64,000 nt of DNA, taken from positions 8,248 through 72,247 of the IMG/VR virus record IMGVR_UViG_3300017971_000278; one strand, given 5' to 3'. A program made the translations under genes and the position numbers. Numbering within the stretch: position 1 is the stretch's first letter; every line of letters starts with the position of its first letter. The DNA comes from a virus. The notes under the pieces were generated by a model. The model was not told the origin of the DNA. It ran no database searches and saw only the letters and a list, made by a program, of their open reading frames with translations. Below are positions 1 to 64,000 of this stretch, in pieces.

Positions 1-1911
1 TGCGGCCAAAACAAAATACTGAGAAAATACAGATGGTAATGTAAGCCCAGATCCAAGAGCGGCAATTTCATCACTAGCAATTCTGTCAGAGTTTGTTGTA
101 CGTTCATTAATAAAATTTACCAACTCAACAGTTCTGCCGTCAGCGATATTAATCAAACCATTTGTTGGTACTTCTGTAATACTAGATGATAATTCAAACG
201 CAGTGTCTGTTTTGTCAACATACTTAAAGTATCTATAATGACCAGACATATCCTTAGCTCTGAGCCATCCACTTTTTGGGAATCTATCTGTTGAGGCTAC
301 AGTAAACATATGACTAGGTAAAATTTCTACAACAGTAGCTGGCGATTGAGCACTTGCAGTGGTGGTATTATCCCATGAATAATGTAGTCCTATTACGCCA
401 TTTATAAAATATCCACTGGTACTGCTAATTACTGTATTTTGTGAAAGATTCTCATTGCCACTAGAGCTGTCTTGGTTTGTGCTAATTATCTTACCAGAGC
501 GAGCAACTTTAACCCACATAATAGAAGCTGTTTGTGATGTTGAGTTTCCATTTGCAGAGTTTTTAGGAACAAGATAAATTACATTTGTTTGTTTATGAAC
601 GTCCTGATTAAAGATAGGATTCATTGTTAAACCAGTTAGAAGGTAATGGTTTTCTTTATATGGATAGTCGGCATATATTTTATAAGAGTCTAAGATATCA
701 AAATCTACATTAACAATACCAGAGGCTCTATCAAACCCAAGCAATCCAGAAGTTGACCACAGAACTTCATCCCCATTTACATCTGTCACTACACTTCCAT
801 TAAAATCATAATAATTAGTACCGTTTAAACTAGAATTTGTTGTTATTGCATGCTGAACAACACCGTCTTTTTCAAATATAATAGATATATAATTAAATGA
901 TGTTCCAGTTTGTATTTCTTGATGTGGAAACTTTAACAGTCTATCATCTATTTTTTCACATTGTACAGCAGCAATAAATTTATATGGTTCAATAGGGGTA
1001 AATGCTTGGTTGGTAAACTCTGGCATTTCATATGTGGAGGCGTATCCATTATAAGTATTTTTAAATTCACCATTAACTACACGTGGGAACCATGGTTGTG
1101 TATCAGTATAATCAGTAGGGTGTTTTACAGATATCCTTTGAGACTCAAGATATTTAATAGCAAACTTACTAGTAGTAGGGAGTTGCACATTATAGTTTTC
1201 AAGATAATATGCATATACCCACGGCTTTAAATCGCCCGGCGTAATGTACCAAAAATCATCAGACGTTGCTGGCAAATAAGCTTTCTCATTGTTTATAATT
1301 TCTGTATATGTAGTTTCTGTACCACTTACAGATGCTGTATATTGAACAAAGTAAATTGTGTAAGTATCATTTGTTGTATCAAAAACATTAGTAAGAGAAT
1401 TAAATAAATTATAGTTAGATACTGTACTTGTTGGGCTGCCAGTAGTCTCATCATATACATATTCAGGAACAGCTTTCCATTGGTCAGAACCAACCTTATT
1501 ATAATTAGAATCAAATATTTGTATTGATTCTGGAATAACAGTAGATGGTAAATTATGCTTATAGTACAAAGGAAGATATCCAGATTCAGCTTCAACAAAT
1601 TGTTGTGTAATTAAAAAATTAGAATTAGCAACGTTTACATTCTTAACACTAGTAGTTGCTATAAATTCTTGTGTTGTACTTGTTCTTGAGTTCGCTGGCA
1701 AAGAATCACTGCGATCACCAATAAATAAATTAACTTCTGGAGTTATTTCTTGTGAACCAACATATGCCAACTTAGTAGCATCTGCTGTTGGTTCTGCCAA
1801 GTAAACAATTTTAGCAATACGTTTCTTTACGTTCTGTCTAGTACTAACATTAAAAGGAGTACCAGTAACACTAGTTAATCTAAAACTAAAATTTGTAGAA
1901 ATAGTTGTCAT
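1..1911 (-). CDS. Virion structural protein (baseplate/tail-fibre region), 3' end runs off the window (>637 aa)
   Basis: Not in the ORF track. Translated by hand at both ends: ATG at 1911 with an AGGA SD (MTTISTNFSFRLTSVTGTPF...), and the same frame is open at position 1 (...QYFVLAA). Follows the fibre and baseplate genes. Confidence 0.75.
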   Translation of the reverse strand, partial: MTTISTNFSFRLTSVTGTPFNVSTRQNVKKRIAKIVYLAEPTADATKLAYVGSQEITPEVNLFIGDRSDSLPANSRTSTTQEFIATTSVKNVNVANSNFLITQQFVEAESGYLPLYYKHNLPSTVIPESIQIFDSNYNKVGSDQWKAVPEYVYDETTGSPTSTVSNYNLFNSLTNVFDTTNDTYTIYFVQYTASVSGTETTYTEIINNEKAYLPATSDDFWYITPGDLKPWVYAYYLENYNVQLPTTSKFAIKYLESQRISVKHPTDYTDTQPWFPRVVNGEFKNTYNGYASTYEMPEFTNQAFTPIEPYKFIAAVQCEKIDDRLLKFPHQEIQTGTSFNYISIIFEKDGVVQHAITTNSSLNGTNYYDFNGSVVTDVNGDEVLWSTSGLLGFDRASGIVNVDFDILDSYKIYADYPYKENHYLLTGLTMNPIFNQDVHKQTNVIYLVPKNSANGNSTSQTASIMWVKVARSGKIISTNQDSSSGNENLSQNTVISSTSGYFINGVIGLHYSWDNTTTASAQSPATVVEILPSHMFTVASTDRFPKSGWLRAKDMSGHYRYFKYVDKTDTAFELSSSITEVPTNGLINIADGRTVELVNFINERTTNSDRIASDEIAALGSGLTLPSVFSQYFVLAA

Positions 1912-1921
1912 TTAACAAATC

Positions 1922-4441
1922 CTATGATGCTGTTATTTTTAAAGTGCCGCCGCTGTTCCATACAATACCAGCACCCCCACCAGTCGGATCAACAGTAGGA
2001 AGTCCACTCATGACAAGGTTTCCAGTGCTTGTTGATGTATCTAATTTAATATTGCCACTTGTAGTAGTTTTTAAATGCAGATCACCTTGAGCAACAGTAA
2101 TGTTAATACTATCGCGAGTTGAAAGCCATGCGTTTTGCCACCCAAGAATAAGTGGTCTAGAATACGTGGCACCAGTTTTTGTATTAAAAATAAATCTACT
2201 ATCTGTGGCTCCAGTTTTATCTGGAGAGTAAAATATACCAGTTGGTGTGTGTGTGCCAAAAGTACCAAGTCCACCAGAATCGTTTAACCAGCCCTCTCCT
2301 TCTGTAGTAAAAGAAGTTGCTTTTCCATCGCCAGTATCAGAAAAGAAAATAGCATTAGAATATACATTAAAAAAATCAGAACCAACAATACCAGGAGAAG
2401 TAAAATACTCTTCAAGGTCTTCAACATTATTAGCAGCTCGTAATGTAGCACCACCAACACTATCAATAGTATTTGTTGCTCCGTCAACCCATGGAACACC
2501 ACGAAACCTAAACTCTCTCATTTGCTCTGGAGCAAAACGTAAAGTTGTTCCTGGTGCATTACCATCTAGATCTGGTGTGATATCTAAAACATCTGTATGA
2601 TCAGTTTGACTCATTTTTGCAGGAAGATTAAAAACATCATATGTAGCACTTACAGTCCTGCAGCCTAAAAGCATTCTAATATAATTTGGTTCATTTCTTT
2701 GACCAAGATCAAATCCTAATACAGCACCATCCCACTTCTCATATGTTCCAGGGGCAGCTTCGTCATAATAACCTCTTAAAAATAAAGGACCGCTAGTACC
2801 AGAATATATAGAAAGAGAACCACATGCTTTTTTATCGTTTGCATAATTTGATCCATATCTTGTTGTGGCAGCACCAGTGTGTCTCAGGCCAAATCCACTT
2901 CTGTACGCTCGACCACCTGTAATAAAATCACCATCGCCCCATAGTCCAGAAAGTTTTATACATGCATTTTGATCTTCACTAAACCCATCTGTATTGCCAC
3001 CACCGAAACTTACAGCAAAACTATGATGTGCATATTCTGCAAAATCACTACCAGGTCTAAGAACAAAACCACCACTTCCATCACCTAAATAATCACCAGT
3101 AAGAACAAAATCGCCTCGCATAGCATTACCAGTATTACCAGTTCCGGTACCATAGGTGTCGTTAACATCGTTATCCATATAACCACCACGATGTAAATAT
3201 TGAGAATGTGGATTTACAGGATAATTAGATTCAGTGAACATATATCTTTCAACATCAGCAAGACTATTGTCTATATCACCAGTATACCTATCTTCTAGAT
3301 TATCGTGAGACAATGGTACAGTATACCCAAGAGTTGGGTTATCAGTTAGACCGACATGTTCATTATTCCTAGTCATCTGCATAAGATAATTAATATTTTC
3401 TGCCACGCTACTACCAGAAACAATAACTCTATATGAAGAACTACCAACTGTTAACCAATCTAATGGAGTTTCAAGCGTAAGAGAATTAGCATCTTTATAT
3501 TTAAATGTTATTTGTGGTACTACCCTGCCTGTTGATTCTGGGCCGTCCCACAATAAACAAAAACCTTCTGGGATCGTATCTCCAGTAGAAAGACCAGCTC
3601 CTGTTATAGCAGGTGGTAATCTATATAAAGATGTGTACCCAGGTAGGTATGCCCAAGTTGAATCGTCAGCATCAGACGATGCCAAAGATCTTTGTCCATA
3701 TGCATTAACATCAGATGTACGTGTTTGATTCGCGACAGAAGGAAAGGTAAGTGTGTAGGTTGTTACACTACCAACATCTCCAACTTTAGCTACAGTACAA
3801 AGTGTTGACTCTTCCCAGTTTGGTATAACATTTTGTGTACCCCATGGAACGCCAGGGCCAAACATATTAAGATTACTTATCGTAAGTGTAATAGCAACAG
3901 AAGTAACCTCGTATGCAGTGATTACACCTTTGTAATAATCAACATAAAAATCACCATCAGCAACAACAAGTTCTGGAGATGCTTTTTCTGAATTTAATAC
4001 ACTGTCTGTATCTCCAGAAACAGAAACATCTGACCATGTTAACGCACTGATACTAGAAGACTTACTTGTTTCAGTAAGAGTAGAATCTACCTTAACCAAG
4101 GGGTAACCAAGAGTCCATGAGTTTCTATCTGCGGCCAAAACAACATTTATAGAACTTACATTCTGTTGGTTCCAACATCCACCAGCTGGAGACATCCAAT
4201 CAGATGGACCAACACACCTAGCAATACTAGCTTGACTAAGATTCTTTAAGCTTAATCTATATGCTCCACCAGAACCAGTGTGGCTAGTATAGTCCCAAGG
4301 ATCTCCAATACCCAATGACATGCGCGAGAATGCGCTATCTGTATGTTTGACAAGTCCTGTAAATTTTTGTGCTGTTCCCTGTTCTCCTTTTACAAAATCA
4401 AAAGGGACCGGGAAAACATCTTGCATTTTATCTTGACTCAT
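1922..4441 (-). CDS. Putative tail fibre / baseplate-attached protein (839 aa)
   Basis: G/S/T/D-rich; C-terminal LPTVDPTGGGAGIVWNSGGTLKITAS resembles fibre-tip motifs; GGAGG SD; located after the baseplate genes. Confidence 0.6.
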   Translation of the reverse strand: MSQDKMQDVFPVPFDFVKGEQGTAQKFTGLVKHTDSAFSRMSLGIGDPWDYTSHTGSGGAYRLSLKNLSQASIARCVGPSDWMSPAGGCWNQQNVSSINVVLAADRNSWTLGYPLVKVDSTLTETSKSSSISALTWSDVSVSGDTDSVLNSEKASPELVVADGDFYVDYYKGVITAYEVTSVAITLTISNLNMFGPGVPWGTQNVIPNWEESTLCTVAKVGDVGSVTTYTLTFPSVANQTRTSDVNAYGQRSLASSDADDSTWAYLPGYTSLYRLPPAITGAGLSTGDTIPEGFCLLWDGPESTGRVVPQITFKYKDANSLTLETPLDWLTVGSSSYRVIVSGSSVAENINYLMQMTRNNEHVGLTDNPTLGYTVPLSHDNLEDRYTGDIDNSLADVERYMFTESNYPVNPHSQYLHRGGYMDNDVNDTYGTGTGNTGNAMRGDFVLTGDYLGDGSGGFVLRPGSDFAEYAHHSFAVSFGGGNTDGFSEDQNACIKLSGLWGDGDFITGGRAYRSGFGLRHTGAATTRYGSNYANDKKACGSLSIYSGTSGPLFLRGYYDEAAPGTYEKWDGAVLGFDLGQRNEPNYIRMLLGCRTVSATYDVFNLPAKMSQTDHTDVLDITPDLDGNAPGTTLRFAPEQMREFRFRGVPWVDGATNTIDSVGGATLRAANNVEDLEEYFTSPGIVGSDFFNVYSNAIFFSDTGDGKATSFTTEGEGWLNDSGGLGTFGTHTPTGIFYSPDKTGATDSRFIFNTKTGATYSRPLILGWQNAWLSTRDSINITVAQGDLHLKTTTSGNIKLDTSTSTGNLVMSGLPTVDPTGGGAGIVWNSGGTLKITAS

Positions 4442-4449
4442 AATACCTC

Positions 4450-7400
4450 CTACGGAGTAGTAATCTCAAAAGTAAAACCTAATGTTCTAAAAGGAGCAGA
4501 TGCCCATTCATCAGTTTCACCTGTTCCACCAACTAGATCAATTACATTGTACGGTCCAGAGTGTGGATTAATTGTAATAAAAGTTGCTCCGTCTATACCG
4601 GAAGCAACAGTGTCGTTGTCACCAACTAACTTCCATCCAAATGGAACTTTCTGGTCAGACGTATTTATATATTCACCAAGCATATATTCAGGAAGGGATA
4701 TTCTTCCAATTACCGAGTCACTATATATATATTGATTATAGTATGGACTCCAGCAGTGTGCTTGGAATGTAACTAGTTTACTGGATACCAACCAGTATCC
4801 ACCTATTTCATAAGAAGAACCTACTCCACAATCTGGTGCAGAACCAGCAGGAACTACAACTCTCCAAAACCCATCATATGGGTCGCTAGCATCATCAATT
4901 TGTTCCACTAGATATGGCCGCACAGGGACATAAGCGCCTAAAGAACCAGTTACTGGATTAACAGCTGTACTATCAAGAAGTGGACCGGTTGTTTCGTAGT
5001 TTATTAGTAGTACATCATCAAATTCTACGTATTCAGTTCCACCTGTCGCAATTGATGAAGTAAATGCAAGATAGATACCAGTAGCCGTAGCAGTAAAAGT
5101 AACATCAAATTGTTCCCAGGCTCCTGTAGTTCCACCAGTCCACAATGTTGTAGCATCATTTGTAACCAATGGTGCTTGGGTGCCATCACTTCTAGCCCAA
5201 CCAGTAATTCTGTATTTTACACCAATAGTAGTTACTGCTAATTGATGAGCCTCCACTTGCACAGGAGGAGTTATGTCTATAGGAGCAGTAATCTTTAAAC
5301 ATTGACTTCCTTCATATGGTGTTATTGTGCTTTTTTCTATAGTTGTACTAGTAGATGTATCCCAAGCGCCGTTTTGCTCTATAACTGTTATGTTGTCGTA
5401 TTCACTATATTCGCCAGCAGCATTTGCAAATGTTGCTAACGTAAAGTCTGTAGCTGTAGCAATAAAAGTAAATGATATATCTTGCCAACTAGAGGAAATT
5501 GTTCCAGTCCACATAGTTGACCCATCATGTGTAATTAATGGATACTCATTTCCAGTACCAGAACTTCTTGCTTTTCCAGAAACTTTATATGATTTTCCAA
5601 TTGTTAAAACGTTTTGATATGCTGTAGCATATGTATTATGTAATCTTAAACAGTACGTACTGCCAGCTATGTCAGAAGATTCTCTAGATATCTTTTTAGA
5701 ACTTAACCAAGAACCATTTTGTTCTAAAACTTCAATGTCGTCAAATTCGACATACTCACTTCCACCTGGGCCAGAACAGGTAAATCCAAGATCCACATCT
5801 GTACCACCAGATAAAAATGTTAGATTAAACTGCTCCCAGGTTCCTGTAGTGCCACCTGTCCATATTAAACTGCCACTACCAACCCATATTTTTGGGGCTT
5901 CAGTCCCATCACTTCTAGCCCATCCAGTAATCCTATATGACTTACCAGAAGTTAAAACGCTTTGCGTAACAGTACATGTGCCAGCGCCAACATCAGCTGT
6001 TAATCTTAAGTGCTGTGTTCCTTCTTGTAGCGGAGGTGTTGTATCTTTTGTTGGTGTACAGTCCCATTCTGACCAAGCAGCAACTCCAACAGCCTCCATG
6101 TCTCCATCAACAATTACATCAGTTAATGTTGCTTCAAAATTACCATCCACAATAGGATCTGTAGAGGGAACAGTTTCCATATCACCATCAGTAAGCAGGT
6201 TTACAGTACTCATTCCGTACTGTTGATAAACAACTACCTTCCTGCCATTAATAGGATCACCTTCAGAAACAGTAGCACCATCCCATGCTTCTAAGTCATG
6301 CTCAAGAATCATTTCTTGTGACCATTGTGCATAATCAGCAGCATCTTGCACCCAAGATGGAGTATCGGCTTGATACATAGAAAGTAAAAGAGCATCAAGA
6401 TCTTCATGACCCATAATAGGATCGTCTTTTAAAATTTGGTATAAATATATTTCATCTTCTTTTCCAGTAAGCCCGGTTTCAGAAACACTAAGAATAAGCT
6501 CCCTGTCATCTGGATAACTTGCATGAGTAGAATTTCTTACAATAGTTGTATAAAAACCAAGCTCATCAGAAGACACGGGTGGTTGGTATGTAGTATAAGC
6601 GTCACCAGAAGAATCAGTTACAGATATAGAAGCACTATCACCGTCTAAATAACCCAAATCTACTGGGCTTATTGTAAATCCAACTTCCACATCACTTACA
6701 GGCACACTGCTAGCAGAAAGCACATTGGCCTTTAAAATACCGTAATCAGAACCTACAGTGATTGGACCATATTCAATTGGAGAAGCAGTCCCTAAAATCT
6801 TTTGTTTGTTTATTTCTAATGTAATAGTAGCAGCTTCAAGATCACTGTGTGATATACAAACAAACCCTTGATTCGTAGATTGTGTTACGGGATTAACATC
6901 AGCATCTATAGCAACAATACTCTGATCTCTATTAAGTTCTTCGTATTCTATTCTTGGCACTGTTGTGTAAGCAGCAACAATGTGTGTTCCTGAAGTTGGA
7001 ACTCCACTTCCAGCGGCACTACCAAAATAAACAATACCTAAATCTTTATCTAAAAAGTATCTTTTGGTATTCGGATAAGACCAGCTTCCAGTAATTAAAT
7101 CCCACCAAGAATCCATTCTAGTCCATTCTTCCCATGTTGTACTATTAGCAACATAAAGATGAAATGAACTATCAGCAAGAACAGGAAAATTCTCTAAATA
7201 AAACACCTGATAGTCTGAGCCGGTGGACAAACCAAGATACTCACATGCAGCTAGATCATTATATTGTGTTGGTATAACACCATACTGTTCTGAGTAGTCA
7301 CGATTAAACCAAAGTCTTGTTGTGCCATCTATGGTGTTGCTATCAACTACAAATTCTCTTTTGGTAGTATCTACATTGGCCCATGTAATAGTGCCCAAAT

Positions 7401-7977
7401 CAGAAACTGTTTCTAATTGAGTTCCGCTTGAGTATATCCCGGTAAATCTGTATCGTTGATTAATGCGTGTTTTATAAGTATTCTCTTTTAAAGAATCACG
7501 CTTAAAAGTAGCAGCAAGGATTGGCGTTGTGATATCTGGGGTGGTAGAAAGTTCAATATAATTTCTACCGTCGCGATTATCGCTTGTATTGATGTACTGA
7601 ACTACGCTGTTGTCGCTGTAATAAAAATAATCAACATTATAACGATAGTAAAAACCATTACTTACAAACGGGTACCAGTGTTTTTCGCCGTCTTGCAATA
7701 CCTCAGTAAAGTCACTAACATAAAGATCATCTAAATTTGCTGCGCCAACTCCAGAGCGAAAATAACTAGAAGCACTAACACCTTGTATAGATGGATCTGA
7801 TAATCTCGGAAGAGATGGAAGTTTAAGATCAAAAGGACTTCCCCATCTCTTTATATCAAATGTCCAACCTTCAGGTATATCAAGAGGGTGTTCGAATCCA
7901 ACATATGGTCTCATACTGGCTTCTCTGACAACTATTTGTTCAGTAGTTACTTTAATACTTGATCTAGTAAGCGTCAT
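4450..7977 (-). CDS. Baseplate/receptor-binding protein with three CBM4/9-like carbohydrate-binding modules (1175 aa)
   Basis: Three DG[DN][MF]E motifs and three bodies of the form G-K-x-Y-x-[IV]-[TS]-G-x-ARS...W-x-Q...EY-x-E-[FY]-D-[DN]; FLDKDLGIVYFG baseplate-wedge-like motif. Confidence 0.65.
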   Translation of the reverse strand: MTLTRSSIKVTTEQIVVREASMRPYVGFEHPLDIPEGWTFDIKRWGSPFDLKLPSLPRLSDPSIQGVSASSYFRSGVGAANLDDLYVSDFTEVLQDGEKHWYPFVSNGFYYRYNVDYFYYSDNSVVQYINTSDNRDGRNYIELSTTPDITTPILAATFKRDSLKENTYKTRINQRYRFTGIYSSGTQLETVSDLGTITWANVDTTKREFVVDSNTIDGTTRLWFNRDYSEQYGVIPTQYNDLAACEYLGLSTGSDYQVFYLENFPVLADSSFHLYVANSTTWEEWTRMDSWWDLITGSWSYPNTKRYFLDKDLGIVYFGSAAGSGVPTSGTHIVAAYTTVPRIEYEELNRDQSIVAIDADVNPVTQSTNQGFVCISHSDLEAATITLEINKQKILGTASPIEYGPITVGSDYGILKANVLSASSVPVSDVEVGFTISPVDLGYLDGDSASISVTDSSGDAYTTYQPPVSSDELGFYTTIVRNSTHASYPDDRELILSVSETGLTGKEDEIYLYQILKDDPIMGHEDLDALLLSMYQADTPSWVQDAADYAQWSQEMILEHDLEAWDGATVSEGDPINGRKVVVYQQYGMSTVNLLTDGDMETVPSTDPIVDGNFEATLTDVIVDGDMEAVGVAAWSEWDCTPTKDTTPPLQEGTQHLRLTADVGAGTCTVTQSVLTSGKSYRITGWARSDGTEAPKIWVGSGSLIWTGGTTGTWEQFNLTFLSGGTDVDLGFTCSGPGGSEYVEFDDIEVLEQNGSWLSSKKISRESSDIAGSTYCLRLHNTYATAYQNVLTIGKSYKVSGKARSSGTGNEYPLITHDGSTMWTGTISSSWQDISFTFIATATDFTLATFANAAGEYSEYDNITVIEQNGAWDTSTSTTIEKSTITPYEGSQCLKITAPIDITPPVQVEAHQLAVTTIGVKYRITGWARSDGTQAPLVTNDATTLWTGGTTGAWEQFDVTFTATATGIYLAFTSSIATGGTEYVEFDDVLLINYETTGPLLDSTAVNPVTGSLGAYVPVRPYLVEQIDDASDPYDGFWRVVVPAGSAPDCGVGSSYEIGGYWLVSSKLVTFQAHCWSPYYNQYIYSDSVIGRISLPEYMLGEYINTSDQKVPFGWKLVGDNDTVASGIDGATFITINPHSGPYNVIDLVGGTGETDEWASAPFRTLGFTFEITTP

Positions 7978-8927
7978 TATTCACCCCAAAATACCTTTGT
8001 TTCTGTAAATAGCTGATGATATGTTTCTGACCCTTCTGTGTTAAGAACAGTATTTATTTCAGTACCAGAGTCGTCTGTCTCGTGATTAAAAAGTTCATAT
8101 TGAAAATCGTCATCTTGAAAAGTATATATCTTTATTGGAGTATAGTCTACTTCAAAAGGAAAAACAGATCCATGATAAGACACAGCTAAATCTCCTTGTG
8201 GAACAGAGTATACATATATTTTTCCATTTACGCGGTCAACCATATATTCTCCTTTTGCAGAAGGAGTGCCAGTAACCTCTGTTTTAAAAGTTTCAGTCTC
8301 ATCAAAAACAAGACTTGTTTCAACGATATGTTGTGCTGATAATACAGTTAGCGAGTCAGTATCAATTGGATCACCCTGTACATAAATATCAGTATTGCCG
8401 TTAATAAGATTAGTAGAGTGTGTATTTGGTCTCATTCCAGATTCTATCGTTGCAGAAAAACATTGAGACGTATTGATAGCGGCAACCAAATCATCCAGAA
8501 AATACCCAGTATCTGTTGGTTGGTATGTCCTAATTGTAGAATCTATTACTCTTGTTCCGTCTGTACGATAATCACTATACAAAACAACCTTGTTTGCAAG
8601 AATATCAACTCTTGGATTTCTGGCTATTGGATTGCCAGCACTATTTAACTTAAGAGAAATAGTCATTGCTTTTTGTCTAGAATACCCAAGCTCTCTAGTA
8701 ATACCATTGATAGCACCTTCGTATGTGCCACCATCAGGATGTACAGCAACGTCCATAATCCTTTGTTTAAATTCAGCATTTGTTTCTTCATCGAGACGAT
8801 TTAAAGACACTAGATCTGAAATCAAATCAAGATGACTAACTATATTTTTACTTGTAGGTGTGCCAGTATATTCATTTATACTAGTGATTCTAAAAGCAAA
8901 ACTTTGAAATTTCATATTGTTGCCCAT
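7977..8927 (-). CDS. Baseplate wedge-like protein (316 aa)
   Basis: LNRLDEETNAEFKQRI resembles the R-x-x-x-E-x-D/N-x-x-Y/F-R/K-x-R wedge motif; baseplate context; TAATG coupling. Confidence 0.55.
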   Translation of the reverse strand: MGNNMKFQSFAFRITSINEYTGTPTSKNIVSHLDLISDLVSLNRLDEETNAEFKQRIMDVAVHPDGGTYEGAINGITRELGYSRQKAMTISLKLNSAGNPIARNPRVDILANKVVLYSDYRTDGTRVIDSTIRTYQPTDTGYFLDDLVAAINTSQCFSATIESGMRPNTHSTNLINGNTDIYVQGDPIDTDSLTVLSAQHIVETSLVFDETETFKTEVTGTPSAKGEYMVDRVNGKIYVYSVPQGDLAVSYHGSVFPFEVDYTPIKIYTFQDDDFQYELFNHETDDSGTEINTVLNTEGSETYHQLFTETKVFWGE

Positions 8928-10564
8928 TAAACAGTTACCCTAAGTGATGAATATTCTTCGTTACACCAAACTATCTTCTTCTCATAGTCTACCAGAAAGT
9001 AATCATGATATGTTTCAAGTAAATATATTCTTCCGTATTTTTTTAACCAAACACGCAAATCAGAATCTAAACCAATATCCTCTGGTGACCTTAATGCAGT
9101 AGGCAAAGATAGTTGTATTTCTGGTGTGATAGCAGGAACGAAGAACATAAATTTTGTTTTAAGTATTTCTGTTGTTTGAAATTTGTCATCAACATATTGA
9201 GCTTCCAGTGTAACTATATATTCTCCATTCTTAAGAAAAGTAATTGGAATCTTCATTTCGTCAAATAACCCATCATACCATTTGATGTTTTCAATCCAAG
9301 CAGTTGTAGTAGTTGGAAACAATGTACCATCTTCTGCTATATAATACTCAATACCATCAGGATCTCTTAGCGTCCACTGTGTTCTAGATGGAGGATCTAA
9401 GATAGCATTATTTCTAGTTCGTATTTCTGTAGTAGCTCCGCGTGTATATATCCATGTCTCTGCCCATAGATCAATTTTGGTTTCAGAACTTTCTCCATCC
9501 ATGTTTTGACAATTGGGAAACTCTAAAGAAGTATCATATACATAAAAGTTATTGTCATCTACACCATACATAAATTTACTATTTGGTTTTAATACAAAAC
9601 CATTAAGGTTTACATTTAAGTTATTCTCATCTAAAAGTTCTATCTCATAAAATGTATCTTTTTCGTCTACGCCAGCTCTGATAATATCAAAATTACTTAC
9701 AGTAAAACTTTTACCCAATAAGGTAGAGCCCCATGATCTAGTACCAAGATCAATATAGAGTGGTCGCTCTCCACCTTCTGCTGGAACAAAAATATTTTGT
9801 GTATCTAAATGTCCATCTTGTGCAAAGGGGAATAGTTCAATTGTGAGATAAGCAGTAGAATCAACATAGCTAACCATGAAACTTTCTACAGACTCCCATT
9901 CGTTTACTGTTTTAAAAGTGCCATTGTATCTTAAAGGAACTGCTTCGGTAAGAGTTGTACCTTTTCTTGTCGTTCCTGTTATATAACATTTGGGATAATA
10001 TATTTTGTCAACTGAGCGCTTTTCCCATGTATCATTGTTAGAAATGGTTATATACAAGTGACCATTTATCGGCATTGAGTTAGGGGAAAGACTACTAATA
10101 TTAGACACAAGAGTTGTAGGTAATACAGACGAGTAGGAATAGGATGTTTCACCGTTGCGAATCCGTGATGTAATACAATTGTAAGCCAATGTTTCAATAT
10201 CGTTATTTTCAGCTTGAGTTATTTGTTGTTCTGAACCTTGTATGGTTGCATAAACATTCGGTGGTACGTATGTTTTCTCCCCAGAAGAATCTTCTGTGTA
10301 AGAGAAAGACATGTCGTCTGGTAGCTGTAGCCAGTGTAATATATCTAAATCATTTAAATCTACAGTAGAGGCAAACATATTAAAACGCTCTTGAGTAAGC
10401 ATTTGTATTGTCTCTTGTATGTATCCAGCAATAGGATTATATAATTGTTGTCCAACAGACACTGGGCTTTTACGTATCTGTGACCACGGCGGCGCACGAT
10501 TAAAAAGTCTCTGGGTGACCCATGAACGAGCATATCTATTGCTAGGATAAGTACCTAATACCAT
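8927..10564 (-). CDS. Baseplate-associated structural protein (545 aa)
   Basis: Translationally coupled between the baseplate J-like and wedge-like genes. Confidence 0.5.
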   Translation of the reverse strand: MVLGTYPSNRYARSWVTQRLFNRAPPWSQIRKSPVSVGQQLYNPIAGYIQETIQMLTQERFNMFASTVDLNDLDILHWLQLPDDMSFSYTEDSSGEKTYVPPNVYATIQGSEQQITQAENNDIETLAYNCITSRIRNGETSYSYSSVLPTTLVSNISSLSPNSMPINGHLYITISNNDTWEKRSVDKIYYPKCYITGTTRKGTTLTEAVPLRYNGTFKTVNEWESVESFMVSYVDSTAYLTIELFPFAQDGHLDTQNIFVPAEGGERPLYIDLGTRSWGSTLLGKSFTVSNFDIIRAGVDEKDTFYEIELLDENNLNVNLNGFVLKPNSKFMYGVDDNNFYVYDTSLEFPNCQNMDGESSETKIDLWAETWIYTRGATTEIRTRNNAILDPPSRTQWTLRDPDGIEYYIAEDGTLFPTTTTAWIENIKWYDGLFDEMKIPITFLKNGEYIVTLEAQYVDDKFQTTEILKTKFMFFVPAITPEIQLSLPTALRSPEDIGLDSDLRVWLKKYGRIYLLETYHDYFLVDYEKKIVWCNEEYSSLRVTV

Positions 10565-11823
10565 TACTGATTACCTCTTGTAAGAAATTGAATACCTCTA
10601 TGCCTACCACTAGTTTCTAAAATAACTCTTTCGTTGTATAAAGGTTCTACTTCATCACCTGTAAGTATATTCCTAACTGTTCCTTCTGATACAGGATCAG
10701 TCCTATATCCATATATTTCTTCAAACTTATTAACCGTGCTTGCTCCAATACTAAAAGCATAAGGTGTAGAGTTCAACATTTTATCTATAAGATCAGAGAA
10801 TATAACAGTTTCGCCAATGTCAGTTTGATTCAAGTAACTCTCAACTGCATTCCTCATGTCTTTATATCCTTGTGCTATTTGTGTAGAAGTAGCTTTTGGA
10901 TTCCAAGAAACCGAAGCTATTAATTCTATTCCTATTGGCAGCGGCGCTAAAACAAAAGGACGTATACCATAGCCACTAACCAGTTGAATTGCACTAGCAA
11001 CTTCTTGTAGTAACCTTGGGCTCGTTGTTGGAGTAAAACCTTTAACATAAATAGAGTATGTTCCAGGTCCCTGTTCACACATAACTTCAGTAATATCATT
11101 AACACCAGGAATACTAAGAGCAGCTAGTCTAATTGCAGCAAATACAGCAAGATTCTTTGCCGCGAAAACTTGTGATAATCTATAGCGGTAAGAAGAATCA
11201 CTTTCTCTATCTTCACCGTTGGAAATAGCGTATCTATTTGTGCATTTTAATTTAGACAAATCATTTAATGTATAATTGGTAAAAGAATGTTGGTTCAAAA
11301 CATTCCTTGGAACGTCAGATCCAAGCCCTTCAATGACTGCCCTTACCGGGGCATATACGAAAGACTGACCAGCGAGACAAACCACATCTGCAGTGGTGTT
11401 GTATTGTATTACAGGTTGGGACTCAATACCTGGAGTAATAACAGTGCCATCATAGGGGACTGTTTGAACTGTAGTTCCGGAAGGTATACGTATGTCATTG
11501 GCATTGTTTATGTCACCAAACGTACCAGTAGCAACATAAAACATAAAGTTGCCACCTTCTGATTCTGCATGTGTAGACTCATGTCTTGGCAGATTCATCA
11601 TGTCGCCAAAGAAATCTAAGAATTTACCATCAGCATATTTAATAAATGCTTGCATGAGATTGATGTCGAAGATCCTGTGTTGGCCTTCTTGCTCTTGCGC
11701 GGCAGTATCAAGTAGAAATCTTGTTTTAGATCCAGGAGCAAGTTGCGTTATATTTGTTTCAGCGCTTAATCGCTCTAAAGAATCCGATACAATTTCTCTT
11801 CGTGTTCTTTCGAAAAATACCAT
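10564..11823 (-). CDS. Baseplate J-like wedge protein (419 aa)
   Basis: ADGKFLDFFG, IPSGTTVQT and GEDRESDSSYRYRL motifs; follows the gp25-like gene. Confidence 0.85.
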   Translation of the reverse strand: MVFFERTRREIVSDSLERLSAETNITQLAPGSKTRFLLDTAAQEQEGQHRIFDINLMQAFIKYADGKFLDFFGDMMNLPRHESTHAESEGGNFMFYVATGTFGDINNANDIRIPSGTTVQTVPYDGTVITPGIESQPVIQYNTTADVVCLAGQSFVYAPVRAVIEGLGSDVPRNVLNQHSFTNYTLNDLSKLKCTNRYAISNGEDRESDSSYRYRLSQVFAAKNLAVFAAIRLAALSIPGVNDITEVMCEQGPGTYSIYVKGFTPTTSPRLLQEVASAIQLVSGYGIRPFVLAPLPIGIELIASVSWNPKATSTQIAQGYKDMRNAVESYLNQTDIGETVIFSDLIDKMLNSTPYAFSIGASTVNKFEEIYGYRTDPVSEGTVRNILTGDEVEPLYNERVILETSGRHRGIQFLTRGNQ

Positions 11824-11833
11824 TTGTCAACTC

Positions 11834-12274
11834 CTACTGTATAAAATATGCGTGATTTTCAGAATAATTATACAAAATATTAATACCAAGATATTCACTG
11901 CCAGCGTTTTGCGCAGTAGCAATTACCTTGATAGTTATTCTCAACATAAGTTTGTCATTCTCAATTGGTGCATATCTTACTTGTACATCAGCATTATGAA
12001 CAAGACCGTTTCTTGTAATAGAAGATATGATTCTAGTTTTAACAGCTTCTGCGGTAACCTTGTTGTTTGGTTCTCCAACATAATCTGACAAGCTAGCTGA
12101 TATATCAGGGTACAATCTCCAATCGCCAACTTCTGATTTAATACGACTACGTATCTCTTGATAGATAGATCTTAGTGGGTCTGCATAAGTATCCATAATA
12201 TCGCCATCATGGCCAATAACTAAGTCTCCTCGTCCAGTCCACATAAGGTCTGTTCTGTCATAGATTTGTGGCAT
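11834..12274 (-). CDS. gp25/GPW-like baseplate wedge / sheath initiator (146 aa)
   Basis: GDL...QEIRSRIKSEVGDWRLYPDISASLSDYVGEPN pattern, size and position upstream of baseplate J. Confidence 0.8.
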   Translation of the reverse strand: MPQIYDRTDLMWTGRGDLVIGHDGDIMDTYADPLRSIYQEIRSRIKSEVGDWRLYPDISASLSDYVGEPNNKVTAEAVKTRIISSITRNGLVHNADVQVRYAPIENDKLMLRITIKVIATAQNAGSEYLGINILYNYSENHAYFIQ

Positions 12275-12276
12275 AT

Positions 12277-12624
12277 TTACGCAGCTCCAGCAGCAATCGT
12301 TCCACCAATTATAGCACCCATCATAGCAACTTGCTTAACAAGATTAACTACTTGTTTAACAGGAGGATCGATCATATACATTGCACTAGGCGTTGCCATT
12401 GTTGATGGCAAGATACCCATTACAGAAGTTTGAAATGTGAATAAACCACCTATGCGAACCTGATTAGGACTCGAAACAATACTCATTGGTCCTGCTATAG
12501 AGGTACCACGTTCGTCTACCATTATTCCATTATCTTCAGCTGCTGTTAATCTGACTGATTTTTCAGATACAACAATACCCGAATCAGAGGACGGATGTGA
12601 TTTTATAGTTTTTGGATCTGCCAT
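12277..12624 (-). CDS. Putative baseplate spike, beta-rich C-terminal part (115 aa)
   Basis: Short beta-strand repeats (SGIVVSEKSVRL, NGIMVDERGTSI); lies between hub and gp25; AAGGAG SD. Confidence 0.4.
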   Translation of the reverse strand: MADPKTIKSHPSSDSGIVVSEKSVRLTAAEDNGIMVDERGTSIAGPMSIVSSPNQVRIGGLFTFQTSVMGILPSTMATPSAMYMIDPPVKQVVNLVKQVAMMGAIIGGTIAAGAA

Positions 12625-12644
12625 ATTTATTTTCTCCTTCTAAT

Positions 12645-12653
12645 ATTATACCA
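12645..12653 (-). promoter_or_regulatory. Candidate extended -10 promoter TGGTATAAT
   Basis: In a short intergenic gap upstream of an AAGGAG SD; similar motifs at 51493-51501 and 60230-60238. Confidence 0.35.
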
Positions 12654-13094
12654 TTACATCATGCCAGAGCCTGGAGGGGCATACGCAACGCCCTTCGCAA
12701 CAAGCTCATTTGCCGTAGCAACAGCTTCGTATCTACCACTTTTTAATTGTTGCAATCTTCTAGTTATCAAAGCAACACCATTACTTACACTAGTGCCGTG
12801 ATAAAACACTATAACTTCCCATGACTCTGTTTCTCCACCTGTCATGTTGGCAGGAGAACCATAAAACATAGCAAGCTGATCTTCTGTACCTATAACAGGA
12901 ATAGGACCAGTTTCACCAACAATATTACCATTGTTATCTAGTAGACTCATAGTGAAGACATATAAATCTTGGTATGATTTTTTAATAATAGCTCTTGCTG
13001 TTTTAAAACGATCTACATCTAAATGATCAGTCTTGCTGATTACTTGATTAATCTTTTTGCCAAATTGTGTATGTCCACCAATCTTACCAGGCAT
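12654..13094 (-). CDS. Putative baseplate spike, OB-fold-like N-terminal part (146 aa)
   Basis: Directly after the hub gene; beta-rich with GPIPVIG...WEVIVFY, reminiscent of gpV/gp5 OB folds. Confidence 0.4.
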   Translation of the reverse strand: MPGKIGGHTQFGKKINQVISKTDHLDVDRFKTARAIIKKSYQDLYVFTMSLLDNNGNIVGETGPIPVIGTEDQLAMFYGSPANMTGGETESWEVIVFYHGTSVSNGVALITRRLQQLKSGRYEAVATANELVAKGVAYAPPGSGMM

Positions 13095-16000
13095 TATGCT
13101 TCCTCCAGTCCACCAGTTGCGTCTGCGCCAAATAACTCATAAAAACCTTTTTGAGTATTAACAGAGGTTTCAAATATTTTCTCTGAAAGATCAAACCTAT
13201 CCCATGCATCACTAAGATCATCCCAGTATTGATTCCATTTACCCTCGTATTGTAAGATCAATGAAGTATGATTAGGACCAAGAGAATTACTTAAGAATGG
13301 TTTACCACCAAGAGTTAATGGGGTTGCTAATACAGGAGCACCATCTTGTGTCCACATTGCAAATTTAACGCCCGCACTCAAAGCAAGAAAACTAACAGTC
13401 TTAAGGGCATTGTATCCAGGGATTACAGCGCCAAGTGCAAAGTCTCCATAAGTATACGACATTGCAGATGCTGCGACATCAAATACACTGGCAGTATAAT
13501 AATCATTTGTTTCAACACAAAGGTCTGGTTTTATTACAGAAACATATCCTGTATCACGATTAAATATATGGGTAACAGCTCCTACTTCGACAGGTCCAGT
13601 CATATTAATAGATGCGTCATTAATAAAACAAACATCATAAGGTTTAATATTTTCATCACCTATAACAATTAATTCACCTTTATAGGCGTCTCTTAATGTT
13701 GTTGCGAAAATACCTTGGGCATATTTTCTTGCCATATCAGTAGTAACACAAGAAGGGTATTCTGCAACATAAGATCTAATTGAAGACTCTGGTATATTCT
13801 CATCAAGCTTAACAGCAAAAACACCTGCTCCACCCCTGTGAACTTTCTCAACATGCTCTACCACATCATCAGCATCATCATCAGTTATACTTCCTTCTTC
13901 TTCTGTGTAGTATATTTCTACTTCATTGTATGTACCATCAACAGATGTGCTAATCTCATTCTTTAAGATATGGTGATAACTGTCAAAATAGTGATAATTT
14001 CTAAACGGTACATATCTACCAAACAACTCACCAAGTGCAAATCCAGTGTCGTATCTAGAACCAGAGGTAAGAATATCGTTTACAAAAGCAGCTCCAAGAG
14101 TTGGAGAGCCACTAACAAATTTTTGTAAGTCATTAAGAAGACCTTTTTCTAATAGTCCATCGCCAGTAAAAATATTCCAAACATTATTGCGTAGTTTTGT
14201 TATTTCATTTTTTGCGCCACGAGACAAAGCAACTTCCATTTCACTTGGTGGTCTACTCCAATAGTGTTGCATTTTACTACCAAAAAACATTGTCATTCTT
14301 GGTTCGTGACCATAAGGAACTGCCATAGATATATATCCAGGATGACGAAGTTCATGTTCCTTAAATATTTCCCAAGGTGTTTGTTTTAATGGACGATACG
14401 CACAGGCGTTGTTCCAAAATGTATCCCAAGTTGAAGCATAGGTAGCAGGAGATGGAGCATATATATTGTCATCTTGTGGATAGTTTAAGAATTGGTATCT
14501 ATTAAACACACTTTCTAATCCTCTTGTAGACCATTCTGAAAGTATATTCCTTGGTGTTAATCCAGCAAGCAGACTATCTCCTCTTCCGCCTGTCCATGAG
14601 TGTCTTGCAGATGCAGGGTTTGCGCGATGATATCTATCTTGTCTACCAAAGTTTGCTATGGAATCTTGTATGATCGCGCCGGATAAAGCTTGCTGAGATG
14701 AATAGAAAACAGGACCATCCTCTAAAGGACCAAGCTGAACAGATTCTAATTCAGCACCATATCCTTGACAATGAATTTCAATAATCTTACCGTTCTCTGC
14801 GAGAGCAACTTCAACAACTTGTCCTAGAAACCTTGTTTTTAAATGGTTTGGATTGGCTGCATACCCAAGACGAATTTGTACTTTAACACCATCTTGTAGG
14901 ATCATTTTCTCAAAAGGGTGTTCTTGATCAGTGTCAGCAAAAATACCTTGTCGTTCTGCATCTTTGCCATACTTATTGACATCTTTGTCACTCTCACCAA
15001 ATCTTCTTCGTAACAACAAACCACCTATATTGGTCATTCGTATTACAGCCATAGATGCAGCTATCTCTCTATCTTCGTGTATTTTGATTTCTTGTATAGC
15101 AGAGTAACTATAAAAATCATGAAAGGCTTTTAAGTGGCCACCACCAGCAAAGTCTGACTGTGCAGTGTCATCCTCTATAAAGAAGATTCTAAAAGTAGGG
15201 AAAGCCCTACGCATAGATAAGTCATTACGTTTTTTAGCTAGTGCAGTTTTAGATGCTACTTGAGCTATACGTTTCTTTTCTTCTTTTTCTGCGTTTTCGG
15301 TAATAAAATGAGAATATTTTAACGCTCTCGTGTCTGAAAATATTGCCTCAGCAGTATTGCCTATTGCTTCTGCGTTATCAGTAATATCTGCGATAGCATT
15401 TAAGGCAGCAGTTGCTCCAGGAACAAGAAAAGCCATAGCACCCAAAGCACGTGCACCAAAGCCAAACAGATCAACTGCAGATACACCAGGAATAATATCT
15501 TTAATATCATACCTATCTTTTTCTCGTTCTTCAGCTGTAGAGCTAAAAGTAGCCCCACCATCTTTTGTAGTGGCTAAACGATTATTGCCTTTAGTAGAAT
15601 CACCAGGTACAGAAGTACCTTCTAGATCATTTCTTGCTTCTATATTATTAGCAAGTCTGTCTTTTGCAGGGTCAAGTGCTTTGCCAGCATAAGCTGCATC
15701 AACAGGTTCCAGAAGTGGATTTGGACCAAATGCAAGAAGCTTATTCGCTTCACCATACAGTGACTCTATAAGATTTGCATTGTACTTCTCGCCTACTCCT
15801 GAATCCCACTGTCTGTTTTCACGTATATATGGAGACAGTCTAGTGATAGCATCTAGGTATTTAAAGTTAGCACCTGATTTACTGTCTGCTCCATATTCTG
15901 TTGATACTTTCTTTTCCCATGAAGAGTAGCCATTGTTTACTGTATCAATGTCATCCCTACGTGTATATATTGGTTCCCAAGCTTTTCCACCATTTTGAAA

Positions 16001-19000
16001 ATAATTCCAATAATAACTAAGGTTTCTTTCGCCTTCTGATCTTTTGTGTTCTGATGCTCTCTGTTCTAATATCTTTGGTAAGTTCTTTGACAAATAAGAA
16101 CCACCAAGAAAAGATCCTTCTATGTATCTTTCTACAGATGCATAGGTATTGTTTACGTGATTCTCAAGACGCAACTCCATATTTTGACTATCTGTCATAT
16201 TGGCAATTAATGGATCTTCACTAGAGTCATCATACACATAGTATTCTGGTGGCAAAGCAACTAGCGTACCAGGAAGATTTGGCATATGCATATCTTCATA
16301 GCATGAATTGATATTAGAAGCTACGAAGCCTATTGTGTCTTCTAGTACACCAGGAAAGAATCTACGCATATTCTCTTCGTCATTCATATATGTTTTAAAC
16401 CTACGATAGATAGCATTCATTTCAGATGTCCATCTACGGAACACTTTACCGTGTGTTACATTTGTTTTTTGACCACCGTTATATCTAAAATCACCCCTGG
16501 TTTCTTTTAGTTTTTCTTCTGATATATTAATGGTATCTATTGGGTTTTCATGATGATATGGATTAGAAGCATCATAATAATCACGAGCAATATTACGTTC
16601 GTCACTATGAATGTTTTCTACTCTACCATTCATAACGTGATCAGCGCCCCACTTCTTATATACGTCTTGCCACGTGAGTTCGCCTTTTGTACTTCTCTTC
16701 CATGCTATTGGTGGCATTTCTTCGTCAAGTCTTTTACAAATATCAACTGTATCAACAAGTAGTTTACCTAACCATTCTGGAGTGCCATTGACAGTCGTAT
16801 AAGTTTTACCTGCAGAATCCGGATTGTATTGTACTAGGTTAGAATCCACACTAATATTTGAAGTTATTTTATTAGAACCAATTTTAATATGTCTCATAAG
16901 CGCTCTAATGATTTTTTGCTTCTCACTTATAGTGGTGGCAAATTTATCTTCAAACTGCTCACTAGCAAAATCTTGTGCAATAAACTCTATAATCAATTGA
17001 TGTTTGTCTACACTCTCAGGAGCACTAACGTCTGCTGCATCAACAATGATTACATTTTTTATACCAGAAAGAGCTAGTATTGTATTTTGTCCACCGCGCC
17101 GGAAGAACGTATTAACTAATTCTATTGCACCAGATCCTTTTATAATAGAAGTGAATTGATTAGAATTATTAACAGCTTTTGAGAATAACTCTTTAAGAAT
17201 ATTAGCAGAGCGTTTTCCTTCTTTGCCAGCAAAGGTTAATACTATTTGACCAGTTTTATTACCCGCTCCGAGGAATTGGTAAGTATAATATGGCTGGCTT
17301 GTGAGTTTCATAGGAGCAATCCTATGTCCAAATGTTGTAGATATACTAGAACAAACTATATTTTTTAGTGCATTGCCAAAATTCTGAACTTCAGGATCAC
17401 TGGAAATATTTAATTGTATATCCCTGTAAAATACATTTCTTACCTTTTGGTCGTCATAATAATAATGCCAACCATCGGCAGCCTGTTTATCTATCCATTT
17501 TTCTCTTGCTAATGGATCGTGTTTACTTGTGTTGTTTAACTTTGCTTGTAACGCTTTATACTCGGCTTCAGTTTTTGCTTCTTTGAGTATACGTTGTTTC
17601 TCTACCTGCTCAAAAACACTACCTTTATAGCTGGCAGTTTCTTCTTGTTGGGTGCGACGATCAGACTTTATATCATTTTCGTTGTGAATAGTATCAACGT
17701 CATCATCTATTTCTGTACTAGTACTTTGTTCAATGCCATATTTTTTTGTAAAGTAATTATGTAAGTAAGATTGATCACCTTTTATATATTGTGATTTCTT
17801 ATTTGGGTAAGAAAGATCTATCCATATAGCATCAGTTGGGCGAGTATCAATATGAACGAATTTAGAATTTGGATAAAAACCCTTTCCTGATCTTTTTAAG
17901 TTGTCTTTTGCCCAGGCAAAAAGATCTTCATTCGGCACGCCTTTGATAGTAAGATCCATAGCATCCCCAATTACATGTTTGCGCACTTTGTTTGGCTTAG
18001 GGTCTTTTGTATAAAATTTATTTGTTGCAGGGTTAATTTTTCTCATCCAACCAGGGTCTCGTATACCAGAAACAAATGTAATAGTACGACCAGGATAATG
18101 ATTAGCTATTTTTGCAAACAGCTTAATAAGTTCTTTTGATAAAAAGATAGACTTATTAGCTGTAAGCTTTCTTTTGTCTGCAAGCTTTGAAAGCTGATAA
18201 ATTGTATCTGTCGGTATTTCTCCTTTTTCGTTTAACAAAGGAACAGAAATTGTTTTGCCAGATGCTTTATTTTTGAATCTTATTTTTCTCGTAGGGTCTA
18301 CAGTGCCAGTATTTTTAGTCAAAGCTTCAATTTGTTTATCTTGCTCAGTCTGGCTATCGTGTGTTCTAAGTGTATCATCTAATGTTTTTTGGCCAATTAA
18401 CTTTCTCCAATTCTTAGGAGAATAAAGTTCATCAACATCTTTGTATTTGTAGTCAATAAGATCTTGTAATGTAGCAGGGCTTTCCGCAAATTGACTATCC
18501 GGCGGCATAATTATTTTATATTCTCTGAATTTAAAACCAAGAGAATCTTTGGCGTCGTCAGTAATAGGTGCAGACATTGACTCTAAATGATTAGCAAAAT
18601 ACATCCAAGCGTCTGACTGTATTGGTAAATTTACAGGAACATGGTGGTTTTCTGCTGCATAAGTATTTAATATTTTATCTCTAATTTCATTATTTGCCTG
18701 ATTTGATATTTTAGATAACACAAAATCAGATGACTCATACCCAGACAACTCATCTAAATCAATCTGCTCAACTATTGCAGTAGATACTTGTGATTCATCA
18801 GATGGTTGAGTGTAACCAGGTAATTTTGCATTGTAATAAAAATGCTTACTAAATGGTTTGTAATTAAAATAATGTAATTGTAAATCAAGCACAACCAATC
18901 CAACTGTTTCCATTGTGCTACGCAAACTACCTGCTTCTAAAATAAAGATAGTAGTTTCAAATTCATCAACACCTAATTTTTGTTTTATTGCATTGTTATG

Positions 19001-19486
19001 TACAAATACCAATGGATGTTTTGTTATCTCTGCCATCAAACGTCTAAGTTTAACAACTTGTGATTCGCCCGGAGGAAAAGGAATGCTTAAATTCAAAGTA
19101 ACATCTTGTCGGCCTTCTGAATCAATAATAGGAGCAGATGAACGTAGGGTTTCTCCAATAAATACATCAGTTTGTGTGGAAAGTGATATTCCAGTTATAG
19201 GTACATTGTACAAATGTATATCGTTTAATATTAAAAAACTATCAGGGAATGCATAAAAGTGTGACGACGCTTTAAATATTTCTTCTGGCTTTTTGGATTT
19301 TTCAATTATCTCTTGTTGAAGGTCTGGTCTATTAGTTCCATCTGGAAAGTTTTCGCTAGACACACCATCAGACCATGGGTCAAATAAATCTTTATTGCGC
19401 TCGTAGTCTTCAAACTCGTTATTATTATTACGTTTTATAGGATCTTGTCCTTGTGTCCAATCTCCTTGCTTCCCATAATTTTTCAT
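13094..19486 (-). CDS. Large baseplate hub / central tail protein with an internal M15 (YcbK/DUF882-like) peptidoglycan peptidase domain (2130 aa)
   Basis: VSGIR...KHVIGDAMD...GFYPNSKFVHIDTR (M15 zinc motifs, about 17820-18290); C-terminal hub-like VQIRLGY...FLGQVVEV...IHCQGYG and GELIVIGDENIKPYD. Confidence 0.75.
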   Translation of the reverse strand: MKNYGKQGDWTQGQDPIKRNNNNEFEDYERNKDLFDPWSDGVSSENFPDGTNRPDLQQEIIEKSKKPEEIFKASSHFYAFPDSFLILNDIHLYNVPITGISLSTQTDVFIGETLRSSAPIIDSEGRQDVTLNLSIPFPPGESQVVKLRRLMAEITKHPLVFVHNNAIKQKLGVDEFETTIFILEAGSLRSTMETVGLVVLDLQLHYFNYKPFSKHFYYNAKLPGYTQPSDESQVSTAIVEQIDLDELSGYESSDFVLSKISNQANNEIRDKILNTYAAENHHVPVNLPIQSDAWMYFANHLESMSAPITDDAKDSLGFKFREYKIIMPPDSQFAESPATLQDLIDYKYKDVDELYSPKNWRKLIGQKTLDDTLRTHDSQTEQDKQIEALTKNTGTVDPTRKIRFKNKASGKTISVPLLNEKGEIPTDTIYQLSKLADKRKLTANKSIFLSKELIKLFAKIANHYPGRTITFVSGIRDPGWMRKINPATNKFYTKDPKPNKVRKHVIGDAMDLTIKGVPNEDLFAWAKDNLKRSGKGFYPNSKFVHIDTRPTDAIWIDLSYPNKKSQYIKGDQSYLHNYFTKKYGIEQSTSTEIDDDVDTIHNENDIKSDRRTQQEETASYKGSVFEQVEKQRILKEAKTEAEYKALQAKLNNTSKHDPLAREKWIDKQAADGWHYYYDDQKVRNVFYRDIQLNISSDPEVQNFGNALKNIVCSSISTTFGHRIAPMKLTSQPYYTYQFLGAGNKTGQIVLTFAGKEGKRSANILKELFSKAVNNSNQFTSIIKGSGAIELVNTFFRRGGQNTILALSGIKNVIIVDAADVSAPESVDKHQLIIEFIAQDFASEQFEDKFATTISEKQKIIRALMRHIKIGSNKITSNISVDSNLVQYNPDSAGKTYTTVNGTPEWLGKLLVDTVDICKRLDEEMPPIAWKRSTKGELTWQDVYKKWGADHVMNGRVENIHSDERNIARDYYDASNPYHHENPIDTINISEEKLKETRGDFRYNGGQKTNVTHGKVFRRWTSEMNAIYRRFKTYMNDEENMRRFFPGVLEDTIGFVASNINSCYEDMHMPNLPGTLVALPPEYYVYDDSSEDPLIANMTDSQNMELRLENHVNNTYASVERYIEGSFLGGSYLSKNLPKILEQRASEHKRSEGERNLSYYWNYFQNGGKAWEPIYTRRDDIDTVNNGYSSWEKKVSTEYGADSKSGANFKYLDAITRLSPYIRENRQWDSGVGEKYNANLIESLYGEANKLLAFGPNPLLEPVDAAYAGKALDPAKDRLANNIEARNDLEGTSVPGDSTKGNNRLATTKDGGATFSSTAEEREKDRYDIKDIIPGVSAVDLFGFGARALGAMAFLVPGATAALNAIADITDNAEAIGNTAEAIFSDTRALKYSHFITENAEKEEKKRIAQVASKTALAKKRNDLSMRRAFPTFRIFFIEDDTAQSDFAGGGHLKAFHDFYSYSAIQEIKIHEDREIAASMAVIRMTNIGGLLLRRRFGESDKDVNKYGKDAERQGIFADTDQEHPFEKMILQDGVKVQIRLGYAANPNHLKTRFLGQVVEVALAENGKIIEIHCQGYGAELESVQLGPLEDGPVFYSSQQALSGAIIQDSIANFGRQDRYHRANPASARHSWTGGRGDSLLAGLTPRNILSEWSTRGLESVFNRYQFLNYPQDDNIYAPSPATYASTWDTFWNNACAYRPLKQTPWEIFKEHELRHPGYISMAVPYGHEPRMTMFFGSKMQHYWSRPPSEMEVALSRGAKNEITKLRNNVWNIFTGDGLLEKGLLNDLQKFVSGSPTLGAAFVNDILTSGSRYDTGFALGELFGRYVPFRNYHYFDSYHHILKNEISTSVDGTYNEVEIYYTEEEGSITDDDADDVVEHVEKVHRGGAGVFAVKLDENIPESSIRSYVAEYPSCVTTDMARKYAQGIFATTLRDAYKGELIVIGDENIKPYDVCFINDASINMTGPVEVGAVTHIFNRDTGYVSVIKPDLCVETNDYYTASVFDVAASAMSYTYGDFALGAVIPGYNALKTVSFLALSAGVKFAMWTQDGAPVLATPLTLGGKPFLSNSLGPNHTSLILQYEGKWNQYWDDLSDAWDRFDLSEKIFETSVNTQKGFYELFGADATGGLEEA

Positions 19487-19489
19487 TAA

Positions 19490-22400
19490 TTAAAGCCTCT
19501 CGTGAATTTTTCTCGCCAAAGAATTAGCATCTAATATAGATCTGTCATCTTTAGTTCTTATGTTCACACTGCCTCCGTTAGAGAGTTGTCGTGCGCTCCT
19601 CATTAGATCATCAGAGGAAGAATTCAGGTCATCAGTACGCATTCTTATATTAGCATGCGAGGTTCTTCTTCCGCCACCCATATCATATATTTTAGGTGAC
19701 ATATTCATACCAGGACTTGGTGGATTCATAGGATGACCGCCAACATAATCTGGATTCTCAAAATCTACATTTCTTCCACTATTTGCGCCTTCTGGATTTC
19801 TCATAACACCAGCAGTACTAGGGGCCATAAGCATAATGCCAGCGGCAACCCCAAGTCCAGCAAGTAAAGGTTTCTTTGCTCTGCCAGCTGCACTAAGTAA
19901 ACTTCTGGCTTTTACTTGCCCTCTCATAACAGCTCTTGATGCACGCATAGTGAATTTGTTAATGTTACCAGCATTAGCTTGCATCATAGTTTTTGTAACA
20001 TCTACAGATCCAGTGCGGCGAGAATGAAACATTCTAACAGCCTCTTCTAACGCAATGCCTCCACCATGTCTACCTCTAGATGCAGCATTAGCTTTCATTG
20101 CAGTATCTATTTCTTTGCTTACCGAGTCATAAGAACTAATTGCAGTCTCTGCCCATTTGCGTGGTTCATATTTTAAACTATGTTGAGTAACTCTTCCGCT
20201 AGCGTCAGTCATGGTTCCAGTAATAGTTCTTGGTTTGTCACCCATAATGGTTTTAATAACACCCTCTAGTCTGGCAGTACCTTTCTCTCCACCCTCATCA
20301 ACAGCTTGTGTAATAGATTTATAAAAGTCACCTTCTAAAACACCATGTTTGCCACCAATAGCAGCTTCTTCAAGATGCCAGAATAACTCAGCCATAGGTC
20401 TATATTGTTCAGCTTTGCTATATTGAACACCAAGTTTAAGTTTCTGTAGTGCTATATTTACTTCACCAGTTGTGGTTTTTGCGGTAGATAATTTTCTATA
20501 GCCTTCTACCATGGGGTCTAACCCAGCACCCTTGCTAACGTTACCCTCAACCATATCTTTCATGGCATAGTGATTAAACAAATACTGTGTATACCCTTCT
20601 CTAATATCTTTGTTCATAGCACGACGAGCTTGGTCAGAGGTTCTTCTATCTGAGATTAGCGATAATGTAAATTGATCCTTATCAAAGTCACCCTTCATAC
20701 CAACCATTTCAGACACGTCAACATCTAAAACTCTGCTATCTTGAAATGATATTTTTCCAAATTTAGTAGGCGCGGCCAACATACCATCGACCATATTTGC
20801 ATCTTTCTTAAAATTAACAAACTGAAATGACTCAGGCCCAGATGTAGGATGTCTCCATATGCCACCAGTAATAGATTCGCCTTTTCTAAAAGCTTCTCTT
20901 TGTTGTTGTAAGAATTGTATTTGGTCATCTGCTTGTGCGCGGCTTATTAGGTCACCAAACATATCTTCACCAGTTGCACTTGAGATTCTGAACACACCAG
21001 GATCTTTAGCAAAAGTTTTTCTTTGGCCAGTAAGATATTTTGATCCAATAATCTTGCCTCTGGCTGAAGCTTGTGACTCTGCTTGTTGTACTACAGATGT
21101 TCTAAGTCCAGCAGCAGCCTCTTCTAGTTGCTCTGTAGTTATTTTGCCCATTTCTGCATCACGCATAGCACGTCTAAAACCACCTAGTTCTTTTACTAGT
21201 GGAGTGTCTATAAGTTCTCCTTTTGCCATTTTTGCTTGCATAAGTTCTGGAGCTTCTAATGTTCCAGGTATATACATAACATCAGACCCACCAAGAGCAC
21301 CTAGTTTTCTACCAAGTTTTACGTACCTGCCTTCTGATTGTGCAATATCTCCAGACATAAAAGATTCTAATGGTCTACCTTGTCTGGCTAATTTATCAAA
21401 CAACGACTCTTGACCTAATACAGTTGCAGCCATTTTGTCAGCAGCAGCAAGTTCACCTTTGCCAGCAATTCTTGTAGTTAGTTCAGCAGCATAACGCTGT
21501 CCTATTTCACCCTTCATAGACAATGCTCTAAATCCACTAGGCTCAAATGTTCCCCATTTGCCGGACCCACCTTCTGTTGCAATGTCACCAAGCATACCTT
21601 TGGTCAGCCCAACAACACCAGGTGAACGAGCAATATGACCAGCTTCTCTCCATGACAATGTTCCAGATTTTGCAAAGTCAGACAATGTATCTCTACTCAT
21701 AAGACCAAATGTAAGTTGCATTTCGTCTCTATTGAACTGCCAATTCTTTGCTAATCCAACAAGATTTCTTTGTATTTGTGTGTGTGCTGAACTACCAGCA
21801 GACCTAACTAGTTGTTTAACATTCATAGCAGCAGTGGGGTTTTCTAAAAATGCTATTACTTCTGGTGTTGGTTGCATTGAACCAGATTGTATTTTTTGTG
21901 CAACAAACATAGAGGTAGCTTCAATTTGTTGGGTAAGTAGTGCCATTTTGTTTCTACCAACAAGCTTACCAGAGAACACAGCTTCTATTGGTTGGCCAGC
22001 TATATTAACTCTATCTCCCATTCCAGCGGCTTTAAGTACACCTCTCATTTTTGTTTCGTCGGCAGCAGAAGCCATATATTTACTTTCTTCGGAAAAATAC
22101 TTCCACATCTCTGTAGAAGAAAGTTTTCTTCTTTCCCTAAGGTAAACATTTGCTTCGTTCTTGCCAGTTAATTCTGCACCAATAGCAGTAACACCAGCGT
22201 TACTATCTAATCCAGTTAAAATATCCTTACCCGTCCCTCGTTCTATACCGACAAATCCTTCTTTAGCACCTATATTTAAAGGTACTGTTTCGCCTATCTT
22301 TTTACCTTCAAGACTACTAGCAAGATTTTGGTTAACCATAAAACCTTTATCTAAAGCTACCTTCTTTTGCATGATACGTTCATATTCCATCATACCAGTA

Positions 22401-23893
22401 ACACTCTTAGAAATAACTCCTTCTTCGGCAGCAAGCATTTGATTAAGTGCTCTGGACTGATAACCAATACCATATCCACTACGTGAAGGTTTTGCATAGA
22501 AAGTTGTTAATTGTGGTGCTGAATATGCCTGTCCAGACAATGGCGACTTGTCACCATACATAAATTGCTTATACATTGGACCTTGTATTTTTCTATCTAA
22601 CCTGTTGTAGTATTGTCCAAATAATCCTTTAAACCCTGTTGCTCTAGATTTTGCTTCTCCTGTAATTCCCCATTCTGGACGAACAAATTGTGTTGGTCTA
22701 TCACTTGGAGATGCAAATGCACCAAGTGGACCAAAAAGATCTTCAGCTAAGTTTCTTGTTGATAATGTGCCTTTGCTCGCTGCGCCAGGAGATGTAAAAG
22801 GATATAGACCTTTCCCAAAAAGATTAATGATATCGTCCTCTTCCATTGCTCCATACATAACAGCTTCTTGTGTTGTAAGTCTAGCTCTGGCCATTCCGCC
22901 AGAAGTCATATAAGGACTTGCCCATATTGCAGCAGCTCTATTGCCAGAGTCTCGCATATTCATATGATCAATAAGCCTTTGATTGGCATCTAAAACATTT
23001 TGTTTTAAATGTGCTTTTGTTTTCGACTGCTGTATGGCATCTATTAAACTTTCTTCGTACATTTCTGGGAAAGACATTTTTCTGCCAGTAACATCATACC
23101 CTTGTCTTGTCACATATCTTGTATTAAGGTTCTTACTACTGTATGTAACTCCAGTTTGTGCCAATGGCATAGCAGCTAATCTATCTTCACCAACTTGTCC
23201 AATCATCATAGGGGTACTTACAGGCTTCCCAGCAACAACATCATCTATATTTTGATACGACCATTCTATTGCTCCCTCAAGACCAAACGCATCGGCAGCT
23301 CTCTTTTGAATTCTAAGAGCATGTTCTCTAGCCTTTGCTGGTAATAAATTTATATCAGAAAAACCTTTACGAGCTGCGCCTCCAAAGCCACCTGGGGATA
23401 TAGCACTCATAACACTTTGTTCAGTAGATAATTTTTGTATATTTGCTTGAAAAGAACTTATGTCTCCAGAGTATTTTTGAACAGCAGCAAGTCCAGCTTT
23501 ATATGCGCCAAGAGCAGAAGTTTGTCTATTAATAGATGACATTGCACCCAGCGCTTGTTTATGTGTTAAAGCACCACCAGACATTAAAGATTGATATGTA
23601 GAAGCGTGGATGTTTGCTATTGATTCAACAGCACCAGCTCTTCTTTCAAAAGCAGATACACTAGCCTGTACCGCTTCGTCAAAAATATCAGCACCTGGCA
23701 TACTATTTTTAAGAGAATTAAAACCAGTAAGACTTTGTGACTGTGCAACTGTTTGGCCGATAATATCTGTATTTGCAGTGTTCCATGCTTCTTGAAAAAG
23801 TTTTTTGTTTTTTAAAAAAGCATATCCTGCGCCGCCAGTAAAGGCAGTTCCAGCAGCTAGATTCCAAGGCATATTTTTATCATCATCAAACAT
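19490..23893 (-). CDS. Putative virion-packaged single-chain two-barrel RNA polymerase (1467 aa)
   Basis: Ordered motifs: EEGVISKSV, VYLRERRKL..WKYFSEESK and GQPIEAVFS (beta-like barrel); RGKIIGS, IWRHPT and MKGDFDKDQF (beta'-like barrel); GYRKLSTAKTTTG and EEAAIGGKHG (bridge helix/trigger loop-like). Located between tape measure and hub. Confidence 0.75.
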   Translation of the reverse strand: MFDDDKNMPWNLAAGTAFTGGAGYAFLKNKKLFQEAWNTANTDIIGQTVAQSQSLTGFNSLKNSMPGADIFDEAVQASVSAFERRAGAVESIANIHASTYQSLMSGGALTHKQALGAMSSINRQTSALGAYKAGLAAVQKYSGDISSFQANIQKLSTEQSVMSAISPGGFGGAARKGFSDINLLPAKAREHALRIQKRAADAFGLEGAIEWSYQNIDDVVAGKPVSTPMMIGQVGEDRLAAMPLAQTGVTYSSKNLNTRYVTRQGYDVTGRKMSFPEMYEESLIDAIQQSKTKAHLKQNVLDANQRLIDHMNMRDSGNRAAAIWASPYMTSGGMARARLTTQEAVMYGAMEEDDIINLFGKGLYPFTSPGAASKGTLSTRNLAEDLFGPLGAFASPSDRPTQFVRPEWGITGEAKSRATGFKGLFGQYYNRLDRKIQGPMYKQFMYGDKSPLSGQAYSAPQLTTFYAKPSRSGYGIGYQSRALNQMLAAEEGVISKSVTGMMEYERIMQKKVALDKGFMVNQNLASSLEGKKIGETVPLNIGAKEGFVGIERGTGKDILTGLDSNAGVTAIGAELTGKNEANVYLRERRKLSSTEMWKYFSEESKYMASAADETKMRGVLKAAGMGDRVNIAGQPIEAVFSGKLVGRNKMALLTQQIEATSMFVAQKIQSGSMQPTPEVIAFLENPTAAMNVKQLVRSAGSSAHTQIQRNLVGLAKNWQFNRDEMQLTFGLMSRDTLSDFAKSGTLSWREAGHIARSPGVVGLTKGMLGDIATEGGSGKWGTFEPSGFRALSMKGEIGQRYAAELTTRIAGKGELAAADKMAATVLGQESLFDKLARQGRPLESFMSGDIAQSEGRYVKLGRKLGALGGSDVMYIPGTLEAPELMQAKMAKGELIDTPLVKELGGFRRAMRDAEMGKITTEQLEEAAAGLRTSVVQQAESQASARGKIIGSKYLTGQRKTFAKDPGVFRISSATGEDMFGDLISRAQADDQIQFLQQQREAFRKGESITGGIWRHPTSGPESFQFVNFKKDANMVDGMLAAPTKFGKISFQDSRVLDVDVSEMVGMKGDFDKDQFTLSLISDRRTSDQARRAMNKDIREGYTQYLFNHYAMKDMVEGNVSKGAGLDPMVEGYRKLSTAKTTTGEVNIALQKLKLGVQYSKAEQYRPMAELFWHLEEAAIGGKHGVLEGDFYKSITQAVDEGGEKGTARLEGVIKTIMGDKPRTITGTMTDASGRVTQHSLKYEPRKWAETAISSYDSVSKEIDTAMKANAASRGRHGGGIALEEAVRMFHSRRTGSVDVTKTMMQANAGNINKFTMRASRAVMRGQVKARSLLSAAGRAKKPLLAGLGVAAGIMLMAPSTAGVMRNPEGANSGRNVDFENPDYVGGHPMNPPSPGMNMSPKIYDMGGGRRTSHANIRMRTDDLNSSSDDLMRSARQLSNGGSVNIRTKDDRSILDANSLARKIHERL

Positions 23894-23896
23894 TTG

Positions 23897-26800
23897 TTAT
23901 GCTCCCACTCCCTTAATAGCTTTATCAATTAATTCTTTTCGACCGTCGTAAATCTGCACATTATATTTATCTTTACCTAAACTCCCACCTAGTTGAGATT
24001 GAGTAATTTCTGCTTTGTATTGGCTAAACATTTTACTAAGCGCTTTAGAGTTCTGAGCAACATTACTATATGTATTGTACTCAACATCATTTTCCATTTG
24101 TGATATTAACTGATTATTTATATATGGTTTATTAGCAAGGGATCTTTTACGTTTTTCCCACAAGTCAAAATCATGAAAATCTAATCCAGCGTTCTCTACA
24201 TATTTCAGTTTAACATCTTCTAGGTCAACAGATGGGTGCCATCCTAACCAATCGGCTCCGGGTAAAGAATGTGTGTCAAAATATTCAGCTGCTTTCTGTT
24301 CTCTGAGCCACTCATCAAAATCTTGATTACCACGAGTTTCTTGCTCCCATTGTTTTCTCATATCTGGTGAATAATCGTATCCTTCACCTGCACGCATTTT
24401 TGCAGTAGTCGCAATAATATCATTATCTTGTTCTGTTGCAATTTTAGCATCTCGTTTTGCGTAGGCAGCTTGTTCTTTCTGTCTCATCCATTGAGAATGA
24501 TACAGTCTCTTCTCGTTATCTGGAATTAATTCTAAGATTTGTTTTCTGTCTTTCTCGGTCTTAGCATTAAGGAATTCATTAAAGAAATCCTTTTCTCTCC
24601 TTGGTAAAGCCCTCATAACTTTTGCAGGACTTTGAAATACATCCACACCGAACACAGTAGATTCTTTACGCTTTTTAAATTCCTTTGCAGTATCCCTATC
24701 TCCAACTTCTCTAGCTTTTGCTTCTATTCTAGATGACTTAACCCATTTGAGCATATCGAAATATTCTTGTATATCTCTACGTTCTTGTACTTGTTCTGGG
24801 ATATCAGTAAAACCAAGTTTATATTTTGCCATATCTATGGCTGGAATAATAAAATTCTCTAATGGTTTATCCCAGAAAGAAGCACCTGTGCCAACTGCTT
24901 CTGTTGCAATATATTCTTCAATAGGAGATCTATGTCTAATTAATTTTGATGCAGGAGATACTGGTGTTAAATATTCTAACGGAGTCTCTATGCTATGTGT
25001 AATTTTTTCCCATATGCCGCCAGCCAAACGTTCTCTAAAAGAAAAATCAAGTTGTTGGAACTCGTCTTGTGCTTTTTCTGCTCGTGCAACACCAGCTTCT
25101 GCAGCCATAGAGCTATACGTTTTACCATCTAAAACAGCTGCTGCTTTCATTACAGGACCAGCTTTGCTTTTAGAATATCTTCTAGATTCTAATGATGGAG
25201 TTTGTATTGTAATATTTTGCCCAAGTAGATTTCTTTTAGCAAATTCCATGGCAGCAGCTTCGTCTTTTGTTTCACCCATACCAGGAATTTCAATGATCAT
25301 ATCACCAAATTCTTTTGTACGAAACTGAGTCGGAGAAATGATATCAGATACAGTGACATTATATTGCTGCAACTGCTCTTCTTGAAACTTATAATCTACA
25401 AATGTTCTACGTTGTTTTTTCTCTCTTACTTGTCTTTCTGTTTCAAGTACTAGTTGTTTTTCAGCAGAACTCATGTTTTTAAGATTACGTTTTGCTTCAG
25501 ACATTGCAGATCTATATTCATTACTATACATTGCTATGTCACCAAGTATTTTTACTCTGTGTGCCAAAGGATACTCTTCTGGAGACAACCCAGCAACATC
25601 CCTATGTAGTGCTGCATAACCAGCACCAGGAAGACGTATTTCTGCTTCTGGTATTTTATCAAATGGATTACCATGCTTAAGATCAATAAAATAATCATCT
25701 GGCATCCACGATGGCATAGTATTTCTCAATGGATTATACGTATCAAGATAACTTCTTGTGCGCGGAATAAATCTTCTTATTGCTTCTGTTGTTCCTGCGC
25801 CGCCACCAATGTTTAAATGCTTCCAAAGCCAATACTCAGCACCAGTTTCTTTCCCCATAACACCTAATGTTTTTTGATTAGGTAAAAACTCTTCTCTTCC
25901 AATTACTTTTTTAGTTATTGCACCTTCCATAAATCCAACAAGACCGACAGCTTCTCTACGCCTGTAGTTTAGTTCATTTATTAAAGTTGCAGGACTATCC
26001 GGATCTACTGGGTCACCAGGACCTATTCCACCAAGAGCCTTAGATATTTTTTCTTCTCCACGTGTGTCTAGGCGATGTACGTATCCGCCACCGGGACGTT
26101 TCCATTCTTCTGGTCTAATTTCTTTACGAGGCTTAAAAAGTTTACCAAATGTTGAAGCAATAAGAGGACCTATAAACGGTATTTCATCACCATAAGTACC
26201 AGTCATTGGTGCTGGTCGTTCATATTTGTATTTCTCTTCGTAATGATATTTCCATTCGTCAGAACCAAACATTGCTTTAAGTGGATGTAGCATAGGATCA
26301 TAATCCCACTTCTCTTGCTCGTCTCCATATAAACCTTTTTGATATGCTCTAGTTCTTAAACGTGCTGCAAAGTGCGGTCTAAAATATTCAATGCGTCCAC
26401 CTTCGTATCCAGTCGATCGGCCAAATTCCCACCATCGCCCTTTACGTACAGCAACTTCTTTCTCTCCAGAATATATAGCCTCTAACTCTTCTGGAGAGTC
26501 AGTTGTGCCTAATATTCCAGCAAGCAGCGCACTAGGTCTACCAGATAATGTACTAAGGCCAAGTGCAGTTATTCCATATGCTGCTATACCTGCTGTAAAC
26601 CCAAGAGCCATTGGATTTTTTATTTTAGCAAGATGCTTAAGGCCAGGTGTTTTTAACATCTTCTGCCCAATTCTAGAAGACCACATTTTATCTAGAACTT
26701 TACCAGGACCTTTTTCTCTCATATGCTCAAATACCTGAGCAAGAGGTTTCCCGGTTTTTATGCTTTCTGCAATAGATACACCAGCGAATGAAGAGTAACT

Positions 26801-28069
26801 TGCTAATCCACTGGCAAGCGCACCCACTCCACCAAAACCTAATGCAGTTTTCATTGATATTAAGCCAGGTGTTATTTGTTCTTGTTCGCGCAAGGTTTCA
26901 GTAAACCCAAGCCCCCTAGATAATTTAGCCCTAGCAACACTTATATCAGTACCAACAGATACAACACCAGACAATATACCTTCATCAAATCTAGGCGCTA
27001 CTCCAGCAACTAATCCTGCGGCAGCACCAATCGCAAGACCAGTAGTAGAGAATTTCATACCAGCTTGTCGGCCAAGTATTGCACCTAACCCAGCGCCTCC
27101 TGCTGTAGATAAAGCAGCGGCCCAAGGTGAACCTTCAGATCTTAAATAATCTGTATATTCTATACCCTTCCATACTGCTCCAGCCAACATAGCCTTACCT
27201 GTATACCTGCCAAGAAATTGTAATGCAGTACCAGGTTTAACAGCCAAACTTCTCATTCCAGGTATTTTCTCTACATACTTACCAATACCAGGAATCTCTA
27301 GTGGTGATCTTAATAAGATATTCAGACGACTTGCAGTAGATGCAGCTTTTGCTCTAAGCAACTTACCTGTTGTTTCTGCACGGGCTACATTTTTAGCCAT
27401 GCCTTCAGACAGGGCAATGTCTTTACCAAGCACACGAACCTTCTCGCGCAAACGAGAACCAATAATCAATCTCTGTCGTCTAAGGTGTGGCTCTATTCTG
27501 TCAATCCATTCACTGTAAGGAAGTGGAGATTTGGATTGTTTCCATCTATTGCGAAGGATAGCATCATTTAAAGACTCGTATTGTGATAATTGCACTCCTT
27601 GTATACGAGCATAGAAGTCTGCAATAGCTGCGCCCTTTTGGGTTCCAGCTTCAATATTAAGACCCATTCCAAGAAGCTTGCCGTTGGTATCACGCACTTC
27701 TCCAAAAATAGAGCCGGTTCTTGTTAATGAATACCCTTTGGCTTGGCCGAAAGAAGCCTTAAGGTGTTTACCGTAAACACCTGATCTTATATCAGCAGGA
27801 TATGCACTAACTGTACTCCAACTTTCAAGTGGTGATAAAAATTCAGATGTACGAAATGTACGTAGAACTCCCCCAGGAGACCCTGCTTCTACTGCGCGGA
27901 TAGTAGATAAATACTTATCCCATACTCTTCCGGTGCTTGTTGAAATAAATCCAGACGCAGCAACACCTGCAGAAGATGCTGCTAGAATAGCTAAGTTCTG
28001 TTGACGCTCACTAATACTCTCTTCGGGTACTTTTGGGCGCGTATCAAATCCAATAAGTGGATTAACCAA
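23897..28069 (-). CDS. Tape-measure-like / ejection protein with a degenerate SNase-like domain (1390 aa)
   Basis: TTG start with a GGAGG SD; several Gly/Ala-rich hydrophobic helices; directly follows the tail chaperones. Confidence 0.6.
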   Translation of the reverse strand: MVNPLIGFDTRPKVPEESISERQQNLAILAASSAGVAASGFISTSTGRVWDKYLSTIRAVEAGSPGGVLRTFRTSEFLSPLESWSTVSAYPADIRSGVYGKHLKASFGQAKGYSLTRTGSIFGEVRDTNGKLLGMGLNIEAGTQKGAAIADFYARIQGVQLSQYESLNDAILRNRWKQSKSPLPYSEWIDRIEPHLRRQRLIIGSRLREKVRVLGKDIALSEGMAKNVARAETTGKLLRAKAASTASRLNILLRSPLEIPGIGKYVEKIPGMRSLAVKPGTALQFLGRYTGKAMLAGAVWKGIEYTDYLRSEGSPWAAALSTAGGAGLGAILGRQAGMKFSTTGLAIGAAAGLVAGVAPRFDEGILSGVVSVGTDISVARAKLSRGLGFTETLREQEQITPGLISMKTALGFGGVGALASGLASYSSFAGVSIAESIKTGKPLAQVFEHMREKGPGKVLDKMWSSRIGQKMLKTPGLKHLAKIKNPMALGFTAGIAAYGITALGLSTLSGRPSALLAGILGTTDSPEELEAIYSGEKEVAVRKGRWWEFGRSTGYEGGRIEYFRPHFAARLRTRAYQKGLYGDEQEKWDYDPMLHPLKAMFGSDEWKYHYEEKYKYERPAPMTGTYGDEIPFIGPLIASTFGKLFKPRKEIRPEEWKRPGGGYVHRLDTRGEEKISKALGGIGPGDPVDPDSPATLINELNYRRREAVGLVGFMEGAITKKVIGREEFLPNQKTLGVMGKETGAEYWLWKHLNIGGGAGTTEAIRRFIPRTRSYLDTYNPLRNTMPSWMPDDYFIDLKHGNPFDKIPEAEIRLPGAGYAALHRDVAGLSPEEYPLAHRVKILGDIAMYSNEYRSAMSEAKRNLKNMSSAEKQLVLETERQVREKKQRRTFVDYKFQEEQLQQYNVTVSDIISPTQFRTKEFGDMIIEIPGMGETKDEAAAMEFAKRNLLGQNITIQTPSLESRRYSKSKAGPVMKAAAVLDGKTYSSMAAEAGVARAEKAQDEFQQLDFSFRERLAGGIWEKITHSIETPLEYLTPVSPASKLIRHRSPIEEYIATEAVGTGASFWDKPLENFIIPAIDMAKYKLGFTDIPEQVQERRDIQEYFDMLKWVKSSRIEAKAREVGDRDTAKEFKKRKESTVFGVDVFQSPAKVMRALPRREKDFFNEFLNAKTEKDRKQILELIPDNEKRLYHSQWMRQKEQAAYAKRDAKIATEQDNDIIATTAKMRAGEGYDYSPDMRKQWEQETRGNQDFDEWLREQKAAEYFDTHSLPGADWLGWHPSVDLEDVKLKYVENAGLDFHDFDLWEKRKRSLANKPYINNQLISQMENDVEYNTYSNVAQNSKALSKMFSQYKAEITQSQLGGSLGKDKYNVQIYDGRKELIDKAIKGVGA

Positions 28070-28074
28070 AACAC

Positions 28075-28755
28075 TTAGCCTCCTCTTTTCATCTTTTGTC
28101 TAAAAGCAAACTCTTCCATCTTTGCTTTATATGCAGGATCTTCAGTAAGTCTAGGTCCTTGTTCATCATGATCAAACATACGATAATCTTTAGCGTCTTG
28201 TTTAATAACATCTTCGACTCTAAATGGCTTAACAACTTCTGGTTCTTTGAATTTTAAGCCTTCTTCTATTATACCGTTATCTAACATGACTTTCTCTGCC
28301 TGTATATATATCTGTATTAATTGTTGGAAATTTAAATCTTCTAAATCAGACATCTTATACCCGCCGAATACGCTACATATAGAACGCTTAACAATAGATA
28401 TTATACTTTCTGTTTGAGACCTATAAACTTCCATTAAAGAATTTGTATAATCTTTAAAGTCTTGGTCTGCACCAGACATATATAATATTGTTTTTGCTAT
28501 TGTTTCTGGGATACCAGCTTTAATTTCAGTGTCGTGCACAGCCATATATTCATCAACAACAAAGTTTTGAAAAATATGTTCATATACTAATGACTGGAGG
28601 CTATAGTTATCTTCGGCGAAACCAAGTATTTGAGCGTACTGTGAAGCTTGTCTAAAAGACGGTAGGCGAAAGATTACTTCTGTACCGTCTAAATCAACAG
28701 CGAACAAATCATTGTTGATTGTTTTTACCGCCTCAAGTGCGTCAATAAGGCTCAT
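28075..28755 (-). CDS. Tail assembly chaperone-like protein (226 aa)
   Basis: DLFAVDLDGTEVIFRLPSFRQ resembles the upstream chaperone core; located before the tape measure. Confidence 0.55.
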   Translation of the reverse strand: MSLIDALEAVKTINNDLFAVDLDGTEVIFRLPSFRQASQYAQILGFAEDNYSLQSLVYEHIFQNFVVDEYMAVHDTEIKAGIPETIAKTILYMSGADQDFKDYTNSLMEVYRSQTESIISIVKRSICSVFGGYKMSDLEDLNFQQLIQIYIQAEKVMLDNGIIEEGLKFKEPEVVKPFRVEDVIKQDAKDYRMFDHDEQGPRLTEDPAYKAKMEEFAFRQKMKRGG

Positions 28756-28757
28756 TA

Positions 28758-29588
28758 TTACAGCTTAATCGTAATGCTTGCCACTGCAGATGCATCAAGA
28801 AACAAAGACTGAATCTTTACTTGTTCTGCGATAAGAGGAGCAGCTCCAGCAGGTAATCCACCTTGAGTAGTAGCTGAAAATGCTGGCCACAATGTACATT
28901 TTGTAGCAAGAAAATCTTCTCGCTTGTCTTCTGACATATTATTCCACTGCTCATTAGCCAACAATTGTTTCCACTCTTGTCTCTTAAGGTACCTATACAG
29001 AAATACGCGTTCATCAATCCTTAAAACGAATACGTTTCCATGCATTGCTTTCCATTGCTTCAAATGTTGCAAAGTAGGCGCATTCGCCCCAAACAATTCT
29101 TTAAGAGTATCAGCAACAGACTGCATCATCTCTTCAGGAGTAGGAGGTTTTTCTTCCTCTTTACTCTCTTCTTTGGGTTGTTCTTCTTGAACTGGTGCAG
29201 GTGGCTGTACCTGGGGGGCTGGGATAGCCGGTACTGCGTCTTGTGTAATTGGTTCAAGCGGAGGTGTACCCAACTCAGGTTGGTCCATTTGAACGGCATC
29301 TAGAGCGTTCTTGATCATGTTCTCTTTTTCTGGCATTGGTGGTAATTCTCCTTTTTGTTGTTGATCATTTTTAAGTGCTTCTGCAAAACTTCCATCAATA
29401 ATATTATTTGCTTCTAATGTTTGCATTTCTTCATTAAGATCAAACTTAACAGTCTTTGGTCCATAGACAGCTTCATTAAGTTCTTTAGTCTCTGGGTTGT
29501 AACCCATCTGCGCCATCTTACCGGCTTGAGACAACTCTTCGCCGTATCTAGCCGCTACTTGCGGCTTCAAAGGTCTTTTAACTCCCAT
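28758..29588 (-). CDS. Tail assembly chaperone (276 aa, Pro/Glu-rich N-terminal half)
   Basis: LKQWKAMHGNVFVLRIDERVFLYRYLKRQEW...KCTLWP pattern typical of myophage tail chaperones. Confidence 0.65.
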   Translation of the reverse strand: MGVKRPLKPQVAARYGEELSQAGKMAQMGYNPETKELNEAVYGPKTVKFDLNEEMQTLEANNIIDGSFAEALKNDQQQKGELPPMPEKENMIKNALDAVQMDQPELGTPPLEPITQDAVPAIPAPQVQPPAPVQEEQPKEESKEEEKPPTPEEMMQSVADTLKELFGANAPTLQHLKQWKAMHGNVFVLRIDERVFLYRYLKRQEWKQLLANEQWNNMSEDKREDFLATKCTLWPAFSATTQGGLPAGAAPLIAEQVKIQSLFLDASAVASITIKL

Positions 29589-29604
29589 TTGTTTTCTCCT
29601 TGTT

Positions 29605-30522
29605 TTATACTAGGTTTCTTCCAATAAAACTATACGTTTCAAAAATTGGCTGACCTGAAACCTCTATTGTTTGAGTTTGGCCAGTAAAGGATAGTTCTAA
29701 AATTTTCTTTACGGTATGATTTGCTGGTTGGCGGGACATATCACCGTAAACTATCCAAACATCCATTGGTGGATATTGGTCTGCACGTCTATGACTAAAA
29801 ACTTGTTCATCTGATATTGCATCTTGCCAAGGTAGATTTTTAGAAAATAGTTTATCGCGCACTGTTGGGTTGGCTTTATCAGAACCATACCATATTGCAT
29901 CTTCAAAAGCTTCTGCCCAGTCCTCAAATGCATTATCTGGTAACGCACCTAATTCTTTCCAGAATCTATTGAAACTTTTATTTTGTCTGTTGTTATCAGC
30001 GCTTTGTTGCCAATCAAACATCTGCTCTACATTTGCCTCCAGTACCCTTTTATTACTAGCTGCTTTTGCAGCTGCTGTCAAGGTATTTCCTGCTTTTGTA
30101 GTGTCATAGTAATTGACTTTATTGCCATTAGAATCTAAAGAGTATCTTGGAGAGGTCCATATTTCATTATGTGCCTTATTCCAATCTTCTTCTGTTTGTA
30201 TACGGCTGCTACTAATGTTAGCTACTTTCTCTTGAAACCTTTGCATTGGCCATAACAAATAACCTGCTTCTTTAAAAGCTATTGTGAGTGTGCCTTGAAC
30301 TATGACATGTCCGTCAGCAACAAAACTATAATATTGACTTGAGTAACCATATACTGGAGTTTTAGTTTGACCAACACTAAAATTTATAGCTGCGGCGCTA
30401 TCAATTAAAACATCGCCCATCATGATACCGATCTGAGAACCAGAGTACCAGTCGTACTCATAGGCGTTATTACCTATATTATTAGGTGTAATAAAATTAC
30501 CGTTTTGATCTCTTAGTGGCAT
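29605..30522 (-). CDS. Tail tube-like protein (tube initiator paralogue, 305 aa)
   Basis: YSGSQI...QTKTPVYGY...GHVIVQGTLTIAF and DQYPPMDV align with the adjacent tube paralogues. Confidence 0.65.
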   Translation of the reverse strand: MPLRDQNGNFITPNNIGNNAYEYDWYSGSQIGIMMGDVLIDSAAAINFSVGQTKTPVYGYSSQYYSFVADGHVIVQGTLTIAFKEAGYLLWPMQRFQEKVANISSSRIQTEEDWNKAHNEIWTSPRYSLDSNGNKVNYYDTTKAGNTLTAAAKAASNKRVLEANVEQMFDWQQSADNNRQNKSFNRFWKELGALPDNAFEDWAEAFEDAIWYGSDKANPTVRDKLFSKNLPWQDAISDEQVFSHRRADQYPPMDVWIVYGDMSRQPANHTVKKILELSFTGQTQTIEVSGQPIFETYSFIGRNLV

Positions 30523-31445
30523 TATATAAACTGATTCCTTCTATATATGTGATTGTTAAGAAAGTTTTTATGTCTTGATAACTTATCTGCAGTCATTGTC
30601 CACTCTTCTTTTATACCTTGACCGTCAATTGCACGCTTGTCAACAATTCGCATAGGATCTAAATCCCTTGCTACATACTGTACTACATTTTCAGAAAAAA
30701 TGTCTTCAATTGAAAAAGTGGAACCTTCTGATACAAACTCAACGCCCCATATTCCCATATGTGATAAAGCGCCATATTCATTTGCAAAAACCAAACTTAT
30801 ATCAAGAGGTGGCAACTGATCAGGTAAATTAGTTGTGTAAGTATATTTATCATGATCACTAGTGCCTGTATTATAAAATTTAAGATTAAGAGCTAATATT
30901 TCATGTAGTACATGTTGGTGGAAAACGGTAAAAATCATACTACCAGCAATTGTTCTTGGACCGCGAGTATAGGCTCTAGGATAAACAGACCCCAGTGTTC
31001 TAACTGGAGCTTTATCTCTATGTATTTGCCAGGAAATAGTTTGTAGTTCTGCGAGCACTTTAGATGTAGGTATTTTAGAAAGCTGTTCTAACTCTTCCTC
31101 CATGTTTGTTAAAGACGTGCTGTATTGTTCTAAGTTTTCTTGTAGTATTGCAACAGTATTAGTTTTGTTTGCATATTCTTGGCTGGCCATAATACGATCA
31201 AGTTCTGCAGCAGATTCATTAAAAAGCCTTTGGTCTTCCGCTATATTACTTTTTATCATATCTAAAAAAGCTTTATCTGGATGCGGATAATGAACCACTA
31301 CTTTTATATCCGCACCGGAGAAACTACCAAACCCAAGGTAGTCAGATACATTAGCATAAGACGCAACCTCATCAGGATCGCCTGCAATTTTTAATGCTTG
31401 AGTGGGTGGTATGATAGTACCAGCTTTGGTTCCAATATTCGCCAT
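30522..31445 (-). CDS. Tail tube-like paralogue with a coiled-coil insertion (307 aa)
   Basis: SFSGADI, RDKAPVRTLG...RGPRTIAGSMIF and DQLPPLDI...ANEYG are shared with 31507-32178. Confidence 0.7.
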   Translation of the reverse strand: MANIGTKAGTIIPPTQALKIAGDPDEVASYANVSDYLGFGSFSGADIKVVVHYPHPDKAFLDMIKSNIAEDQRLFNESAAELDRIMASQEYANKTNTVAILQENLEQYSTSLTNMEEELEQLSKIPTSKVLAELQTISWQIHRDKAPVRTLGSVYPRAYTRGPRTIAGSMIFTVFHQHVLHEILALNLKFYNTGTSDHDKYTYTTNLPDQLPPLDISLVFANEYGALSHMGIWGVEFVSEGSTFSIEDIFSENVVQYVARDLDPMRIVDKRAIDGQGIKEEWTMTADKLSRHKNFLNNHIYRRNQFI

Positions 31446-31460
31446 ATCTATTCCTAACTG

Positions 31461-31491
31461 ATAAAGAAAGGGCTAGATCTCTCTAGCCCTT
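31461..31491 (-). terminator. Rho-independent terminator after the tail tube gene
   Basis: AAGGGCTAG-agagat-CTAGCCCTT hairpin running into TTTCTTTAT on the minus strand. Confidence 0.85.
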
Positions 31492-31506
31492 ATATTAGGT
31501 GTGTGA

Positions 31507-32178
31507 TTAACCTGCCATGTCTGGGTGAAGCCCCTGGCTTACCCAAGGAATGAGACCATGTGCAATATAGGTATAACTATGTTCAGATACAATATCATCA
31601 ATAGAAACACCGTAGCCAGAATTCATTAATTCCAGGCCGAGAATTTTCATAATAGCGAGTGCGCCGTATTCGTTCGCAGCAGAAAGAACAACATCAAACG
31701 GAGGAATCTGATCTGCATACCAAGGTAATGCTTTCTCTTGATCAGAGCCTGCAGAAGTAAGATTTTGTTCTTGGTTTCCTATCGCGGCTCCAGGCGTATT
31801 TTGACTAGTACCAGAAGAAGTTACAGTGGTATCAGATACGGAAATCTGTTCTCCTGCTTTGTATTCTGGACGAAGATCATCTTGGTCAGACAAGAAATAT
31901 AATCTACGACTTTCTTCTTTTGGGTCTATGTTTGCCAATTCATACATAATTGGTTCATGGTCAAACTGAATAAATACTAAAGAACCTGCAATTGCACGCT
32001 TACCACGAGCAAATGCTCTAGGATCTGCACTACCCATCGTATAGATAGGAGCTTTCTCACGTGACACTTGATAACTGATGCCCTGGATACTACCAATAGT
32101 GTTAGCACCAATAACAGCAGTAATGTCTACGCCGCTGAAGCTATTATAGCCTCTTGTAAATGCGGATTGTAATGCCAT
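31507..32178 (-). CDS. Major tail tube protein (223 aa)
   Basis: Directly after the sheath, with a GGAGG SD and a downstream terminator; SFSGVDI...REKAPIYTMGS...RGKRAIAGSLVF. Confidence 0.8.
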   Translation of the reverse strand: MALQSAFTRGYNSFSGVDITAVIGANTIGSIQGISYQVSREKAPIYTMGSADPRAFARGKRAIAGSLVFIQFDHEPIMYELANIDPKEESRRLYFLSDQDDLRPEYKAGEQISVSDTTVTSSGTSQNTPGAAIGNQEQNLTSAGSDQEKALPWYADQIPPFDVVLSAANEYGALAIMKILGLELMNSGYGVSIDDIVSEHSYTYIAHGLIPWVSQGLHPDMAG

Positions 32179-32193
32179 TGTTCATTAACCTCC

Positions 32194-34083
32194 TTATGAG
32201 CCAGATTTGCTTAGTGCAATTGTTATATTAATCTGACGTACTTCAAATGCTGGAATCAACGTTAAGCTGACTACAACAACGCCCTGTACTTCTTGTTGAG
32301 GAGTTTGAGTGACACTAAACCCCTTATAATCTTGCAGATAACCGTCTGTCTTTGCAGGCAGAAGGACCTGGTTTTCAACTGCAGTTTCCATCGATGTTCT
32401 TTTGGCACTACCAGTACCTTCACCAATAAATGGATCAAGAACTAAACGACAACCATCAATAATAGCCTTAACTATACGAACAGTAGATAACCGTCTCCAG
32501 TCAGAGTTAGGCATTGTAGCAGTAGGAGCATCTGTGATTTTAACACCAGTTCCTTTTTTGCGGAGCGTAACATATCCAGCACCAGTAAGGTCATCATACA
32601 CACCAAGTTTATAATTATAAATTATTGATGCGCCACTAACCGACTTGTTGGTCGGTGCAGAATCCGGTGGAAGACCTACATAAAAACCTGCATAAGATGC
32701 AGCATACGGTCCGAGATAACCAGCATTGTACCAGTTGTTTCTCAAGAAAACAGTATCAGCGACAACACTAATATACTTGCCAAGATCAACAGGAATATCA
32801 TTATCGTCTACTTGCTCTGTACCATCCATGAACTCAGAATCAGTAAGAATAAAACCTCCACCGAAAATACCAGAGCGATGAGAACTCATACCAACCATAA
32901 ACTTATTACCAAGTAATCCACTACCGTCATCACCAGAAGAAGCAATAGATTCTAACCCAGTAGTTGTATCTAATGTCCACGTAGGGGCAGTTCCATACCA
33001 GCGTGCTCTGTCGCGAAGACTATTAGAAGCAGGCGGAAGAGTTCCAATGGTACCAGTTGCATCAACAATATCAGTGCTGTAATCATAAAGAAAACGTCCA
33101 AGCTGATATGCGAAGTTAACCTCATGAAAGTCTGCAGTACTAAGACTAGTTCCATCTATTTTTGCACTTGCAGAAGAAGAACCAACGGCTGGATTCGGAA
33201 AGATTTCAGCAACTCCGTCACCATTAATATCCCACCAAAAGTAATACTCTCCTTCGTATTCTTCTACATAAACCTTACCTAAAGAGTCAACGTCAATACC
33301 AAGCCGATAAGAACCAGCAGTCGGATATGTGTTTGTGCCAGGCAACACTGGAGTAACAGCACCAATAAAGTGTCCTTGATCTACAACATTATAGTCATCA
33401 AGAAAAGTATCCATAGGTACAATTACGTCAAATTCTTCTGCCAACAGAAACTTATAGGCTTTATAAAGCTCTTCGTAAAGTTCCATTCTGGACAAACTAA
33501 GACCATCAGTTCCAGCGGTAAAACTAGTACCAGCATAAGTTGAAGGATCAACAGCATCCAAGTCGATAAAAGCAGACGCAGATCCAATGTCAACTCCGCC
33601 GCCAACAGCGCGATAACCACTTACGGTTACCTCAAATAATTCAATTGGTGAAGTTTGGCTGTTATCATAAACAACCAGATTGTCACTATTTCTACGCACA
33701 ACAAGACGATCCTCAGAATCATCATAGTACATAGAGTAGTTGCCACCAGCGTCAGCATCTTGTTCTACTGTTTCAATAATATAACCAGCAACACCAGTAG
33801 AGTCACCAACACCAGATAGTTTAGCAGCAGTAGAACCAATCCTAAACAGAGCAACTTCTTCTGCTCCTGTTTTGAGTGCTTCCCACATACCGCGCATTAA
33901 TGTTCCTTCGTTACCAAATTCCGACCTAGCCTGTGTGGTTGTAGGCACGAGATAAAACGAATCCCCTGCGCCTTTAGCTGACGTACCAACTATCAAAACA
34001 CGGGGTGCTCTAGATCCAGCTTCTGGAGCCAAATTACCATCATTTTTATAGGCTTTTACACCTGGAAGATTAGCAAATACCAT
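32194..34083 (-). CDS. Tail sheath protein (629 aa)
   Basis: N-terminal LPGV...LIVGTSAKG; C-terminal RRLSTVRIV...FIGE...LIPAFEVRQINITI sheath signature. Confidence 0.9.
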   Translation of the reverse strand: MVFANLPGVKAYKNDGNLAPEAGSRAPRVLIVGTSAKGAGDSFYLVPTTTQARSEFGNEGTLMRGMWEALKTGAEEVALFRIGSTAAKLSGVGDSTGVAGYIIETVEQDADAGGNYSMYYDDSEDRLVVRRNSDNLVVYDNSQTSPIELFEVTVSGYRAVGGGVDIGSASAFIDLDAVDPSTYAGTSFTAGTDGLSLSRMELYEELYKAYKFLLAEEFDVIVPMDTFLDDYNVVDQGHFIGAVTPVLPGTNTYPTAGSYRLGIDVDSLGKVYVEEYEGEYYFWWDINGDGVAEIFPNPAVGSSSASAKIDGTSLSTADFHEVNFAYQLGRFLYDYSTDIVDATGTIGTLPPASNSLRDRARWYGTAPTWTLDTTTGLESIASSGDDGSGLLGNKFMVGMSSHRSGIFGGGFILTDSEFMDGTEQVDDNDIPVDLGKYISVVADTVFLRNNWYNAGYLGPYAASYAGFYVGLPPDSAPTNKSVSGASIIYNYKLGVYDDLTGAGYVTLRKKGTGVKITDAPTATMPNSDWRRLSTVRIVKAIIDGCRLVLDPFIGEGTGSAKRTSMETAVENQVLLPAKTDGYLQDYKGFSVTQTPQQEVQGVVVVSLTLIPAFEVRQINITIALSKSGS

Positions 34084-34098
34084 CTTATAAAACCCCTC

Positions 34099-34815
34099 CT
34101 AATTCCTTGAAAGTTCCACTTCAAGAATAATATCTTTAAGTTCTTGCGAACTAAAGTGGAACGTATCGTCTGTTCTCACCATATAGGTGATAGGGTATTT
34201 AGTTGTTTTTAATTCATCTATTATTGGCCTTTCGCGATCTTCTGTTTGTATTTCTACAACTACAAAACCGAAAAGTTTAAAGTACCAATTATAAATATCC
34301 ATTGTTCTCTCAAACCATAAAAGTCTCTCTCTAGCTACTTTGTTAGTTCGAGCATAAATATTAAAAGTAATCCAGTTATCATAAAATCTACCCATAGTAG
34401 TTAATTTTTGCCCAGGTGCTTCTGGGTGGTCTATAGTAGCTCTATGATGTGGACTAAGTTCTCTTACTTGTGCTTTCCCTGGAGCGCCCTGGCCAAAAGC
34501 ACCAGGAAGCCTTGATTTAAGGAAAAACGTTATACACTCAGTATCAATTGTTTCAGGAGGATCTTCTTCTACAACTAAAATCCTCATTTCTTCTGGGACA
34601 CCTTCGTATGCTTGTTTAGAAAAAATAGCTTTTTGCACTAATGCAAAAAAATCGTCTAGTTCAGCACCAGAAGCTGGAGTTCGTTTATCTGTATGTAAAG
34701 TCTCTAAATATCTATCAACAAGTAACTCTACCTGTGATTCGTTATAACGAACACGGGTACCGGTCGATTCTATCGACGGTATTTTAGTTATGTTGTCAAG
34801 TTTAGTTGTCATCAT
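34099..34815 (-). CDS. Tail terminator / neck protein (238 aa)
   Basis: Located just upstream of the sheath; DNWITFNIYARTNKVA motif. Confidence 0.55.
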   Translation of the reverse strand: MMTTKLDNITKIPSIESTGTRVRYNESQVELLVDRYLETLHTDKRTPASGAELDDFFALVQKAIFSKQAYEGVPEEMRILVVEEDPPETIDTECITFFLKSRLPGAFGQGAPGKAQVRELSPHHRATIDHPEAPGQKLTTMGRFYDNWITFNIYARTNKVARERLLWFERTMDIYNWYFKLFGFVVVEIQTEDRERPIIDELKTTKYPITYMVRTDDTFHFSSQELKDIILEVELSRN

Positions 34816-35386
34816 ACATTCCTAATTGCCTATTTTGAACGCCATAGTGTACACTCCACTTACGTTCTTCTACAGCACGAATACTCCAGAATTCAATTCT
34901 ACCATTATCTGACCTAAAAGACGTCGCATCTACTATCTTAAAATAAATATCTCTAGCAACAGGAACAGCAGGAGTACCATCTGGATTAAGTTTTACTGTA
35001 ATAATATAATCATCGTCTGTTATTATATTGTCATATTCTATATAAAAATTATCTCCAACAAACTCGTTATTGTTACCTTGTTTTTTTCTAAAAGATGTTT
35101 TATCTCTATAGTGCAAAACAGTAACTTCGTCCCAGTAATATCCCATACCAAGACAATATCTACAGTAATAATCTTTATCTGGTTCGTCTGTTACATCGCT
35201 TCTACATGCACATCTTACTCTATTGCCATTAGAGTCTCTTCTCATTCTGCGGATTAAACCATAACGTCCTTTTGCTTCTTCATCTATTGCACCATGTAAC
35301 AGACGATAAATCTCAACACGCAAATCTAATTCTTTTCCACTTGTAGTAGTTGGATAAAGATTAGTATATGGATTAGTTCCGCCCAT
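34802..35386 (-). CDS. Head-closure/neck protein with a Cys4 zinc finger (194 aa)
   Basis: RCAC...YCRYCLGMGY; located between the adaptor and the tail terminator. Confidence 0.6.
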   Translation of the reverse strand: MGGTNPYTNLYPTTTSGKELDLRVEIYRLLHGAIDEEAKGRYGLIRRMRRDSNGNRVRCACRSDVTDEPDKDYYCRYCLGMGYYWDEVTVLHYRDKTSFRKKQGNNNEFVGDNFYIEYDNIITDDDYIITVKLNPDGTPAVPVARDIYFKIVDATSFRSDNGRIEFWSIRAVEERKWSVHYGVQNRQLGMYDDN

Positions 35387-37188
35387 TATTTATTTCTCCA
35401 ACTGGTATTTCTCCATGTTTTTAACTTCTTACGACTACTATATGTGTTTACTTTTGTATTTGCAGCCGGGCGATAATATCCCAACCCATTTGTTGGCTCC
35501 CATTGTCTACCAACAACAATAGCATCTTCTGAATATTTACCTTTTACAGCGTAAGTTGGTTTTAAAGATGCATCAGGTGTAATTTCTCCACCTGTTTGTA
35601 CTGCTATTTTCCAATATTCCATACATGCCAGAAGATCATCTATTAGACCATCAATTGCTTCTCGTCCGCCAGCTCTATAAACTTTTAAGTCACCAAGCTG
35701 TTTAGACATTCTGTCTGTAAACTGACCGTCAGATGATATACCTTTTACTAGAATTAACTCAGCTTTACATGTCGTAAATTCGCGCCGAGCTAGATCATAA
35801 TATGTAGCATCACTTATTGTATTTGTAAAAGAGATTCCATCTGTAAAAATAGAAGCCTCTAATATAGCAAACATAATAGTCTCATCGTTTACATCAGCAA
35901 CCAAAGAACCAAGATCAAGCCTAATCCTTCTCATGCTTGTATAAATTGGAGTATATTCTGTTGAAAAATATGTTACATAATCAGAACCTAATGTGTTGCC
36001 ACTTGTATCTGCTATATCTTGATCTAAGGTGATTATGACTATATTGTTTACATATAGTTGCGCCGGATCTAAATCTATATATATTTGATGGTCACCAACA
36101 GCAGATACTGTAAAATCTAAATCTCCCGTGTATGTAATTTGATTTAAAGAATCAATACCAATAGCAGGTTCAGACCTAACAGCGATATTGTCAACAAGAG
36201 TAGTAGTGTCAAGAGCAACCGTATCACTAAAAGTAACAATTATTCTTTCACCCACATAGGCACTCGTAGAAATAGCAACACCATATTCTCCACCGGCAGG
36301 ATCAACTTCAGAAACAGAGAAAGAAGAGGTAGCTACACTTGTAGAAGAAGCAGCTGTGAGTGTATCAATTCCACTTGCACTAGAAGTAGATGGCGGTGTA
36401 ACAATAGATCCACTGCCAGTAGAAAATGACCATCTATATGTACTTGCCATAGAAACAAATGGAATACATTTTATACTCCATTTATCGCCAGTTACAAATG
36501 TTCCATCTGGATCACAAGTAATATAAACACCATTTTCAAGTTCTCTTTTGCCAGTTACAGTAATACCAGTATAAGTAGTAAGTGGATCTGTTTGTCTCCA
36601 CCAACTATAAGTTGCACTGCCTGTCTGACCACCGTTAGTTATCTCAATAATATAAGTGACTTCAGAGTCACCGGTATATCCGCCGCCAGGATAAATAACA
36701 CCAGTGCCAGATACAGATACCGGCAAGGCGTCAAATACAGTTCTAGAGCGAACACCAGAATCAAAAGCATTAGTGGTGTCTTCATCACCAGCAACTAAAG
36801 CTTGATATTCTTTGTTGGGAGCAAGTGGGGCTTCAGGAACAAGTGTAGCTACTGTACGCCATAATGTTCCATCGCCAGTATAATCAACTGCAGAATCAGA
36901 TACAGTAGCACCAGAAGCGTCTACTCTGCTAAAGGTAATACTGCACTGTACAAATCCAGGGAAGTATGGTGAGTCTAATATATCGTCTGCATTAAGACCA
37001 GGTTCTTCAAACGGATTCATTTCGCCGCCAAAGAAAACACCCTGATCAGGACCGGTTAATATAAATGTACCAGTATTGATAGAATCTTCATCCATCTCCT
37101 GGTCAAATGTTACGGTGAAGTTATCACCAATTGGTATACCTATTGAACCATTAGCTGGATATACATTTACTACAGTCGGTGCAGCCAC
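35386..37188 (-). CDS. Head-tail adaptor fused to Ig-like (Big_5/SbsA-like) domains (600 aa)
   Basis: APTVVNVYPANG...VTFDQEMD Ig-like start; second Ig-like unit ending IADTSGNTLGSDYVTYFST; C-terminal adaptor-like SKQLGDLKV. Confidence 0.6.
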   Translation of the reverse strand: MAAPTVVNVYPANGSIGIPIGDNFTVTFDQEMDEDSINTGTFILTGPDQGVFFGGEMNPFEEPGLNADDILDSPYFPGFVQCSITFSRVDASGATVSDSAVDYTGDGTLWRTVATLVPEAPLAPNKEYQALVAGDEDTTNAFDSGVRSRTVFDALPVSVSGTGVIYPGGGYTGDSEVTYIIEITNGGQTGSATYSWWRQTDPLTTYTGITVTGKRELENGVYITCDPDGTFVTGDKWSIKCIPFVSMASTYRWSFSTGSGSIVTPPSTSSASGIDTLTAASSTSVATSSFSVSEVDPAGGEYGVAISTSAYVGERIIVTFSDTVALDTTTLVDNIAVRSEPAIGIDSLNQITYTGDLDFTVSAVGDHQIYIDLDPAQLYVNNIVIITLDQDIADTSGNTLGSDYVTYFSTEYTPIYTSMRRIRLDLGSLVADVNDETIMFAILEASIFTDGISFTNTISDATYYDLARREFTTCKAELILVKGISSDGQFTDRMSKQLGDLKVYRAGGREAIDGLIDDLLACMEYWKIAVQTGGEITPDASLKPTYAVKGKYSEDAIVVGRQWEPTNGLGYYRPAANTKVNTYSSRKKLKTWRNTSWRNK

Positions 37189-37195
37189 TTAGAAT

Positions 37196-37453
37196 CTACT
37201 CCTCTTCGATGTCAAATTCAAATTCATCAGCTAGTCTGTTTATTTCACATTGTTCAGCTGTTGGTTTTGGTACATCTAAACCATTATTGCCAAGAATCTC
37301 AGCTAAACCCTTAGCGGAACTTTGTGCTTTTTGTAGCTTTGCTAATGCTTTAAATTCATTTATCAATTTATGTGATGCTTTAAATTCTTTTTCTTCTTCT
37401 TCAAATTCAAACTTAATTTCTACTTTTGTTTTTACTTCTACTTTTTCGCTCAT
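37196..37453 (-). CDS. Hypothetical protein (85 aa)
   Basis: ORF with a GGAG SD within the head-neck operon. Confidence 0.6.
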   Translation of the reverse strand: MSEKVEVKTKVEIKFEFEEEEKEFKASHKLINEFKALAKLQKAQSSAKGLAEILGNNGLDVPKPTAEQCEINRLADEFEFDIEEE

Positions 37454-37993
37454 TTAAAACTCCGCAATTTTATTTTGTATAGTTTGTATAACACCAGATC
37501 TATTTAGTTTTTCTTCTTCTATCATTAAACATGCATGTAAAAAAACTAATTGTTCATTACTTGCCTTCATTTGTTTAATGGTTTTCTTTATGGTATTACC
37601 ATTTTTACTTAAGAATATTTTAGCATTTTCTATATCAGATTCGCTAGGAGTATTATCTTCTTCTAGCTCATCTTCTTCATCTTCATCATTGTCAATAGTA
37701 ACAGAAAACACTTCTGGCATAAGACTAGATTCATCTTCTTTTACATCTTCTGTATTTACAGAAAAGTTACCATTAAAATATCCAAGTTCATTTAGATTTT
37801 TAACTCTATTGTTTTCAGAATCAAATATTTTAATTTCTATTCTACTCGCAGATTTGTTAATGGTTTCAATTTCTTCGAAAGACAAAGACTCAATATCTAA
37901 AAGACCACTAACAGTATCATTCATAGTTAAATTTATAATATTATTTAAAAACCAAAAAGGACTGTCTCCTAATTTGACTTTAAACAGTTTCAT
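37454..37993 (-). CDS. Hypothetical acidic protein downstream of the capsid gene (179 aa)
   Basis: AAGGAG SD; acidic linker; C-terminal helical E..K.NRSGVI motif. Confidence 0.65.
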   Translation of the reverse strand: MKLFKVKLGDSPFWFLNNIINLTMNDTVSGLLDIESLSFEEIETINKSASRIEIKIFDSENNRVKNLNELGYFNGNFSVNTEDVKEDESSLMPEVFSVTIDNDEDEEDELEEDNTPSESDIENAKIFLSKNGNTIKKTIKQMKASNEQLVFLHACLMIEEEKLNRSGVIQTIQNKIAEF

Positions 37994-38010
37994 TTTGTTT
38001 TCTCCTTGTT

Positions 38011-38051
38011 AAAGAAAAAAGGGAGAAGGAGACCGACTGCTCCTTCTCCCT
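38011..38051 (-). terminator. Rho-independent terminator after the major capsid gene
   Basis: AGGGAGAAGGAG-cagtcggt-CTCCTTCTCCCT, a 12-bp stem, followed by TTTTTCTTT. Confidence 0.9.
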
Positions 38052-38083
38052 ATGAAACATTACGCCTTAAAAGACGCTACGAT

Positions 38084-39337
38084 TTACAGACCAGAGATTG
38101 CCGTAGTAGTATCAAGCTCGCTGATACTTCCGCTAGAAGAAATAGTTGCAGTAAGTGGCATAGCAATTTCATTAGCTTTAACAGGCACATTACGAAGAAC
38201 ACCAATGCCAAGACCGTCTTCATAAATAGCAAAACCATAACGCTCTTTGAGCTTCATCTTGCTACTATCAGTAGACATATCTTCCCATTTGTCCATCACT
38301 ACGTCGTGGTCAACAACAAGCGCACCGAGGTTATTAGAATCAAAGATCATAATATCAGCAGTGTTATTGTTAACGTTAAACGGAGCAAAAGGAGTAACGA
38401 GAACGTTCAGCGGGTGCGGAAAGTAATCCGGAATAACTGCGGCAGAATTCAGATTCTGATCAAGTTCAGAAACAGAAGTAGGAGTCTCAGTTGCAGCATT
38501 TCCACTAGGAGTAAACTGTCCATATCCACTTGGCAGACCTTGGCCATTCTGCGAAGAAGCAGACCATGGGTTACCAGACTTAGGCATATTATGCCTCTGG
38601 AACCATTGACCGTTGCCAGTGTTTTTAACGATAGTCTGAAGCAGAGGATCAGCCATCCACATAGACCAGGTTAAGGGGTGCATCATAAGAGTGTTAGGAA
38701 TAAAACCCTGCATCATAATATGAGCATACGCCTTCAAAAGGTCTTCCATCCGACAAGAACCGTTTCCGGCACCAGAGAGGGAGCGACCAGTGCATGTACC
38801 ATACACAGAAGATGTTGGGGTAATATTATCAAAAAGGGTAACACCCATGGCAGTAATAAACTGCATACCTTTTTGTTCTTTTTTACGAGCAAGCGCCGTT
38901 CTTGCGGCCCGGATGTGCATATTGATAACGTCAAACTGAGAGTAGCGTTGCATCTCTTCAGTAATTTTAAAAGCAAGACCAGTCTTTGCTACGTTAATCG
39001 TCACGGTTCCAGGTGCAATCTGCAGTTGCTGTTCTGGGTAGGTTTGGTTTTCACCAAGGTCATAGGCGACCAATGAACCAATTGTCGGGAAAGTAATTCT
39101 AGCAGCAGCAGAGTACTGTACCCTATCCAAGAGAGCGGGGATGATCATCATAGGCTCTACAGGTTCGCGCATAATATCTTCAACAACTTTTGGCATCCAA
39201 GCAGCTGCATTAGGTGTAGCAATTGCATCATCATAAGTCAATTGTTTTTGAGAAGCCGAATTAAAGCCGTTATTCATCCAAGTGTCTCGGAATAGTTCAT
39301 AACTGTCGCCGAAGGTTGTTTTGTTCTTAGTATTCAT
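38084..39337 (-). CDS. Major capsid protein (HK97 fold, 417 aa)
   Basis: LGENQTYPE, KTGLAFKITEEM, PNTLMMHP and KLKERYG motifs; AAGGAGG SD; followed by a terminator. Confidence 0.9.
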   Translation of the reverse strand: MNTKNKTTFGDSYELFRDTWMNNGFNSASQKQLTYDDAIATPNAAAWMPKVVEDIMREPVEPMMIIPALLDRVQYSAAARITFPTIGSLVAYDLGENQTYPEQQLQIAPGTVTINVAKTGLAFKITEEMQRYSQFDVINMHIRAARTALARKKEQKGMQFITAMGVTLFDNITPTSSVYGTCTGRSLSGAGNGSCRMEDLLKAYAHIMMQGFIPNTLMMHPLTWSMWMADPLLQTIVKNTGNGQWFQRHNMPKSGNPWSASSQNGQGLPSGYGQFTPSGNAATETPTSVSELDQNLNSAAVIPDYFPHPLNVLVTPFAPFNVNNNTADIMIFDSNNLGALVVDHDVVMDKWEDMSTDSSKMKLKERYGFAIYEDGLGIGVLRNVPVKANEIAMPLTATISSSGSISELDTTTAISGL

Positions 39338-39359
39338 TATATTATCCTCCTTCGACTTT

Positions 39360-40781
39360 TTATCGTAAGATCAGGTTAACGATGATCATTCGCTCTGCAG
39401 CGTTAGCATACGTCAACTGATCGGTTCGTCCACCAGTAGCAGTACCAGGAGTCTGCAAGTTAGCAGCAGTCTGGCCCATATAACTAGTATGAACTCTATC
39501 TAAATAATCTTTGGACCAACGACCTTCTCCAAAGGTGAAAGTTCCAATGACCTGACCAACTACGCCAAAGACGTGGTTGTCAACAATTTGCTCAATCTGA
39601 TTAGAGATAATGCTATTATCAGTTTGAGTGTCATACTCCGGATCGGCAGCCCATGGATCTCCAGAAGCGTCGTATCCGTCTCCACCAGCCAAATTAAGTT
39701 CAGCCTTAATAAGGTTACTGTGATCATCAAACGTAACAAAGTCACCATAGTCGAGATTACCAGTAGCACAAGCATACGTACTAAGAGTGTTAGTAGCGCT
39801 ACCTTCTGCCATGTAATGGTAATAGGTGATCGTTCCAAGTACCGTAAACGGACTAGGAATAGCGTCTCCACCATCTTCATACACGAAAAGCATTCCAACT
39901 TCATAATCCATGAAGAAGTCACCAGCAGCACTAAGGCTACTAATAGAATCAACTTCGCGGGTCAATCCGCCGAGAGACGAAGTGATCGGGCTATCTTCAG
40001 TAATGTGAGCTACTGGGTAATTCACAAACATATAACCTACAACACTGTCGCCAGCAGTAACACCAGAATAACGGGTTACTTCTGCAATCTGAGTAGAATT
40101 AAACCAACCAGCAACACGAGGAGTAGTAGTTCCGTCGAAGAAATCTTCAAGCGCACCATTAGCTCCAGCAGTATTATCATTGGCCATTGTTTCGGTAGTT
40201 GCCAGAGCCGGAAGCACTGGGAAAGTACCTACATAGTCACAAGTAACGGCGCAAAGAGCTTGCGGGCGAAAGTTGTGTTCAATGAGATTTGCCGGATTGT
40301 AATGATCTGTTCCAGCAGCTTTGTAATAATTGTAAGACGCGAAACCAATCGGCCTGGAAATAAAATCCATGGCGTGCTCAGTATGGCGAATCAAACCACG
40401 TTCACGAAGACCAGCTGTAAGTTCTGCCCTTGTATAAGATACACCAGCAGCAACAACGGTTGTACCAGTAACAAGATCAATTACGCCTTCGCTGGCATCT
40501 GTAGTAGTATAAGTAAGAGCAGTAGCGCCAGAAGCGATATTCCAAGCTTTTCGCAGACCAGCAGGAACTAACTTACCTTCGCGGTCTTCTGCAACAACCT
40601 TACCCGAAGAAACCACGTAATAAGTTTCATATTCTTGCTCGTAACGAACAGTTGGCAGCCACGATGCAGGCGTGCTCTCAAAGTGCGGACGATGAGATTC
40701 AGACCACTCGAAATTAGGAGTGATTCGTCCCATACGATCCCAAAATTTGTGATTACTAACATATCCTCTAGGAATTGTCAT
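39360..40781 (-). CDS. Capsid decoration / minor capsid protein (473 aa)
   Basis: Between the protease/scaffold and MCP genes; GGAGG SD; VVSSGKVVA...LVPAG decoration-like start. Confidence 0.6.
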   Translation of the reverse strand: MTIPRGYVSNHKFWDRMGRITPNFEWSESHRPHFESTPASWLPTVRYEQEYETYYVVSSGKVVAEDREGKLVPAGLRKAWNIASGATALTYTTTDASEGVIDLVTGTTVVAAGVSYTRAELTAGLRERGLIRHTEHAMDFISRPIGFASYNYYKAAGTDHYNPANLIEHNFRPQALCAVTCDYVGTFPVLPALATTETMANDNTAGANGALEDFFDGTTTPRVAGWFNSTQIAEVTRYSGVTAGDSVVGYMFVNYPVAHITEDSPITSSLGGLTREVDSISSLSAAGDFFMDYEVGMLFVYEDGGDAIPSPFTVLGTITYYHYMAEGSATNTLSTYACATGNLDYGDFVTFDDHSNLIKAELNLAGGDGYDASGDPWAADPEYDTQTDNSIISNQIEQIVDNHVFGVVGQVIGTFTFGEGRWSKDYLDRVHTSYMGQTAANLQTPGTATGGRTDQLTYANAAERMIIVNLILR

Positions 40782-40801
40782 ATTTATTTACCTCCCTTAA
40801 T

Positions 40802-42769
40802 CTATTCAGCAGTTTTATCTTCTTTTTTTGCTGAAAGACTATCAAATGGTACGATTTTTGGATCAATAACTTTTAGCCCTACCATTTTACCATAAAGTCT
40901 TTTTGCGTTTAGTATTTTATCGTCATTGATAAAATCACGAATATTTTCAATAGCCGAGATAGCAGATTGAGACAGACCATCAGCAAGTTGCTTATTATCG
41001 ATATCATTATTATCGGTAGGGTCATCTACTGTTTCGCTCGGGTCTGGAGTGTTTGGCATGCCATCATTCATTTTAGACATAACATCTTCGATTTTAAAAT
41101 CTGCCATAATAACAGGTTTCTGTTCTTCAATATTAGCATCTTTCAAAGAATCATTAGCAATTTCAACACTTTCAAACTTACCATTAAGTACTCCAACTAA
41201 CGCCAAATGATCTTTTTGGGCGGCAGTCAAAGATGCTCCAAGTTCTACATATTTGTCAACTTGTGCCATGTAATCAGCAATTTGAAATCTAAGTTCTTCA
41301 CGCAATACATTTAGTTGATTATTAAGTTCTTCATTTTGTTTAATAGAGTCATCTAAAGCTTGTTTGTTCTTTTTAGCTTCGTCTTCATGTGCAGCGCATT
41401 TACCACAAGGTCTATCTAATTTCAAGTTTCTTGAAATCATTTCTGCTTCTGCCATGTTAAACAACTCTTTAGTTTCGTCGTCATTCAATTTACCAACCAG
41501 TTCACATGTAGGTAATTCAAACTTATCTTCTTGTGGGTCTTCTACAACAGCTTTATCTTCTTTTTTACTGTCGCAACCAAGAGCTTTAGCCTTGCGATCA
41601 ACACAAGCAAGAATTTCGTCTTTATTACCAGGTCCTTCGTAACGACCAATTAAACGACGTGCCGCAGTAACATGTGCACAATCAGGAACCGGAAAAGAAC
41701 GATCAGGACCACAAAAAGTTGATTTAGACAGTTTTTTACGCTGTTCTGTACTCAATTTTGCATCTGCCGCTTCCCACTCTTCCGAGGTAATAAGCTCTTC
41801 ATCAAGCATTGCTTTAAGCTCAACTTGCATCTCATCACATATAAGATCTGAATCAATTTCCTGATTGGCAGGTTTTTCTACTTTAGGATCTGCCATATTT
41901 TCTTCCTCCTTAAAGTCTCTAAAAGAATAAGCAATATTACTTGGTCGTTCTTCAGAGGTTTTATTCCAATTGTCCATTGAAATTTTAAATTCTTTGTTTG
42001 AGTCTTGGTGTCCAATAGCAATCTGAGTGAGTGGATCGCCATCAAAAACAACAAGACTTACTTCGTCATAATTATGGACACCTGGAATGATGCCACAAAT
42101 TACTCCATTGTCATCTTCTTCTCCGTCAGTATATTTGCCGCCAGGAGAGTGATCACAAAATCCTTCTTTCGCAAGATTTTGACGACATTCAGAACAATAG
42201 GCTTCGCCAGGAGACCTAAAAGAAGTAGACACTGCGTCAAATCTTCCGTCTTGGATCTGTTCTATTGTTTCTTTGTCATATATAATACCTTTAAGTTTAA
42301 TATAACCGAGTCCTCTCCAGTTATCCTCAAAAGGTATACCAGATTTTAATAGTTTTCTAGATGCTTTGATTTGGTCATTGATAGAATTAGAACTATCAAG
42401 CAAAGTAAGAACATCTTTGTTGTTAGCTAAACCCTCAGGAATGGTAGATATATATTCTGCACCTATGATAACACCAACAGGATCAGCACTTGAGTCGTGA
42501 TGTTTTAATATTTTTGCTGGTTTATTGCGTTGTATAAAAGTTTTAGCGCCATCTTCCATTCGAGACGGAAGATAAAAACGCAAATTGTCATTAAACAAAG
42601 CAGAGTGTGTAGCTTCAAAAGTAACTTCTAATCCTTGCCGAACCCGACCTTGCGAAGAAAGATCATCGCTAGAAGTTTCAATTAAAGAGTCTTTCCATTC
42701 TGTGATTTCTTTATCTGTAGGCTTTACAACCTTAAAATAATCTCTAAAGAGACTAAGATCTTTAGGCAT
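40802..42769 (-). CDS. Prohead protease-scaffold fusion with a small inserted domain (655 aa)
   Basis: ATHS, ILKHHD..DPVG, DGRFDAVSTS and EVSLV (HK97/U35-like protease motifs); C-terminal coiled-coil scaffold. Confidence 0.8.
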   Translation of the reverse strand: MPKDLSLFRDYFKVVKPTDKEITEWKDSLIETSSDDLSSQGRVRQGLEVTFEATHSALFNDNLRFYLPSRMEDGAKTFIQRNKPAKILKHHDSSADPVGVIIGAEYISTIPEGLANNKDVLTLLDSSNSINDQIKASRKLLKSGIPFEDNWRGLGYIKLKGIIYDKETIEQIQDGRFDAVSTSFRSPGEAYCSECRQNLAKEGFCDHSPGGKYTDGEEDDNGVICGIIPGVHNYDEVSLVVFDGDPLTQIAIGHQDSNKEFKISMDNWNKTSEERPSNIAYSFRDFKEEENMADPKVEKPANQEIDSDLICDEMQVELKAMLDEELITSEEWEAADAKLSTEQRKKLSKSTFCGPDRSFPVPDCAHVTAARRLIGRYEGPGNKDEILACVDRKAKALGCDSKKEDKAVVEDPQEDKFELPTCELVGKLNDDETKELFNMAEAEMISRNLKLDRPCGKCAAHEDEAKKNKQALDDSIKQNEELNNQLNVLREELRFQIADYMAQVDKYVELGASLTAAQKDHLALVGVLNGKFESVEIANDSLKDANIEEQKPVIMADFKIEDVMSKMNDGMPNTPDPSETVDDPTDNNDIDNKQLADGLSQSAISAIENIRDFINDDKILNAKRLYGKMVGLKVIDPKIVPFDSLSAKKEDKTAE

Positions 42770-42789
42770 AATTGTACAATCCTCCTATT

Positions 42790-44961
42790 TTATTTAGTTA
42801 CCTGCATAGTACAAGTACAATGTGGATGCAATGGTGGCAACTCTTCGTAAATTATAGCATCAGTAGATTTGTATTTCAAAGCGCCGCCATCACAAATATT
42901 ACATGGATGGTCACTATTTCTAATAGAACTAATCTCTTCGAAGTTATTTAATCTATATCCACTACATAGTCCATAGTTATATGCGCGCATTATTTCACTA
43001 TTGTCAATCATATGAGTTCTGTGTTCTAATGCATCAAAAACCAGACCAACAAATACTGCATCTTCGGCTTTTAAATTCTTGTTTTTTGTAGTATGTGATT
43101 TTATATTTTTAATTAAATGGTCTCTAAGTTTGTATGTGTATTTTTCAACATGATCTTGAATTCTGCCATCAATCTTACTTATGTTTACCTCATAAACAAT
43201 ATGACCAGTCTCTCTTAAGCCAGCCCTGTATGCCTGTTTACATAAACTAAAAAGCCTGTCTCTTGCTTCTAAGAACGACATATTTATAGAAAGAATAAGG
43301 TTATCCAAAGACACCCCATTAGTACGTACAGTATCTACTATATCTGTTTTAATACTTGAATATATAGATCCAAGTGGAGATTGTTGTTTATAGACAAAAT
43401 CCAGTGCATCTTTGTTAACTTTGGCAGTTGGTCTTTTCCCGTGTTGGTTTGCCGGTTGGCTTTTATTGCTTATAGAATTACCACCAGAAGATGTATTTTG
43501 TTTTGCACGAGAAGCAGATTCTGCTTTTGCAACTTCTGTATGTGGCTCATCAACAGCTTGAATAAGAGCTTTGTCTCTTTCTATTAGGCCATAGTTGGTA
43601 TTTGCCCAGTCGCCATCACCTGCTGTAAACATAGTGCTTTTGTCTTTGCTAGTTGGCCAACCATCTCCTTGAAAAGGTTCTCTTCCAAGTTCTTGTCTAA
43701 GTTCAGAATGCGTAATTGCGTTTTTAAGGAATAAATCTACATAATGATTTTCTTTAGCTTGTCTAGCCTCAAAATCTATCTCTTTAAATTTAAGGGTAAC
43801 TTTAAATTCTTTGTCAAACAAAGTAGATTCTGGAAACGAAGACTCAAGTAATAACTCTTGTAATACATGAGAGTAAAACTGAGAGCCAAATTCTTTTTGA
43901 TTAGCCTTTGTGTCGTCAATAAGGTTTCTTGACATTGTTTGAGCAGTAGAACGATTAGCTGTTCCACCCTCTCCCATGTCTACAGAAGAAACACCAAGAC
44001 CAGTAAAAATTCTTTGTTTAAAATGCTCAATTACTTTATCAACAGCAATAGGTGGAGATGAACCCTGTAGCGGAGTAATAGCGTGTCTTTCTGGAGTCAC
44101 CCAACAGCCATCAGATGGCATAGCCTGAACAGCAGCTTTTACTATATCAATTTCACTCTGGCCATCTGAAAACATAGCAGCAGGTGCATCAGATGTACCA
44201 ACCTGATAATGAAACAAAGGGAAAAGGTGTTGGTATACAAGAAGCTCAACATTTTCTTCTATTCTGCGCAATGCACGAATATCATCTTTAACAGGGACAA
44301 CATCTGGAGTTCCAACAGAATAACCTGGACGTTTTTCAAAGTGAAAATGAACAACATCTTCTGGCTTGAACTCTTTTGTTACTTTTCCATATACTTCTTG
44401 TTGGTACTTATGTATTTTGCCATACTCATCTCTTTTAAACCTTACAGTTTCAGACGGCATTAAGAAATATCCAGCAATTGGATTAAGTTTCTTGCCAGAC
44501 GGAAGCACACGAACTTTTCCACCAGAAGCAGATTGTTTACGTACTTTTACCCAAAAAGCGTTGTTAGTTCTTATCAAAGAAGCTACAGTATCGGAAATTA
44601 ACATAGGAAATGGAACACCAGTTGCGTGCTCCATTTGTTGAAATCTTTGTTTAATATATCTAATTCTATTAATATCAGAACTAGAAAAAGAATAACCCTC
44701 TTTAAGGAATAGGTTCTTTTTTACTTTGAGTGCACGTTTATAATAAGATTCAGTATCTAAAATACGACCAGTTTCAACTAAGTCCCATTCTGAATTTTCC
44801 CATCTTAAAGTAGGTGCTCTTCCTCTTCCAATATTTGAGGTGTATACTTTTGTTGGTGGCGGCAAAGCCACTGGAATAATAGATCTTTTCTCTGGAACCT
44901 TAAAACCATTATTTTCACTCTTGGGAGCGTCCTGGTTTTGTTCAGGTTTGTTGTTATCCAT
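42790..44961 (-). CDS. Portal protein with a C-terminal Mu gpF-like domain
   Basis: NNAFWVK, EDVVHF and LGVSSVDMGEGGTANRSTA portal motifs; C-terminal CNIC...PPLHPHCTC. Start placed at ATG 44961 (AGGAG SD) rather than 44982. Confidence 0.85.
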   Translation of the reverse strand: MDNNKPEQNQDAPKSENNGFKVPEKRSIIPVALPPPTKVYTSNIGRGRAPTLRWENSEWDLVETGRILDTESYYKRALKVKKNLFLKEGYSFSSSDINRIRYIKQRFQQMEHATGVPFPMLISDTVASLIRTNNAFWVKVRKQSASGGKVRVLPSGKKLNPIAGYFLMPSETVRFKRDEYGKIHKYQQEVYGKVTKEFKPEDVVHFHFEKRPGYSVGTPDVVPVKDDIRALRRIEENVELLVYQHLFPLFHYQVGTSDAPAAMFSDGQSEIDIVKAAVQAMPSDGCWVTPERHAITPLQGSSPPIAVDKVIEHFKQRIFTGLGVSSVDMGEGGTANRSTAQTMSRNLIDDTKANQKEFGSQFYSHVLQELLLESSFPESTLFDKEFKVTLKFKEIDFEARQAKENHYVDLFLKNAITHSELRQELGREPFQGDGWPTSKDKSTMFTAGDGDWANTNYGLIERDKALIQAVDEPHTEVAKAESASRAKQNTSSGGNSISNKSQPANQHGKRPTAKVNKDALDFVYKQQSPLGSIYSSIKTDIVDTVRTNGVSLDNLILSINMSFLEARDRLFSLCKQAYRAGLRETGHIVYEVNISKIDGRIQDHVEKYTYKLRDHLIKNIKSHTTKNKNLKAEDAVFVGLVFDALEHRTHMIDNSEIMRAYNYGLCSGYRLNNFEEISSIRNSDHPCNICDGGALKYKSTDAIIYEELPPLHPHCTCTMQVTK

Positions 44962-46939
44962 TACCGCCAGTTCTCCTCTCATATTCAGCTATAAATTCTC
45001 TGGCACTTGACAAGTCTTCAGCTGTCATATCTTGCAAACAATTCTTAATAATAATACCTGATTCGACAGTTTTTTGCTTAACTTCATTTGTTTTTGCGCT
45101 GTTATCAATAGTTCCAATCCCACTATTAATTCCACTGTTACTGTTTTCTTTTGAGCCAACTGTTTGTTTTGTATCTATTTTCTTATTACCGTTGGGTGGA
45201 ATAACTCTTATATCACCATTATCTAGTACTTCAAATTGTGTAGCGCTTTGTTTGTTCATCGTGTCTTCTAGGATAAATTTCATTTGTTGCACATCTAAAT
45301 TACTATTAGTGCCACACTTTAGGCCATTTTTAGAAATTGCTTTAAGGATAGATTTTATTACTAAAATCAACTGAATAATGCGAGACCTAATAACAGAACT
45401 ATCTGATTTTTTGCTCATCCACCCAAAGTCAGTACCTAAAAGGTCATAGATCATTTGAATAGCATAATCAAACCAATCTTGAACATACCTAATAGCACCC
45501 TGAGAAATGTTGCGCATCTGAACTATAGAATTAACAAGTGGTTCTGGATCAAAATATCTTTTAGCTTCTTTTACAGTGCTTTGTTTTTCTGGAGGATTGT
45601 TCTCATTGCCTATAGAAAATTCTTTGCTCCATTTTTCTGATTGTGGAATATCATCTTTACTCCACCTTGTGCCGTCACGTGGATTACCACGCTTTAAAGG
45701 CGGTGGAACTTTGTTTCTTTTGTTTCTATCTTTTCGTTTAAGATCGGCCCACTTCTGATCTCTTTGTTCTCTTTCTGCTGTAGATATAGATGGTTTCACA
45801 GATTCTTTCATTTCATCAACAGCAAGATCTGTTTCTTCTTCTGGCCACTCTGGTATTGTTGGATTATATTTTTGACCATCAGGAGTATTGAATCGCTCCA
45901 TCTCACCATTGGCCCATTGTCTTTCTGTGGGTTCTACGCCAGCGCCAACATCACTAGAAAAGTTTTTATGTGTTGGAAGTGCAACACCAATATCTGCTTC
46001 TGCAGAAACAGATGCCTGGCTGAATGGGATCTTTGCGTTTTGTGCTAGTATAATAACTTCATTAATATGATCTACAACACAAAGCATTGGAGCAATAAGC
46101 ATTTGTACTAGTTTATCTAACCATTGTGCTAGAGCATCTAAAAATGGGCTTAATATTGCGCCGACAAGATTAATAATGAAATCAACATTAAATTTAACAT
46201 CTAAGTTTAATTTTGCTAGATAATTTGTTAATAGCGCTAACATTGCAAGAAGATCTTGTGGACACAATCCAGACAACAAATTCAATAGTTCACAAATATC
46301 TAAATACATTCCAGGATCTTTAAAAAGATCACGTATCTGATCTAGGATATCTGTGCGCATTTTAATATTTAAAAGATGAACCTCTAAAAGATCACCATCT
46401 GGAAGCAACCCATCAAGATCCAATAATCTATCAAAACAAGGTATACATTCTGTAAGAAGCTTTCCTACTTGCTCACCTTTTGTTTTTGCAGATGTGTCAG
46501 ACCCAAAAATCTTTCTATAGTCAAAATCTTGTTCTCTAGATCGTAATCCATTCATAAAAGCGTCTGGATTATCCATAGAGTTATTCCAGAAGTTCAATCT
46601 ATCATTTGCTTTATTATTGGCTGTTGTGTATGCAGGGTCTTCTTTCTTAACTCCAGAAGCCTGATGCATACCTGGATAATACCCCATCTGCTCTCTTACT
46701 CGTGTAGAAAAATTCCTAGTGGAGTAAACATCTTTATAGTGATAAGCAAGGGCGTAATCTTCTTCTGCCCAATTGGCAGCTTCTACTTCAAAAGCCCTAA
46801 CTATTAAAGCATAATCTTGTTGTGCCAACGGATTCTTTTTGTTAACTCTAAGTTTAACTTTTACTGTTTGACCATCAGAAGAAGCAATAACTTTCTTCTC
46901 GTTGGTGCGCACAACATTTTTATCATCAGTAAAACCCAT
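44954..46939 (-). CDS. Hypothetical protein, probably virion-associated (661 aa)
   Basis: Long ORF coupled to the portal gene; Leu-rich helical core with scattered Cys. Confidence 0.7.
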   Translation of the reverse strand: MGFTDDKNVVRTNEKKVIASSDGQTVKVKLRVNKKNPLAQQDYALIVRAFEVEAANWAEEDYALAYHYKDVYSTRNFSTRVREQMGYYPGMHQASGVKKEDPAYTTANNKANDRLNFWNNSMDNPDAFMNGLRSREQDFDYRKIFGSDTSAKTKGEQVGKLLTECIPCFDRLLDLDGLLPDGDLLEVHLLNIKMRTDILDQIRDLFKDPGMYLDICELLNLLSGLCPQDLLAMLALLTNYLAKLNLDVKFNVDFIINLVGAILSPFLDALAQWLDKLVQMLIAPMLCVVDHINEVIILAQNAKIPFSQASVSAEADIGVALPTHKNFSSDVGAGVEPTERQWANGEMERFNTPDGQKYNPTIPEWPEEETDLAVDEMKESVKPSISTAEREQRDQKWADLKRKDRNKRNKVPPPLKRGNPRDGTRWSKDDIPQSEKWSKEFSIGNENNPPEKQSTVKEAKRYFDPEPLVNSIVQMRNISQGAIRYVQDWFDYAIQMIYDLLGTDFGWMSKKSDSSVIRSRIIQLILVIKSILKAISKNGLKCGTNSNLDVQQMKFILEDTMNKQSATQFEVLDNGDIRVIPPNGNKKIDTKQTVGSKENSNSGINSGIGTIDNSAKTNEVKQKTVESGIIIKNCLQDMTAEDLSSAREFIAEYERRTGGNG

Positions 46940-47322
46940 TATTCGGTAGCTTTCTTAACTGGTTCTGTAAGGCTATCTACTGCTACTCCACCAGCACGTT
47001 TTTTAGCTTCTATCTCAGCTTTTAAAACTTGAGATTCAGCATGAGGTGTACTTCCATTATATGTAGGCTGTACGGTACCCTGTCCATTCCCAGCAGCAGG
47101 AGAGGTGGTTGACCCGGTTCCAGCAGGAACGGCAACCTGGACAGCCTGACCTGGATTAACAGTTACTGAGGTCTGTACTGGTAAGTTACTAGGCAACATC
47201 ATTTGCTTTGCGTCTTTACGTGTGACAAAATCACCAAGCAACAAAGGAAACAATTTATAGTAGCCTATTTCTACCTGATAGGTATCATACGCCTCTTGGT
47301 TAATTTCATCTATTACCATCAT
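46939..47322 (-). CDS. Hypothetical structural protein
   Basis: Start placed at ATG 47322 (GGAG SD); VTVNPGQAVQV...GSTTSPAAGNG Gly/Thr beta motif. Confidence 0.6.
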   Translation of the reverse strand: MMVIDEINQEAYDTYQVEIGYYKLFPLLLGDFVTRKDAKQMMLPSNLPVQTSVTVNPGQAVQVAVPAGTGSTTSPAAGNGQGTVQPTYNGSTPHAESQVLKAEIEAKKRAGGVAVDSLTEPVKKATE

Positions 47323-47719
47323 TATTAGGTTCTCCTGTGTTATTTGCAATTTTACCTAATTCTTTAACACATATTTTATACATATCAAAAGTAACTTCTT
47401 CGGACCGTATGCCAAATACTCTACCTATTGCTTCTATAACGCTTAAATGTTGCCCTGTATTAAGAGGTACTTTTACATTTTTACATCTTTCTTCTATTTC
47501 ACCCTCAAGTACTTTTGAGTCTTCAATTATTTTAGTATAACCATCAACAACTTCTTTTGCTTTTCTTCTCCTAGTGTCCAAACCCTCTTCTTCTTCGTTG
47601 GGAACATTAGACATATAAGGTAATAATACTTCACGTGGATTCTCTGGAACCCACTGAACACCAGCATTTTCACTTAATAGATTTTGATCATCTGTATTCA
47701 ATAATTTTTTAATATCCAT
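47306..47719 (-). CDS. Hypothetical protein
   Basis: ATG 47719 lies just after the previous stop; fills the operon. Confidence 0.6.
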   Translation of the reverse strand: MDIKKLLNTDDQNLLSENAGVQWVPENPREVLLPYMSNVPNEEEEGLDTRRRKAKEVVDGYTKIIEDSKVLEGEIEERCKNVKVPLNTGQHLSVIEAIGRVFGIRSEEVTFDMYKICVKELGKIANNTGEPNNDGNR

Positions 47720-47723
47720 TAGA

Positions 47724-48185
47724 TTATACCGCGTTCTCTGTAAACTCAACCTTAAGAACTATATCGCTTTTGTTTTGTGCTGGGCTATTCGGCGGGCAAG
47801 AAATTAAATACCAAAACGGATAATAAGTAGCATTATCACCAGCAACACTAGATCCGATGTTATCCATATGAATATGATCTCCCCAGTCAACATCTCCCCA
47901 TTCAGCATCTGTAGGTTGATCTCCACCTTTATTTATCTTTACGCCCCATCCAGTTTCTGTGTATCCAACATCACCATAAGGATTAGCATCTACCAAATCA
48001 ACAGGAGTAATAACAATATTTGAATACCATTTGGTTAAATCATCATTACGCAAATACAACGTGACAGTCTTTTCGTCTCCATCTTTACCATCGTGCGTTG
48101 TTGTTATGGGATTTGTAGTGTCTCCATCAGCTGTAGCTAATGACATATTTCCATCGGAATCTCTAAAATATATTCCCAAGCTCAT
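47724..48185 (-). CDS. Hypothetical beta-rich virion protein (153 aa)
   Basis: GGAGG SD; LYLRNDD..WYSNI and YYPFW motifs; directly after TerL. Confidence 0.65.
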   Translation of the reverse strand: MSLGIYFRDSDGNMSLATADGDTTNPITTTHDGKDGDEKTVTLYLRNDDLTKWYSNIVITPVDLVDANPYGDVGYTETGWGVKINKGGDQPTDAEWGDVDWGDHIHMDNIGSSVAGDNATYYPFWYLISCPPNSPAQNKSDIVLKVEFTENAV

Positions 48186-48194
48186 GTTATCCTC

Positions 48195-50129
48195 CTAGAT
48201 ATTAGAACGTGTAGGTCTATTACTGTGTATTTTTCTTCTGCTTTTTCTACGCTGTAAATATTCTTTCATTCTCTCTTCTTCTTGGTCAGTGTCCCAACCT
48301 AAACGGTTTGTATTCATTCCTAAATGATTATCCACTCTTCTGGCTTGATTTGCAAGTATATGTTTTTCTAAATCTGTTTGTTCTACTCCACCATCAAGTC
48401 TTCTTTCTTCTGGTCTGGATAATCTTTCTTTTCTTTCCTCCGCAGTAGAGGCTTTTTGGTTTCTCTTTGTACGCGGATCAAGAACTGCACCAACCTGTGT
48501 ATTGACAACAGTAGCATGTAAGTCACTAAATTCCAACTGAAAAGCAACAATTGCCAAGTTAAGAGCGTCAAGCCTATGATCCATAACTTTTGGATCTTCA
48601 GTGGCATAAACAGGATTACCATTTGGAGAAATACGATCAACAATATAACTTCTAAGTTGTTTTTCTAATTTGTTGTCATATGATGATATTCTAATTAGGT
48701 TTTGTTCAAACAACCTAACAGAGCAGTTAACCATAAAAGGTTTAGCTGGTTTTTTGGTTTTTTCGTGTGTGATAGGATCTTTGATTTCAAGGGCAGCACC
48801 AGCATCATATTTCTTTAATATTCTTAATAAGTTAGCAGTATTTCTATCACCGTTTTTATGTGTGTGTGTCCATGCTGTTTTTCTAAGTAACTCATAATTA
48901 GTGCTTCCGTTGCCAGCATCGATATAAATATAATTGGGCATCCACTTTTTGTTCATCTCTAAAAGTTTAGAAATACCAGAAAGCTGTGTAAACTCTGACT
49001 TTTCAATATGTTGTGATTCAACAACTTGATATGTGTTTGTAAATGGATTAAACCCAAGTACTATAATTTCAGTACCATATTTTTCATTCCAATCAGTGCC
49101 AATAGTATATTTCCAAGAAGCATTTCTTTTTATTGAGTCATATTCATATTTAACAAGCGCACGATCAATATAAGAAGGTTTATAAACACCACCTTCAGAT
49201 GTTCCCCATTCGGCTAAATATTCATGCTTCCAATCTTCTTCTGTAAACTGTGGCTTCTCTGCCTCTACTTGTTTCCAATGAGGAAGCACCTTGTAAGTAA
49301 AATGAAACTCTTTATATCCAGGACTTTCTTCACAAAGAGTATAATATGGTGTTTTAAATCCAGTAGGAGTAGAAAACCCACAAAGACTAGTATTTGGTGT
49401 TGTATGTAGAATAGGAAAAATACCACCTCGAAGAGCGGTACCATCTACATAATCCATTTCCTCCACATAAATATCATCAGCGTCCTGACCTCGACCAGCG
49501 AGACCTTCCTTCTTGCCTTTCGCTCCTGCGGGCACACCACGAACACGAGAACCATTGCGAATCTTTATTTCATAATAAGGAGCTTTTACGTCTCTTACAA
49601 CAGAATCTCTTAACATTGGATGTGCAGCAATAAAAGACCTAAGTCTAATAAATATTTCTTCTACGTGAATCTTTTGAGGACCAGTAACAAAAATCTTTTT
49701 ATCTTTATTAGTAAAAAGCTTATATAGAATTTCAACACACACGCTGTCAGTTTTTCCTGTCCTTCGACCAATACGCAAAACTTTCCTACGTGAAGTGCAA
49801 CGTAAAACATTCTCTTGGTACCAGCGTGCAATCCAAGGTATATCACCAGGTAACCTAATGAATTGTTTAGCGAATTCTACTTTGTCACGGGTAGCCTTTA
49901 ACATGTCAAGCTGCTCGTCTGTCATAGTAGCTTCCTCCATAGGAGAAACTAAGCTCTTTTTAATGCCTTTACAAAGTACCATAAACTTTTCGCCAACAGC
50001 CTTACCATCAAAAACAAACTTTTCATATTTTTTTAATTGCGTGCGAACACACTCGTGACACTGAGGGATTACCTCATCTACATTAAAGGGTAGTTCTAAT
50101 TTTCTAAGATCTGATAATTCATCAACCAT
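48195..50129 (-). CDS. terL: Terminase large subunit (644 aa)
   Basis: Walker A GRRTGKT, Walker B IYVEEMD, coupling motif STP, RNase H-like IGTDWN...DHRLDA. Confidence 0.95.
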   Translation of the reverse strand: MVDELSDLRKLELPFNVDEVIPQCHECVRTQLKKYEKFVFDGKAVGEKFMVLCKGIKKSLVSPMEEATMTDEQLDMLKATRDKVEFAKQFIRLPGDIPWIARWYQENVLRCTSRRKVLRIGRRTGKTDSVCVEILYKLFTNKDKKIFVTGPQKIHVEEIFIRLRSFIAAHPMLRDSVVRDVKAPYYEIKIRNGSRVRGVPAGAKGKKEGLAGRGQDADDIYVEEMDYVDGTALRGGIFPILHTTPNTSLCGFSTPTGFKTPYYTLCEESPGYKEFHFTYKVLPHWKQVEAEKPQFTEEDWKHEYLAEWGTSEGGVYKPSYIDRALVKYEYDSIKRNASWKYTIGTDWNEKYGTEIIVLGFNPFTNTYQVVESQHIEKSEFTQLSGISKLLEMNKKWMPNYIYIDAGNGSTNYELLRKTAWTHTHKNGDRNTANLLRILKKYDAGAALEIKDPITHEKTKKPAKPFMVNCSVRLFEQNLIRISSYDNKLEKQLRSYIVDRISPNGNPVYATEDPKVMDHRLDALNLAIVAFQLEFSDLHATVVNTQVGAVLDPRTKRNQKASTAEERKERLSRPEERRLDGGVEQTDLEKHILANQARRVDNHLGMNTNRLGWDTDQEEERMKEYLQRRKSRRKIHSNRPTRSNI

Positions 50130-50136
50130 AAATCAC

Positions 50137-50931
50137 CTATTGGTGCAACATCATACCTTCTTTACCAAGCATAGATCTAGCACTCATCATGCCTCTATTC
50201 ATTGCTTGTAAAGATTGTTGTCTCATTGTATGTGCACCTTCCGTCATAAATGCAGTTTGATCTCCAACCCAACCAAGTTGTCTTCTATTTCGTTCGTTTT
50301 GTACTGCCTGATCAGCAGTAGCAAATGTTGCATCTGTAGCACCACTAAGTGCAGCACTACCAGCAAGACCACCACCGAAAAACCCAACTGCTCCACCAAT
50401 AAGTCCACCTGCTACTGCCCCTACTGGGCCTAAGAAAGCACCAAGAGCAGCACCAGCTGCAGCACCAGCTCCAAGTCCTGCCTTACTACCTATTTCAAAT
50501 CCAACAAGCCCAGCAGCGCCAGAAATCATTGCTTTGCCTTTCTCGTAAGGGCCACCAGGTGTTGTAAAGGCAGGGGCCACTACAAATGCGGCACTCATTG
50601 CTGGGCCTGCAACTTTACCAAGTTTTCCAAGCATTCCGGCTTTTGCGGCACCTTGTTCTGCTGATACAAGTGCTTTGGCTATTTTCTTATTGCCAGGATA
50701 TTGCATTTGCATTTTTCTTAAGTTGGCAATATGTTGTGTGCTTCCAGGTTTATGTGTTCTGCGCCAAGGAGACTTTAATGCCTCTCCAGTAGTAGGAGCA
50801 AATATAGTTGCAGCGAGCCCGCCTCTAGCGTAACTAGACGAAAAATGTCGCTTTCCAAAATCTTGTGCCTTATATCTAGGATCAACTAAACCAGAAGGAC
50901 TTGAGCCAAAATTTTCTTTAAACCATTGCAT
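50137..50931 (-). CDS. Glycine-zipper membrane-type protein (264 aa)
   Basis: Long GxxxG run (GLGAGAAAGAALGAFLGPVGAVAGGLIGGAVG). Confidence 0.65.
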   Translation of the reverse strand: MQWFKENFGSSPSGLVDPRYKAQDFGKRHFSSSYARGGLAATIFAPTTGEALKSPWRRTHKPGSTQHIANLRKMQMQYPGNKKIAKALVSAEQGAAKAGMLGKLGKVAGPAMSAAFVVAPAFTTPGGPYEKGKAMISGAAGLVGFEIGSKAGLGAGAAAGAALGAFLGPVGAVAGGLIGGAVGFFGGGLAGSAALSGATDATFATADQAVQNERNRRQLGWVGDQTAFMTEGAHTMRQQSLQAMNRGMMSARSMLGKEGMMLHQ

Positions 50932-50933
50932 AA

Positions 50934-51452
50934 TTATTTATTCCTGTTGCTTCGTAGCATAGAGCCACCTATATATGCAGCAGAACCAGCGCCAATTGCA
51001 CCCATTGCATATCCACCATATTTATTAACAGCTGCTACGTTATTTCCAATAAATCTATTAGTTGCTACCAGTCCAGCACCGACAGCATTACTTGCTCTAA
51101 AGATAGAACCTCCACCAACACCACCAGCAGCATATCTTCTTGCTCCCATACGAGATCCAGCGCTAGCCATTCTAATTCCGGCTCCGGTTGCTTTACGTGC
51201 CAAATGAGCAATGCTAGTTCTTTGGTTAGCAGTACGTGCAGTATTTCGAATACCGCGACCAGCAGAAACAGTAGCACTGCGAGCAGCAGAAGCACCACGT
51301 CTTGCTAGTTTTCCAGCGTAATAACCGCCTACTCCACCAGCAAGAGCACCAGCTGTGGCACCACCAAGGATATCTCTCATATCCCCGCCTTCCCAGGCTT
51401 TATAGGCACCTCCAGCAGTACCACCGATCATCATTCTTCTCATAAAACCCAT
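50934..51452 (-). CDS. Gly/Ala/Arg-rich protein with glycine-zipper helices (172 aa)
   Basis: GGATAGALAGGVGG; basic central region; AAGGGGTG SD. Confidence 0.65.
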   Translation of the reverse strand: MGFMRRMMIGGTAGGAYKAWEGGDMRDILGGATAGALAGGVGGYYAGKLARRGASAARSATVSAGRGIRNTARTANQRTSIAHLARKATGAGIRMASAGSRMGARRYAAGGVGGGSIFRASNAVGAGLVATNRFIGNNVAAVNKYGGYAMGAIGAGSAAYIGGSMLRSNRNK

Positions 51453-51492
51453 ATATAAACACCCCTTATTTAAAGATACATATACATATTGT

Positions 51493-51501
51493 ATTATACA
51501 C
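51493..51501 (-). promoter_or_regulatory. Candidate -10 promoter GTGTATAAT
   Basis: In the intergenic gap upstream of the 172-aa gene and the TerL operon. Confidence 0.35.
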
Positions 51502-54500
51502 TATTTTGTAGTAGCACTAAATCTACGGTGTTTTCTACCACCGTTATGGGCAGTACGGTAGCCAATACCAACAGCCTCTGTGCTAATCTTACGGAATTTT
51601 TTTATCCTTGCTGTGCGGCGAGGATCTTTAATATGTTTACCAACTGCTGTCTTCTGAGATATCATCTCAGCAGCTTGTGGTTTAATATTACCAGCTACCT
51701 TTGTTTTTGCAAAAGCATCAGCGATTACTTCTGTCCTAGCAGTAGCATTAATAGCAAAATCTGTTTTTGCCATAGAACTAGCGGCCAGTTCAGTTTTACC
51801 AACAAGATTAAAATCTATTTCAGTTTTTCCAGCTATGTTGAAATCAGGTTTTGTTCTAGCAAAATTCAGTGCATCACTTTTGGCCACGCCGGGATTATTT
51901 TTATTATAGTGGCTTATGGCATCTCGTCTTACTTGAATAAGTTTATCAAACTGATTATCTACAGATTGCATTGCATTTTTAACCCATTCAGTATTGGGAT
52001 TTTTAACAACATCAGAAACACCAAGGTCGATAATAGCAACTCTTCCTTTGCCTTTGTCCCACATGATATTTCTATGCGCTATATCTTTATGCAGCACACC
52101 TTTCTTAGCCATCTCTTTTGCTTCTCGACGCGCTTCTGCAATAGCAGAATCAGGTAAACTTATACCTTGTTTATTAATTAACTGAAACGCATCTTTGCCA
52201 GACATTAGCTCCATGTATAATATATCTTTATCAGAACCATACGCTGTAGGAGTAATACCATGTCTACCAGTTTGTTTTAATGCCTTAACTTCTGTTATGA
52301 AACTTTTTTCAATCGGTTCCATAATCATTGGTATGTCCCCAAAATTCTTTCTTGTACTTTCTAGTATTTCTTTTCGGGCATATGAAAACTTCTGACCACC
52401 TACAACTGTTTCATATTGCCAAGTCTCTCCAAAACCACCTTCACCAAGTTTTTTGACTCTTTTGCCTTGTCTAAGAGATTCTTGAAACATTTTGCTTTTA
52501 ATAAGATCGTCTGTATTTTGCCCAAGAGCTTTGGCTAATCCTTTGACGGCATCATATTTAGAACCAAAATCGCTTATGTCTTTTATTGATCTAGCACCAA
52601 GGCTATTTTTTGCTCCAGGATGTAATCCAGGTTTAGAATTATAACTATCGCCTTTCTTTAATCCTTTGTTAATAGACTTGTTGGATTTTAATTTAACATT
52701 GTTAAATACTTCACCATAGATCATAGCTGTTTTCTGTTGGTAATATTGTTTTTTTAAAGCACGTTGTTGTTCAACAAGAACACCACCGCCACCTTTACGT
52801 ATTTTACTTTGTACTCTCCGCAATTCTTTCACGGTATTCATCATTTGTTCTGGTCTTACAGGTCCATAAACATCAATACCTTCACTCTTGCGAAGCAATG
52901 CAGCTACTTCCATTCCTTCTTTGCCAAGCTGTTTCGCGTATTTAGCTTCTTCTTTGATTACTTGTGGCGACCAGTGTGAACCAAATTTCATCTTTGCTAA
53001 CTCTGCAGGATCAGAGCCGAATGCTTTCTTGACACGAGTACCATATTTTACTTCTGCAATTTCATGATAGAGACCTATTTCTTCAAGCGTTTTAGTATAT
53101 CTACTATATTTCTTGCTGCCATATTTAATTCCGCCTTCCTTAAGGACATCGAACGCAAACATTTTTACATTACCAGGATATACAGTTCTGCCTTCGACAA
53201 AAGACAATGGTCCAGCTAATCTCAAACGCTCGGCGTGTGTGGCGATAGCTTCTTTAGAGGCTCCTTTACCAGCAACAGCCGAAACATACTCTTCAATTGT
53301 TTTAACGACAGTAATATCCTCTTGTTTGATAATATTTTTTAAAGAAGGTTTTTTCTTTCTAAATACTTTTCCTACTGTATTAAGCAGTCTACGCCAACCA
53401 GAACCAAACTCAGTTAATTTTTTCCTTGTGTTTTCAGCCATCCCTCCATGGCGAAGACCTTCAATAGTATTGTGCTCATCGTCAGATCCAGAAAATATAT
53501 TATATCCGAGTACTGCTGCAACACCAGCTGTTAGTCCTGCTACTGCCATACTTAGTTTGCTCTTTTTATTTGTTAGTGCATATTTAAGCCTGCTTCCAAC
53601 AAGAGGATTTGAAATATTCCCAAATGATCTTTGGGCTTCAACTATTTTTAATTCTCCTTGTTTTGTAAGTGCAATGTCCAATGCGCTGATTTCATATGGC
53701 AAATATACGGAAGCTTTTGAGGCGAATTTCTCTAGTCTTTGTTTCATTTTTTTATCAAAGACAGGTTCTATAATTTCAAAAGGATTACCTTTAAATTCAC
53801 CTTTGTCGGCCAAATCTTTCATTGCAGTATAGCCAAACTTCTTTATTGTTTCTCGTGTTTTTGGACTGCCGAATCTATATGTTGTATGTATGGGTAGGCC
53901 ACCCGCTGTAACTACACGATACTCTTCAGCAATATCTATTTTTGGTTGAACTAAATATTTTGTTGGGTTCCAGGCAACCTCTTCTTGGATGTCCATAGGA
54001 ACTTTATCCATGTTAAGCCATACACCTTTTCCAAGTGCAGCATAATTTTTCTTTAAGACTATATTCTCTAGGCTACCCCCAGCTCTTTCTAAAAATTCCT
54101 CTGCCGCTTCGTCTCCTATAAAAAATTCACCAGCTGGCATTGTTTCTATATGTAGATTGCTAATTCCACGTTTTTTTAACAGTTCCCAGGTAGCTAACTT
54201 GTCATTGCCAATATCCCAGTTACCAACGTTTAATCCATGTTTTGCAATCTCTTCTATTTTTTCAGATCCAGAATGGACGTATGTAAGACCCTTGAATCCC
54301 TTAACATCACCTAAAGAAGAAGTTGGGTTGATTGGTCCGAAAAGAAGATTCATTGTGCCCCTGGCAACTGGTTTAAGTTTTTTCCTATTTATTCCGGTAA
54401 AATCTTTAAATGCAAATGGGTCGTATGTCCTAAGTCCATGTTTCGTTCCAATCTTTCTCATTCTTTTAAGTTCTGGATACCGTGACATCTCTTTCTTGCT

Positions 54501-55370
54501 AAATGGATATATTAACTTTGAAATGCCTTTGTATGCGCCAAAACCACTAATACCTGCGGCACCCGCACCAACAAAAGAAAACTGTTTAGTTTTTTCTTTA
54601 TTTTCTCCTTGATACCCAGAACCAAAATCAGTTAGCTTTTTCCTAGTGTGTTCAGCCATCCCTCCGTGGCGCAAACCCTCTATAGTATTATATATATTGT
54701 CAAATCCAGTTTTTGCGACTTTTACTGTAGAGTCATATCTGTCTTTTAAAGTATTTTGTACTTCTGTAGAATACTCATCTATATAATCTAAATATTCATA
54801 TGGAAGTTCGCCCATGAGACGTTCTTCCATTGTAGCTGTCTTTCCTTGAATTTTTCCTTTTGCGTAGTAATAAAGCCCAGGTATGCCTTCTGTAATAACA
54901 TGTGGTAAGCCTGCAATAAATTTACCAGCAGTATCGACAAAATCAGATTTTTGTCTTTTGGCTTTTTCAACAAGCATAGTAGAAGAATGATGCTCATCTT
55001 CGTGTATTGTCCAGTTCTCTTTAAATTCATGAAGATGATGTTTTAAATCTAAATGCCTAAAACTTTCTGAAGAAAGCTGGCCAGTTTCTGGGATTGCTAT
55101 TTGTACAGGAAGAAAACCTAATTGACCAAGTTCTTCTTTGTTTATTATTTTTTTAGGTATTAAAATACGTTTGTGGCCGGTACCACTATATACACCATAT
55201 TTATCTAGTGCTTCAGTAAACCATTCAAATTGTTTTTCTAATTTTGCTTTTTTGTCTTCGGCGCTGGCAAATACTGAATCTTCTTCGAATAGACCAGAAG
55301 ATACAGGTTCACTGAATTTATTGGAATAAGATCTTATTGAAGATTTGACTAGGCTTGCAATTGTTGCCAC
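51501..55370 (-). CDS. Polyvalent multi-enzyme protein: His-rich domain + ATP-grasp ligase + HExxE zincin-like domain + Ser/Thr protein kinase (1289 aa)
   Basis: ATP-grasp: NDKLAT, VLKK...GKGV, LVQPKI..EYRV, LDI...IVEAQ. Zincin-like: YHEIAE...SH. Kinase: LGEGGFG, ARKE, EVKAL, HKDIAHRNIM, IIDLG. Confidence 0.8.
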   Translation of the reverse strand: MATIASLVKSSIRSYSNKFSEPVSSGLFEEDSVFASAEDKKAKLEKQFEWFTEALDKYGVYSGTGHKRILIPKKIINKEELGQLGFLPVQIAIPETGQLSSESFRHLDLKHHLHEFKENWTIHEDEHHSSTMLVEKAKRQKSDFVDTAGKFIAGLPHVITEGIPGLYYYAKGKIQGKTATMEERLMGELPYEYLDYIDEYSTEVQNTLKDRYDSTVKVAKTGFDNIYNTIEGLRHGGMAEHTRKKLTDFGSGYQGENKEKTKQFSFVGAGAAGISGFGAYKGISKLIYPFSKKEMSRYPELKRMRKIGTKHGLRTYDPFAFKDFTGINRKKLKPVARGTMNLLFGPINPTSSLGDVKGFKGLTYVHSGSEKIEEIAKHGLNVGNWDIGNDKLATWELLKKRGISNLHIETMPAGEFFIGDEAAEEFLERAGGSLENIVLKKNYAALGKGVWLNMDKVPMDIQEEVAWNPTKYLVQPKIDIAEEYRVVTAGGLPIHTTYRFGSPKTRETIKKFGYTAMKDLADKGEFKGNPFEIIEPVFDKKMKQRLEKFASKASVYLPYEISALDIALTKQGELKIVEAQRSFGNISNPLVGSRLKYALTNKKSKLSMAVAGLTAGVAAVLGYNIFSGSDDEHNTIEGLRHGGMAENTRKKLTEFGSGWRRLLNTVGKVFRKKKPSLKNIIKQEDITVVKTIEEYVSAVAGKGASKEAIATHAERLRLAGPLSFVEGRTVYPGNVKMFAFDVLKEGGIKYGSKKYSRYTKTLEEIGLYHEIAEVKYGTRVKKAFGSDPAELAKMKFGSHWSPQVIKEEAKYAKQLGKEGMEVAALLRKSEGIDVYGPVRPEQMMNTVKELRRVQSKIRKGGGGVLVEQQRALKKQYYQQKTAMIYGEVFNNVKLKSNKSINKGLKKGDSYNSKPGLHPGAKNSLGARSIKDISDFGSKYDAVKGLAKALGQNTDDLIKSKMFQESLRQGKRVKKLGEGGFGETWQYETVVGGQKFSYARKEILESTRKNFGDIPMIMEPIEKSFITEVKALKQTGRHGITPTAYGSDKDILYMELMSGKDAFQLINKQGISLPDSAIAEARREAKEMAKKGVLHKDIAHRNIMWDKGKGRVAIIDLGVSDVVKNPNTEWVKNAMQSVDNQFDKLIQVRRDAISHYNKNNPGVAKSDALNFARTKPDFNIAGKTEIDFNLVGKTELAASSMAKTDFAINATARTEVIADAFAKTKVAGNIKPQAAEMISQKTAVGKHIKDPRRTARIKKFRKISTEAVGIGYRTAHNGGRKHRRFSATTK
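53398..53471 (-). repeat. Intragenic repeat, copy 2 (NTIEGLRHGGMAENTRKKLTEFGSG)
   Basis: 74-nt near-duplicate of 54616-54689, mostly synonymous differences. Confidence 0.9.
54616..54689 (-). repeat. Intragenic repeat, copy 1 (NTIEGLRHGGMAEHTRKKLTDFGSG)
   Basis: Matches 53398-53471; a diverged third copy lies at about 52560-52642. Confidence 0.9.
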
Positions 55371-56170
55371 TATTCATCACTGGTCCAATCAGCGTCTATA
55401 ATTGAAAGGTCTTCTGATACTTTTTCTGCATCAGCTTTAATTTTATCAAGTGATGAGGTATTTTGCGGGAGTTGTTCGTCGCTAAACTTGTCTTTTAGGT
55501 CTGCCAAGAAGGTGGAAGCATCTGTTTCTTCTGACTTTTTAAGGGCTGCAGCTTTTTTCCATTTTTCTCTTCTAGTGGCAGACATTGCTTCTAGAATTGA
55601 CATTCTGTTACGATGGGCTGTTTCTTTTGCGGCCAGCAAAGGATGGAGACTTACTGTCTCTGTGATATTACCATCGCGCTCAATTATGGTACTAGCCAAC
55701 AATGAGGCGTCTTCTGGGTCTCTCGCGCCAGACAAACCAAGATTAGCTCTATAATCAATAAGATCACACTCTATAAGTTTATTAATTAATGTCATCTCTG
55801 ATGGACTCTCCGGGTCTATTACAAGATCCTCCATATAGCTTTTAGTAAGAGATTGTATTAATCTTACCTCGTAAAGACACTGCCTTCCAATGGGCCAATT
55901 TTTTTCGTCGTGAAATGTACATAATTTATTAAAACACTGCTGCCCAGGACAAAGCATTGGAATTGCAGCACTAACACCGTATTTCATACGAACTACACTA
56001 TTTTTAAAAGATAACGCCTGTTCTGGAGTAAAAGTAACATTGCTATAATCAGAAAGATCCGTTTTAAGAAAATTAAAAAAATCTGTTTTTTGTAGCTTAC
56101 CATCAACAAGCTCGTTGCCATCTAATACTAAAAGTTCACCTTTTGGCTTGCCACTACCTGATCCGCCCAT
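55370..56170 (-). CDS. Possible terminase small subunit / Cys-containing DNA-packaging protein (266 aa)
   Basis: Cys cluster (CPGQQC..LC...C); helical LHPLL...LEAMSATRREK oligomerisation-like segment; upstream of the TerL region. Confidence 0.45.
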   Translation of the reverse strand: MGGSGSGKPKGELLVLDGNELVDGKLQKTDFFNFLKTDLSDYSNVTFTPEQALSFKNSVVRMKYGVSAAIPMLCPGQQCFNKLCTFHDEKNWPIGRQCLYEVRLIQSLTKSYMEDLVIDPESPSEMTLINKLIECDLIDYRANLGLSGARDPEDASLLASTIIERDGNITETVSLHPLLAAKETAHRNRMSILEAMSATRREKWKKAAALKKSEETDASTFLADLKDKFSDEQLPQNTSSLDKIKADAEKVSEDLSIIDADWTSDE

Positions 56171-56172
56171 AT

Positions 56173-56757
56173 TTATCTCACTCCTATTGTGTTGACATCG
56201 TGCTTTAAATAAAAATCTTTATATAAACCATTAGAGATTGTACTGTGATTTGTTATTGACTCTCCAGTCATAGCCAAACGTGTACTTGGAACAGTGTGCA
56301 TCATTGGAAGAATAGAGCTAGTAAAAAAGTCTACACGACACATGTCGGTACAGTCTATGCATATAAGATCAGCATCTTGACCGCGAACACCCATATGTGA
56401 TGATGCCTTAAGAATGCGTATGCGTGAACCATTTTTAAAACCTAATTCTTGATATGGTGCCTTGATGCTTCTTGTAATATCATTTTTAAATATTGCACTA
56501 CGATTAATTATATCTTTAACATTATTAAACATTGAATATCTATCGTATGGTGTACACACAATAACTCTAGCATTAGAATTACAAAGTGCTTCGTATAGCG
56601 CCACCCCACAAAGACCAAAAGTCTTGCCCTGTCGTCTAGGTAAAACCAATGCACTTTTTGTACAAATACTAGTGCTTTGTAGGAATTGCAGTTGAGGTCT
56701 CATAAAAGTTACATTTAATTTATTGCTAAATTCATCTATTCCAATTGATCTAGTCAT
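56173..56757 (-). CDS. Stand-alone paralogue of the TerL ATPase domain with a degenerate Walker B (194 aa)
   Basis: PRRQGKT; KAPYQELGFKNGSRIR and RGQDADLICIDCTD align with TerL KAPYYEIKIRNGSRVR and RGQDADDIYVEEMD. Confidence 0.8.
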   Translation of the reverse strand: MTRSIGIDEFSNKLNVTFMRPQLQFLQSTSICTKSALVLPRRQGKTFGLCGVALYEALCNSNARVIVCTPYDRYSMFNNVKDIINRSAIFKNDITRSIKAPYQELGFKNGSRIRILKASSHMGVRGQDADLICIDCTDMCRVDFFTSSILPMMHTVPSTRLAMTGESITNHSTISNGLYKDFYLKHDVNTIGVR

Positions 56758-57230
56758 TATTCGTAATCCGTACTTTTAATAATCCTACCAACTATATTAC
56801 CCCACACATCTCTCATTTGTATTTCATCTTTTGGCATATTATCATCATATTCTATTTTAATATCACTAGCCTTAAATGGTACGGTAGACTGATAATTAAA
56901 TGGCACTGCGCGATCTAATTCTCTAGGATCGCCAACGGTACCACGAATAAAAGCTTCTGCATCAAAATACCTTGCAAATATATAATATGGCATACGTGTA
57001 GTAAAGGCACTAGAGTCTATGGATAACCAACCATTGTTTTCATCGTTGTCTACAATGCTATATGCCACCCCATGTTTAAAATGCAAGAAAGGAACAATAC
57101 AAATAGCAGCTCCACCCTCTGGAATCTTAAATTCACATTTTGAATAATTAGGATGCACGATCCACCAGGACTCGCCTTTGTCACGCGGATACTTTAAAGG
57201 ATCAACATTTAGTATAATTTTATCTTGCAT
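56757..57230 (-). CDS. Hypothetical protein (157 aa)
   Basis: Coupled ORF within the operon. Confidence 0.65.
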   Translation of the reverse strand: MQDKIILNVDPLKYPRDKGESWWIVHPNYSKCEFKIPEGGAAICIVPFLHFKHGVAYSIVDNDENNGWLSIDSSAFTTRMPYYIFARYFDAEAFIRGTVGDPRELDRAVPFNYQSTVPFKASDIKIEYDDNMPKDEIQMRDVWGNIVGRIIKSTDYE

Positions 57231-57809
57231 TTATTTGTGTAGCCTTCCCAGCCAACCATCTGGCAGTTCTGTATAATAATCAAGATTACCCTTGCATTTC
57301 CATACATGGTAATCAGCACCAGTAAATTGTACCAAATCTGGAAACAAATGGCCAGGATTTTCTCTTTTAAAATCAATACGATGCGCACCGTTCTTAATTT
57401 CATACCCATCAAGATAAGGTTCATATGCCCATAGTGCATCTATGCTTTTAGGATGGTTTAAAACAACTTTAGCACCAACAGACCTTAGGTATGGTAAAAC
57501 AACTCTTAAAGAAACTGGGTCTTTTGGTCTATGTATATATCCTTCAATGGGGCGATCTGGAATGTTAATAGCTGACACATGGGCAGTATGTTTCCCTATG
57601 CGCACATCTAGTTCAGCAAACCTAACTGGATAAACACCGAGGTTCCATACTTTATTCATTGTTTTCTTAGATGCTATGTAACTTCCGTGACATCCGACAG
57701 CAATATAATCATATTTTCTTTGTTTTGCCGCCCGACCCAAAATACGAACATATTCATCTCTATATTTAGTACCGTTTCCATTTATATGGGCATGTGACAA
57801 AAACTTCAT
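57231..57809 (-). CDS. PHP-family metal-dependent phosphoesterase (192 aa)
   Basis: HAH, IAVGCH, AE, H, LNHP, DGYEIKNG and GADYH motifs in PHP order. Confidence 0.75.
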   Translation of the reverse strand: MKFLSHAHINGNGTKYRDEYVRILGRAAKQRKYDYIAVGCHGSYIASKKTMNKVWNLGVYPVRFAELDVRIGKHTAHVSAINIPDRPIEGYIHRPKDPVSLRVVLPYLRSVGAKVVLNHPKSIDALWAYEPYLDGYEIKNGAHRIDFKRENPGHLFPDLVQFTGADYHVWKCKGNLDYYTELPDGWLGRLHK

Positions 57810-57812
57810 AGT

Positions 57813-58055
57813 TTATTTCCTCTTCCATTTGAGTACAAACTCATCACAGGTATCACAACAATCTGTAGTTCTTACTTCTACCCATTCGTCGTACTCTTTA
57901 TCAAGCAAATCTTCTAATTGTTCATGTACATAATCTTGTGCGTTATCAAACTTCTCGCCGTGCAAACAAAAGAACAAATCTTGTCCAATATTTACCTCAT
58001 GACAATGTTTACACCACCCACAAGTATTTATGATTTTATGTGTTTCTGGTCTCAT
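57813..58055 (-). CDS. Small Cys-rich protein (80 aa)
   Basis: CGWCKHC...FFC...CDEF; paralogue of 59606-59839. Confidence 0.65.
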   Translation of the reverse strand: MRPETHKIINTCGWCKHCHEVNIGQDLFFCLHGEKFDNAQDYVHEQLEDLLDKEYDEWVEVRTTDCCDTCDEFVLKWKRK

Positions 58056-58262
58056 TTAATCACCATGTTTCATTCTAGTGTATCGTTCTTGAAGAACCTT
58101 GTAGAGATCATCTCTATTTGTTTCTACTATTTGTAGGATATACTCTGCTGTCCAAAAACTAACTAATTTATTGATTCTGTCATATTCCTTTTGTTTTGCG
58201 CAATTACAAGGATTAGGAGTCTCTCCACACTTATCACATATATAGACAGTGGTATCAGTCAT
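58056..58262 (-). CDS. Small zinc-ribbon protein (68 aa)
   Basis: CDKCGETPNPCNC. Confidence 0.6.
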   Translation of the reverse strand: MTDTTVYICDKCGETPNPCNCAKQKEYDRINKLVSFWTAEYILQIVETNRDDLYKVLQERYTRMKHGD

Positions 58263-58698
58263 CTACCTTTACCATGTTTTCTAATACACACATGAAGTTT
58301 TCTACTTTAGCCATCTCATATTCTACATCCTGATGCTTAAACTTTAATCCTGTCATGAATGGTACAATTACGATGCTCCCTTTTTTTAGAGACTCACCGC
58401 ACTCTACATCAGGTCCCATATCAATGACCTGAACATATTTACTCTTCTGCTTGTCTTCTTTGGCACTTTCAGGAATGATTATGAGACTTTCTTTCTTTTT
58501 CTCTTTAATATCGACCTGTTTAGTAAGTACCCATTCTCCCAGTGGTTTCATCATGTTATTCTCCTTTAATTGAAGTCTTTTTAGTTTTTCTAAAAAATTT
58601 TCTTCTTTAAGAATCCGTTCAAGAGTATCTTGTGCTTCCTTTAATTCTCCTGAAAGATCTACTTGTGACATTCCTTTTGGCCCATATAATTGATCCAT
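58255..58698 (-). CDS. groES: GroES/Cpn10 co-chaperonin (canonical start probably 58554; 48-aa in-frame N-terminal extension from 58698)
   Basis: MKPLGEWVL...LIIIPESAKE...VIDMGPDV...KKGSIV; AAGGAG SD before ATG 58554. Confidence 0.85.
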   Translation of the reverse strand: MDQLYGPKGMSQVDLSGELKEAQDTLERILKEENFLEKLKRLQLKENNMMKPLGEWVLTKQVDIKEKKKESLIIIPESAKEDKQKSKYVQVIDMGPDVECGESLKKGSIVIVPFMTGLKFKHQDVEYEMAKVENFMCVLENMVKVDD

Positions 58699-58925
58699 TA
58701 GTTAACTCCATCTTCAGTCGCCAATTGTTTATTACACAGCATGGCAACTTCTTTTAATACTATATCGTATGCCTGCTTAATAAAGTCATGAGCCACCTGT
58801 AACTGATCATCTGGCACATCTTGCAAACTTTCTTTTGTTGGCATATCCTCTTTTAGGACACTATTGTAATGTTGAACAAAATCTACCATTTGTAGAATCT
58901 CATCTTCCATTTTCTTACGATCCAT
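58698..58925 (-). CDS. Hypothetical protein (75 aa)
   Basis: Coupled helical ORF. Confidence 0.6.
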   Translation of the reverse strand: MDRKKMEDEILQMVDFVQHYNSVLKEDMPTKESLQDVPDDQLQVAHDFIKQAYDIVLKEVAMLCNKQLATEDGVN

Positions 58926-59316
58926 CTTTGTCGTCCTTACAATAATTATAAATCTTTACGTTTTTTACACGATCATCTATAAAAATACTATCAAGATTAC
59001 TTTCCAGTTCCTTTATAGTATAATTTTCACAAGTGAACTGTAAAACGCTATCTTTTGCGCTAACTAGATCCAAATCAAAAAACTTAACCTTATGTGCCCT
59101 GTCAAGGTCATCAAAGAAGATTGCCTCTGCATCTTGGGCAAATGTACTACCACAAACATTCTCTTTATATTCTTCATCAGTTAAGACCATGGTAACAGCA
59201 ATTGATGTTTCTTTGGTATCTGTGTCTTTAGTAACAGTCCAAGACAATGTTTTTAATTTACTATCTATGTGTCCATATTTAATGAAAAACCTAATAGTTA
59301 TATATTTTTTATCCAT
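58915..59316 (-). CDS. Hypothetical protein (133 aa)
   Basis: TAATG coupling; GAGGG SD. Confidence 0.65.
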   Translation of the reverse strand: MDKKYITIRFFIKYGHIDSKLKTLSWTVTKDTDTKETSIAVTMVLTDEEYKENVCGSTFAQDAEAIFFDDLDRAHKVKFFDLDLVSAKDSVLQFTCENYTIKELESNLDSIFIDDRVKNVKIYNYCKDDKDGS

Positions 59317-59606
59317 TATTTCCCCTCATAGTGTTTACCAAAGTTATGATACAGCCAATTAATCTCTAGAGCAATCTTTTCTGCTTGATCCTCTAAAAAG
59401 AATGTTTTGGCCATTGCTGCATATCTACAATCTGGCCCATTCTTTTTTATCCAAAACTGGAACTGTTTTAGGAAGGTATTTCTATCGGTCCCCATGGCCT
59501 CTACAAGGTCTACTATCTTAGACAGGACCTTGGGGTCAACGAAGTATAAAAGGTTCTCCCTGAGCGCGGCCAGGCGCAGAAGGGAATCATTTCTTGAGTC
59601 AGTCAT
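59316..59606 (-). CDS. Hypothetical protein (96 aa)
   Basis: TAATG coupling. Confidence 0.65.
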   Translation of the reverse strand: MTDSRNDSLLRLAALRENLLYFVDPKVLSKIVDLVEAMGTDRNTFLKQFQFWIKKNGPDCRYAAMAKTFFLEDQAEKIALEINWLYHNFGKHYEGK

Positions 59607-59839
59607 TAGTTTTCTTTCTTTTTGTAGTTGTCACAATAACCCCATGGTGCTACAGCTCTACCATCTGCCCATCTATCCCATATAAGGAAAGGCATAGTAC
59701 TGTCATCACCATACTGTGGTACTTTAGATTTGTCTATGTTGCAAAAGTATCTAGTTGGAGAAGCCAAGTATCTAACACCAAAAGCATATTTACAATTGCG
59801 ACAGCAATCCGACTCCCTGTAACTTTCAGGTCTTTTCAT
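59606..59839 (-). CDS. Small Cys-rich protein (77 aa)
   Basis: CCRNCK...YFC...YCDNY; AGGTG SD. Confidence 0.65.
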   Translation of the reverse strand: MKRPESYRESDCCRNCKYAFGVRYLASPTRYFCNIDKSKVPQYGDDSTMPFLIWDRWADGRAVAPWGYCDNYKKKEN

Positions 59840-59863
59840 TTGTCACCTATTTTGTTGTTGGAA

Positions 59864-60175
59864 TTATTTGGAATGGACGGCTTCAAAGATTTGGTCAAGT
59901 TTGTCTTTGATTTCTCCAATATCTTCTTTCTGTCCTTTGAGGTTTTCTTCAATTCTTGAAAAGCTTTCTTTGGGTACGTAACGTTCATTGACGTACTCTT
60001 TAATGTCTTTAGTATTAACATAGTCTTGATTTGTTGTAAACTCTTTTATATCAGAATGTTCACTTGAGGCCCATAGGACACAGGCAACTGTAAGACTTAT
60101 TATGGTCAGCGCGACACCGACCCATTTGGGCCAGGAAAGAGTAAGGGGTTTGTCAGTTAGAGTAATACGTTTCAT
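59864..60175 (-). CDS. Single-TM plus coiled-coil protein, holin-like (103 aa)
   Basis: WVGVALTIISLTVACVLWA TM helix followed by a heptad-rich tail; GGGGAGG SD. Confidence 0.5.
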   Translation of the reverse strand: MKRITLTDKPLTLSWPKWVGVALTIISLTVACVLWASSEHSDIKEFTTNQDYVNTKDIKEYVNERYVPKESFSRIEENLKGQKEDIGEIKDKLDQIFEAVHSK

Positions 60176-60229
60176 TAATTAGTTTTCCTCCCCTATGTTA
60201 ACCCCCACTACATTTACTATACATTTATT

Positions 60230-60238
60230 AGTATACCA
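60230..60238 (-). promoter_or_regulatory. Candidate extended -10 promoter TGGTATACT
   Basis: Intergenic, upstream of 59864-60175 and the long downstream operon. Confidence 0.35.
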
Positions 60239-60294
60239 TACTAGAAATAGATATGACTTTAGTAAATCCTACAAAGGGAAGATTTGATCGCCGA

Positions 60295-60756
60295 TCAGGA
60301 AGAAGTTTTGATATAACTACCAAAAAGGTCATGTTTGGTATTTGATTCAACTATTGGAATCCTAATAGAAAGTACACCACTAGATAGATCAATGAATGAT
60401 TTTGGCAAATCTAAATCTCCTGAAGTCTCTATAATATAATGAAAACAACTAACAAGATCTTTATGAAGGGTATCATTTTGGATATTGTCTCCTATAATCT
60501 TTAGTTTGTTCCCCTCACTAGTTATATGGATACACTTTTGGTAAAACCCTGGAACTACAAACTGTAGTTTCCAACCAACAATATCGAATTTGGTGTCGGT
60601 GACCTTGGAAAGAACTGGTCTTTGGTAAAGTTTTTCAAAAAGTTCTTTTGGCATCAAAGGAAAGAACTCATTAAAGATAATATCAGGATAAAGGACTTCC
60701 CAGTCTTTGTAACGATAAATTAAGGTTTTTTTGTCTGGAGAAGAATATTCTGTCAC
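60295..60756 (-). CDS. Divergent Hsp20/alpha-crystallin family protein (153 aa)
   Basis: FVVPGF...ITSEGNKLKIIGD...SGVLSIRIP; GTG start with a GGGGAG SD. Confidence 0.65.
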   Translation of the reverse strand: MTEYSSPDKKTLIYRYKDWEVLYPDIIFNEFFPLMPKELFEKLYQRPVLSKVTDTKFDIVGWKLQFVVPGFYQKCIHITSEGNKLKIIGDNIQNDTLHKDLVSCFHYIIETSGDLDLPKSFIDLSSGVLSIRIPIVESNTKHDLFGSYIKTSS

Positions 60757-60882
60757 TAGTATCTCCCCGTTAAGTTGTAAAAAAAGAAATTGTTATGGTC
60801 TATGTGCTGAGGTTAACTAGAGCATATCTTCACCTCCTTCACAAGTTAGGAACTCCCTTTGGGGGAGTTAAGTTAATGTAAT

Positions 60883-60912
60883 AGTATATAGGTATGATTT
60901 GGATATTGTCAA
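60883..60912 (-). promoter_or_regulatory. Sigma70-type promoter TTGACA-N18-TATACT
   Basis: Consensus -35 and near-consensus -10 between the two Hsp20 genes. Confidence 0.7.
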
Positions 60913-60921
60913 TAGGTAAGA

Positions 60922-61311
60922 TTAAGAAAGGTTACCAAAAAGAGTTTTAGGTTCTCCAAGGACCTCTTTTTTGAAAGGAATATCTATGGTTAGTAAACCA
61001 TTGTAAAAATAAACATTGGCATTTTTAGGATCTAACTGATGAGATAATTGAAGTTTCCTGGTAAATTCACTACGGAACTTGTGAGAAATTTTTGAATCAG
61101 TATTGTCTCCTTTAATAATAAGGATGTTGTTTTTGGCACAAACTGAGATTTGGTCTTCTGAGAAACCAGCTAAGGCAATTTGTATGGATCTTCCTACAGA
61201 AGGAGTAGTGTCATCAAAAGGAGTTTTTCTCATAGGGTAAGAATCCATGGGTGGTTTGGGTTCGGTTGGCCAGTTAAAGAAATAGTCTTCAAGGAAAGAT
61301 TGTGTGATCAT
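60922..61311 (-). CDS. Small heat-shock protein Hsp20 (IbpA-like, 129 aa)
   Basis: IQIALAGFSEDQISV...LIIKGD...FTRKLQL...FYNGLLTIDIP; GGAGGTG SD. Confidence 0.85.
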   Translation of the reverse strand: MITQSFLEDYFFNWPTEPKPPMDSYPMRKTPFDDTTPSVGRSIQIALAGFSEDQISVCAKNNILIIKGDNTDSKISHKFRSEFTRKLQLSHQLDPKNANVYFYNGLLTIDIPFKKEVLGEPKTLFGNLS

Positions 61312-61385
61312 ATCGCACCTCCAAATAGTTGTGTGTCCCCAATTGGACGATACTCTTAAATAAAAGAGTATTTTGTAATATTCAA

Positions 61386-61413
61386 AATATAATCACGAAA
61401 AAAGAATCGTCAA
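61386..61413 (-). promoter_or_regulatory. Sigma70-type promoter TTGACG-N16-TATATT
   Basis: Upstream of the Hsp20 gene at the start of the minus-strand block. Confidence 0.5.
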
Positions 61414-61559
61414 CAGAAGTTTATCATATAGTGTTGATTTTGGGATAAAAAATTTTTTAGAAAATTTGAAATAAAGAAAAGTTACCCCTAGAAACTCCAG
61501 AAAAAAATATATTTTTGTTGACCTAGTTTTTAATAATAGACTCTACGGGGTACCCGAGA

Positions 61560-62200
61560 CGTTCGGAGCCCACGGGGTCAATATGAGTGGGCGACTGAAC
61601 GCCTTCTTGTGAGGTATGGCACAACCCATACCAACCATGCTAGTTAGGAGATTCTCACTCCAGGCTATCGGCTAGCAATAGGTTAACTACGAGATGAGCT
61701 GTTGCTGTGAGATGTTATGTTGTTATGCTGTTATGTTCTACTTACTGGACTGGGTATCATTGTAAGGATGTGTAATTCATCCTGCAATGGTGTATGTGTG
61801 TGTGATAGCGCGGCTCCGGAAGGAGGGTAAACTAGATGTAAACGCTCTGAATAGAGGGTAAACTAAACACACACTGCATTGGTACAGATCTGAAATAAGT
61901 GACGTACTAGTCAACACCATTGTCAATGCCATGTGTTCTGATACACGACTAGTAGACTCTACTGTATGGGCATGCTTCCATAACATACGTATGTATGTTA
62001 CCTGGGTGTGCCGCAGCAAGAGACAATGCTAGTTACCCATACTGTCCAGTAGCTAACCTACCCCATGTTGTCATGTGGGTAGCATGTGCAATGCATGCTA
62101 CCTGCATAGTGTAGTACCTATATGTACCCATGTACACACTATGTGTGTGTATGTGGGTATGTGTATGTAGTATACGCATATATCACGCCCGTCCTGGGCA
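61560..62200 (+). ncRNA. Candidate large structured non-coding RNA or leader
   Basis: No credible ORF; at least 12 hairpins and long-range stems, several needing G-U pairs that only work on the + strand. Confidence 0.5.
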
Positions 62201-62213
62201 GAAGGAGTCAGTC

Positions 62214-62399
62214 ATGACTAGTAAGTACCAGACAGACATGTTCGCTCTCACCAACAATGACAAGATTGTTTACTTCCGTCGTGTAAATCTCCACCGTGTG
62301 GAGGTACAGCGTGACGGTGGTAGTGGTGAGATGACGCTTGCTGCAGCTCGTGCCCTTTGGGTAGAGCTGGTAGCCAAGGGTTACCACCGAACTGACTAA
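62214..62399 (+). CDS. Small early-type hypothetical protein (61 aa, MTSKYQTDMF...)
   Basis: AGAAGGAG SD before ATG 62214; the track's start at 62130 lies in low-complexity non-coding sequence. Confidence 0.75.
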   Translation: MTSKYQTDMFALTNNDKIVYFRRVNLHRVEVQRDGGSGEMTLAAARALWVELVAKGYHRTD

Positions 62400-62466
62400 T
62401 TGTCGAAACATCTCTGAAAGGAGGTGTCTGTAGGAGATAGCCTCCCTACACTGATGAGATAGGCTA
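62400..62466 (+). ncRNA. Type II hammerhead ribozyme with pseudoknot
   Basis: GAAA (62405-08); stem III ACAUCUCU/GGAGGUGU with a GAAA loop; GUC cleavage triplet (62426-28); stem I UGUAGG/CCUACA; CUGAUGA (62451-57); stem II UGUC/GAUA; loop I UAGCC pairs with the 3' GGCUA. Confidence 0.9.
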
Positions 62467-62510
62467 ACTAACCAGTAGGTATATATGTACCTACAAGAAG
62501 GAGAAGAGAC

Positions 62511-62804
62511 ATGACTAAGTTATTCAAAAGAATCGCAAACAAAGTAAAAGGAATATTCAGTAAGGATGATTTTAGTGCGAAAGGTTACCAAAAGATAATT
62601 AAGGCACTAAAGGAATGTAACGAGGAAATGGGAGATATGGTTGACCACTATGAAGGATATGTGCCTGTACATGATGATACATGTACGTGTCATAAGTGTT
62701 ATGAGGATAACCTTGATTATGTACGCCGTGTCGAAGAAGAAAGACTACGCAAAGAAGATGAAGAAGCTTACGCTCATGTATGCAAATACGGATGGATTGA
62801 GTAG
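62511..62804 (+). CDS. Hypothetical protein (97 aa)
   Basis: AAGGAG SD; HDDTCTCHKC metal-binding-like motif. Confidence 0.8.
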   Translation: MTKLFKRIANKVKGIFSKDDFSAKGYQKIIKALKECNEEMGDMVDHYEGYVPVHDDTCTCHKCYEDNLDYVRRVEEERLRKEDEEAYAHVCKYGWIE

Positions 62805-62855
62805 CAGGCGGATTCACCTCAACCAGGCAGGTAAACACTAGTACCTGTTGGACTC

Positions 62856-62957
62856 CTCAGTCACGCCTCTTGCTTACGCAAGAGTCGCGCCTTCGTCAAA
62901 CAACAAAGGACCAGGACTCAGGCACGCTCATTGCATAGCAATGATCGATGCCTTCGT
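62856..62957 (+). repeat. Two-copy structured repeat CTCAG(T/G)CACGC-[7-bp stem-loop]-TCG(C/AT)GCCTTCGT
   Basis: Copies at 62856-62896 and 62917-62957; the stems CTCTTGC/GCAAGAG and TCATTGC/GCAATGA differ in sequence but both pair fully. Confidence 0.75.
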
Positions 62958-63204
62958 GTAGGGCATGACGCAATGACGTGTCAAATGTACCTGCCAACTA
63001 GGCTACATGTATATACCTATATTGGTAAACAGGTAGCCGCAACTATACACAATGTAACTGTGTACCACAGTGGTGCTTCTCTATCAACTGAGCACCCTTG
63101 GTGGGTGCTAGTACCTATATGGTATTACTCTGTAGTAGGGTAAAGGTATAGGTGTAACCAACAATGGTGAGGTGTGTCTTCCTCGCCGCGAAAGGAAAAG
63201 AACG

Positions 63205-63330
63205 ATGGTATTCTGGGCATTAATAGCAATGGCAGCTGGTGGAGCTAGTCTCTACTTCAATGCAATCTTGTTTGGTGAAATCGAGCGCCTCGAAAGAAGA
63301 ATTGAGGTTCTTGAAAGTGAGGATGAGTGA
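63205..63330 (+). CDS. Small membrane protein (41 aa, MVFWALIAMAAGGASLYFNAILFGEIERLERRIEVLESEDE)
   Basis: Translated by hand; AAAGGA SD; TM helix plus short coiled coil. Confidence 0.65.
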   Translation: MVFWALIAMAAGGASLYFNAILFGEIERLERRIEVLESEDE

Positions 63331-63434
63331 TGTGGGCACTCGTATGTGACACGTTCGCAGACACCATGTATGTGTTCTATGTGTACATGGCTGTAGTGAA
63401 TCGACTGTTCGATTTGTTCGAATGGTTGAGTTAA
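63330..63434 (+). CDS. Small hydrophobic protein (34 aa, MWALVCDTFADTMYVFYVYMAVVNRLFDLFEWLS)
   Basis: TGATG coupling to the previous ORF; GAGGA SD. Confidence 0.45.
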   Translation: MWALVCDTFADTMYVFYVYMAVVNRLFDLFEWLS

Positions 63435-63570
63435 TTACAGTGTGGTTGTGCATTACTGTATATTATACATAGGTGGGTTATACAACCCCCTATATAATGA
63501 TACCTTTATACACAGTAATGTATAAACATAACAACAATTGCCCCCTAAAGGGGCTGTAAAGGAGTCTTTC

Positions 63571-63720
63571 GTGCCGCGCAAACAACCAATCAATAACAAA
63601 CGACAACGCTTATCACGTATTAAGAAGAACACCCAAATCACCTCTCTGTTGGACTATAACATAACCAACATACTACACCACCTATCAACAAAAGCCCTCC
63701 CCAAGAGGGCTCCTAAGTAG
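63571..63720 (+). CDS. Small basic protein (49 aa)
   Basis: GTG start with an AAAGGAG SD. Confidence 0.45.
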   Translation: MPRKQPINNKRQRLSRIKKNTQITSLLDYNITNILHHLSTKALPKRAPK

Positions 63721-63907
63721 GCATAACCATTAAGAAAACATTCCGTTTCTCTTACTGGGCTGTAGGACAAAATTCTACAGCAATGCCTAGTAGGTTTTAC
63801 AGTATAACTGTAGTAGGTTTTCTATTGTAATTACAACAGGTTAAGCAAACCTGTATTGTTAAGAAACAACCATTAAAGTCCCCTTGTGGGGGACTAAGGA
63901 GGATCAA

Positions 63908-64000
63908 ATGGAAGAAGAAAGAATCTTTATGTTGTTACACAAACTAGTAAATAAGATACGTCTTCAACAAACCCAGGGTTTAGACAGAAATAGTACTGAG
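63908..64000 (+). CDS. Hypothetical protein, truncated by the window end (MEEERIFMLLHK...)
   Basis: AAGGAGG SD; open to the end of the window. Confidence 0.7.
   Translation, partial: MEEERIFMLLHKLVNKIRLQQTQGLDRNSTE

Follow-up and report, generated by a model that had tools for sequence, protein, structure and literature searches.

RNA polymerases (RNAPs) that carry both barrels of the two-barrel enzymes in a single chain are known from phages, and in some cases they are part of the virion. In case of phage P23-45, the RNAP has been described as making up the N-terminal portion of gp96, a tape measure protein of 5,002 aa (PDB 8h2m/8h2n), and this tape-measure-fused virion RNAP transcribes the pre-early genes (PMC10770324). 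In crAss-like phages, gp66 of phi14:2 is reported to be virion-packaged and related to the QDE-1/RdRP branch (bioRxiv 10.1101/2020.03.07.982082). QDE-1, RDR2 and the YonO-like enzymes are described as devoid of the SBHM insert that is typical of cellular beta (PMC7824862), and an RdRP-like gene of Bacillus phage 0305phi8-36, orf99, has been assigned to the non-structural right arm of that genome (PMC2147016).

The 64,000-nt stretch of DNA analyzed here (the window) is part of the genome of an uncultured giant contractile-tailed phage, a myovirus with ~190 kb that belongs to the 0305phi8-36 lineage. Within its block of tail genes, the minus strand, to which all coordinates below refer, contains at 19490-23893 an ORF of 1,467 aa that is open throughout (P0001). 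It starts with an ATG that is preceded by GGGAG, and gaps of only 3 nt separate the stop codon of the upstream ORF from this ATG and the P0001 stop codon from the next ATG. The order of genes is identical in nine of nine related loci: two chaperone-like genes are followed by a giant ORF (1,390-2,610 aa), the P0001 homologue (1,461-1,509 aa), a hub-like ORF (2,034-2,158 aa) and baseplate genes. In the window, the downstream giant ORF P0028 (13094-19486, 2,130 aa) is a baseplate hub or tail lysin with a Peptidase_M15 domain at aa 399-550, and it has the hub proteins gp147, ME3_37 and MTATph1 CDS0032 as homologues. The original prediction had placed P0001 between tape measure and hub, which is too simple, as P0001 itself occupies the slot that is annotated as tape measure in 0305phi8-36, its closest characterized relative. 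The upstream ORF P0027 (23897-28069, 1,390 aa) is a homologue of 0305phi8-36 gp145, which is annotated 'virion structural protein', of ME3_35 and of MTATph1 CDS0026; it contains Gly/Ala-rich hydrophobic segments, its relatives vary from 1,390 to 2,610 aa, and it is a candidate for the true tape measure or for an ejection protein.

At the level of sequence, P0001 could not be linked to any RNAP. Searches against Pfam (E<=0.1) and PHROGs returned no family, PF05183 (RdRP) included, and phmmer and two profiles found nothing relevant among PDB sequences, which comprise the gp96 chains of P23-45. It had been anticipated that automated annotation would name such a gene hypothetical or tape measure, and indeed its distant homologue in Acinetobacter phage vB_AbaM_ME3 is recorded as 'hypothetical protein', and in the ESM Atlas, the cluster that comes closest bears the name 'phage tail tape measure protein', albeit with a non-significant score of 0.77.

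The predicted structure gives a different picture. An AlphaFold2 model of residues 420-1320, calculated from a 32-sequence alignment and numbered from aa 420 as residue 1, has a mean pLDDT of 85.5 and a pTM of 0.78, is globular without any extended helical tape, and contains two double-psi beta-barrels (DPBBs). Among the PDB matches listed by Foldseek, the best 50 are all large-subunit chains of multisubunit RNAPs, with marginal statistics (E-values 6e-4 to 3e-3, TM-scores 0.12-0.20); upon re-alignment of the Foldseek-ranked chains, 962 of 993 reached a Z of at least 5. When 48,161 chains were searched independently of Foldseek with VIA-align, ranks 1-19 were exclusively two-barrel RNAPs, and 18 chains had a Z of at least 8, which has to be seen in relation to the Z of 7-8 that is common for unmatched models. 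The best match, ZmRDR2, aligned over 354 residues (Z 11.5, model 38-893) and QDE-1 over 373 residues (Z 10.2; further QDE-1 scores 9.9-10.0), both covering both barrels, and P74 gp62 reached Z 8.5. The predicted two-barrel core was thus recovered, and P0001 as a whole (19490-23893) is, by fold match and conserved residues, a homologue of single-chain two-barrel RNAPs and a very diverged relative of cellular RNA polymerase.

The two halves of the model match separately. The half that contains DPBB-B (aa 431-777, model 12-358; 21563-22603) aligns with 230-262 residues of the beta-like chains of ASFV, vaccinia, Pol I, phiKZ and AR9 (Z 8.8-9.4), and the second half (aa 828-1307, model 409-888; 19973-21412) aligns over nearly whole Rpb1/beta' chains (Z 9-10.4, about 300-380 residues). 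Its barrel DPBB-A (aa 950-1080, model 531-661; 20654-21046) matches the designed DPBB 7dww_A over 82 of 86 residues (Z 6.4, rmsd 2.4), and also the N-domains of Cdc48/VAT (Z 5.9-7.2). Further downstream, a long helix within the beta'-aligned range (aa 1127-1159, model 708-740; 20417-20515) is, by predicted secondary structure, a bridge-helix candidate, and a helix, a flexible tip (model 762-766, pLDDT <50) and a second helix (aa 1161-1200; 20294-20413), with conserved E1175, I1179, K1182 and H1183, are a trigger-loop candidate. The N-terminal region (aa 62-409; 22667-23710), a helical bundle (62-165) followed by an alpha/beta domain (187-409), resembles the N-terminal part of RNAP beta only weakly (best Foldseek match 6vvt_C, E 0.089; Z 5.1-5.4 to 8qma_A, 6j9e_C and 6rfl_B), and it is preceded by a Gly/Ala-rich helix that is modeled with low confidence (aa 9-28; 23810-23869).

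All motifs that had been named in advance are present in the translation, the DFDKD (aa 1069-1073) exactly at 20675-20689, in a loop between two strands of DPBB-A. As a bare DxDxD is not improbable by chance in such a long protein (rough estimate 0.2), it is the conservation across homologues that lifts this candidate Mg-binding triad above chance. The family comprises 171 proteins, of which 144 are full-length (at least 1,200 aa) and 27 shorter fragments were left out, and the identity among the full-length members falls to about 16%. Nevertheless, each of the three Asp residues is present in 144/144, as is R1014 of the W-R-H-P motif (aa 1013-1016, 20846-20857; P1016 142/144, H1015 125/144), and the lysines of the pair K598...K605 (KYFSEESK, 22079-22102), at the predicted model strands 178-182 and 186-192, are found in 142 and 138 members, respectively. 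K1182 (142/144) and E1175 (140/144) are also nearly invariant, and H1183 is present in 126/144. In an alignment of 126 sequences with a mean column identity of 14%, only five columns are invariant, namely P876, R1014 and the three Asp, and in the 26 close homologues (38-100% identity) the Asp triad, the complete W-R-H-P and both lysines are without exception; the close family likewise shows no variation at W10. Conservation of some of the named motifs, such as AAEEGVIS and GQPIEAVFSGKLVGR, is limited to closer relatives, and position 490 is E in 64/144 and G in 76/144. The Lys in the fourth position of DFDKD had been considered an unusual replacement of Gly, which does not hold for this family: the position varies freely (of the 144 members, 54 have A, 27 G, 24 R, 12 K, 8 D and 6 N), so that the Lys does not point to autoinhibition or inactivity. 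The DFDKD loop has a pLDDT <50. Its Asp triad would probably lie with the Lys pair where the two barrels meet, with K598 and K605 as candidate counterparts of the two active-site lysines of beta. The family-invariant residues are exactly those used by the RNAP superfamily, and when identity is so low, the retention of the triad, R1014, the Lys pair, K1182 and E1175 reads as a signature of selection on catalysis and not on a scaffold.

The C-terminus provides a possible link between P0001 and the virion. A hydrophobic segment at aa 1343-1361 (LLAGLGVAAGIMLMAPSTA; 19811-19867, Kyte-Doolittle 1.71) is predicted to form a membrane helix, and such a segment occurs within the last 220 aa in 117/144 members. 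Together with a conserved tail ending ...DDRSxLD..., it forms a C-terminal module (about aa 1320-1467; 19493-19936) that is shared with the C-termini of 0305phi8-36 gp146 (residues 2357-2519, i-E 2e-6) and MTATph1 CDS0031 (i-E 5e-4), with a weaker match in ME3_36 (i-E 0.016; local hmmsearch, Z=1000). It is gp146 that holds the slot of P0001 in 0305phi8-36; it is annotated 'hypothetical tape measure', and its record states 'identified as virion protein by mass spectrometry'. DxDxD is absent from the slot gene of 0305phi8-36 and of MTATph1, two relatives in the wider lineage, and the slot therefore does not require a polymerase. The conserved position in the tail operon and the module in common with gp146 lend indirect support to a packaging of P0001 into virions.

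Taken together, P0001 is probably a catalytically competent single-polypeptide two-barrel RNAP that is made late, packaged with the tail, ejected, and used to transcribe the first genes. Its chain would comprise a beta-like N-terminal region, DPBB-B with K598/K605, a beta'-like clamp-core segment, DPBB-A with RHP and D1069/D1071/D1073, bridge-helix-like and trigger-loop-like elements, one membrane helix and the short conserved tail. Produced late alongside the tail proteins, P0001 would be built into the tail by its C-terminal module, which is common to the 'tape measure' gene of the lineage. Upon sheath contraction, it would be ejected along with the other two giant proteins, become anchored at the inner membrane via the C-terminal helix, and there transcribe the first genes of the incoming DNA, whose uptake it may assist by pulling. 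With its size of about 100 kDa, the core in its folded form would not fit into the lumen of a tail tube, and it would thus have to be unfolded, or accommodated in some other way, for storage and ejection. In a complete relative of 197,730 bp, we detected no other RNAP and no sigma-70 region 2; the model of T7-type RNAPs (PF00940) had no match there either, which carries no weight, as it matched 0/14 control genomes. The host enzyme must therefore do most of the transcription, and it is not obvious why an RNAP would have to be injected. Counting exact 10-mers in the intergenic DNA of this relative, we found no phage-specific motif that recurs (at most 3 copies).

What alternatives exist? P0001 could be an ejected protein of the tape-measure slot with a mainly structural or mechanical role in assembling the tail, forming a channel, or piloting and pulling DNA, whose polymerase fold is kept for gripping nucleic acids or for another nucleotidyl transfer instead of early mRNA synthesis. 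The slot and C-terminal module of gp146, the name of the ESM-Atlas cluster and the near-constant length (from 1,461 to 1,509 aa across the nine loci, 139/144 full-length members within 1,400-1,650 aa) would all fit, and with RDR2 and QDE-1, two RNA-dependent enzymes, as closest structural neighbors, several templates are possible. However, a globular model is not what is expected of an extended helical tape, and such a role would not explain why the triad and R1014 are absolutely, and the Lys pair, K1182 and E1175 almost absolutely, conserved, and we thus regard it as rather unlikely.

The same tail-gene context bears on the idea that an active enzyme remains unpackaged and acts within the cell, e.g. 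on late genes, on a subset of genes or in replication priming, which we consider quite unlikely. There is a precedent in the YonO/RdRP-like RNAP of 0305phi8-36 (orf99), whose gene lies apart from the structural module and which is described like any other phage RNAP (PMC2147016; PMC7824862), but the position of the P0001 family is strictly kept in all nine loci, with 3-nt gaps at P0001, and its membrane helix and tail module recur in a mass-spectrometry-verified virion protein of the same slot. Moreover, transcription together with the tail genes would probably come too late to be of much use in the current infection cycle. That P0001 is no polymerase at all, with chance motifs and a fold match caused by the commonness of beta-barrels, is highly improbable: the missing sequence-level match to RNAP families, the marginal Foldseek statistics and the Z-scores of unmatched models would be compatible with it, but not a Z of 10-11.5 over more than 350 residues with both barrels in the right order, halves that match beta and beta' respectively, a top 19 of RNAPs only, and invariant residues that coincide with those of the superfamily.

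In comparison with known systems, the packaged early polymerase that we favor resembles P23-45 gp96 in several respects. As far as that system is described, both are single-chain two-barrel RNAPs that tailed phages encode at the position of the tape measure, both loci include membrane segments and a metallopeptidase, neither RNAP is recognizable by sequence beyond DxDxD, and in both cases transcription of first genes during DNA entry is proposed. In contrast to gp96, where the RNAP heads a 5,002-aa tape, P0001 is a stand-alone ORF of ~1,470 aa in a contractile-tailed jumbo phage, the peptidase resides in the neighboring hub protein, the complete relative shows no paralogous non-virion RNAP, and the structural similarity is modest (Z 5.8/5.7), below that of RDR2 and QDE-1. 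These two, the best structural neighbors, and the YonO-like enzymes likewise have both barrels in one chain, but this group corresponds to Pfam RdRP PF05183, which P0001 does not match. Like P0001, phi14:2 gp66 (PDB 6VR4) is described as a large single-chain two-barrel RNAP with DFDxD, encoded beside tail and virion genes (bioRxiv 10.1101/2020.03.07.982082). 6VR4 is not among the best 50 matches listed for the P0001 model in the VIA-align search or the re-alignment, and matches to crAss-like proteins in BFVD are weak (ranks 15, 20 and 35; E 1e-3 to 5e-3). The crAss-like phage is a podovirus and belongs to another lineage, and gp66 is longer (~2,180 aa). Both gp146 of 0305phi8-36 and ME3_36 (ME3 gp36) are encoded in the slot of P0001, with the gp145-like giant ORF on one side and the hub on the other, and gp146 is, as described, a different gene from orf99. 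In contrast to P0001, gp146 has 2,537 aa and no DxDxD, and it does not match the polymerase part of the family profile significantly (sole other stretch hmm 45-193, i-E 1.6). ME3_36 lies beyond the BLAST range of P0001 and escaped the narrower profile A2; it is a distant, collinear cultured homologue with a match to DPBB-B (i-E 3.8e-6; whole protein E 1.4e-7 at Z=1000), a GGDHDQDQ at residue 1217 and a structural match to the P0001 model in BFVD (E 2.3e-9). P0001 represents a previously unrecognized sequence family of 0305phi8-36-like jumbo myoviruses, and probably a new one within the known virion two-barrel RNAPs, next to crAss gp66 and P23-45 gp96.

The giant ORF at 19490-23893 (minus strand) encodes P0001, a protein of 1,467 aa that by its predicted fold and signature residues belongs to the superfamily of two-barrel RNA polymerases (RNAPs), i.e. 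enzymes built on double-psi beta-barrels (DPBBs). The AF2 prediction of residues 420-1320 (model position 1 being residue 420) was made with 32 aligned sequences and reached a mean pLDDT of 85.5 and a pTM of 0.78, with low confidence only in three loops, the DFDKD loop among them. When this model was compared with the PDB by Foldseek, 50 of the 50 matches listed were beta/Rpb2-like or beta'/Rpb1-like chains of multisubunit RNAPs, from sources that include vaccinia, Thermus, Pol I, II and III, mycobacteria and the phages AR9 and phiKZ, with modest statistics (E 6e-4 to 3e-3, TM 0.12-0.20); after re-alignment of the best Foldseek chains, 962 of 993 had a Z of at least 5. A clearer result came from a search of 48,161 chains with VIA-align, which is independent of Foldseek and placed two-barrel RNAPs at all ranks from 1 to 19. 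The paired barrels of the original prediction are present in the model, the beta-like one first and the beta'-like one second, and both are spanned by maize RDR2 (Z 11.5, rmsd 4.8, 354 residues, model 38-893) and by QDE-1 (Z 10.2, 373 residues, model 25-900), while beta-type chains align with model 12-358 (Z 8.8-9.4) and beta'-type chains with model 409-888 (Z 9-9.8). P23-45 gp96 was found with Z 5.8/5.7 and P74 gp62 with Z 8.5, the structure determination of the latter being listed, together with that of gp64, a non-virion RNAP, in a Methods heading of PMC10770324. From rank 20 onwards, the matches are isolated double-psi barrels such as Cdc48-N and the designed DPBB 7dww_A, which covers model 531-661 with 82 of its 86 residues (rmsd 2.4) and thereby gives the bounds of DPBB-A, the barrel of the beta'-like half. 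The crAss-like phage enzyme phi14:2 gp66 (6VR4) is absent among the structural matches listed, which is no evidence of a difference. Among predicted viral structures (BFVD), the best matches were an unnamed entry (E 2e-11) and protein A0A172Q021 of phage ME3 (E 2.3e-9), followed by an uncultured-siphovirus 'minor tail protein' (E 3e-7) and a Microcystis phage protein, and the poxvirus, giant-virus and crAss-like RNAPs rank lower in this list. The N-terminal 439 residues gave a mediocre model (pLDDT 72.6), in which residues 187-409 weakly resemble the N-terminal parts of beta subunits (Z 5.1-5.4; best Foldseek match RNAP beta, E 0.089), and we take this as a hint of beta-subunit likeness, no more.

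All motifs on which the original prediction was based do occur in the P0001 translation, with DFDKD at residues 1069-1073 (DNA 20675-20689). The Asp triad lies in a loop between model strands 636-640 and 655-660, within the range of DPBB-A, and K598 and K605 both fall within the beta-aligned region. A 33-residue helix (model 708-740; residues 1127-1159) is followed by a helix, a disordered tip and another helix (residues 1161-1200); this helix-tip-helix element bears the conserved residues E1175, K1182 and H1183, and like the long helix it is situated within the Rpb1/beta'-aligned range. The long helix and the helix-tip-helix element are candidates for the bridge helix and the trigger loop, and the Lys pair for the two basic residues that DPBB-B provides. 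From order, secondary structure and conservation we infer that the Lys pair, the Asp triad, the long helix and the helix-tip-helix element share one active site in the predicted fold.

The family that carries these residues is large. Beyond P0001 itself, 25 homologues (38-65% identity, all 1,447-1,504 aa) were retrieved from 5.8 billion proteins by a word-indexed search, and no residue of the Asp triad, W1013-R1014-H1015-P1016, K598 or K605 varies in this set. With profile A2 (residues 420-1320, 11 aligned sequences), an exhaustive search of 1.84 billion representatives detected 189 clusters at 50% identity with E<=1e-3, 169 with E<=1e-10 and 58 with E<=1e-30, nearly all of them 1,430-1,700 aa long. 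Conservation was counted in 144 aligned members of at least 1,200 aa (median 1,474 aa; 1,400-1,650 aa in 139 of them), 27 fragments being left out. D1069, D1071, D1073 and R1014 are each present in 144/144, P1016, K598 and K1182 each in 142, E1175 in 140, K605 in 138 and H1183 in 126. In the alignment of 126 sequences, with a mean column identity of 14%, invariance is limited to five columns, P876, R1014 and the three Asp. Judged by these alignments, the catalytic residues of the family are intact and strongly selected. An inactive or autoinhibited enzyme, which the original prediction had considered because of the unusual Lys in DFDKD, finds no backing in the family: the position between the second and third Asp varies freely (A 54, G 27, R 24, K 12, D 8, N 6 of 144), and the Lys therefore carries no message.

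Searches by sequence did not connect the family to known polymerases. P0001 matched 0 families in PHROGs and Pfam (E<=0.1), neither the Pfam RdRP (PF05183)/YonO-like profile, the likeness to those enzymes being one of structure only, nor the cellular beta/beta' profiles (RNA_pol_Rpb1_2, RNA_pol_Rpb2_6). Comparison with PDB sequences by phmmer and with profiles A1 and A5 gave chance matches only (E>=0.48), and tblastn of P0001, its core and the distant members P0056 and P0100 against 50,697 phage records gave E=2 at best. ESM Atlas scores were <=0.77, under its own noise level, and a cluster look-up returned no names. The scan of 185,579 prokaryote genomes yielded 173 pattern matches with 0 relatives among them, and thus no prophage or host clue. 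A description of the family was not found in the openly licensed PMC and bioRxiv literature.

In which genomic context does this polymerase-like protein occur? CheckV estimates the source contig (72,247 bp, of which the window is 64 kb) to be 38% complete, which suggests a genome of roughly 190 kb. Almost all window genes lie on the minus strand, and PHROG matches comprise portal, large terminase, major head protein, tail sheath (32194-34083), three tube-like paralogues and a baseplate wedge; by this gene content the phage is contractile-tailed. The tube-like paralogues are three consecutive ORFs at 29605-32178 (minus strand; 305, 307 and 223 aa), which all match phrog_9206 'major head protein', a label that is probably misleading, as these ORFs are located directly past the sheath, where 0305phi8-36 has its tail tube and a paralogue. 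In the head/packaging block, an ORF of 264 aa at 50137-50931 (minus strand) matches tail-associated lysin, endolysin and tape-measure PHROGs (best 3.2e-9) and, going by these matches, is a lysin-like domain outside the tail module. In the tail region, two small ORFs in chaperone position are followed by three giant ORFs with 3 nt between successive giants, namely P0027 (23897-28069, minus strand, 1,390 aa), P0001 and the hub-like P0028 (13094-19486, minus strand, 2,130 aa). The gene order is identical in 9/9 related IMG/VR loci (L007, with the coordinates and lengths of L003, and the truncated L008 were left out): two chaperone-like genes, three giant ORFs, three small genes and a wedge protein of ~420 aa. 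The first giant ORF has 1,390-2,610 aa in these nine loci, the P0001 homologue 1,461-1,509 aa and the third 2,034-2,158 aa.

Comparison of the large terminase and sheath with those of cultured phages points to Moorella phage MTATph1, the Bacillus 0305phi8-36 group and Acinetobacter phage ME3 as the closest (24-39% identity); a 2021 jumbo-phage survey assigned ME3 to its group 2.2. In all three, both neighbors of P0001 have BLASTP-detectable homologues: P0027 corresponds to 0305phi8-36 gp145, ME3_35 and MTATph1 CDS0026 (E 1e-44 to 1e-21), and P0028 to the hub proteins gp147, ME3_37 and CDS0032. P0027 contains three Gly/Ala-rich hydrophobic segments (aa 26-44, 340-361 and 487-505); in P0028, aa 399-550 form a Peptidase_M15 (DUF882-type) domain, and the homology of this protein to the 0305phi8-36, ME3 and MTATph1 hubs is C-terminal. 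For the slot between them, there is no BLASTP-level partner of P0001 in the three phages; profile A2 had no match in the ME3 record, and hhalign of A2 gave E 0.14 with ME3_36 and E 0.52 with gp146, the middle proteins of ME3 and 0305phi8-36. GGDHDQDQ occurs at residue 1217 of ME3_36, a 1,603-aa protein with the annotation 'hypothetical protein'; gp146 (2,537 aa) and MTATph1 CDS0027 lack DxDxD. In MTATph1 (OR602862), the middle giant gene at 12513-19869 is apparently split by the transposase gene CDS0028. The record of gp146 reads 'hypothetical tape measure protein; identified as virion protein by mass spectrometry', and the name tape measure was given chiefly on tail length, as stated in PMC2147016.

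A link within the slot emerged at the C-terminus, when an HMM from the 126-sequence alignment was run on about 330 target ORFs with Z set to 1000, on which the E-values depend. In gp146, only the C-terminus matched (residues 2357-2519 with profile 1269-1442, i-E 2e-6), and this match, which is in part a hydrophobic stretch of low complexity (bias 4.6 of 22 bits), takes in the hydrophobic segment and a tail ending ...N.N I. DDRS... The C-terminal module also matched MTATph1 CDS0031 (313 aa; i-E 5e-4), just past the transposase. ME3_36 is collinear with the profile (whole-protein E 1.4e-7): its DPBB-B region with KFFSxxxK has an i-E of 3.8e-6, the DxDxD region matches weakly, and the C-terminal module has an i-E of 0.016. 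These matches indicate that the slot and the C-terminal module are lineage-wide, and that the polymerase body is confined to the P0001 family and ME3. P0001 itself has a single strong hydrophobic segment, a predicted membrane helix at residues 1343-1361, and a similar segment is found within the last 220 residues of 117/144 members. The C-terminus of P0001 would be of a docking type that is common to the known virion protein gp146. P0001 might itself be regarded as a tape measure, as it occupies the slot of the protein so annotated in 0305phi8-36 and has the C-terminus in common with it. Against this, the model is globular, and the P0001 gene keeps a constant length among relatives, in contrast to the 1,390-2,610 aa of the upstream ORF; P0027 may be the true length determinant or ejection protein in this lineage.

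P0001 combines a predicted two-barrel RNAP fold and a predicted membrane helix with co-linearity with tail genes. The position in the tail operon and the module in common with a virion protein are indirect indications that P0001 may be packaged into the virion and may act in early transcription independent of the host RNAP. P0001 would be a late product that is incorporated into the tail or baseplate via its C-terminus; sheath contraction would then expel the ~160-kDa protein along with the gp145-like protein and the hub that bears the peptidase, and P0001, held at the inner membrane, would transcribe the leading genome end. The same model has been put forward for P23-45 gp96 (PMC10770324, Discussion). 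If the polymerase is injected, the divergent region at ~60000-64000, where the strand switches to plus-strand genes beyond a non-coding stretch, is a candidate promoter site. As the nearest structures are RNA-dependent enzymes, the template could be DNA or RNA. YonO, a phage member of the RdRP-like branch, acts on DNA. The same is stated for gp66, another phage member of this branch (10.1101/2020.03.07.982082).

Which other transcription components do such phages encode? A complete relative (G001; 197,730 bp with terminal repeats) has one copy of the P0001-family gene, and profile A2 found only one matching gene per record in 5/5 records. The cellular RNAP profiles PF00623 and PF00562 had no match in the contig of the window or in two near-complete relatives, with 14/14 control genomes positive for each; the complete relative lacked matches to these profiles as well as to PF04542 (sigma-70 region 2; 11/14 controls positive), and the 0 matches of PF00940 are uninformative, as the control was also 0/14. 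Those large DxDxD-bearing ORFs of the complete relative that were scanned with Pfam, a scan that left out the 950-aa ORF at 158415-161267 across a locus boundary, are replication enzymes. The large ORFs of this genome besides the P0001-family gene encode enzymes of replication and nucleotide metabolism, among them Pol III alpha with inteins, a primase-helicase, RNR and ThyX. Inteins or homing endonucleases interrupt replication genes at 140352-172864 of this genome, where Pol III alpha is in pieces, a class II RNR has both LAGLIDADG and an intein, and ThyX is fused to a LAGLIDADG domain. In 83 stretches of intergenic DNA from the complete relative (14,011 nt in total), a crude search for promoter motifs found no exact 10-mer in more than 3 copies and no recurrent phage-specific motif. 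In ME3, BFVD linked the polymerase model to a second protein, A0A172Q0S6 (798 aa; KU935715 224453-226849, minus strand; E 3.2e-5 over 551 columns). This protein lacks the acidic triad and has no homologue in the complete relative (phmmer best E 1.1), and it may be another RNAP-like protein, either degenerate or split.

We regard it as a real, if slightly less than even, possibility that in a large and previously overlooked 0305phi8-36-like jumbo-myovirus clade (at least 189 metagenome clusters at 50% identity plus ME3) the tape-measure slot is occupied by a membrane-anchored two-barrel RNAP with the tail-docking C-terminus of the relatives' tape measure, which the contractile tail delivers at the entry pore, thereby coupling genome entry to first transcription; this would be the third independent tail-delivered family and the first in contractile tails. 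If this is true, a tail-delivered RNAP becomes directly testable in a cultured A. baumannii phage. The family, widespread in metagenomes and represented in culture by ME3 gp36, bears on the start of jumbo-phage infection, as the first genes may be independent of the host RNAP, and on the nature of the giant 'tape-measure-region' ORFs in the 0305phi8-36 lineage, and in the evolution of the RNAP/RdRP superfamily it would form an additional, highly diverged branch. Compared with the openly licensed literature, P0001 would be new in its sequence family, virion type (contractile tail) and architecture (stand-alone ORF in the tape-measure slot), although the 23 RNAP families and the viral-genome survey of PMC10770324 may already include the family or ME3 gp36.

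How does P0001 compare with known systems? Judged by the predicted fold, it would represent a third family of virion-delivered two-barrel RNAPs, in contractile-tailed jumbo phages, that is invisible to sequence searches. Such enzymes occur in crAss-like podoviruses and in one group of Thermus siphoviruses. P0001 would be like both in the way it works, but no sequence test places it in either family. In contrast to P23-45 gp96, it is a separate ORF of 1,467 aa that is not fused to a long tape measure, and only a C-terminal membrane/tail module of ~150 aa exists beyond the polymerase. The metallopeptidase that is located inside the tape measure of P23-45 has its counterpart here in the M15 domain of a neighboring gene. 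By analogy, P0001 probably works like P23-45 gp96, yet it is not of the gp96 type.

What the first reader, a model, noticed from the sequence alone, without database searches (positions are those of the whole stretch)
61560..62200. ~650-nt densely base-paired non-coding region: candidate new large structured RNA
Seen: CGTTCGG.GCCCAC/GTGGGC..CTGAACG (61560-61601); GGTATGG/CCATACC; GCTAGTT/GGCTAGC enclosing GGAG/CTCC. A long-range three-part stem TACTGGAC, TGGGTA, CATTGT (61743-61763) pairs with ACAATG, TACCCA, GTCCAGTA (62023-62051) and closes a multiloop containing AGGATG/CATCCT, CAATG..GTGTGTG/CACACAC..CATTG, TACTAGTC/GACTAGTA and TAACATAC/GTATGTTA. Further on are GGTAGCATG/CATGCTACC and CATAGTGT/ACACTATG. 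G-U pairs favour the + strand. Established: phages encode large structured RNAs such as GOLLD and ROOL; I do not recognise this one. Alternative: ssDNA hairpins for the virion RNAP or for replication.
Basis: partly seen in the sequence, partly recalled or inferred. Interest (0 to 1): 0.7.

Follow-up and report, generated by a model that had tools for sequence, protein, structure and literature searches.

The report
Structured RNA in phage early leader
The gene-free stretch at the start of this uncultured phage's early operon carries a roughly 465-base RNA fold that matches no known RNA family, is kept in a second phage through matching changes on both sides of its stems, and has an unknown function.

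Summary
The stretch has no credible ORF and matches no Rfam family. It is composite.

(1) 61561-79 is a 19-nt box. It is identical in seven distinct related phage contigs and occurs once per genome. In five of them the first gene starts 24-55 nt after the box begins, so about 600 nt here are an insertion.

(2) 61610-62074 is a structured core. A second phage (L017) keeps it at 74% identity, against 48% at fourfold sites of a shared gene. Two other metagenomes hold fragments at 90-95%.

(3) 62073-62175 holds two long G·U-rich hairpins that fold well only on the + strand.

Consensus folding of the two core copies gives z -8.6 and SCI 0.80 on the + strand, against z -4.7 and SCI 0.65 on the - strand. 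Helices with at least 2 compensatory pairs number 5, against 0.76 in shuffles.

Weak points are the sample (two full copies), the modest single-sequence z of the core (-2.4) and the absence of RNA data.

Best reading: a new, clade-specific structured RNA module in the early leader, probably released as a non-coding RNA. Its function is inferred, not shown.

The parts
61521..61526 (+). ACCTAG box in the AT-rich zone, about 35-40 nt upstream of the 19-nt box. It is a candidate phage-specific promoter element.
   Evidence: An alignment of 8 upstream regions shows it conserved in all but L016. No sigma-70-like + strand promoter was found in 61250-64000.
61561..61579 (+). Family-wide invariant 19-nt box GTTCGGAGCCCACGGGGTC.
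   Evidence: Exact copies occur in G001/L010 (=L018), L012 (=L015), L014, L016, L017, L020 and L021. It is single-copy at up to 3 mismatches in the window and in G001. The other exact hits are chance matches in GC-rich DNA: L013 and L019 have no AT-rich upstream zone or ACCTAG box (flanks printed), and L025-L029 have 63-71% GC.
61560..61601 (+). Hairpin H0 (CGTTCGG.GCCCAC / GTGGGC..CTGAACG).
   Evidence: MFE -22.4 kcal/mol, z -3.5. The inner GCCCAC/GTGGGC is also present in L017; the outer stem is not.
61610..62074 (+). Conserved structured RNA core of about 465 nt. The homologue is L017 1690-2045.
   Evidence: nhmmer finds only these two copies among all held DNA. blastn gives 75% identity in two blocks. 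RNAalifold gives z -8.6 and SCI 0.80 on +. The hand model has 13 double changes in 90 pairs.
61613..61632 (+). Hairpin P1 (GGTATGG/CCATACC).
   Evidence: It is kept in L017 as GGTATAC/GTATATC with a different loop. The X3 loose end shows a third, different G/C stem at this place (30 letters only).
61638..61677 (+). P2: outer stem TGCTAGTT/GGCTAGCA around the hairpin GGAG/CTCC.
   Evidence: Helix 3 has 8 pairs with 1 double and 2 single changes. Helix 4 is invariant.
61653..61712 (+). Candidate pseudoknots: the P2 loop 61653-57 with 61708-12, and 61662-69 with 61693-703.
   Evidence: Helix 5 has 5 pairs with 2 double changes. Helix 6 has 8 pairs with 1 double change. These were found by a search for helices formed in both sequences, so they are tentative.
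61713..61741 (+). Linker with 8-nt tandem repeats (TGTTATG).
   Evidence: the repeat finder families D7 and D8, spacing 8. L017 has 9 nt fewer here.
61742..61750 (+). 5' strand of the long-range helix. It pairs with 62044-62052.
   Evidence: Helix 7 has 9 pairs with 2 double changes and 1 change to G·U.
61755..61792 (+). Local hairpin with the AGGATG/CATCCT tip.
   Evidence: Helix 8 has 15 pairs. All 4 one-sided changes go through G·U.
61818..61945 (+). Inner domain, absent from L017. It contains two copies of a small hairpin followed by GGGTAAACTA.
   Evidence: It appears as a gap in A2. Direct repeats D10 and D16 lie here. Contigs from runs X3 and X4 show no listed difference in 61788-61877, but 5 substitutions and 3 indels in 61878-61911.
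61948..62033 (+). 3' arm: a long irregular hairpin with the tip at 61981-62000.
   Evidence: Helices 9-12 have 31 pairs, 4 double and 2 single changes, and none broken. It is predicted independently in both single-sequence folds.
62044..62052 (+). 3' strand of the long-range helix.
   Evidence: helix 7.
62073..62175 (+). Two long G·U-rich hairpins (62073-62107 and 62109-62175). They are candidate RNase III-type processing or stabilising hairpins. L017 has no homologue.
   Evidence: The + strand gives -62.2 kcal/mol, z -6.5. The - strand gives -37.3, z -3.3. See also inverted repeats I1 and I14.
62187..62213 (+). Small hairpin GCCC/GGGC plus the Shine-Dalgarno AGAAGGAG of gene 1.
   Evidence: Read from the sequence. 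The same ribosome site and start, GCAGAAGGAGTCNGTCATGACTA, follow the 19-nt box directly in G001.
62214..62399 (+). Gene 1 (61 aa, orphan).
   Evidence: It has no homologue other than itself.
62401..62468 (+). Type II hammerhead-like ribozyme directly after gene 1. This is context: it argues for + strand transcription and RNA processing.
   Evidence: cmscan gives 36.3 bits against a gathering score of 37, with E 2.9e-6 for the 171-nt search and 4.6e-5 for the 2.7-kb search.

Best explanation
The stretch is the untranslated + strand leader of the phage's first early transcription unit. It has three parts.

(a) A 19-nt box that is invariant across the phage family sits at the very start. It is probably a promoter or initial-transcript signal.

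(b) A core of about 465 nt (61610-62074) folds into a 5' domain (P1, P2, possible pseudoknots), a long-range helix, an optional and very conserved inner domain, and a 3' arm spanning 86 nt (61948-62033). The fold is maintained by selection on the RNA.

(c) Two long G·U-rich hairpins and a small hairpin precede the ribosome site of gene 1.

Proposed working: the RNA is the first product made after infection. The flanking long hairpins (RNase III-type substrates) and the hammerhead after gene 1 cut the polycistronic RNA. This releases or stabilises the core as a separate non-coding RNA, which then acts in trans as an accessory early factor, for instance by binding or sequestering a host or phage protein.

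Shown: the stretch is non-coding, its sequence is conserved above the neutral level, its structure is conserved with compensatory changes, the + strand is preferred, and it is present or absent as a module among relatives.

Inferred: transcription, processing, action in trans, and any target.
For: Non-coding:
- There is no ORF with a ribosome site.
- Mismatches to L017 are spread 26/31/34 over the three codon positions.
- Indels are 1, 2, 1, 1, 1, 9, 33 and 71 nt.
- Every one of the six frames has at least 4 stops in both copies.

Insertion:
- Five of the 7 distinct relatives start their first gene 24-55 nt after the start of the 19-nt box.
- G001 has the same ribosome site 22 nt after the box.

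Conservation:
- The core is 74% identical to L017 over 351 aligned columns.
- A shared neighbouring gene has only 62% identity at third codon positions and 16 of 33 identical fourfold sites.
- Runs X3 (freshwater sediment) and X4 (marsh) hold fragments that are 90-95% alike. A 90-nt patch (61788-61877) shows no listed difference, next to a 34-nt patch with 5 substitutions and 3 indels.

Structure:
- RNAalifold on the two cores gives E -84.35, z -8.6 against 100 column shuffles, and SCI 0.80 (shuffle maximum 0.62).
- Helices of at least 5 bp formed in both copies with at least 2 double changes number 5, against a mean of 0.76 (1 of 200 shuffles reach 5). With at least 3 double changes there are 2, against 0.03 (0 of 200).
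- The hand model has 90 pairs, all paired in both copies, with 13 double changes. Slid controls give 0-3.

Strand:
- The - strand gives alifold E -59.7, z -4.7, SCI 0.65.
- All 11 one-sided changes in the model go through G·U.
- The twin hairpins fold at -62.2 on + and -37.3 on -.

Context:
- + strand genes with strong ribosome sites lie downstream, along with a hammerhead-like ribozyme.
- Hammerheads are thought to process long phage transcripts (PMC3088659, passages read).
- In L017 the non-coding modules are kept while genes 1 and 2 of the window are not found.
Against: - Only two full-length copies exist, so covariation rests on one pairwise comparison.
- The hand model was chosen for pairing in both copies, which makes it circular.
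- In the unbiased test, the window's own MFE pairs carried over to L017 gave 69 unchanged, 22 kept with change (14 one-sided, 8 two-sided), 27 broken and 85 in gaps.
- The core alone folds only modestly better than shuffles (z -2.37), and one coding control window reached -4.39.
- The sequence is TG/TA-rich and offers many alternative G·U helices.
- Compensatory changes inside short hairpins could come from template-switch mutation rather than selection.
- DNA-parameter folds are also strong on both strands (z -6.4 and -5.3).
- L017 lacks the 128-nt inner domain, and the module sits at a different place in its leader, so no fixed partner gene points to a function.
- There is no RNA evidence at all.
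Confidence: 0.5

Rival explanations
1. The element is a purely cis-acting leader. The structured RNA stays attached to the early mRNA. It would protect the 5' end from host RNases, tune translation of the first gene, or modify the polymerase so that it reads through the many downstream hairpins, as put RNA does in HK022. It would not act as a free RNA.
For: It lies between the conserved start box and the first ribosome site. Relatives also have hairpin-rich spacers in the early unit. L016 carries an unrelated 795-nt ORF-free leader at the same place.
Against: Five of the 7 distinct relatives do without any long leader. In L017 the core precedes a different gene and lies behind another non-coding module. 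About 465 nt with long-range helices is far more than known stabilisers or antiterminators need (recalled knowledge). The twin long hairpins between the core and gene 1 look like cleavage sites.
Confidence: 0.25
2. The element works at the DNA level. Single-stranded DNA hairpins or cruciforms would be used by the virion RNA polymerase as promoters, or by replication or packaging.
For: The region folds well with DNA parameters on both strands (z -6.4 and -5.3). N4 virion polymerase uses DNA hairpin promoters (recalled; PMC4496689 was seen only in a search listing). The element lies at a divergent, AT-rich switch region.
Against: Pairing depends heavily on G·T and is much better on the + strand. 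All 11 one-sided changes are wobble-type. On the - strand these would be A·C mismatches, so a cruciform would not be kept. The long-range helix (about 300 nt apart) and the pseudoknots are not features of hairpin promoters. The only family-wide conserved piece is the 19-nt box, not the hairpins. No iterons or AT-rich repeats lie inside 61600-62200.
Confidence: 0.07
3. The stretch has no selected function. It would be a fast-evolving spacer whose palindromes are inherited or produced by mutation (template switching), or one that hides a small peptide gene (window 61717-61830, 37 aa; L017 1780-1914, 44 aa).
For: The sequence is TG/TA-rich and of low complexity, with many chance helices. The core's z is only -2.4. 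27 of the window's MFE pairs are broken in L017. The module is dispensable in relatives. Both copies keep an open frame over the same stretch.
Against: Identity of 74% exceeds the 48-62% at neutral sites of a neighbouring gene. A 90-nt patch is invariant in two further samples. Compensatory changes occur in helices about 50 and about 300 nt apart (helices 5 and 7), which template switching does not explain. The shared frame survives only through a +1/+2 indel pair and a TG repeat, has no Shine-Dalgarno site, and shows no codon periodicity of mismatches.
Confidence: 0.15

Closest known systems
GOLLD and ROOL (large ornate RNAs of phages and prophages)
   Same: They are large (about 500-800 nt), multi-helix, pseudoknotted non-coding RNAs encoded by phages, with function unknown (PMC12286853, passages read).
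   Different: No match to any Rfam model even at E up to 10. That these families are in Rfam 15 is recalled, not checked. GOLLD and ROOL usually lie near tRNA islands; the window has no tRNA. This element is a promoter-proximal leader of an early operon. Oligomer formation is untested.
RNase III-processed early RNA of T7-like phages
   Same: It is a polycistronic early transcript with long hairpins between cistrons that separate and stabilise the pieces (recalled knowledge). Here the 62109-62175 hairpin has 29 pairs and sits just before a ribosome site.
   Different: T7 sites are single hairpins of about 60 nt. Here a 465-nt conserved multi-domain fold precedes them. Cleavage is not shown.
Hammerhead-flanked genes in phage polycistronic transcripts
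   Same: A type II hammerhead-like motif directly follows gene 1. Such ribozymes are proposed to cut long phage RNAs into gene-length pieces (PMC3088659, passages read).
   Different: The hammerhead is a neighbour, not part of the element. It scores 0.7 bit under the Rfam gathering score. No ribozyme was found at the borders of the core.
phi29 pRNA
   Same: It is a structured non-coding RNA encoded right after an early promoter, and it acts in trans as an oligomer (recalled; mentioned in PMC12286853).
   Different: pRNA is about 170 nt and belongs to phi29-like podoviruses. No covariance-model match was found. This phage is a contractile-tailed virus with sheath, portal and TerL genes.
Pre-early region of Thermus phage P23-45 (transcribed by the virion RNA polymerase)
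   Same: It is a phage with a tape-measure-locus virion polymerase whose pre-early genes carry conserved promoter and terminator motifs (PMC10770324, sections 8 and 9 read). Here a single invariant 19-nt box heads the early unit.
   Different: The sections read describe no large structured leader RNA for P23-45. P23-45 has 14 AT-rich promoters, whereas the box here is single-copy.

Membership tests
Any Rfam 15 family (recalled to include GOLLD, ROOL, OLE, HEARO, raiA, 6S RNA, phi29 pRNA, and group I and II introns) | Match to the family's covariance model | tested here: not met
   There are 0 matches at gathering score in the whole 64-kb window. At E up to 10 in 61300-64000, the only hits inside the element are miRNA-like matches to the 62109-62177 hairpin, at 17-30 bits against gathering scores of 67-101.
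GOLLD / ROOL | Usual location near tRNA islands in phages or prophages | tested here: not met
   ARAGORN finds no tRNA or tmRNA in the window. The context feature is taken from PMC12286853 (passages read).
GOLLD / ROOL | Homo-oligomeric cage formation | not testable with these tools
   This needs native gels or cryo-EM.
N4-type virion-polymerase hairpin promoters | Short DNA hairpin (5-7 bp stem, 3-nt loop; recalled) just upstream of the start site, in several copies at the entering genome end | tested here: not met
   The element is a 465-nt multi-helix fold with pairs about 300 nt apart. The only family-wide conserved piece, the 19-nt box, is single-copy. Helices depend on G·T and favour one strand.
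RNase III processing hairpins (T7 early RNA type) | Intercistronic hairpin with about 20 or more pairs of double-stranded RNA | tested here: met
   62109-62175 forms 29 pairs and 62073-62107 forms 15 pairs in the MFE fold, with z -6.5.
RNase III processing hairpins (T7 early RNA type) | Cleavage by host RNase III | not testable with these tools
   No RNA data are available. The host is unknown.
Hammerhead ribozyme type II (neighbour at 62401-62468) | Covariance-model score at or above the gathering score, with a complete catalytic core | tested here: inconclusive
   It scores 36.3 bits against a gathering score of 37, E 2.9e-6. The full model 1-66 is matched, with CUGAUGA and GAAAC present.
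Protein-coding gene | Conserved open frame, codon-periodic substitution, ribosome site | tested here: not met
   The 80-aa - strand ORF shares no words with any protein in the 5.8-billion-protein set.

The most novel reading that the evidence does not exclude
The core is a new class of large, ornate phage RNA. It would be the very first product of the injected virion polymerase's transcription. After excision it would fold (possibly into an oligomer) and act without protein-coding capacity to take over the host or disarm a defence, for example as a decoy for a host RNA-binding or RNA-sensing protein. The neighbouring hairpin-repeat modules and the hammerhead would belong to the same RNA-based early programme.
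Probability: 0.2. Interest if true: 0.8.

Novelty: new variant of a known kind. Interest (0 to 1): 0.55.

Why it matters
Very few large (over 400 nt) structured RNAs of unknown function are known, and the phage-borne ones (GOLLD, ROOL) turned out to form RNA-only cages. This candidate sits at a defined place: directly behind a uniquely conserved start box of the early operon, in a phage said to inject its own RNA polymerase. That gives a testable entry point, namely what a phage gains from making a half-kilobase folded RNA before any protein. It also shows an early region in which the non-coding modules are better kept between phages than the protein genes around them.

Tried and rejected
- GenBank phages, blastn with 61300-62500: no match.
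- Neighbour proteins as anchors. The Hsp20-like gene found no relative in viral contigs. Gene 1 has no homologue but itself. The 80-aa - strand ORF has no candidate.
- Anchor protein 59864-60175(-).
- Element motifs in viral contigs. The 18-mer gave one chance hit in coding DNA (L022). Three other patterns gave 0 hits.
- The 19-nt box in genome contigs gave 5 hits, all in DNA of 63-71% GC, judged chance.
- G002 (L024), a 38%-complete relative, has no box and no element. The metagenome records of L016, L017 and L021 are not held and were not searched.
- nhmmer with the two-copy core against all held DNA found nothing further.
- Rfam on 7 relatives' loci gave only a spurious mir-297-like hairpin.
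- Sequencing runs: no RNA holder is listed, so expression is untested.
- Earlier findings by sequence and by relatives gave nothing beyond notes on this same window.
- I considered and dropped an intron, a transposon end, an omega/bridge RNA or a retron. There is no matching Rfam model, no adjacent transposase or reverse-transcriptase-like ORF, and no target duplication at the borders compared with G001.
- A covariance model was not built. Only DNA already held could have been searched, and nhmmer had found nothing there.
- Supplementary files of the papers were not opened.
Full report
OBSERVATION. Between the start of the Hsp20-like gene on the - strand (61311) and the ATG of the first + strand gene (62214), no ORF has a ribosome site. 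The window has no Rfam match at gathering score and no tRNA. The stretch 61540-62210 folds at -255.2 kcal/mol on the + strand (z -5.14, 20 shuffles) and at -211.5 on the - strand (z -3.59). This energy signal is uneven. The two hairpins at 62070-62180 give z -6.5 on + and -3.3 on -. The part later shown to be conserved, 61607-62072, gives only z -2.37 on + and -2.02 on - (60 shuffles each). Eight coding control windows ranged from +1.35 to -4.39. Folding energy alone would therefore not carry the claim.

CONTEXT. The window is the right-hand 64 kb of a 72,247-bp viral contig that is cut at both ends. It encodes a tail sheath, a portal and a large terminase, so it is a contractile-tailed phage. 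At 61.3 kb the genes switch from the - strand to the + strand. After an AT-rich zone, G+C rises from about 0.30 to 0.43-0.50. Downstream lie small + strand genes with strong ribosome sites, separated by long hairpin-rich spacers. Directly after gene 1 lies a type II hammerhead-like motif (36.3 bits against a gathering score of 37). No sigma-70-like + strand promoter was found.

RELATIVES AND THE 19-NT BOX. A 140-kb IMG/VR contig (G001, TerL 70% identical) has the same layout: an Hsp20-like gene, an AT-rich zone, the sequence GTTCGGAGCCCACGGGGTC, and then, 22 nt later, the same ribosome site and start as the window's gene 1. About 600 nt of the window are missing there. The 19-mer was then used as a probe. 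In viral contigs it finds only G001. In metagenome contigs it finds 10 loci. Two are chance hits: their flanks show no AT-rich zone or ACCTAG box. Eight loci show the same AT-rich upstream zone, and all of those but L016 also carry an ACCTAG box about 35-40 nt upstream. Counting duplicates once (L010=L018, L012=L015), this gives seven distinct relatives. The five hits in genome contigs are chance matches in DNA of 63-71% GC. The box is single-copy in the window and in G001. In five relatives the first gene begins 24-55 nt after the start of the box. Only the window (653 nt), L017 (about 900 nt) and L016 (about 795 nt, unrelated sequence) have long ORF-free leaders.

A SECOND COPY. L017 is a 3.9-kb metagenome contig whose neighbouring membrane protein is 82% identical to the window's. 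It holds a homologue of window 61628-61820 and 61945-62068 at 75% identity. nhmmer delimits the core as window 61611-62074 and L017 1690-2045, and finds no other copy in any held DNA. L017 lacks window 61818-61945. The module order also differs. In L017 the hairpin-repeat module, which lies at 62805-62957 in the window, comes first and the core second. The window's genes 1 and 2 are not found in L017. Logan contigs from a freshwater-sediment run (X3) and a marsh run (X4) carry 151-159-nt pieces that are 90-95% like 61632-61678, 61756-61890 and 61788-61934. No difference is listed in 61788-61877, whereas 5 substitutions and 3 indels lie in 61878-61911. The element thus exists in at least four phage lineages from different habitats, but only two copies are full-length.

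IS THE STRUCTURE SELECTED? The core is 74% identical over 351 aligned columns. The shared neighbouring gene shows 87, 92 and 62% identity at codon positions 1, 2 and 3, and 16 of 33 identical fourfold sites. The non-coding core is therefore more conserved than neutral sites.

RNAalifold was run on the two cores with the window-only insert columns removed. The + strand gives -84.35 kcal/mol, z -8.6 against 100 column shuffles, and SCI 0.80 (shuffle maximum 0.62). The - strand gives -59.7, z -4.7 and SCI 0.65.

A scan for helices of at least 5 bp that form in both copies found 5 with at least 2 double changes. The shuffle mean is 0.76, and 1 of 200 shuffles reaches 5. It found 2 helices with at least 3 double changes, against 0.03, with 0 of 200 reaching 2.

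A hand model of 12 helices and 90 pairs is paired in both copies throughout. It has 13 double changes and 11 one-sided changes, all through G·U. With partners slid by 1-3 columns, only 0-3 double changes appear. That model was chosen for pairing in both copies, so its 100% is circular.

The unbiased test is weaker. The window's own MFE pairs, carried over to L017, gave 69 unchanged, 14 kept with a one-sided change, 8 kept with a two-sided change, 27 broken and 85 in gaps. Many of the broken pairs lie where L017 is deleted or not homologous, or in one MFE stem (GCAATAG/CTGTTGC) that competes with the better-supported P2.

The best-supported parts are these:
- The 3' arm 61948-62033: 31 pairs, 4 double and 2 single changes, none broken, and predicted independently in both single folds.
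- The long-range helix 61742-50/62044-52: 2 double changes and 1 wobble change.
- P2: 1 double and 2 single changes.
- P1.

Two candidate pseudoknots (61653-57 with 61708-12, and the P1 loop with 62067-71) rest on 2 and 3 double changes. They came out of the search itself and are tentative.

RNA OR DNA, AND WHICH STRAND. DNA-parameter folds are strong on both strands (z -6.4 and -5.3), so energy does not exclude DNA hairpins. The + strand nevertheless wins in every comparison. The twin hairpins lose 25 kcal/mol on the - strand. All one-sided changes are of the G·U type, which would be A·C mismatches on the other strand. Together with the + strand genes and the hammerhead-like motif downstream, this points to a + strand RNA.

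NOT CODING. Mismatches are spread 26/31/34 over the three codon positions. The indels break the frame. Each of the six frames has at least 4 stops in both copies. One + frame stays open over the same stretch in both copies (window 61717-61830, L017 1780-1914). This holds only through a +1/+2 indel pair and a TG repeat, and the frame has no ribosome site. I give a peptide gene a low probability.

HOW IT PROBABLY WORKS. What is shown: a clade-specific, non-coding, + strand-biased fold that is conserved and sits directly behind the family's early start box. It is followed by two long hairpins of 15 and 29 pairs, then by the ribosome-site hairpin of gene 1, and, after gene 1, by a hammerhead-like motif.

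What is inferred: the early polycistronic RNA is cut at the long hairpins (as RNase III does in T7 early RNA; recalled) and at the hammerhead (as proposed for phage transcripts in PMC3088659, passages read). The core would then accumulate as a separate RNA of about 0.5 kb made before any phage protein.

Three things suggest an accessory early factor acting in trans rather than a gene-specific regulator: the core is dispensable in relatives, it moves as a module, and its inner domain is strongly conserved. A decoy or scaffold for a protein is my best guess, and it is unproven. The main rival is a purely cis role in stability, translation or read-through.

COMPARISON WITH KNOWN THINGS. The closest in kind are GOLLD and ROOL, large phage RNAs of unknown function that form cages (PMC12286853, passages read). 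There is no model match, no tRNA neighbourhood, and a different genomic position. The flanks resemble T7-type RNase III sites and hammerhead-processed phage operons. P23-45 offers a precedent for conserved pre-early signals read by a virion polymerase (PMC10770324, sections 8 and 9 read), but the sections read describe no large leader RNA. I found no paper describing this element. My three literature searches were aimed at context, not at this sequence, so 'not in print' rests mainly on the absence of an Rfam family and of GenBank phage matches.

VERDICT. This is a real, probably new structured RNA module, with its size corrected to about 465 nt plus flanking hairpins.

Noticed in passing
window 61561-61579; L010 3085-3103; L012, L014, L016, L017, L020, L021: A 19-nt box is identical in seven distinct related phage contigs whose neighbouring proteins are only 32-82% identical. 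It is single-copy per genome. It is preceded by a short hairpin whose stem differs between phages but stays paired (GGGG/CCCC, GTGG/CCAC, TGGG/CCCA, AGTA/TACT, CGGG/CCCG), and by an ACCTAG box. It may be the promoter or initial-transcript signal of the early unit and deserves its own study.
   Followed up: partly
window 62401-62468: A type II hammerhead-like motif lies right after gene 1, 0.7 bit under the Rfam gathering score. Run X3 holds a copy with 4 differences in 51 nt that is followed by a different hairpin and ribosome site, so the ribozyme seems to move as a junction module.
   Followed up: partly
window 62805-62957; L017 1238-1510; L010 4860-5060: A hairpin-repeat module is present (units with a 7-bp stem such as CTCTTGC/GCAAGAG, flanked by GGCA and TGCCTTC). 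It has 2 copies in the window, about 4 in L017 (placed directly behind the 19-nt box) and several in G001. Window and L017 are 78% identical here.
   Followed up: partly
L016 3465-4259 (- strand): A related phage carries an unrelated 795-nt ORF-free leader at the same place behind the 19-nt box (fold z -2.7 in sense, -1.7 in antisense). The site may host different non-coding RNAs in different phages.
   Followed up: partly
L010 3460-3768 and 4750-5720: G001 has spacers of 310 nt and about 970 nt in its early unit. They contain TG/TA-rich long hairpins like window 62109-62175. The early regions of this phage family are unusually rich in non-coding, hairpin-forming sequence.
   Followed up: no
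window 38001-38466 (- strand, mRNA sense): This was one of eight background windows in the folding control. It reached z -4.39 with only 15 shuffles. It lies over the start of the 417-aa gene and the preceding gene end.
   Followed up: no
window 63319-63342: The 4945-nt Logan contig of runs X1 and X2 differs from the window at 8 positions and has a 2-nt insertion within 24 nt, at the end of the small gene 63206-63330. It is identical elsewhere over 61300-63787.
   Followed up: no
window 60295-60756 and 60922-61311 (- strand): Two tandem Hsp20/alpha-crystallin-like genes lie next to the strand switch. Relatives G001, L015 and L021 keep one at the same place, while L017 has none there.
   Followed up: partly
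window 61820-61840: A perfect Shine-Dalgarno-like AAGGAGG is followed 9 nt later by ATG-TAA (a start-stop pair). It lies inside the 90-nt patch that is invariant in runs X3 and X4. It may be chance or a ribosome-binding feature of the RNA.
   Followed up: no
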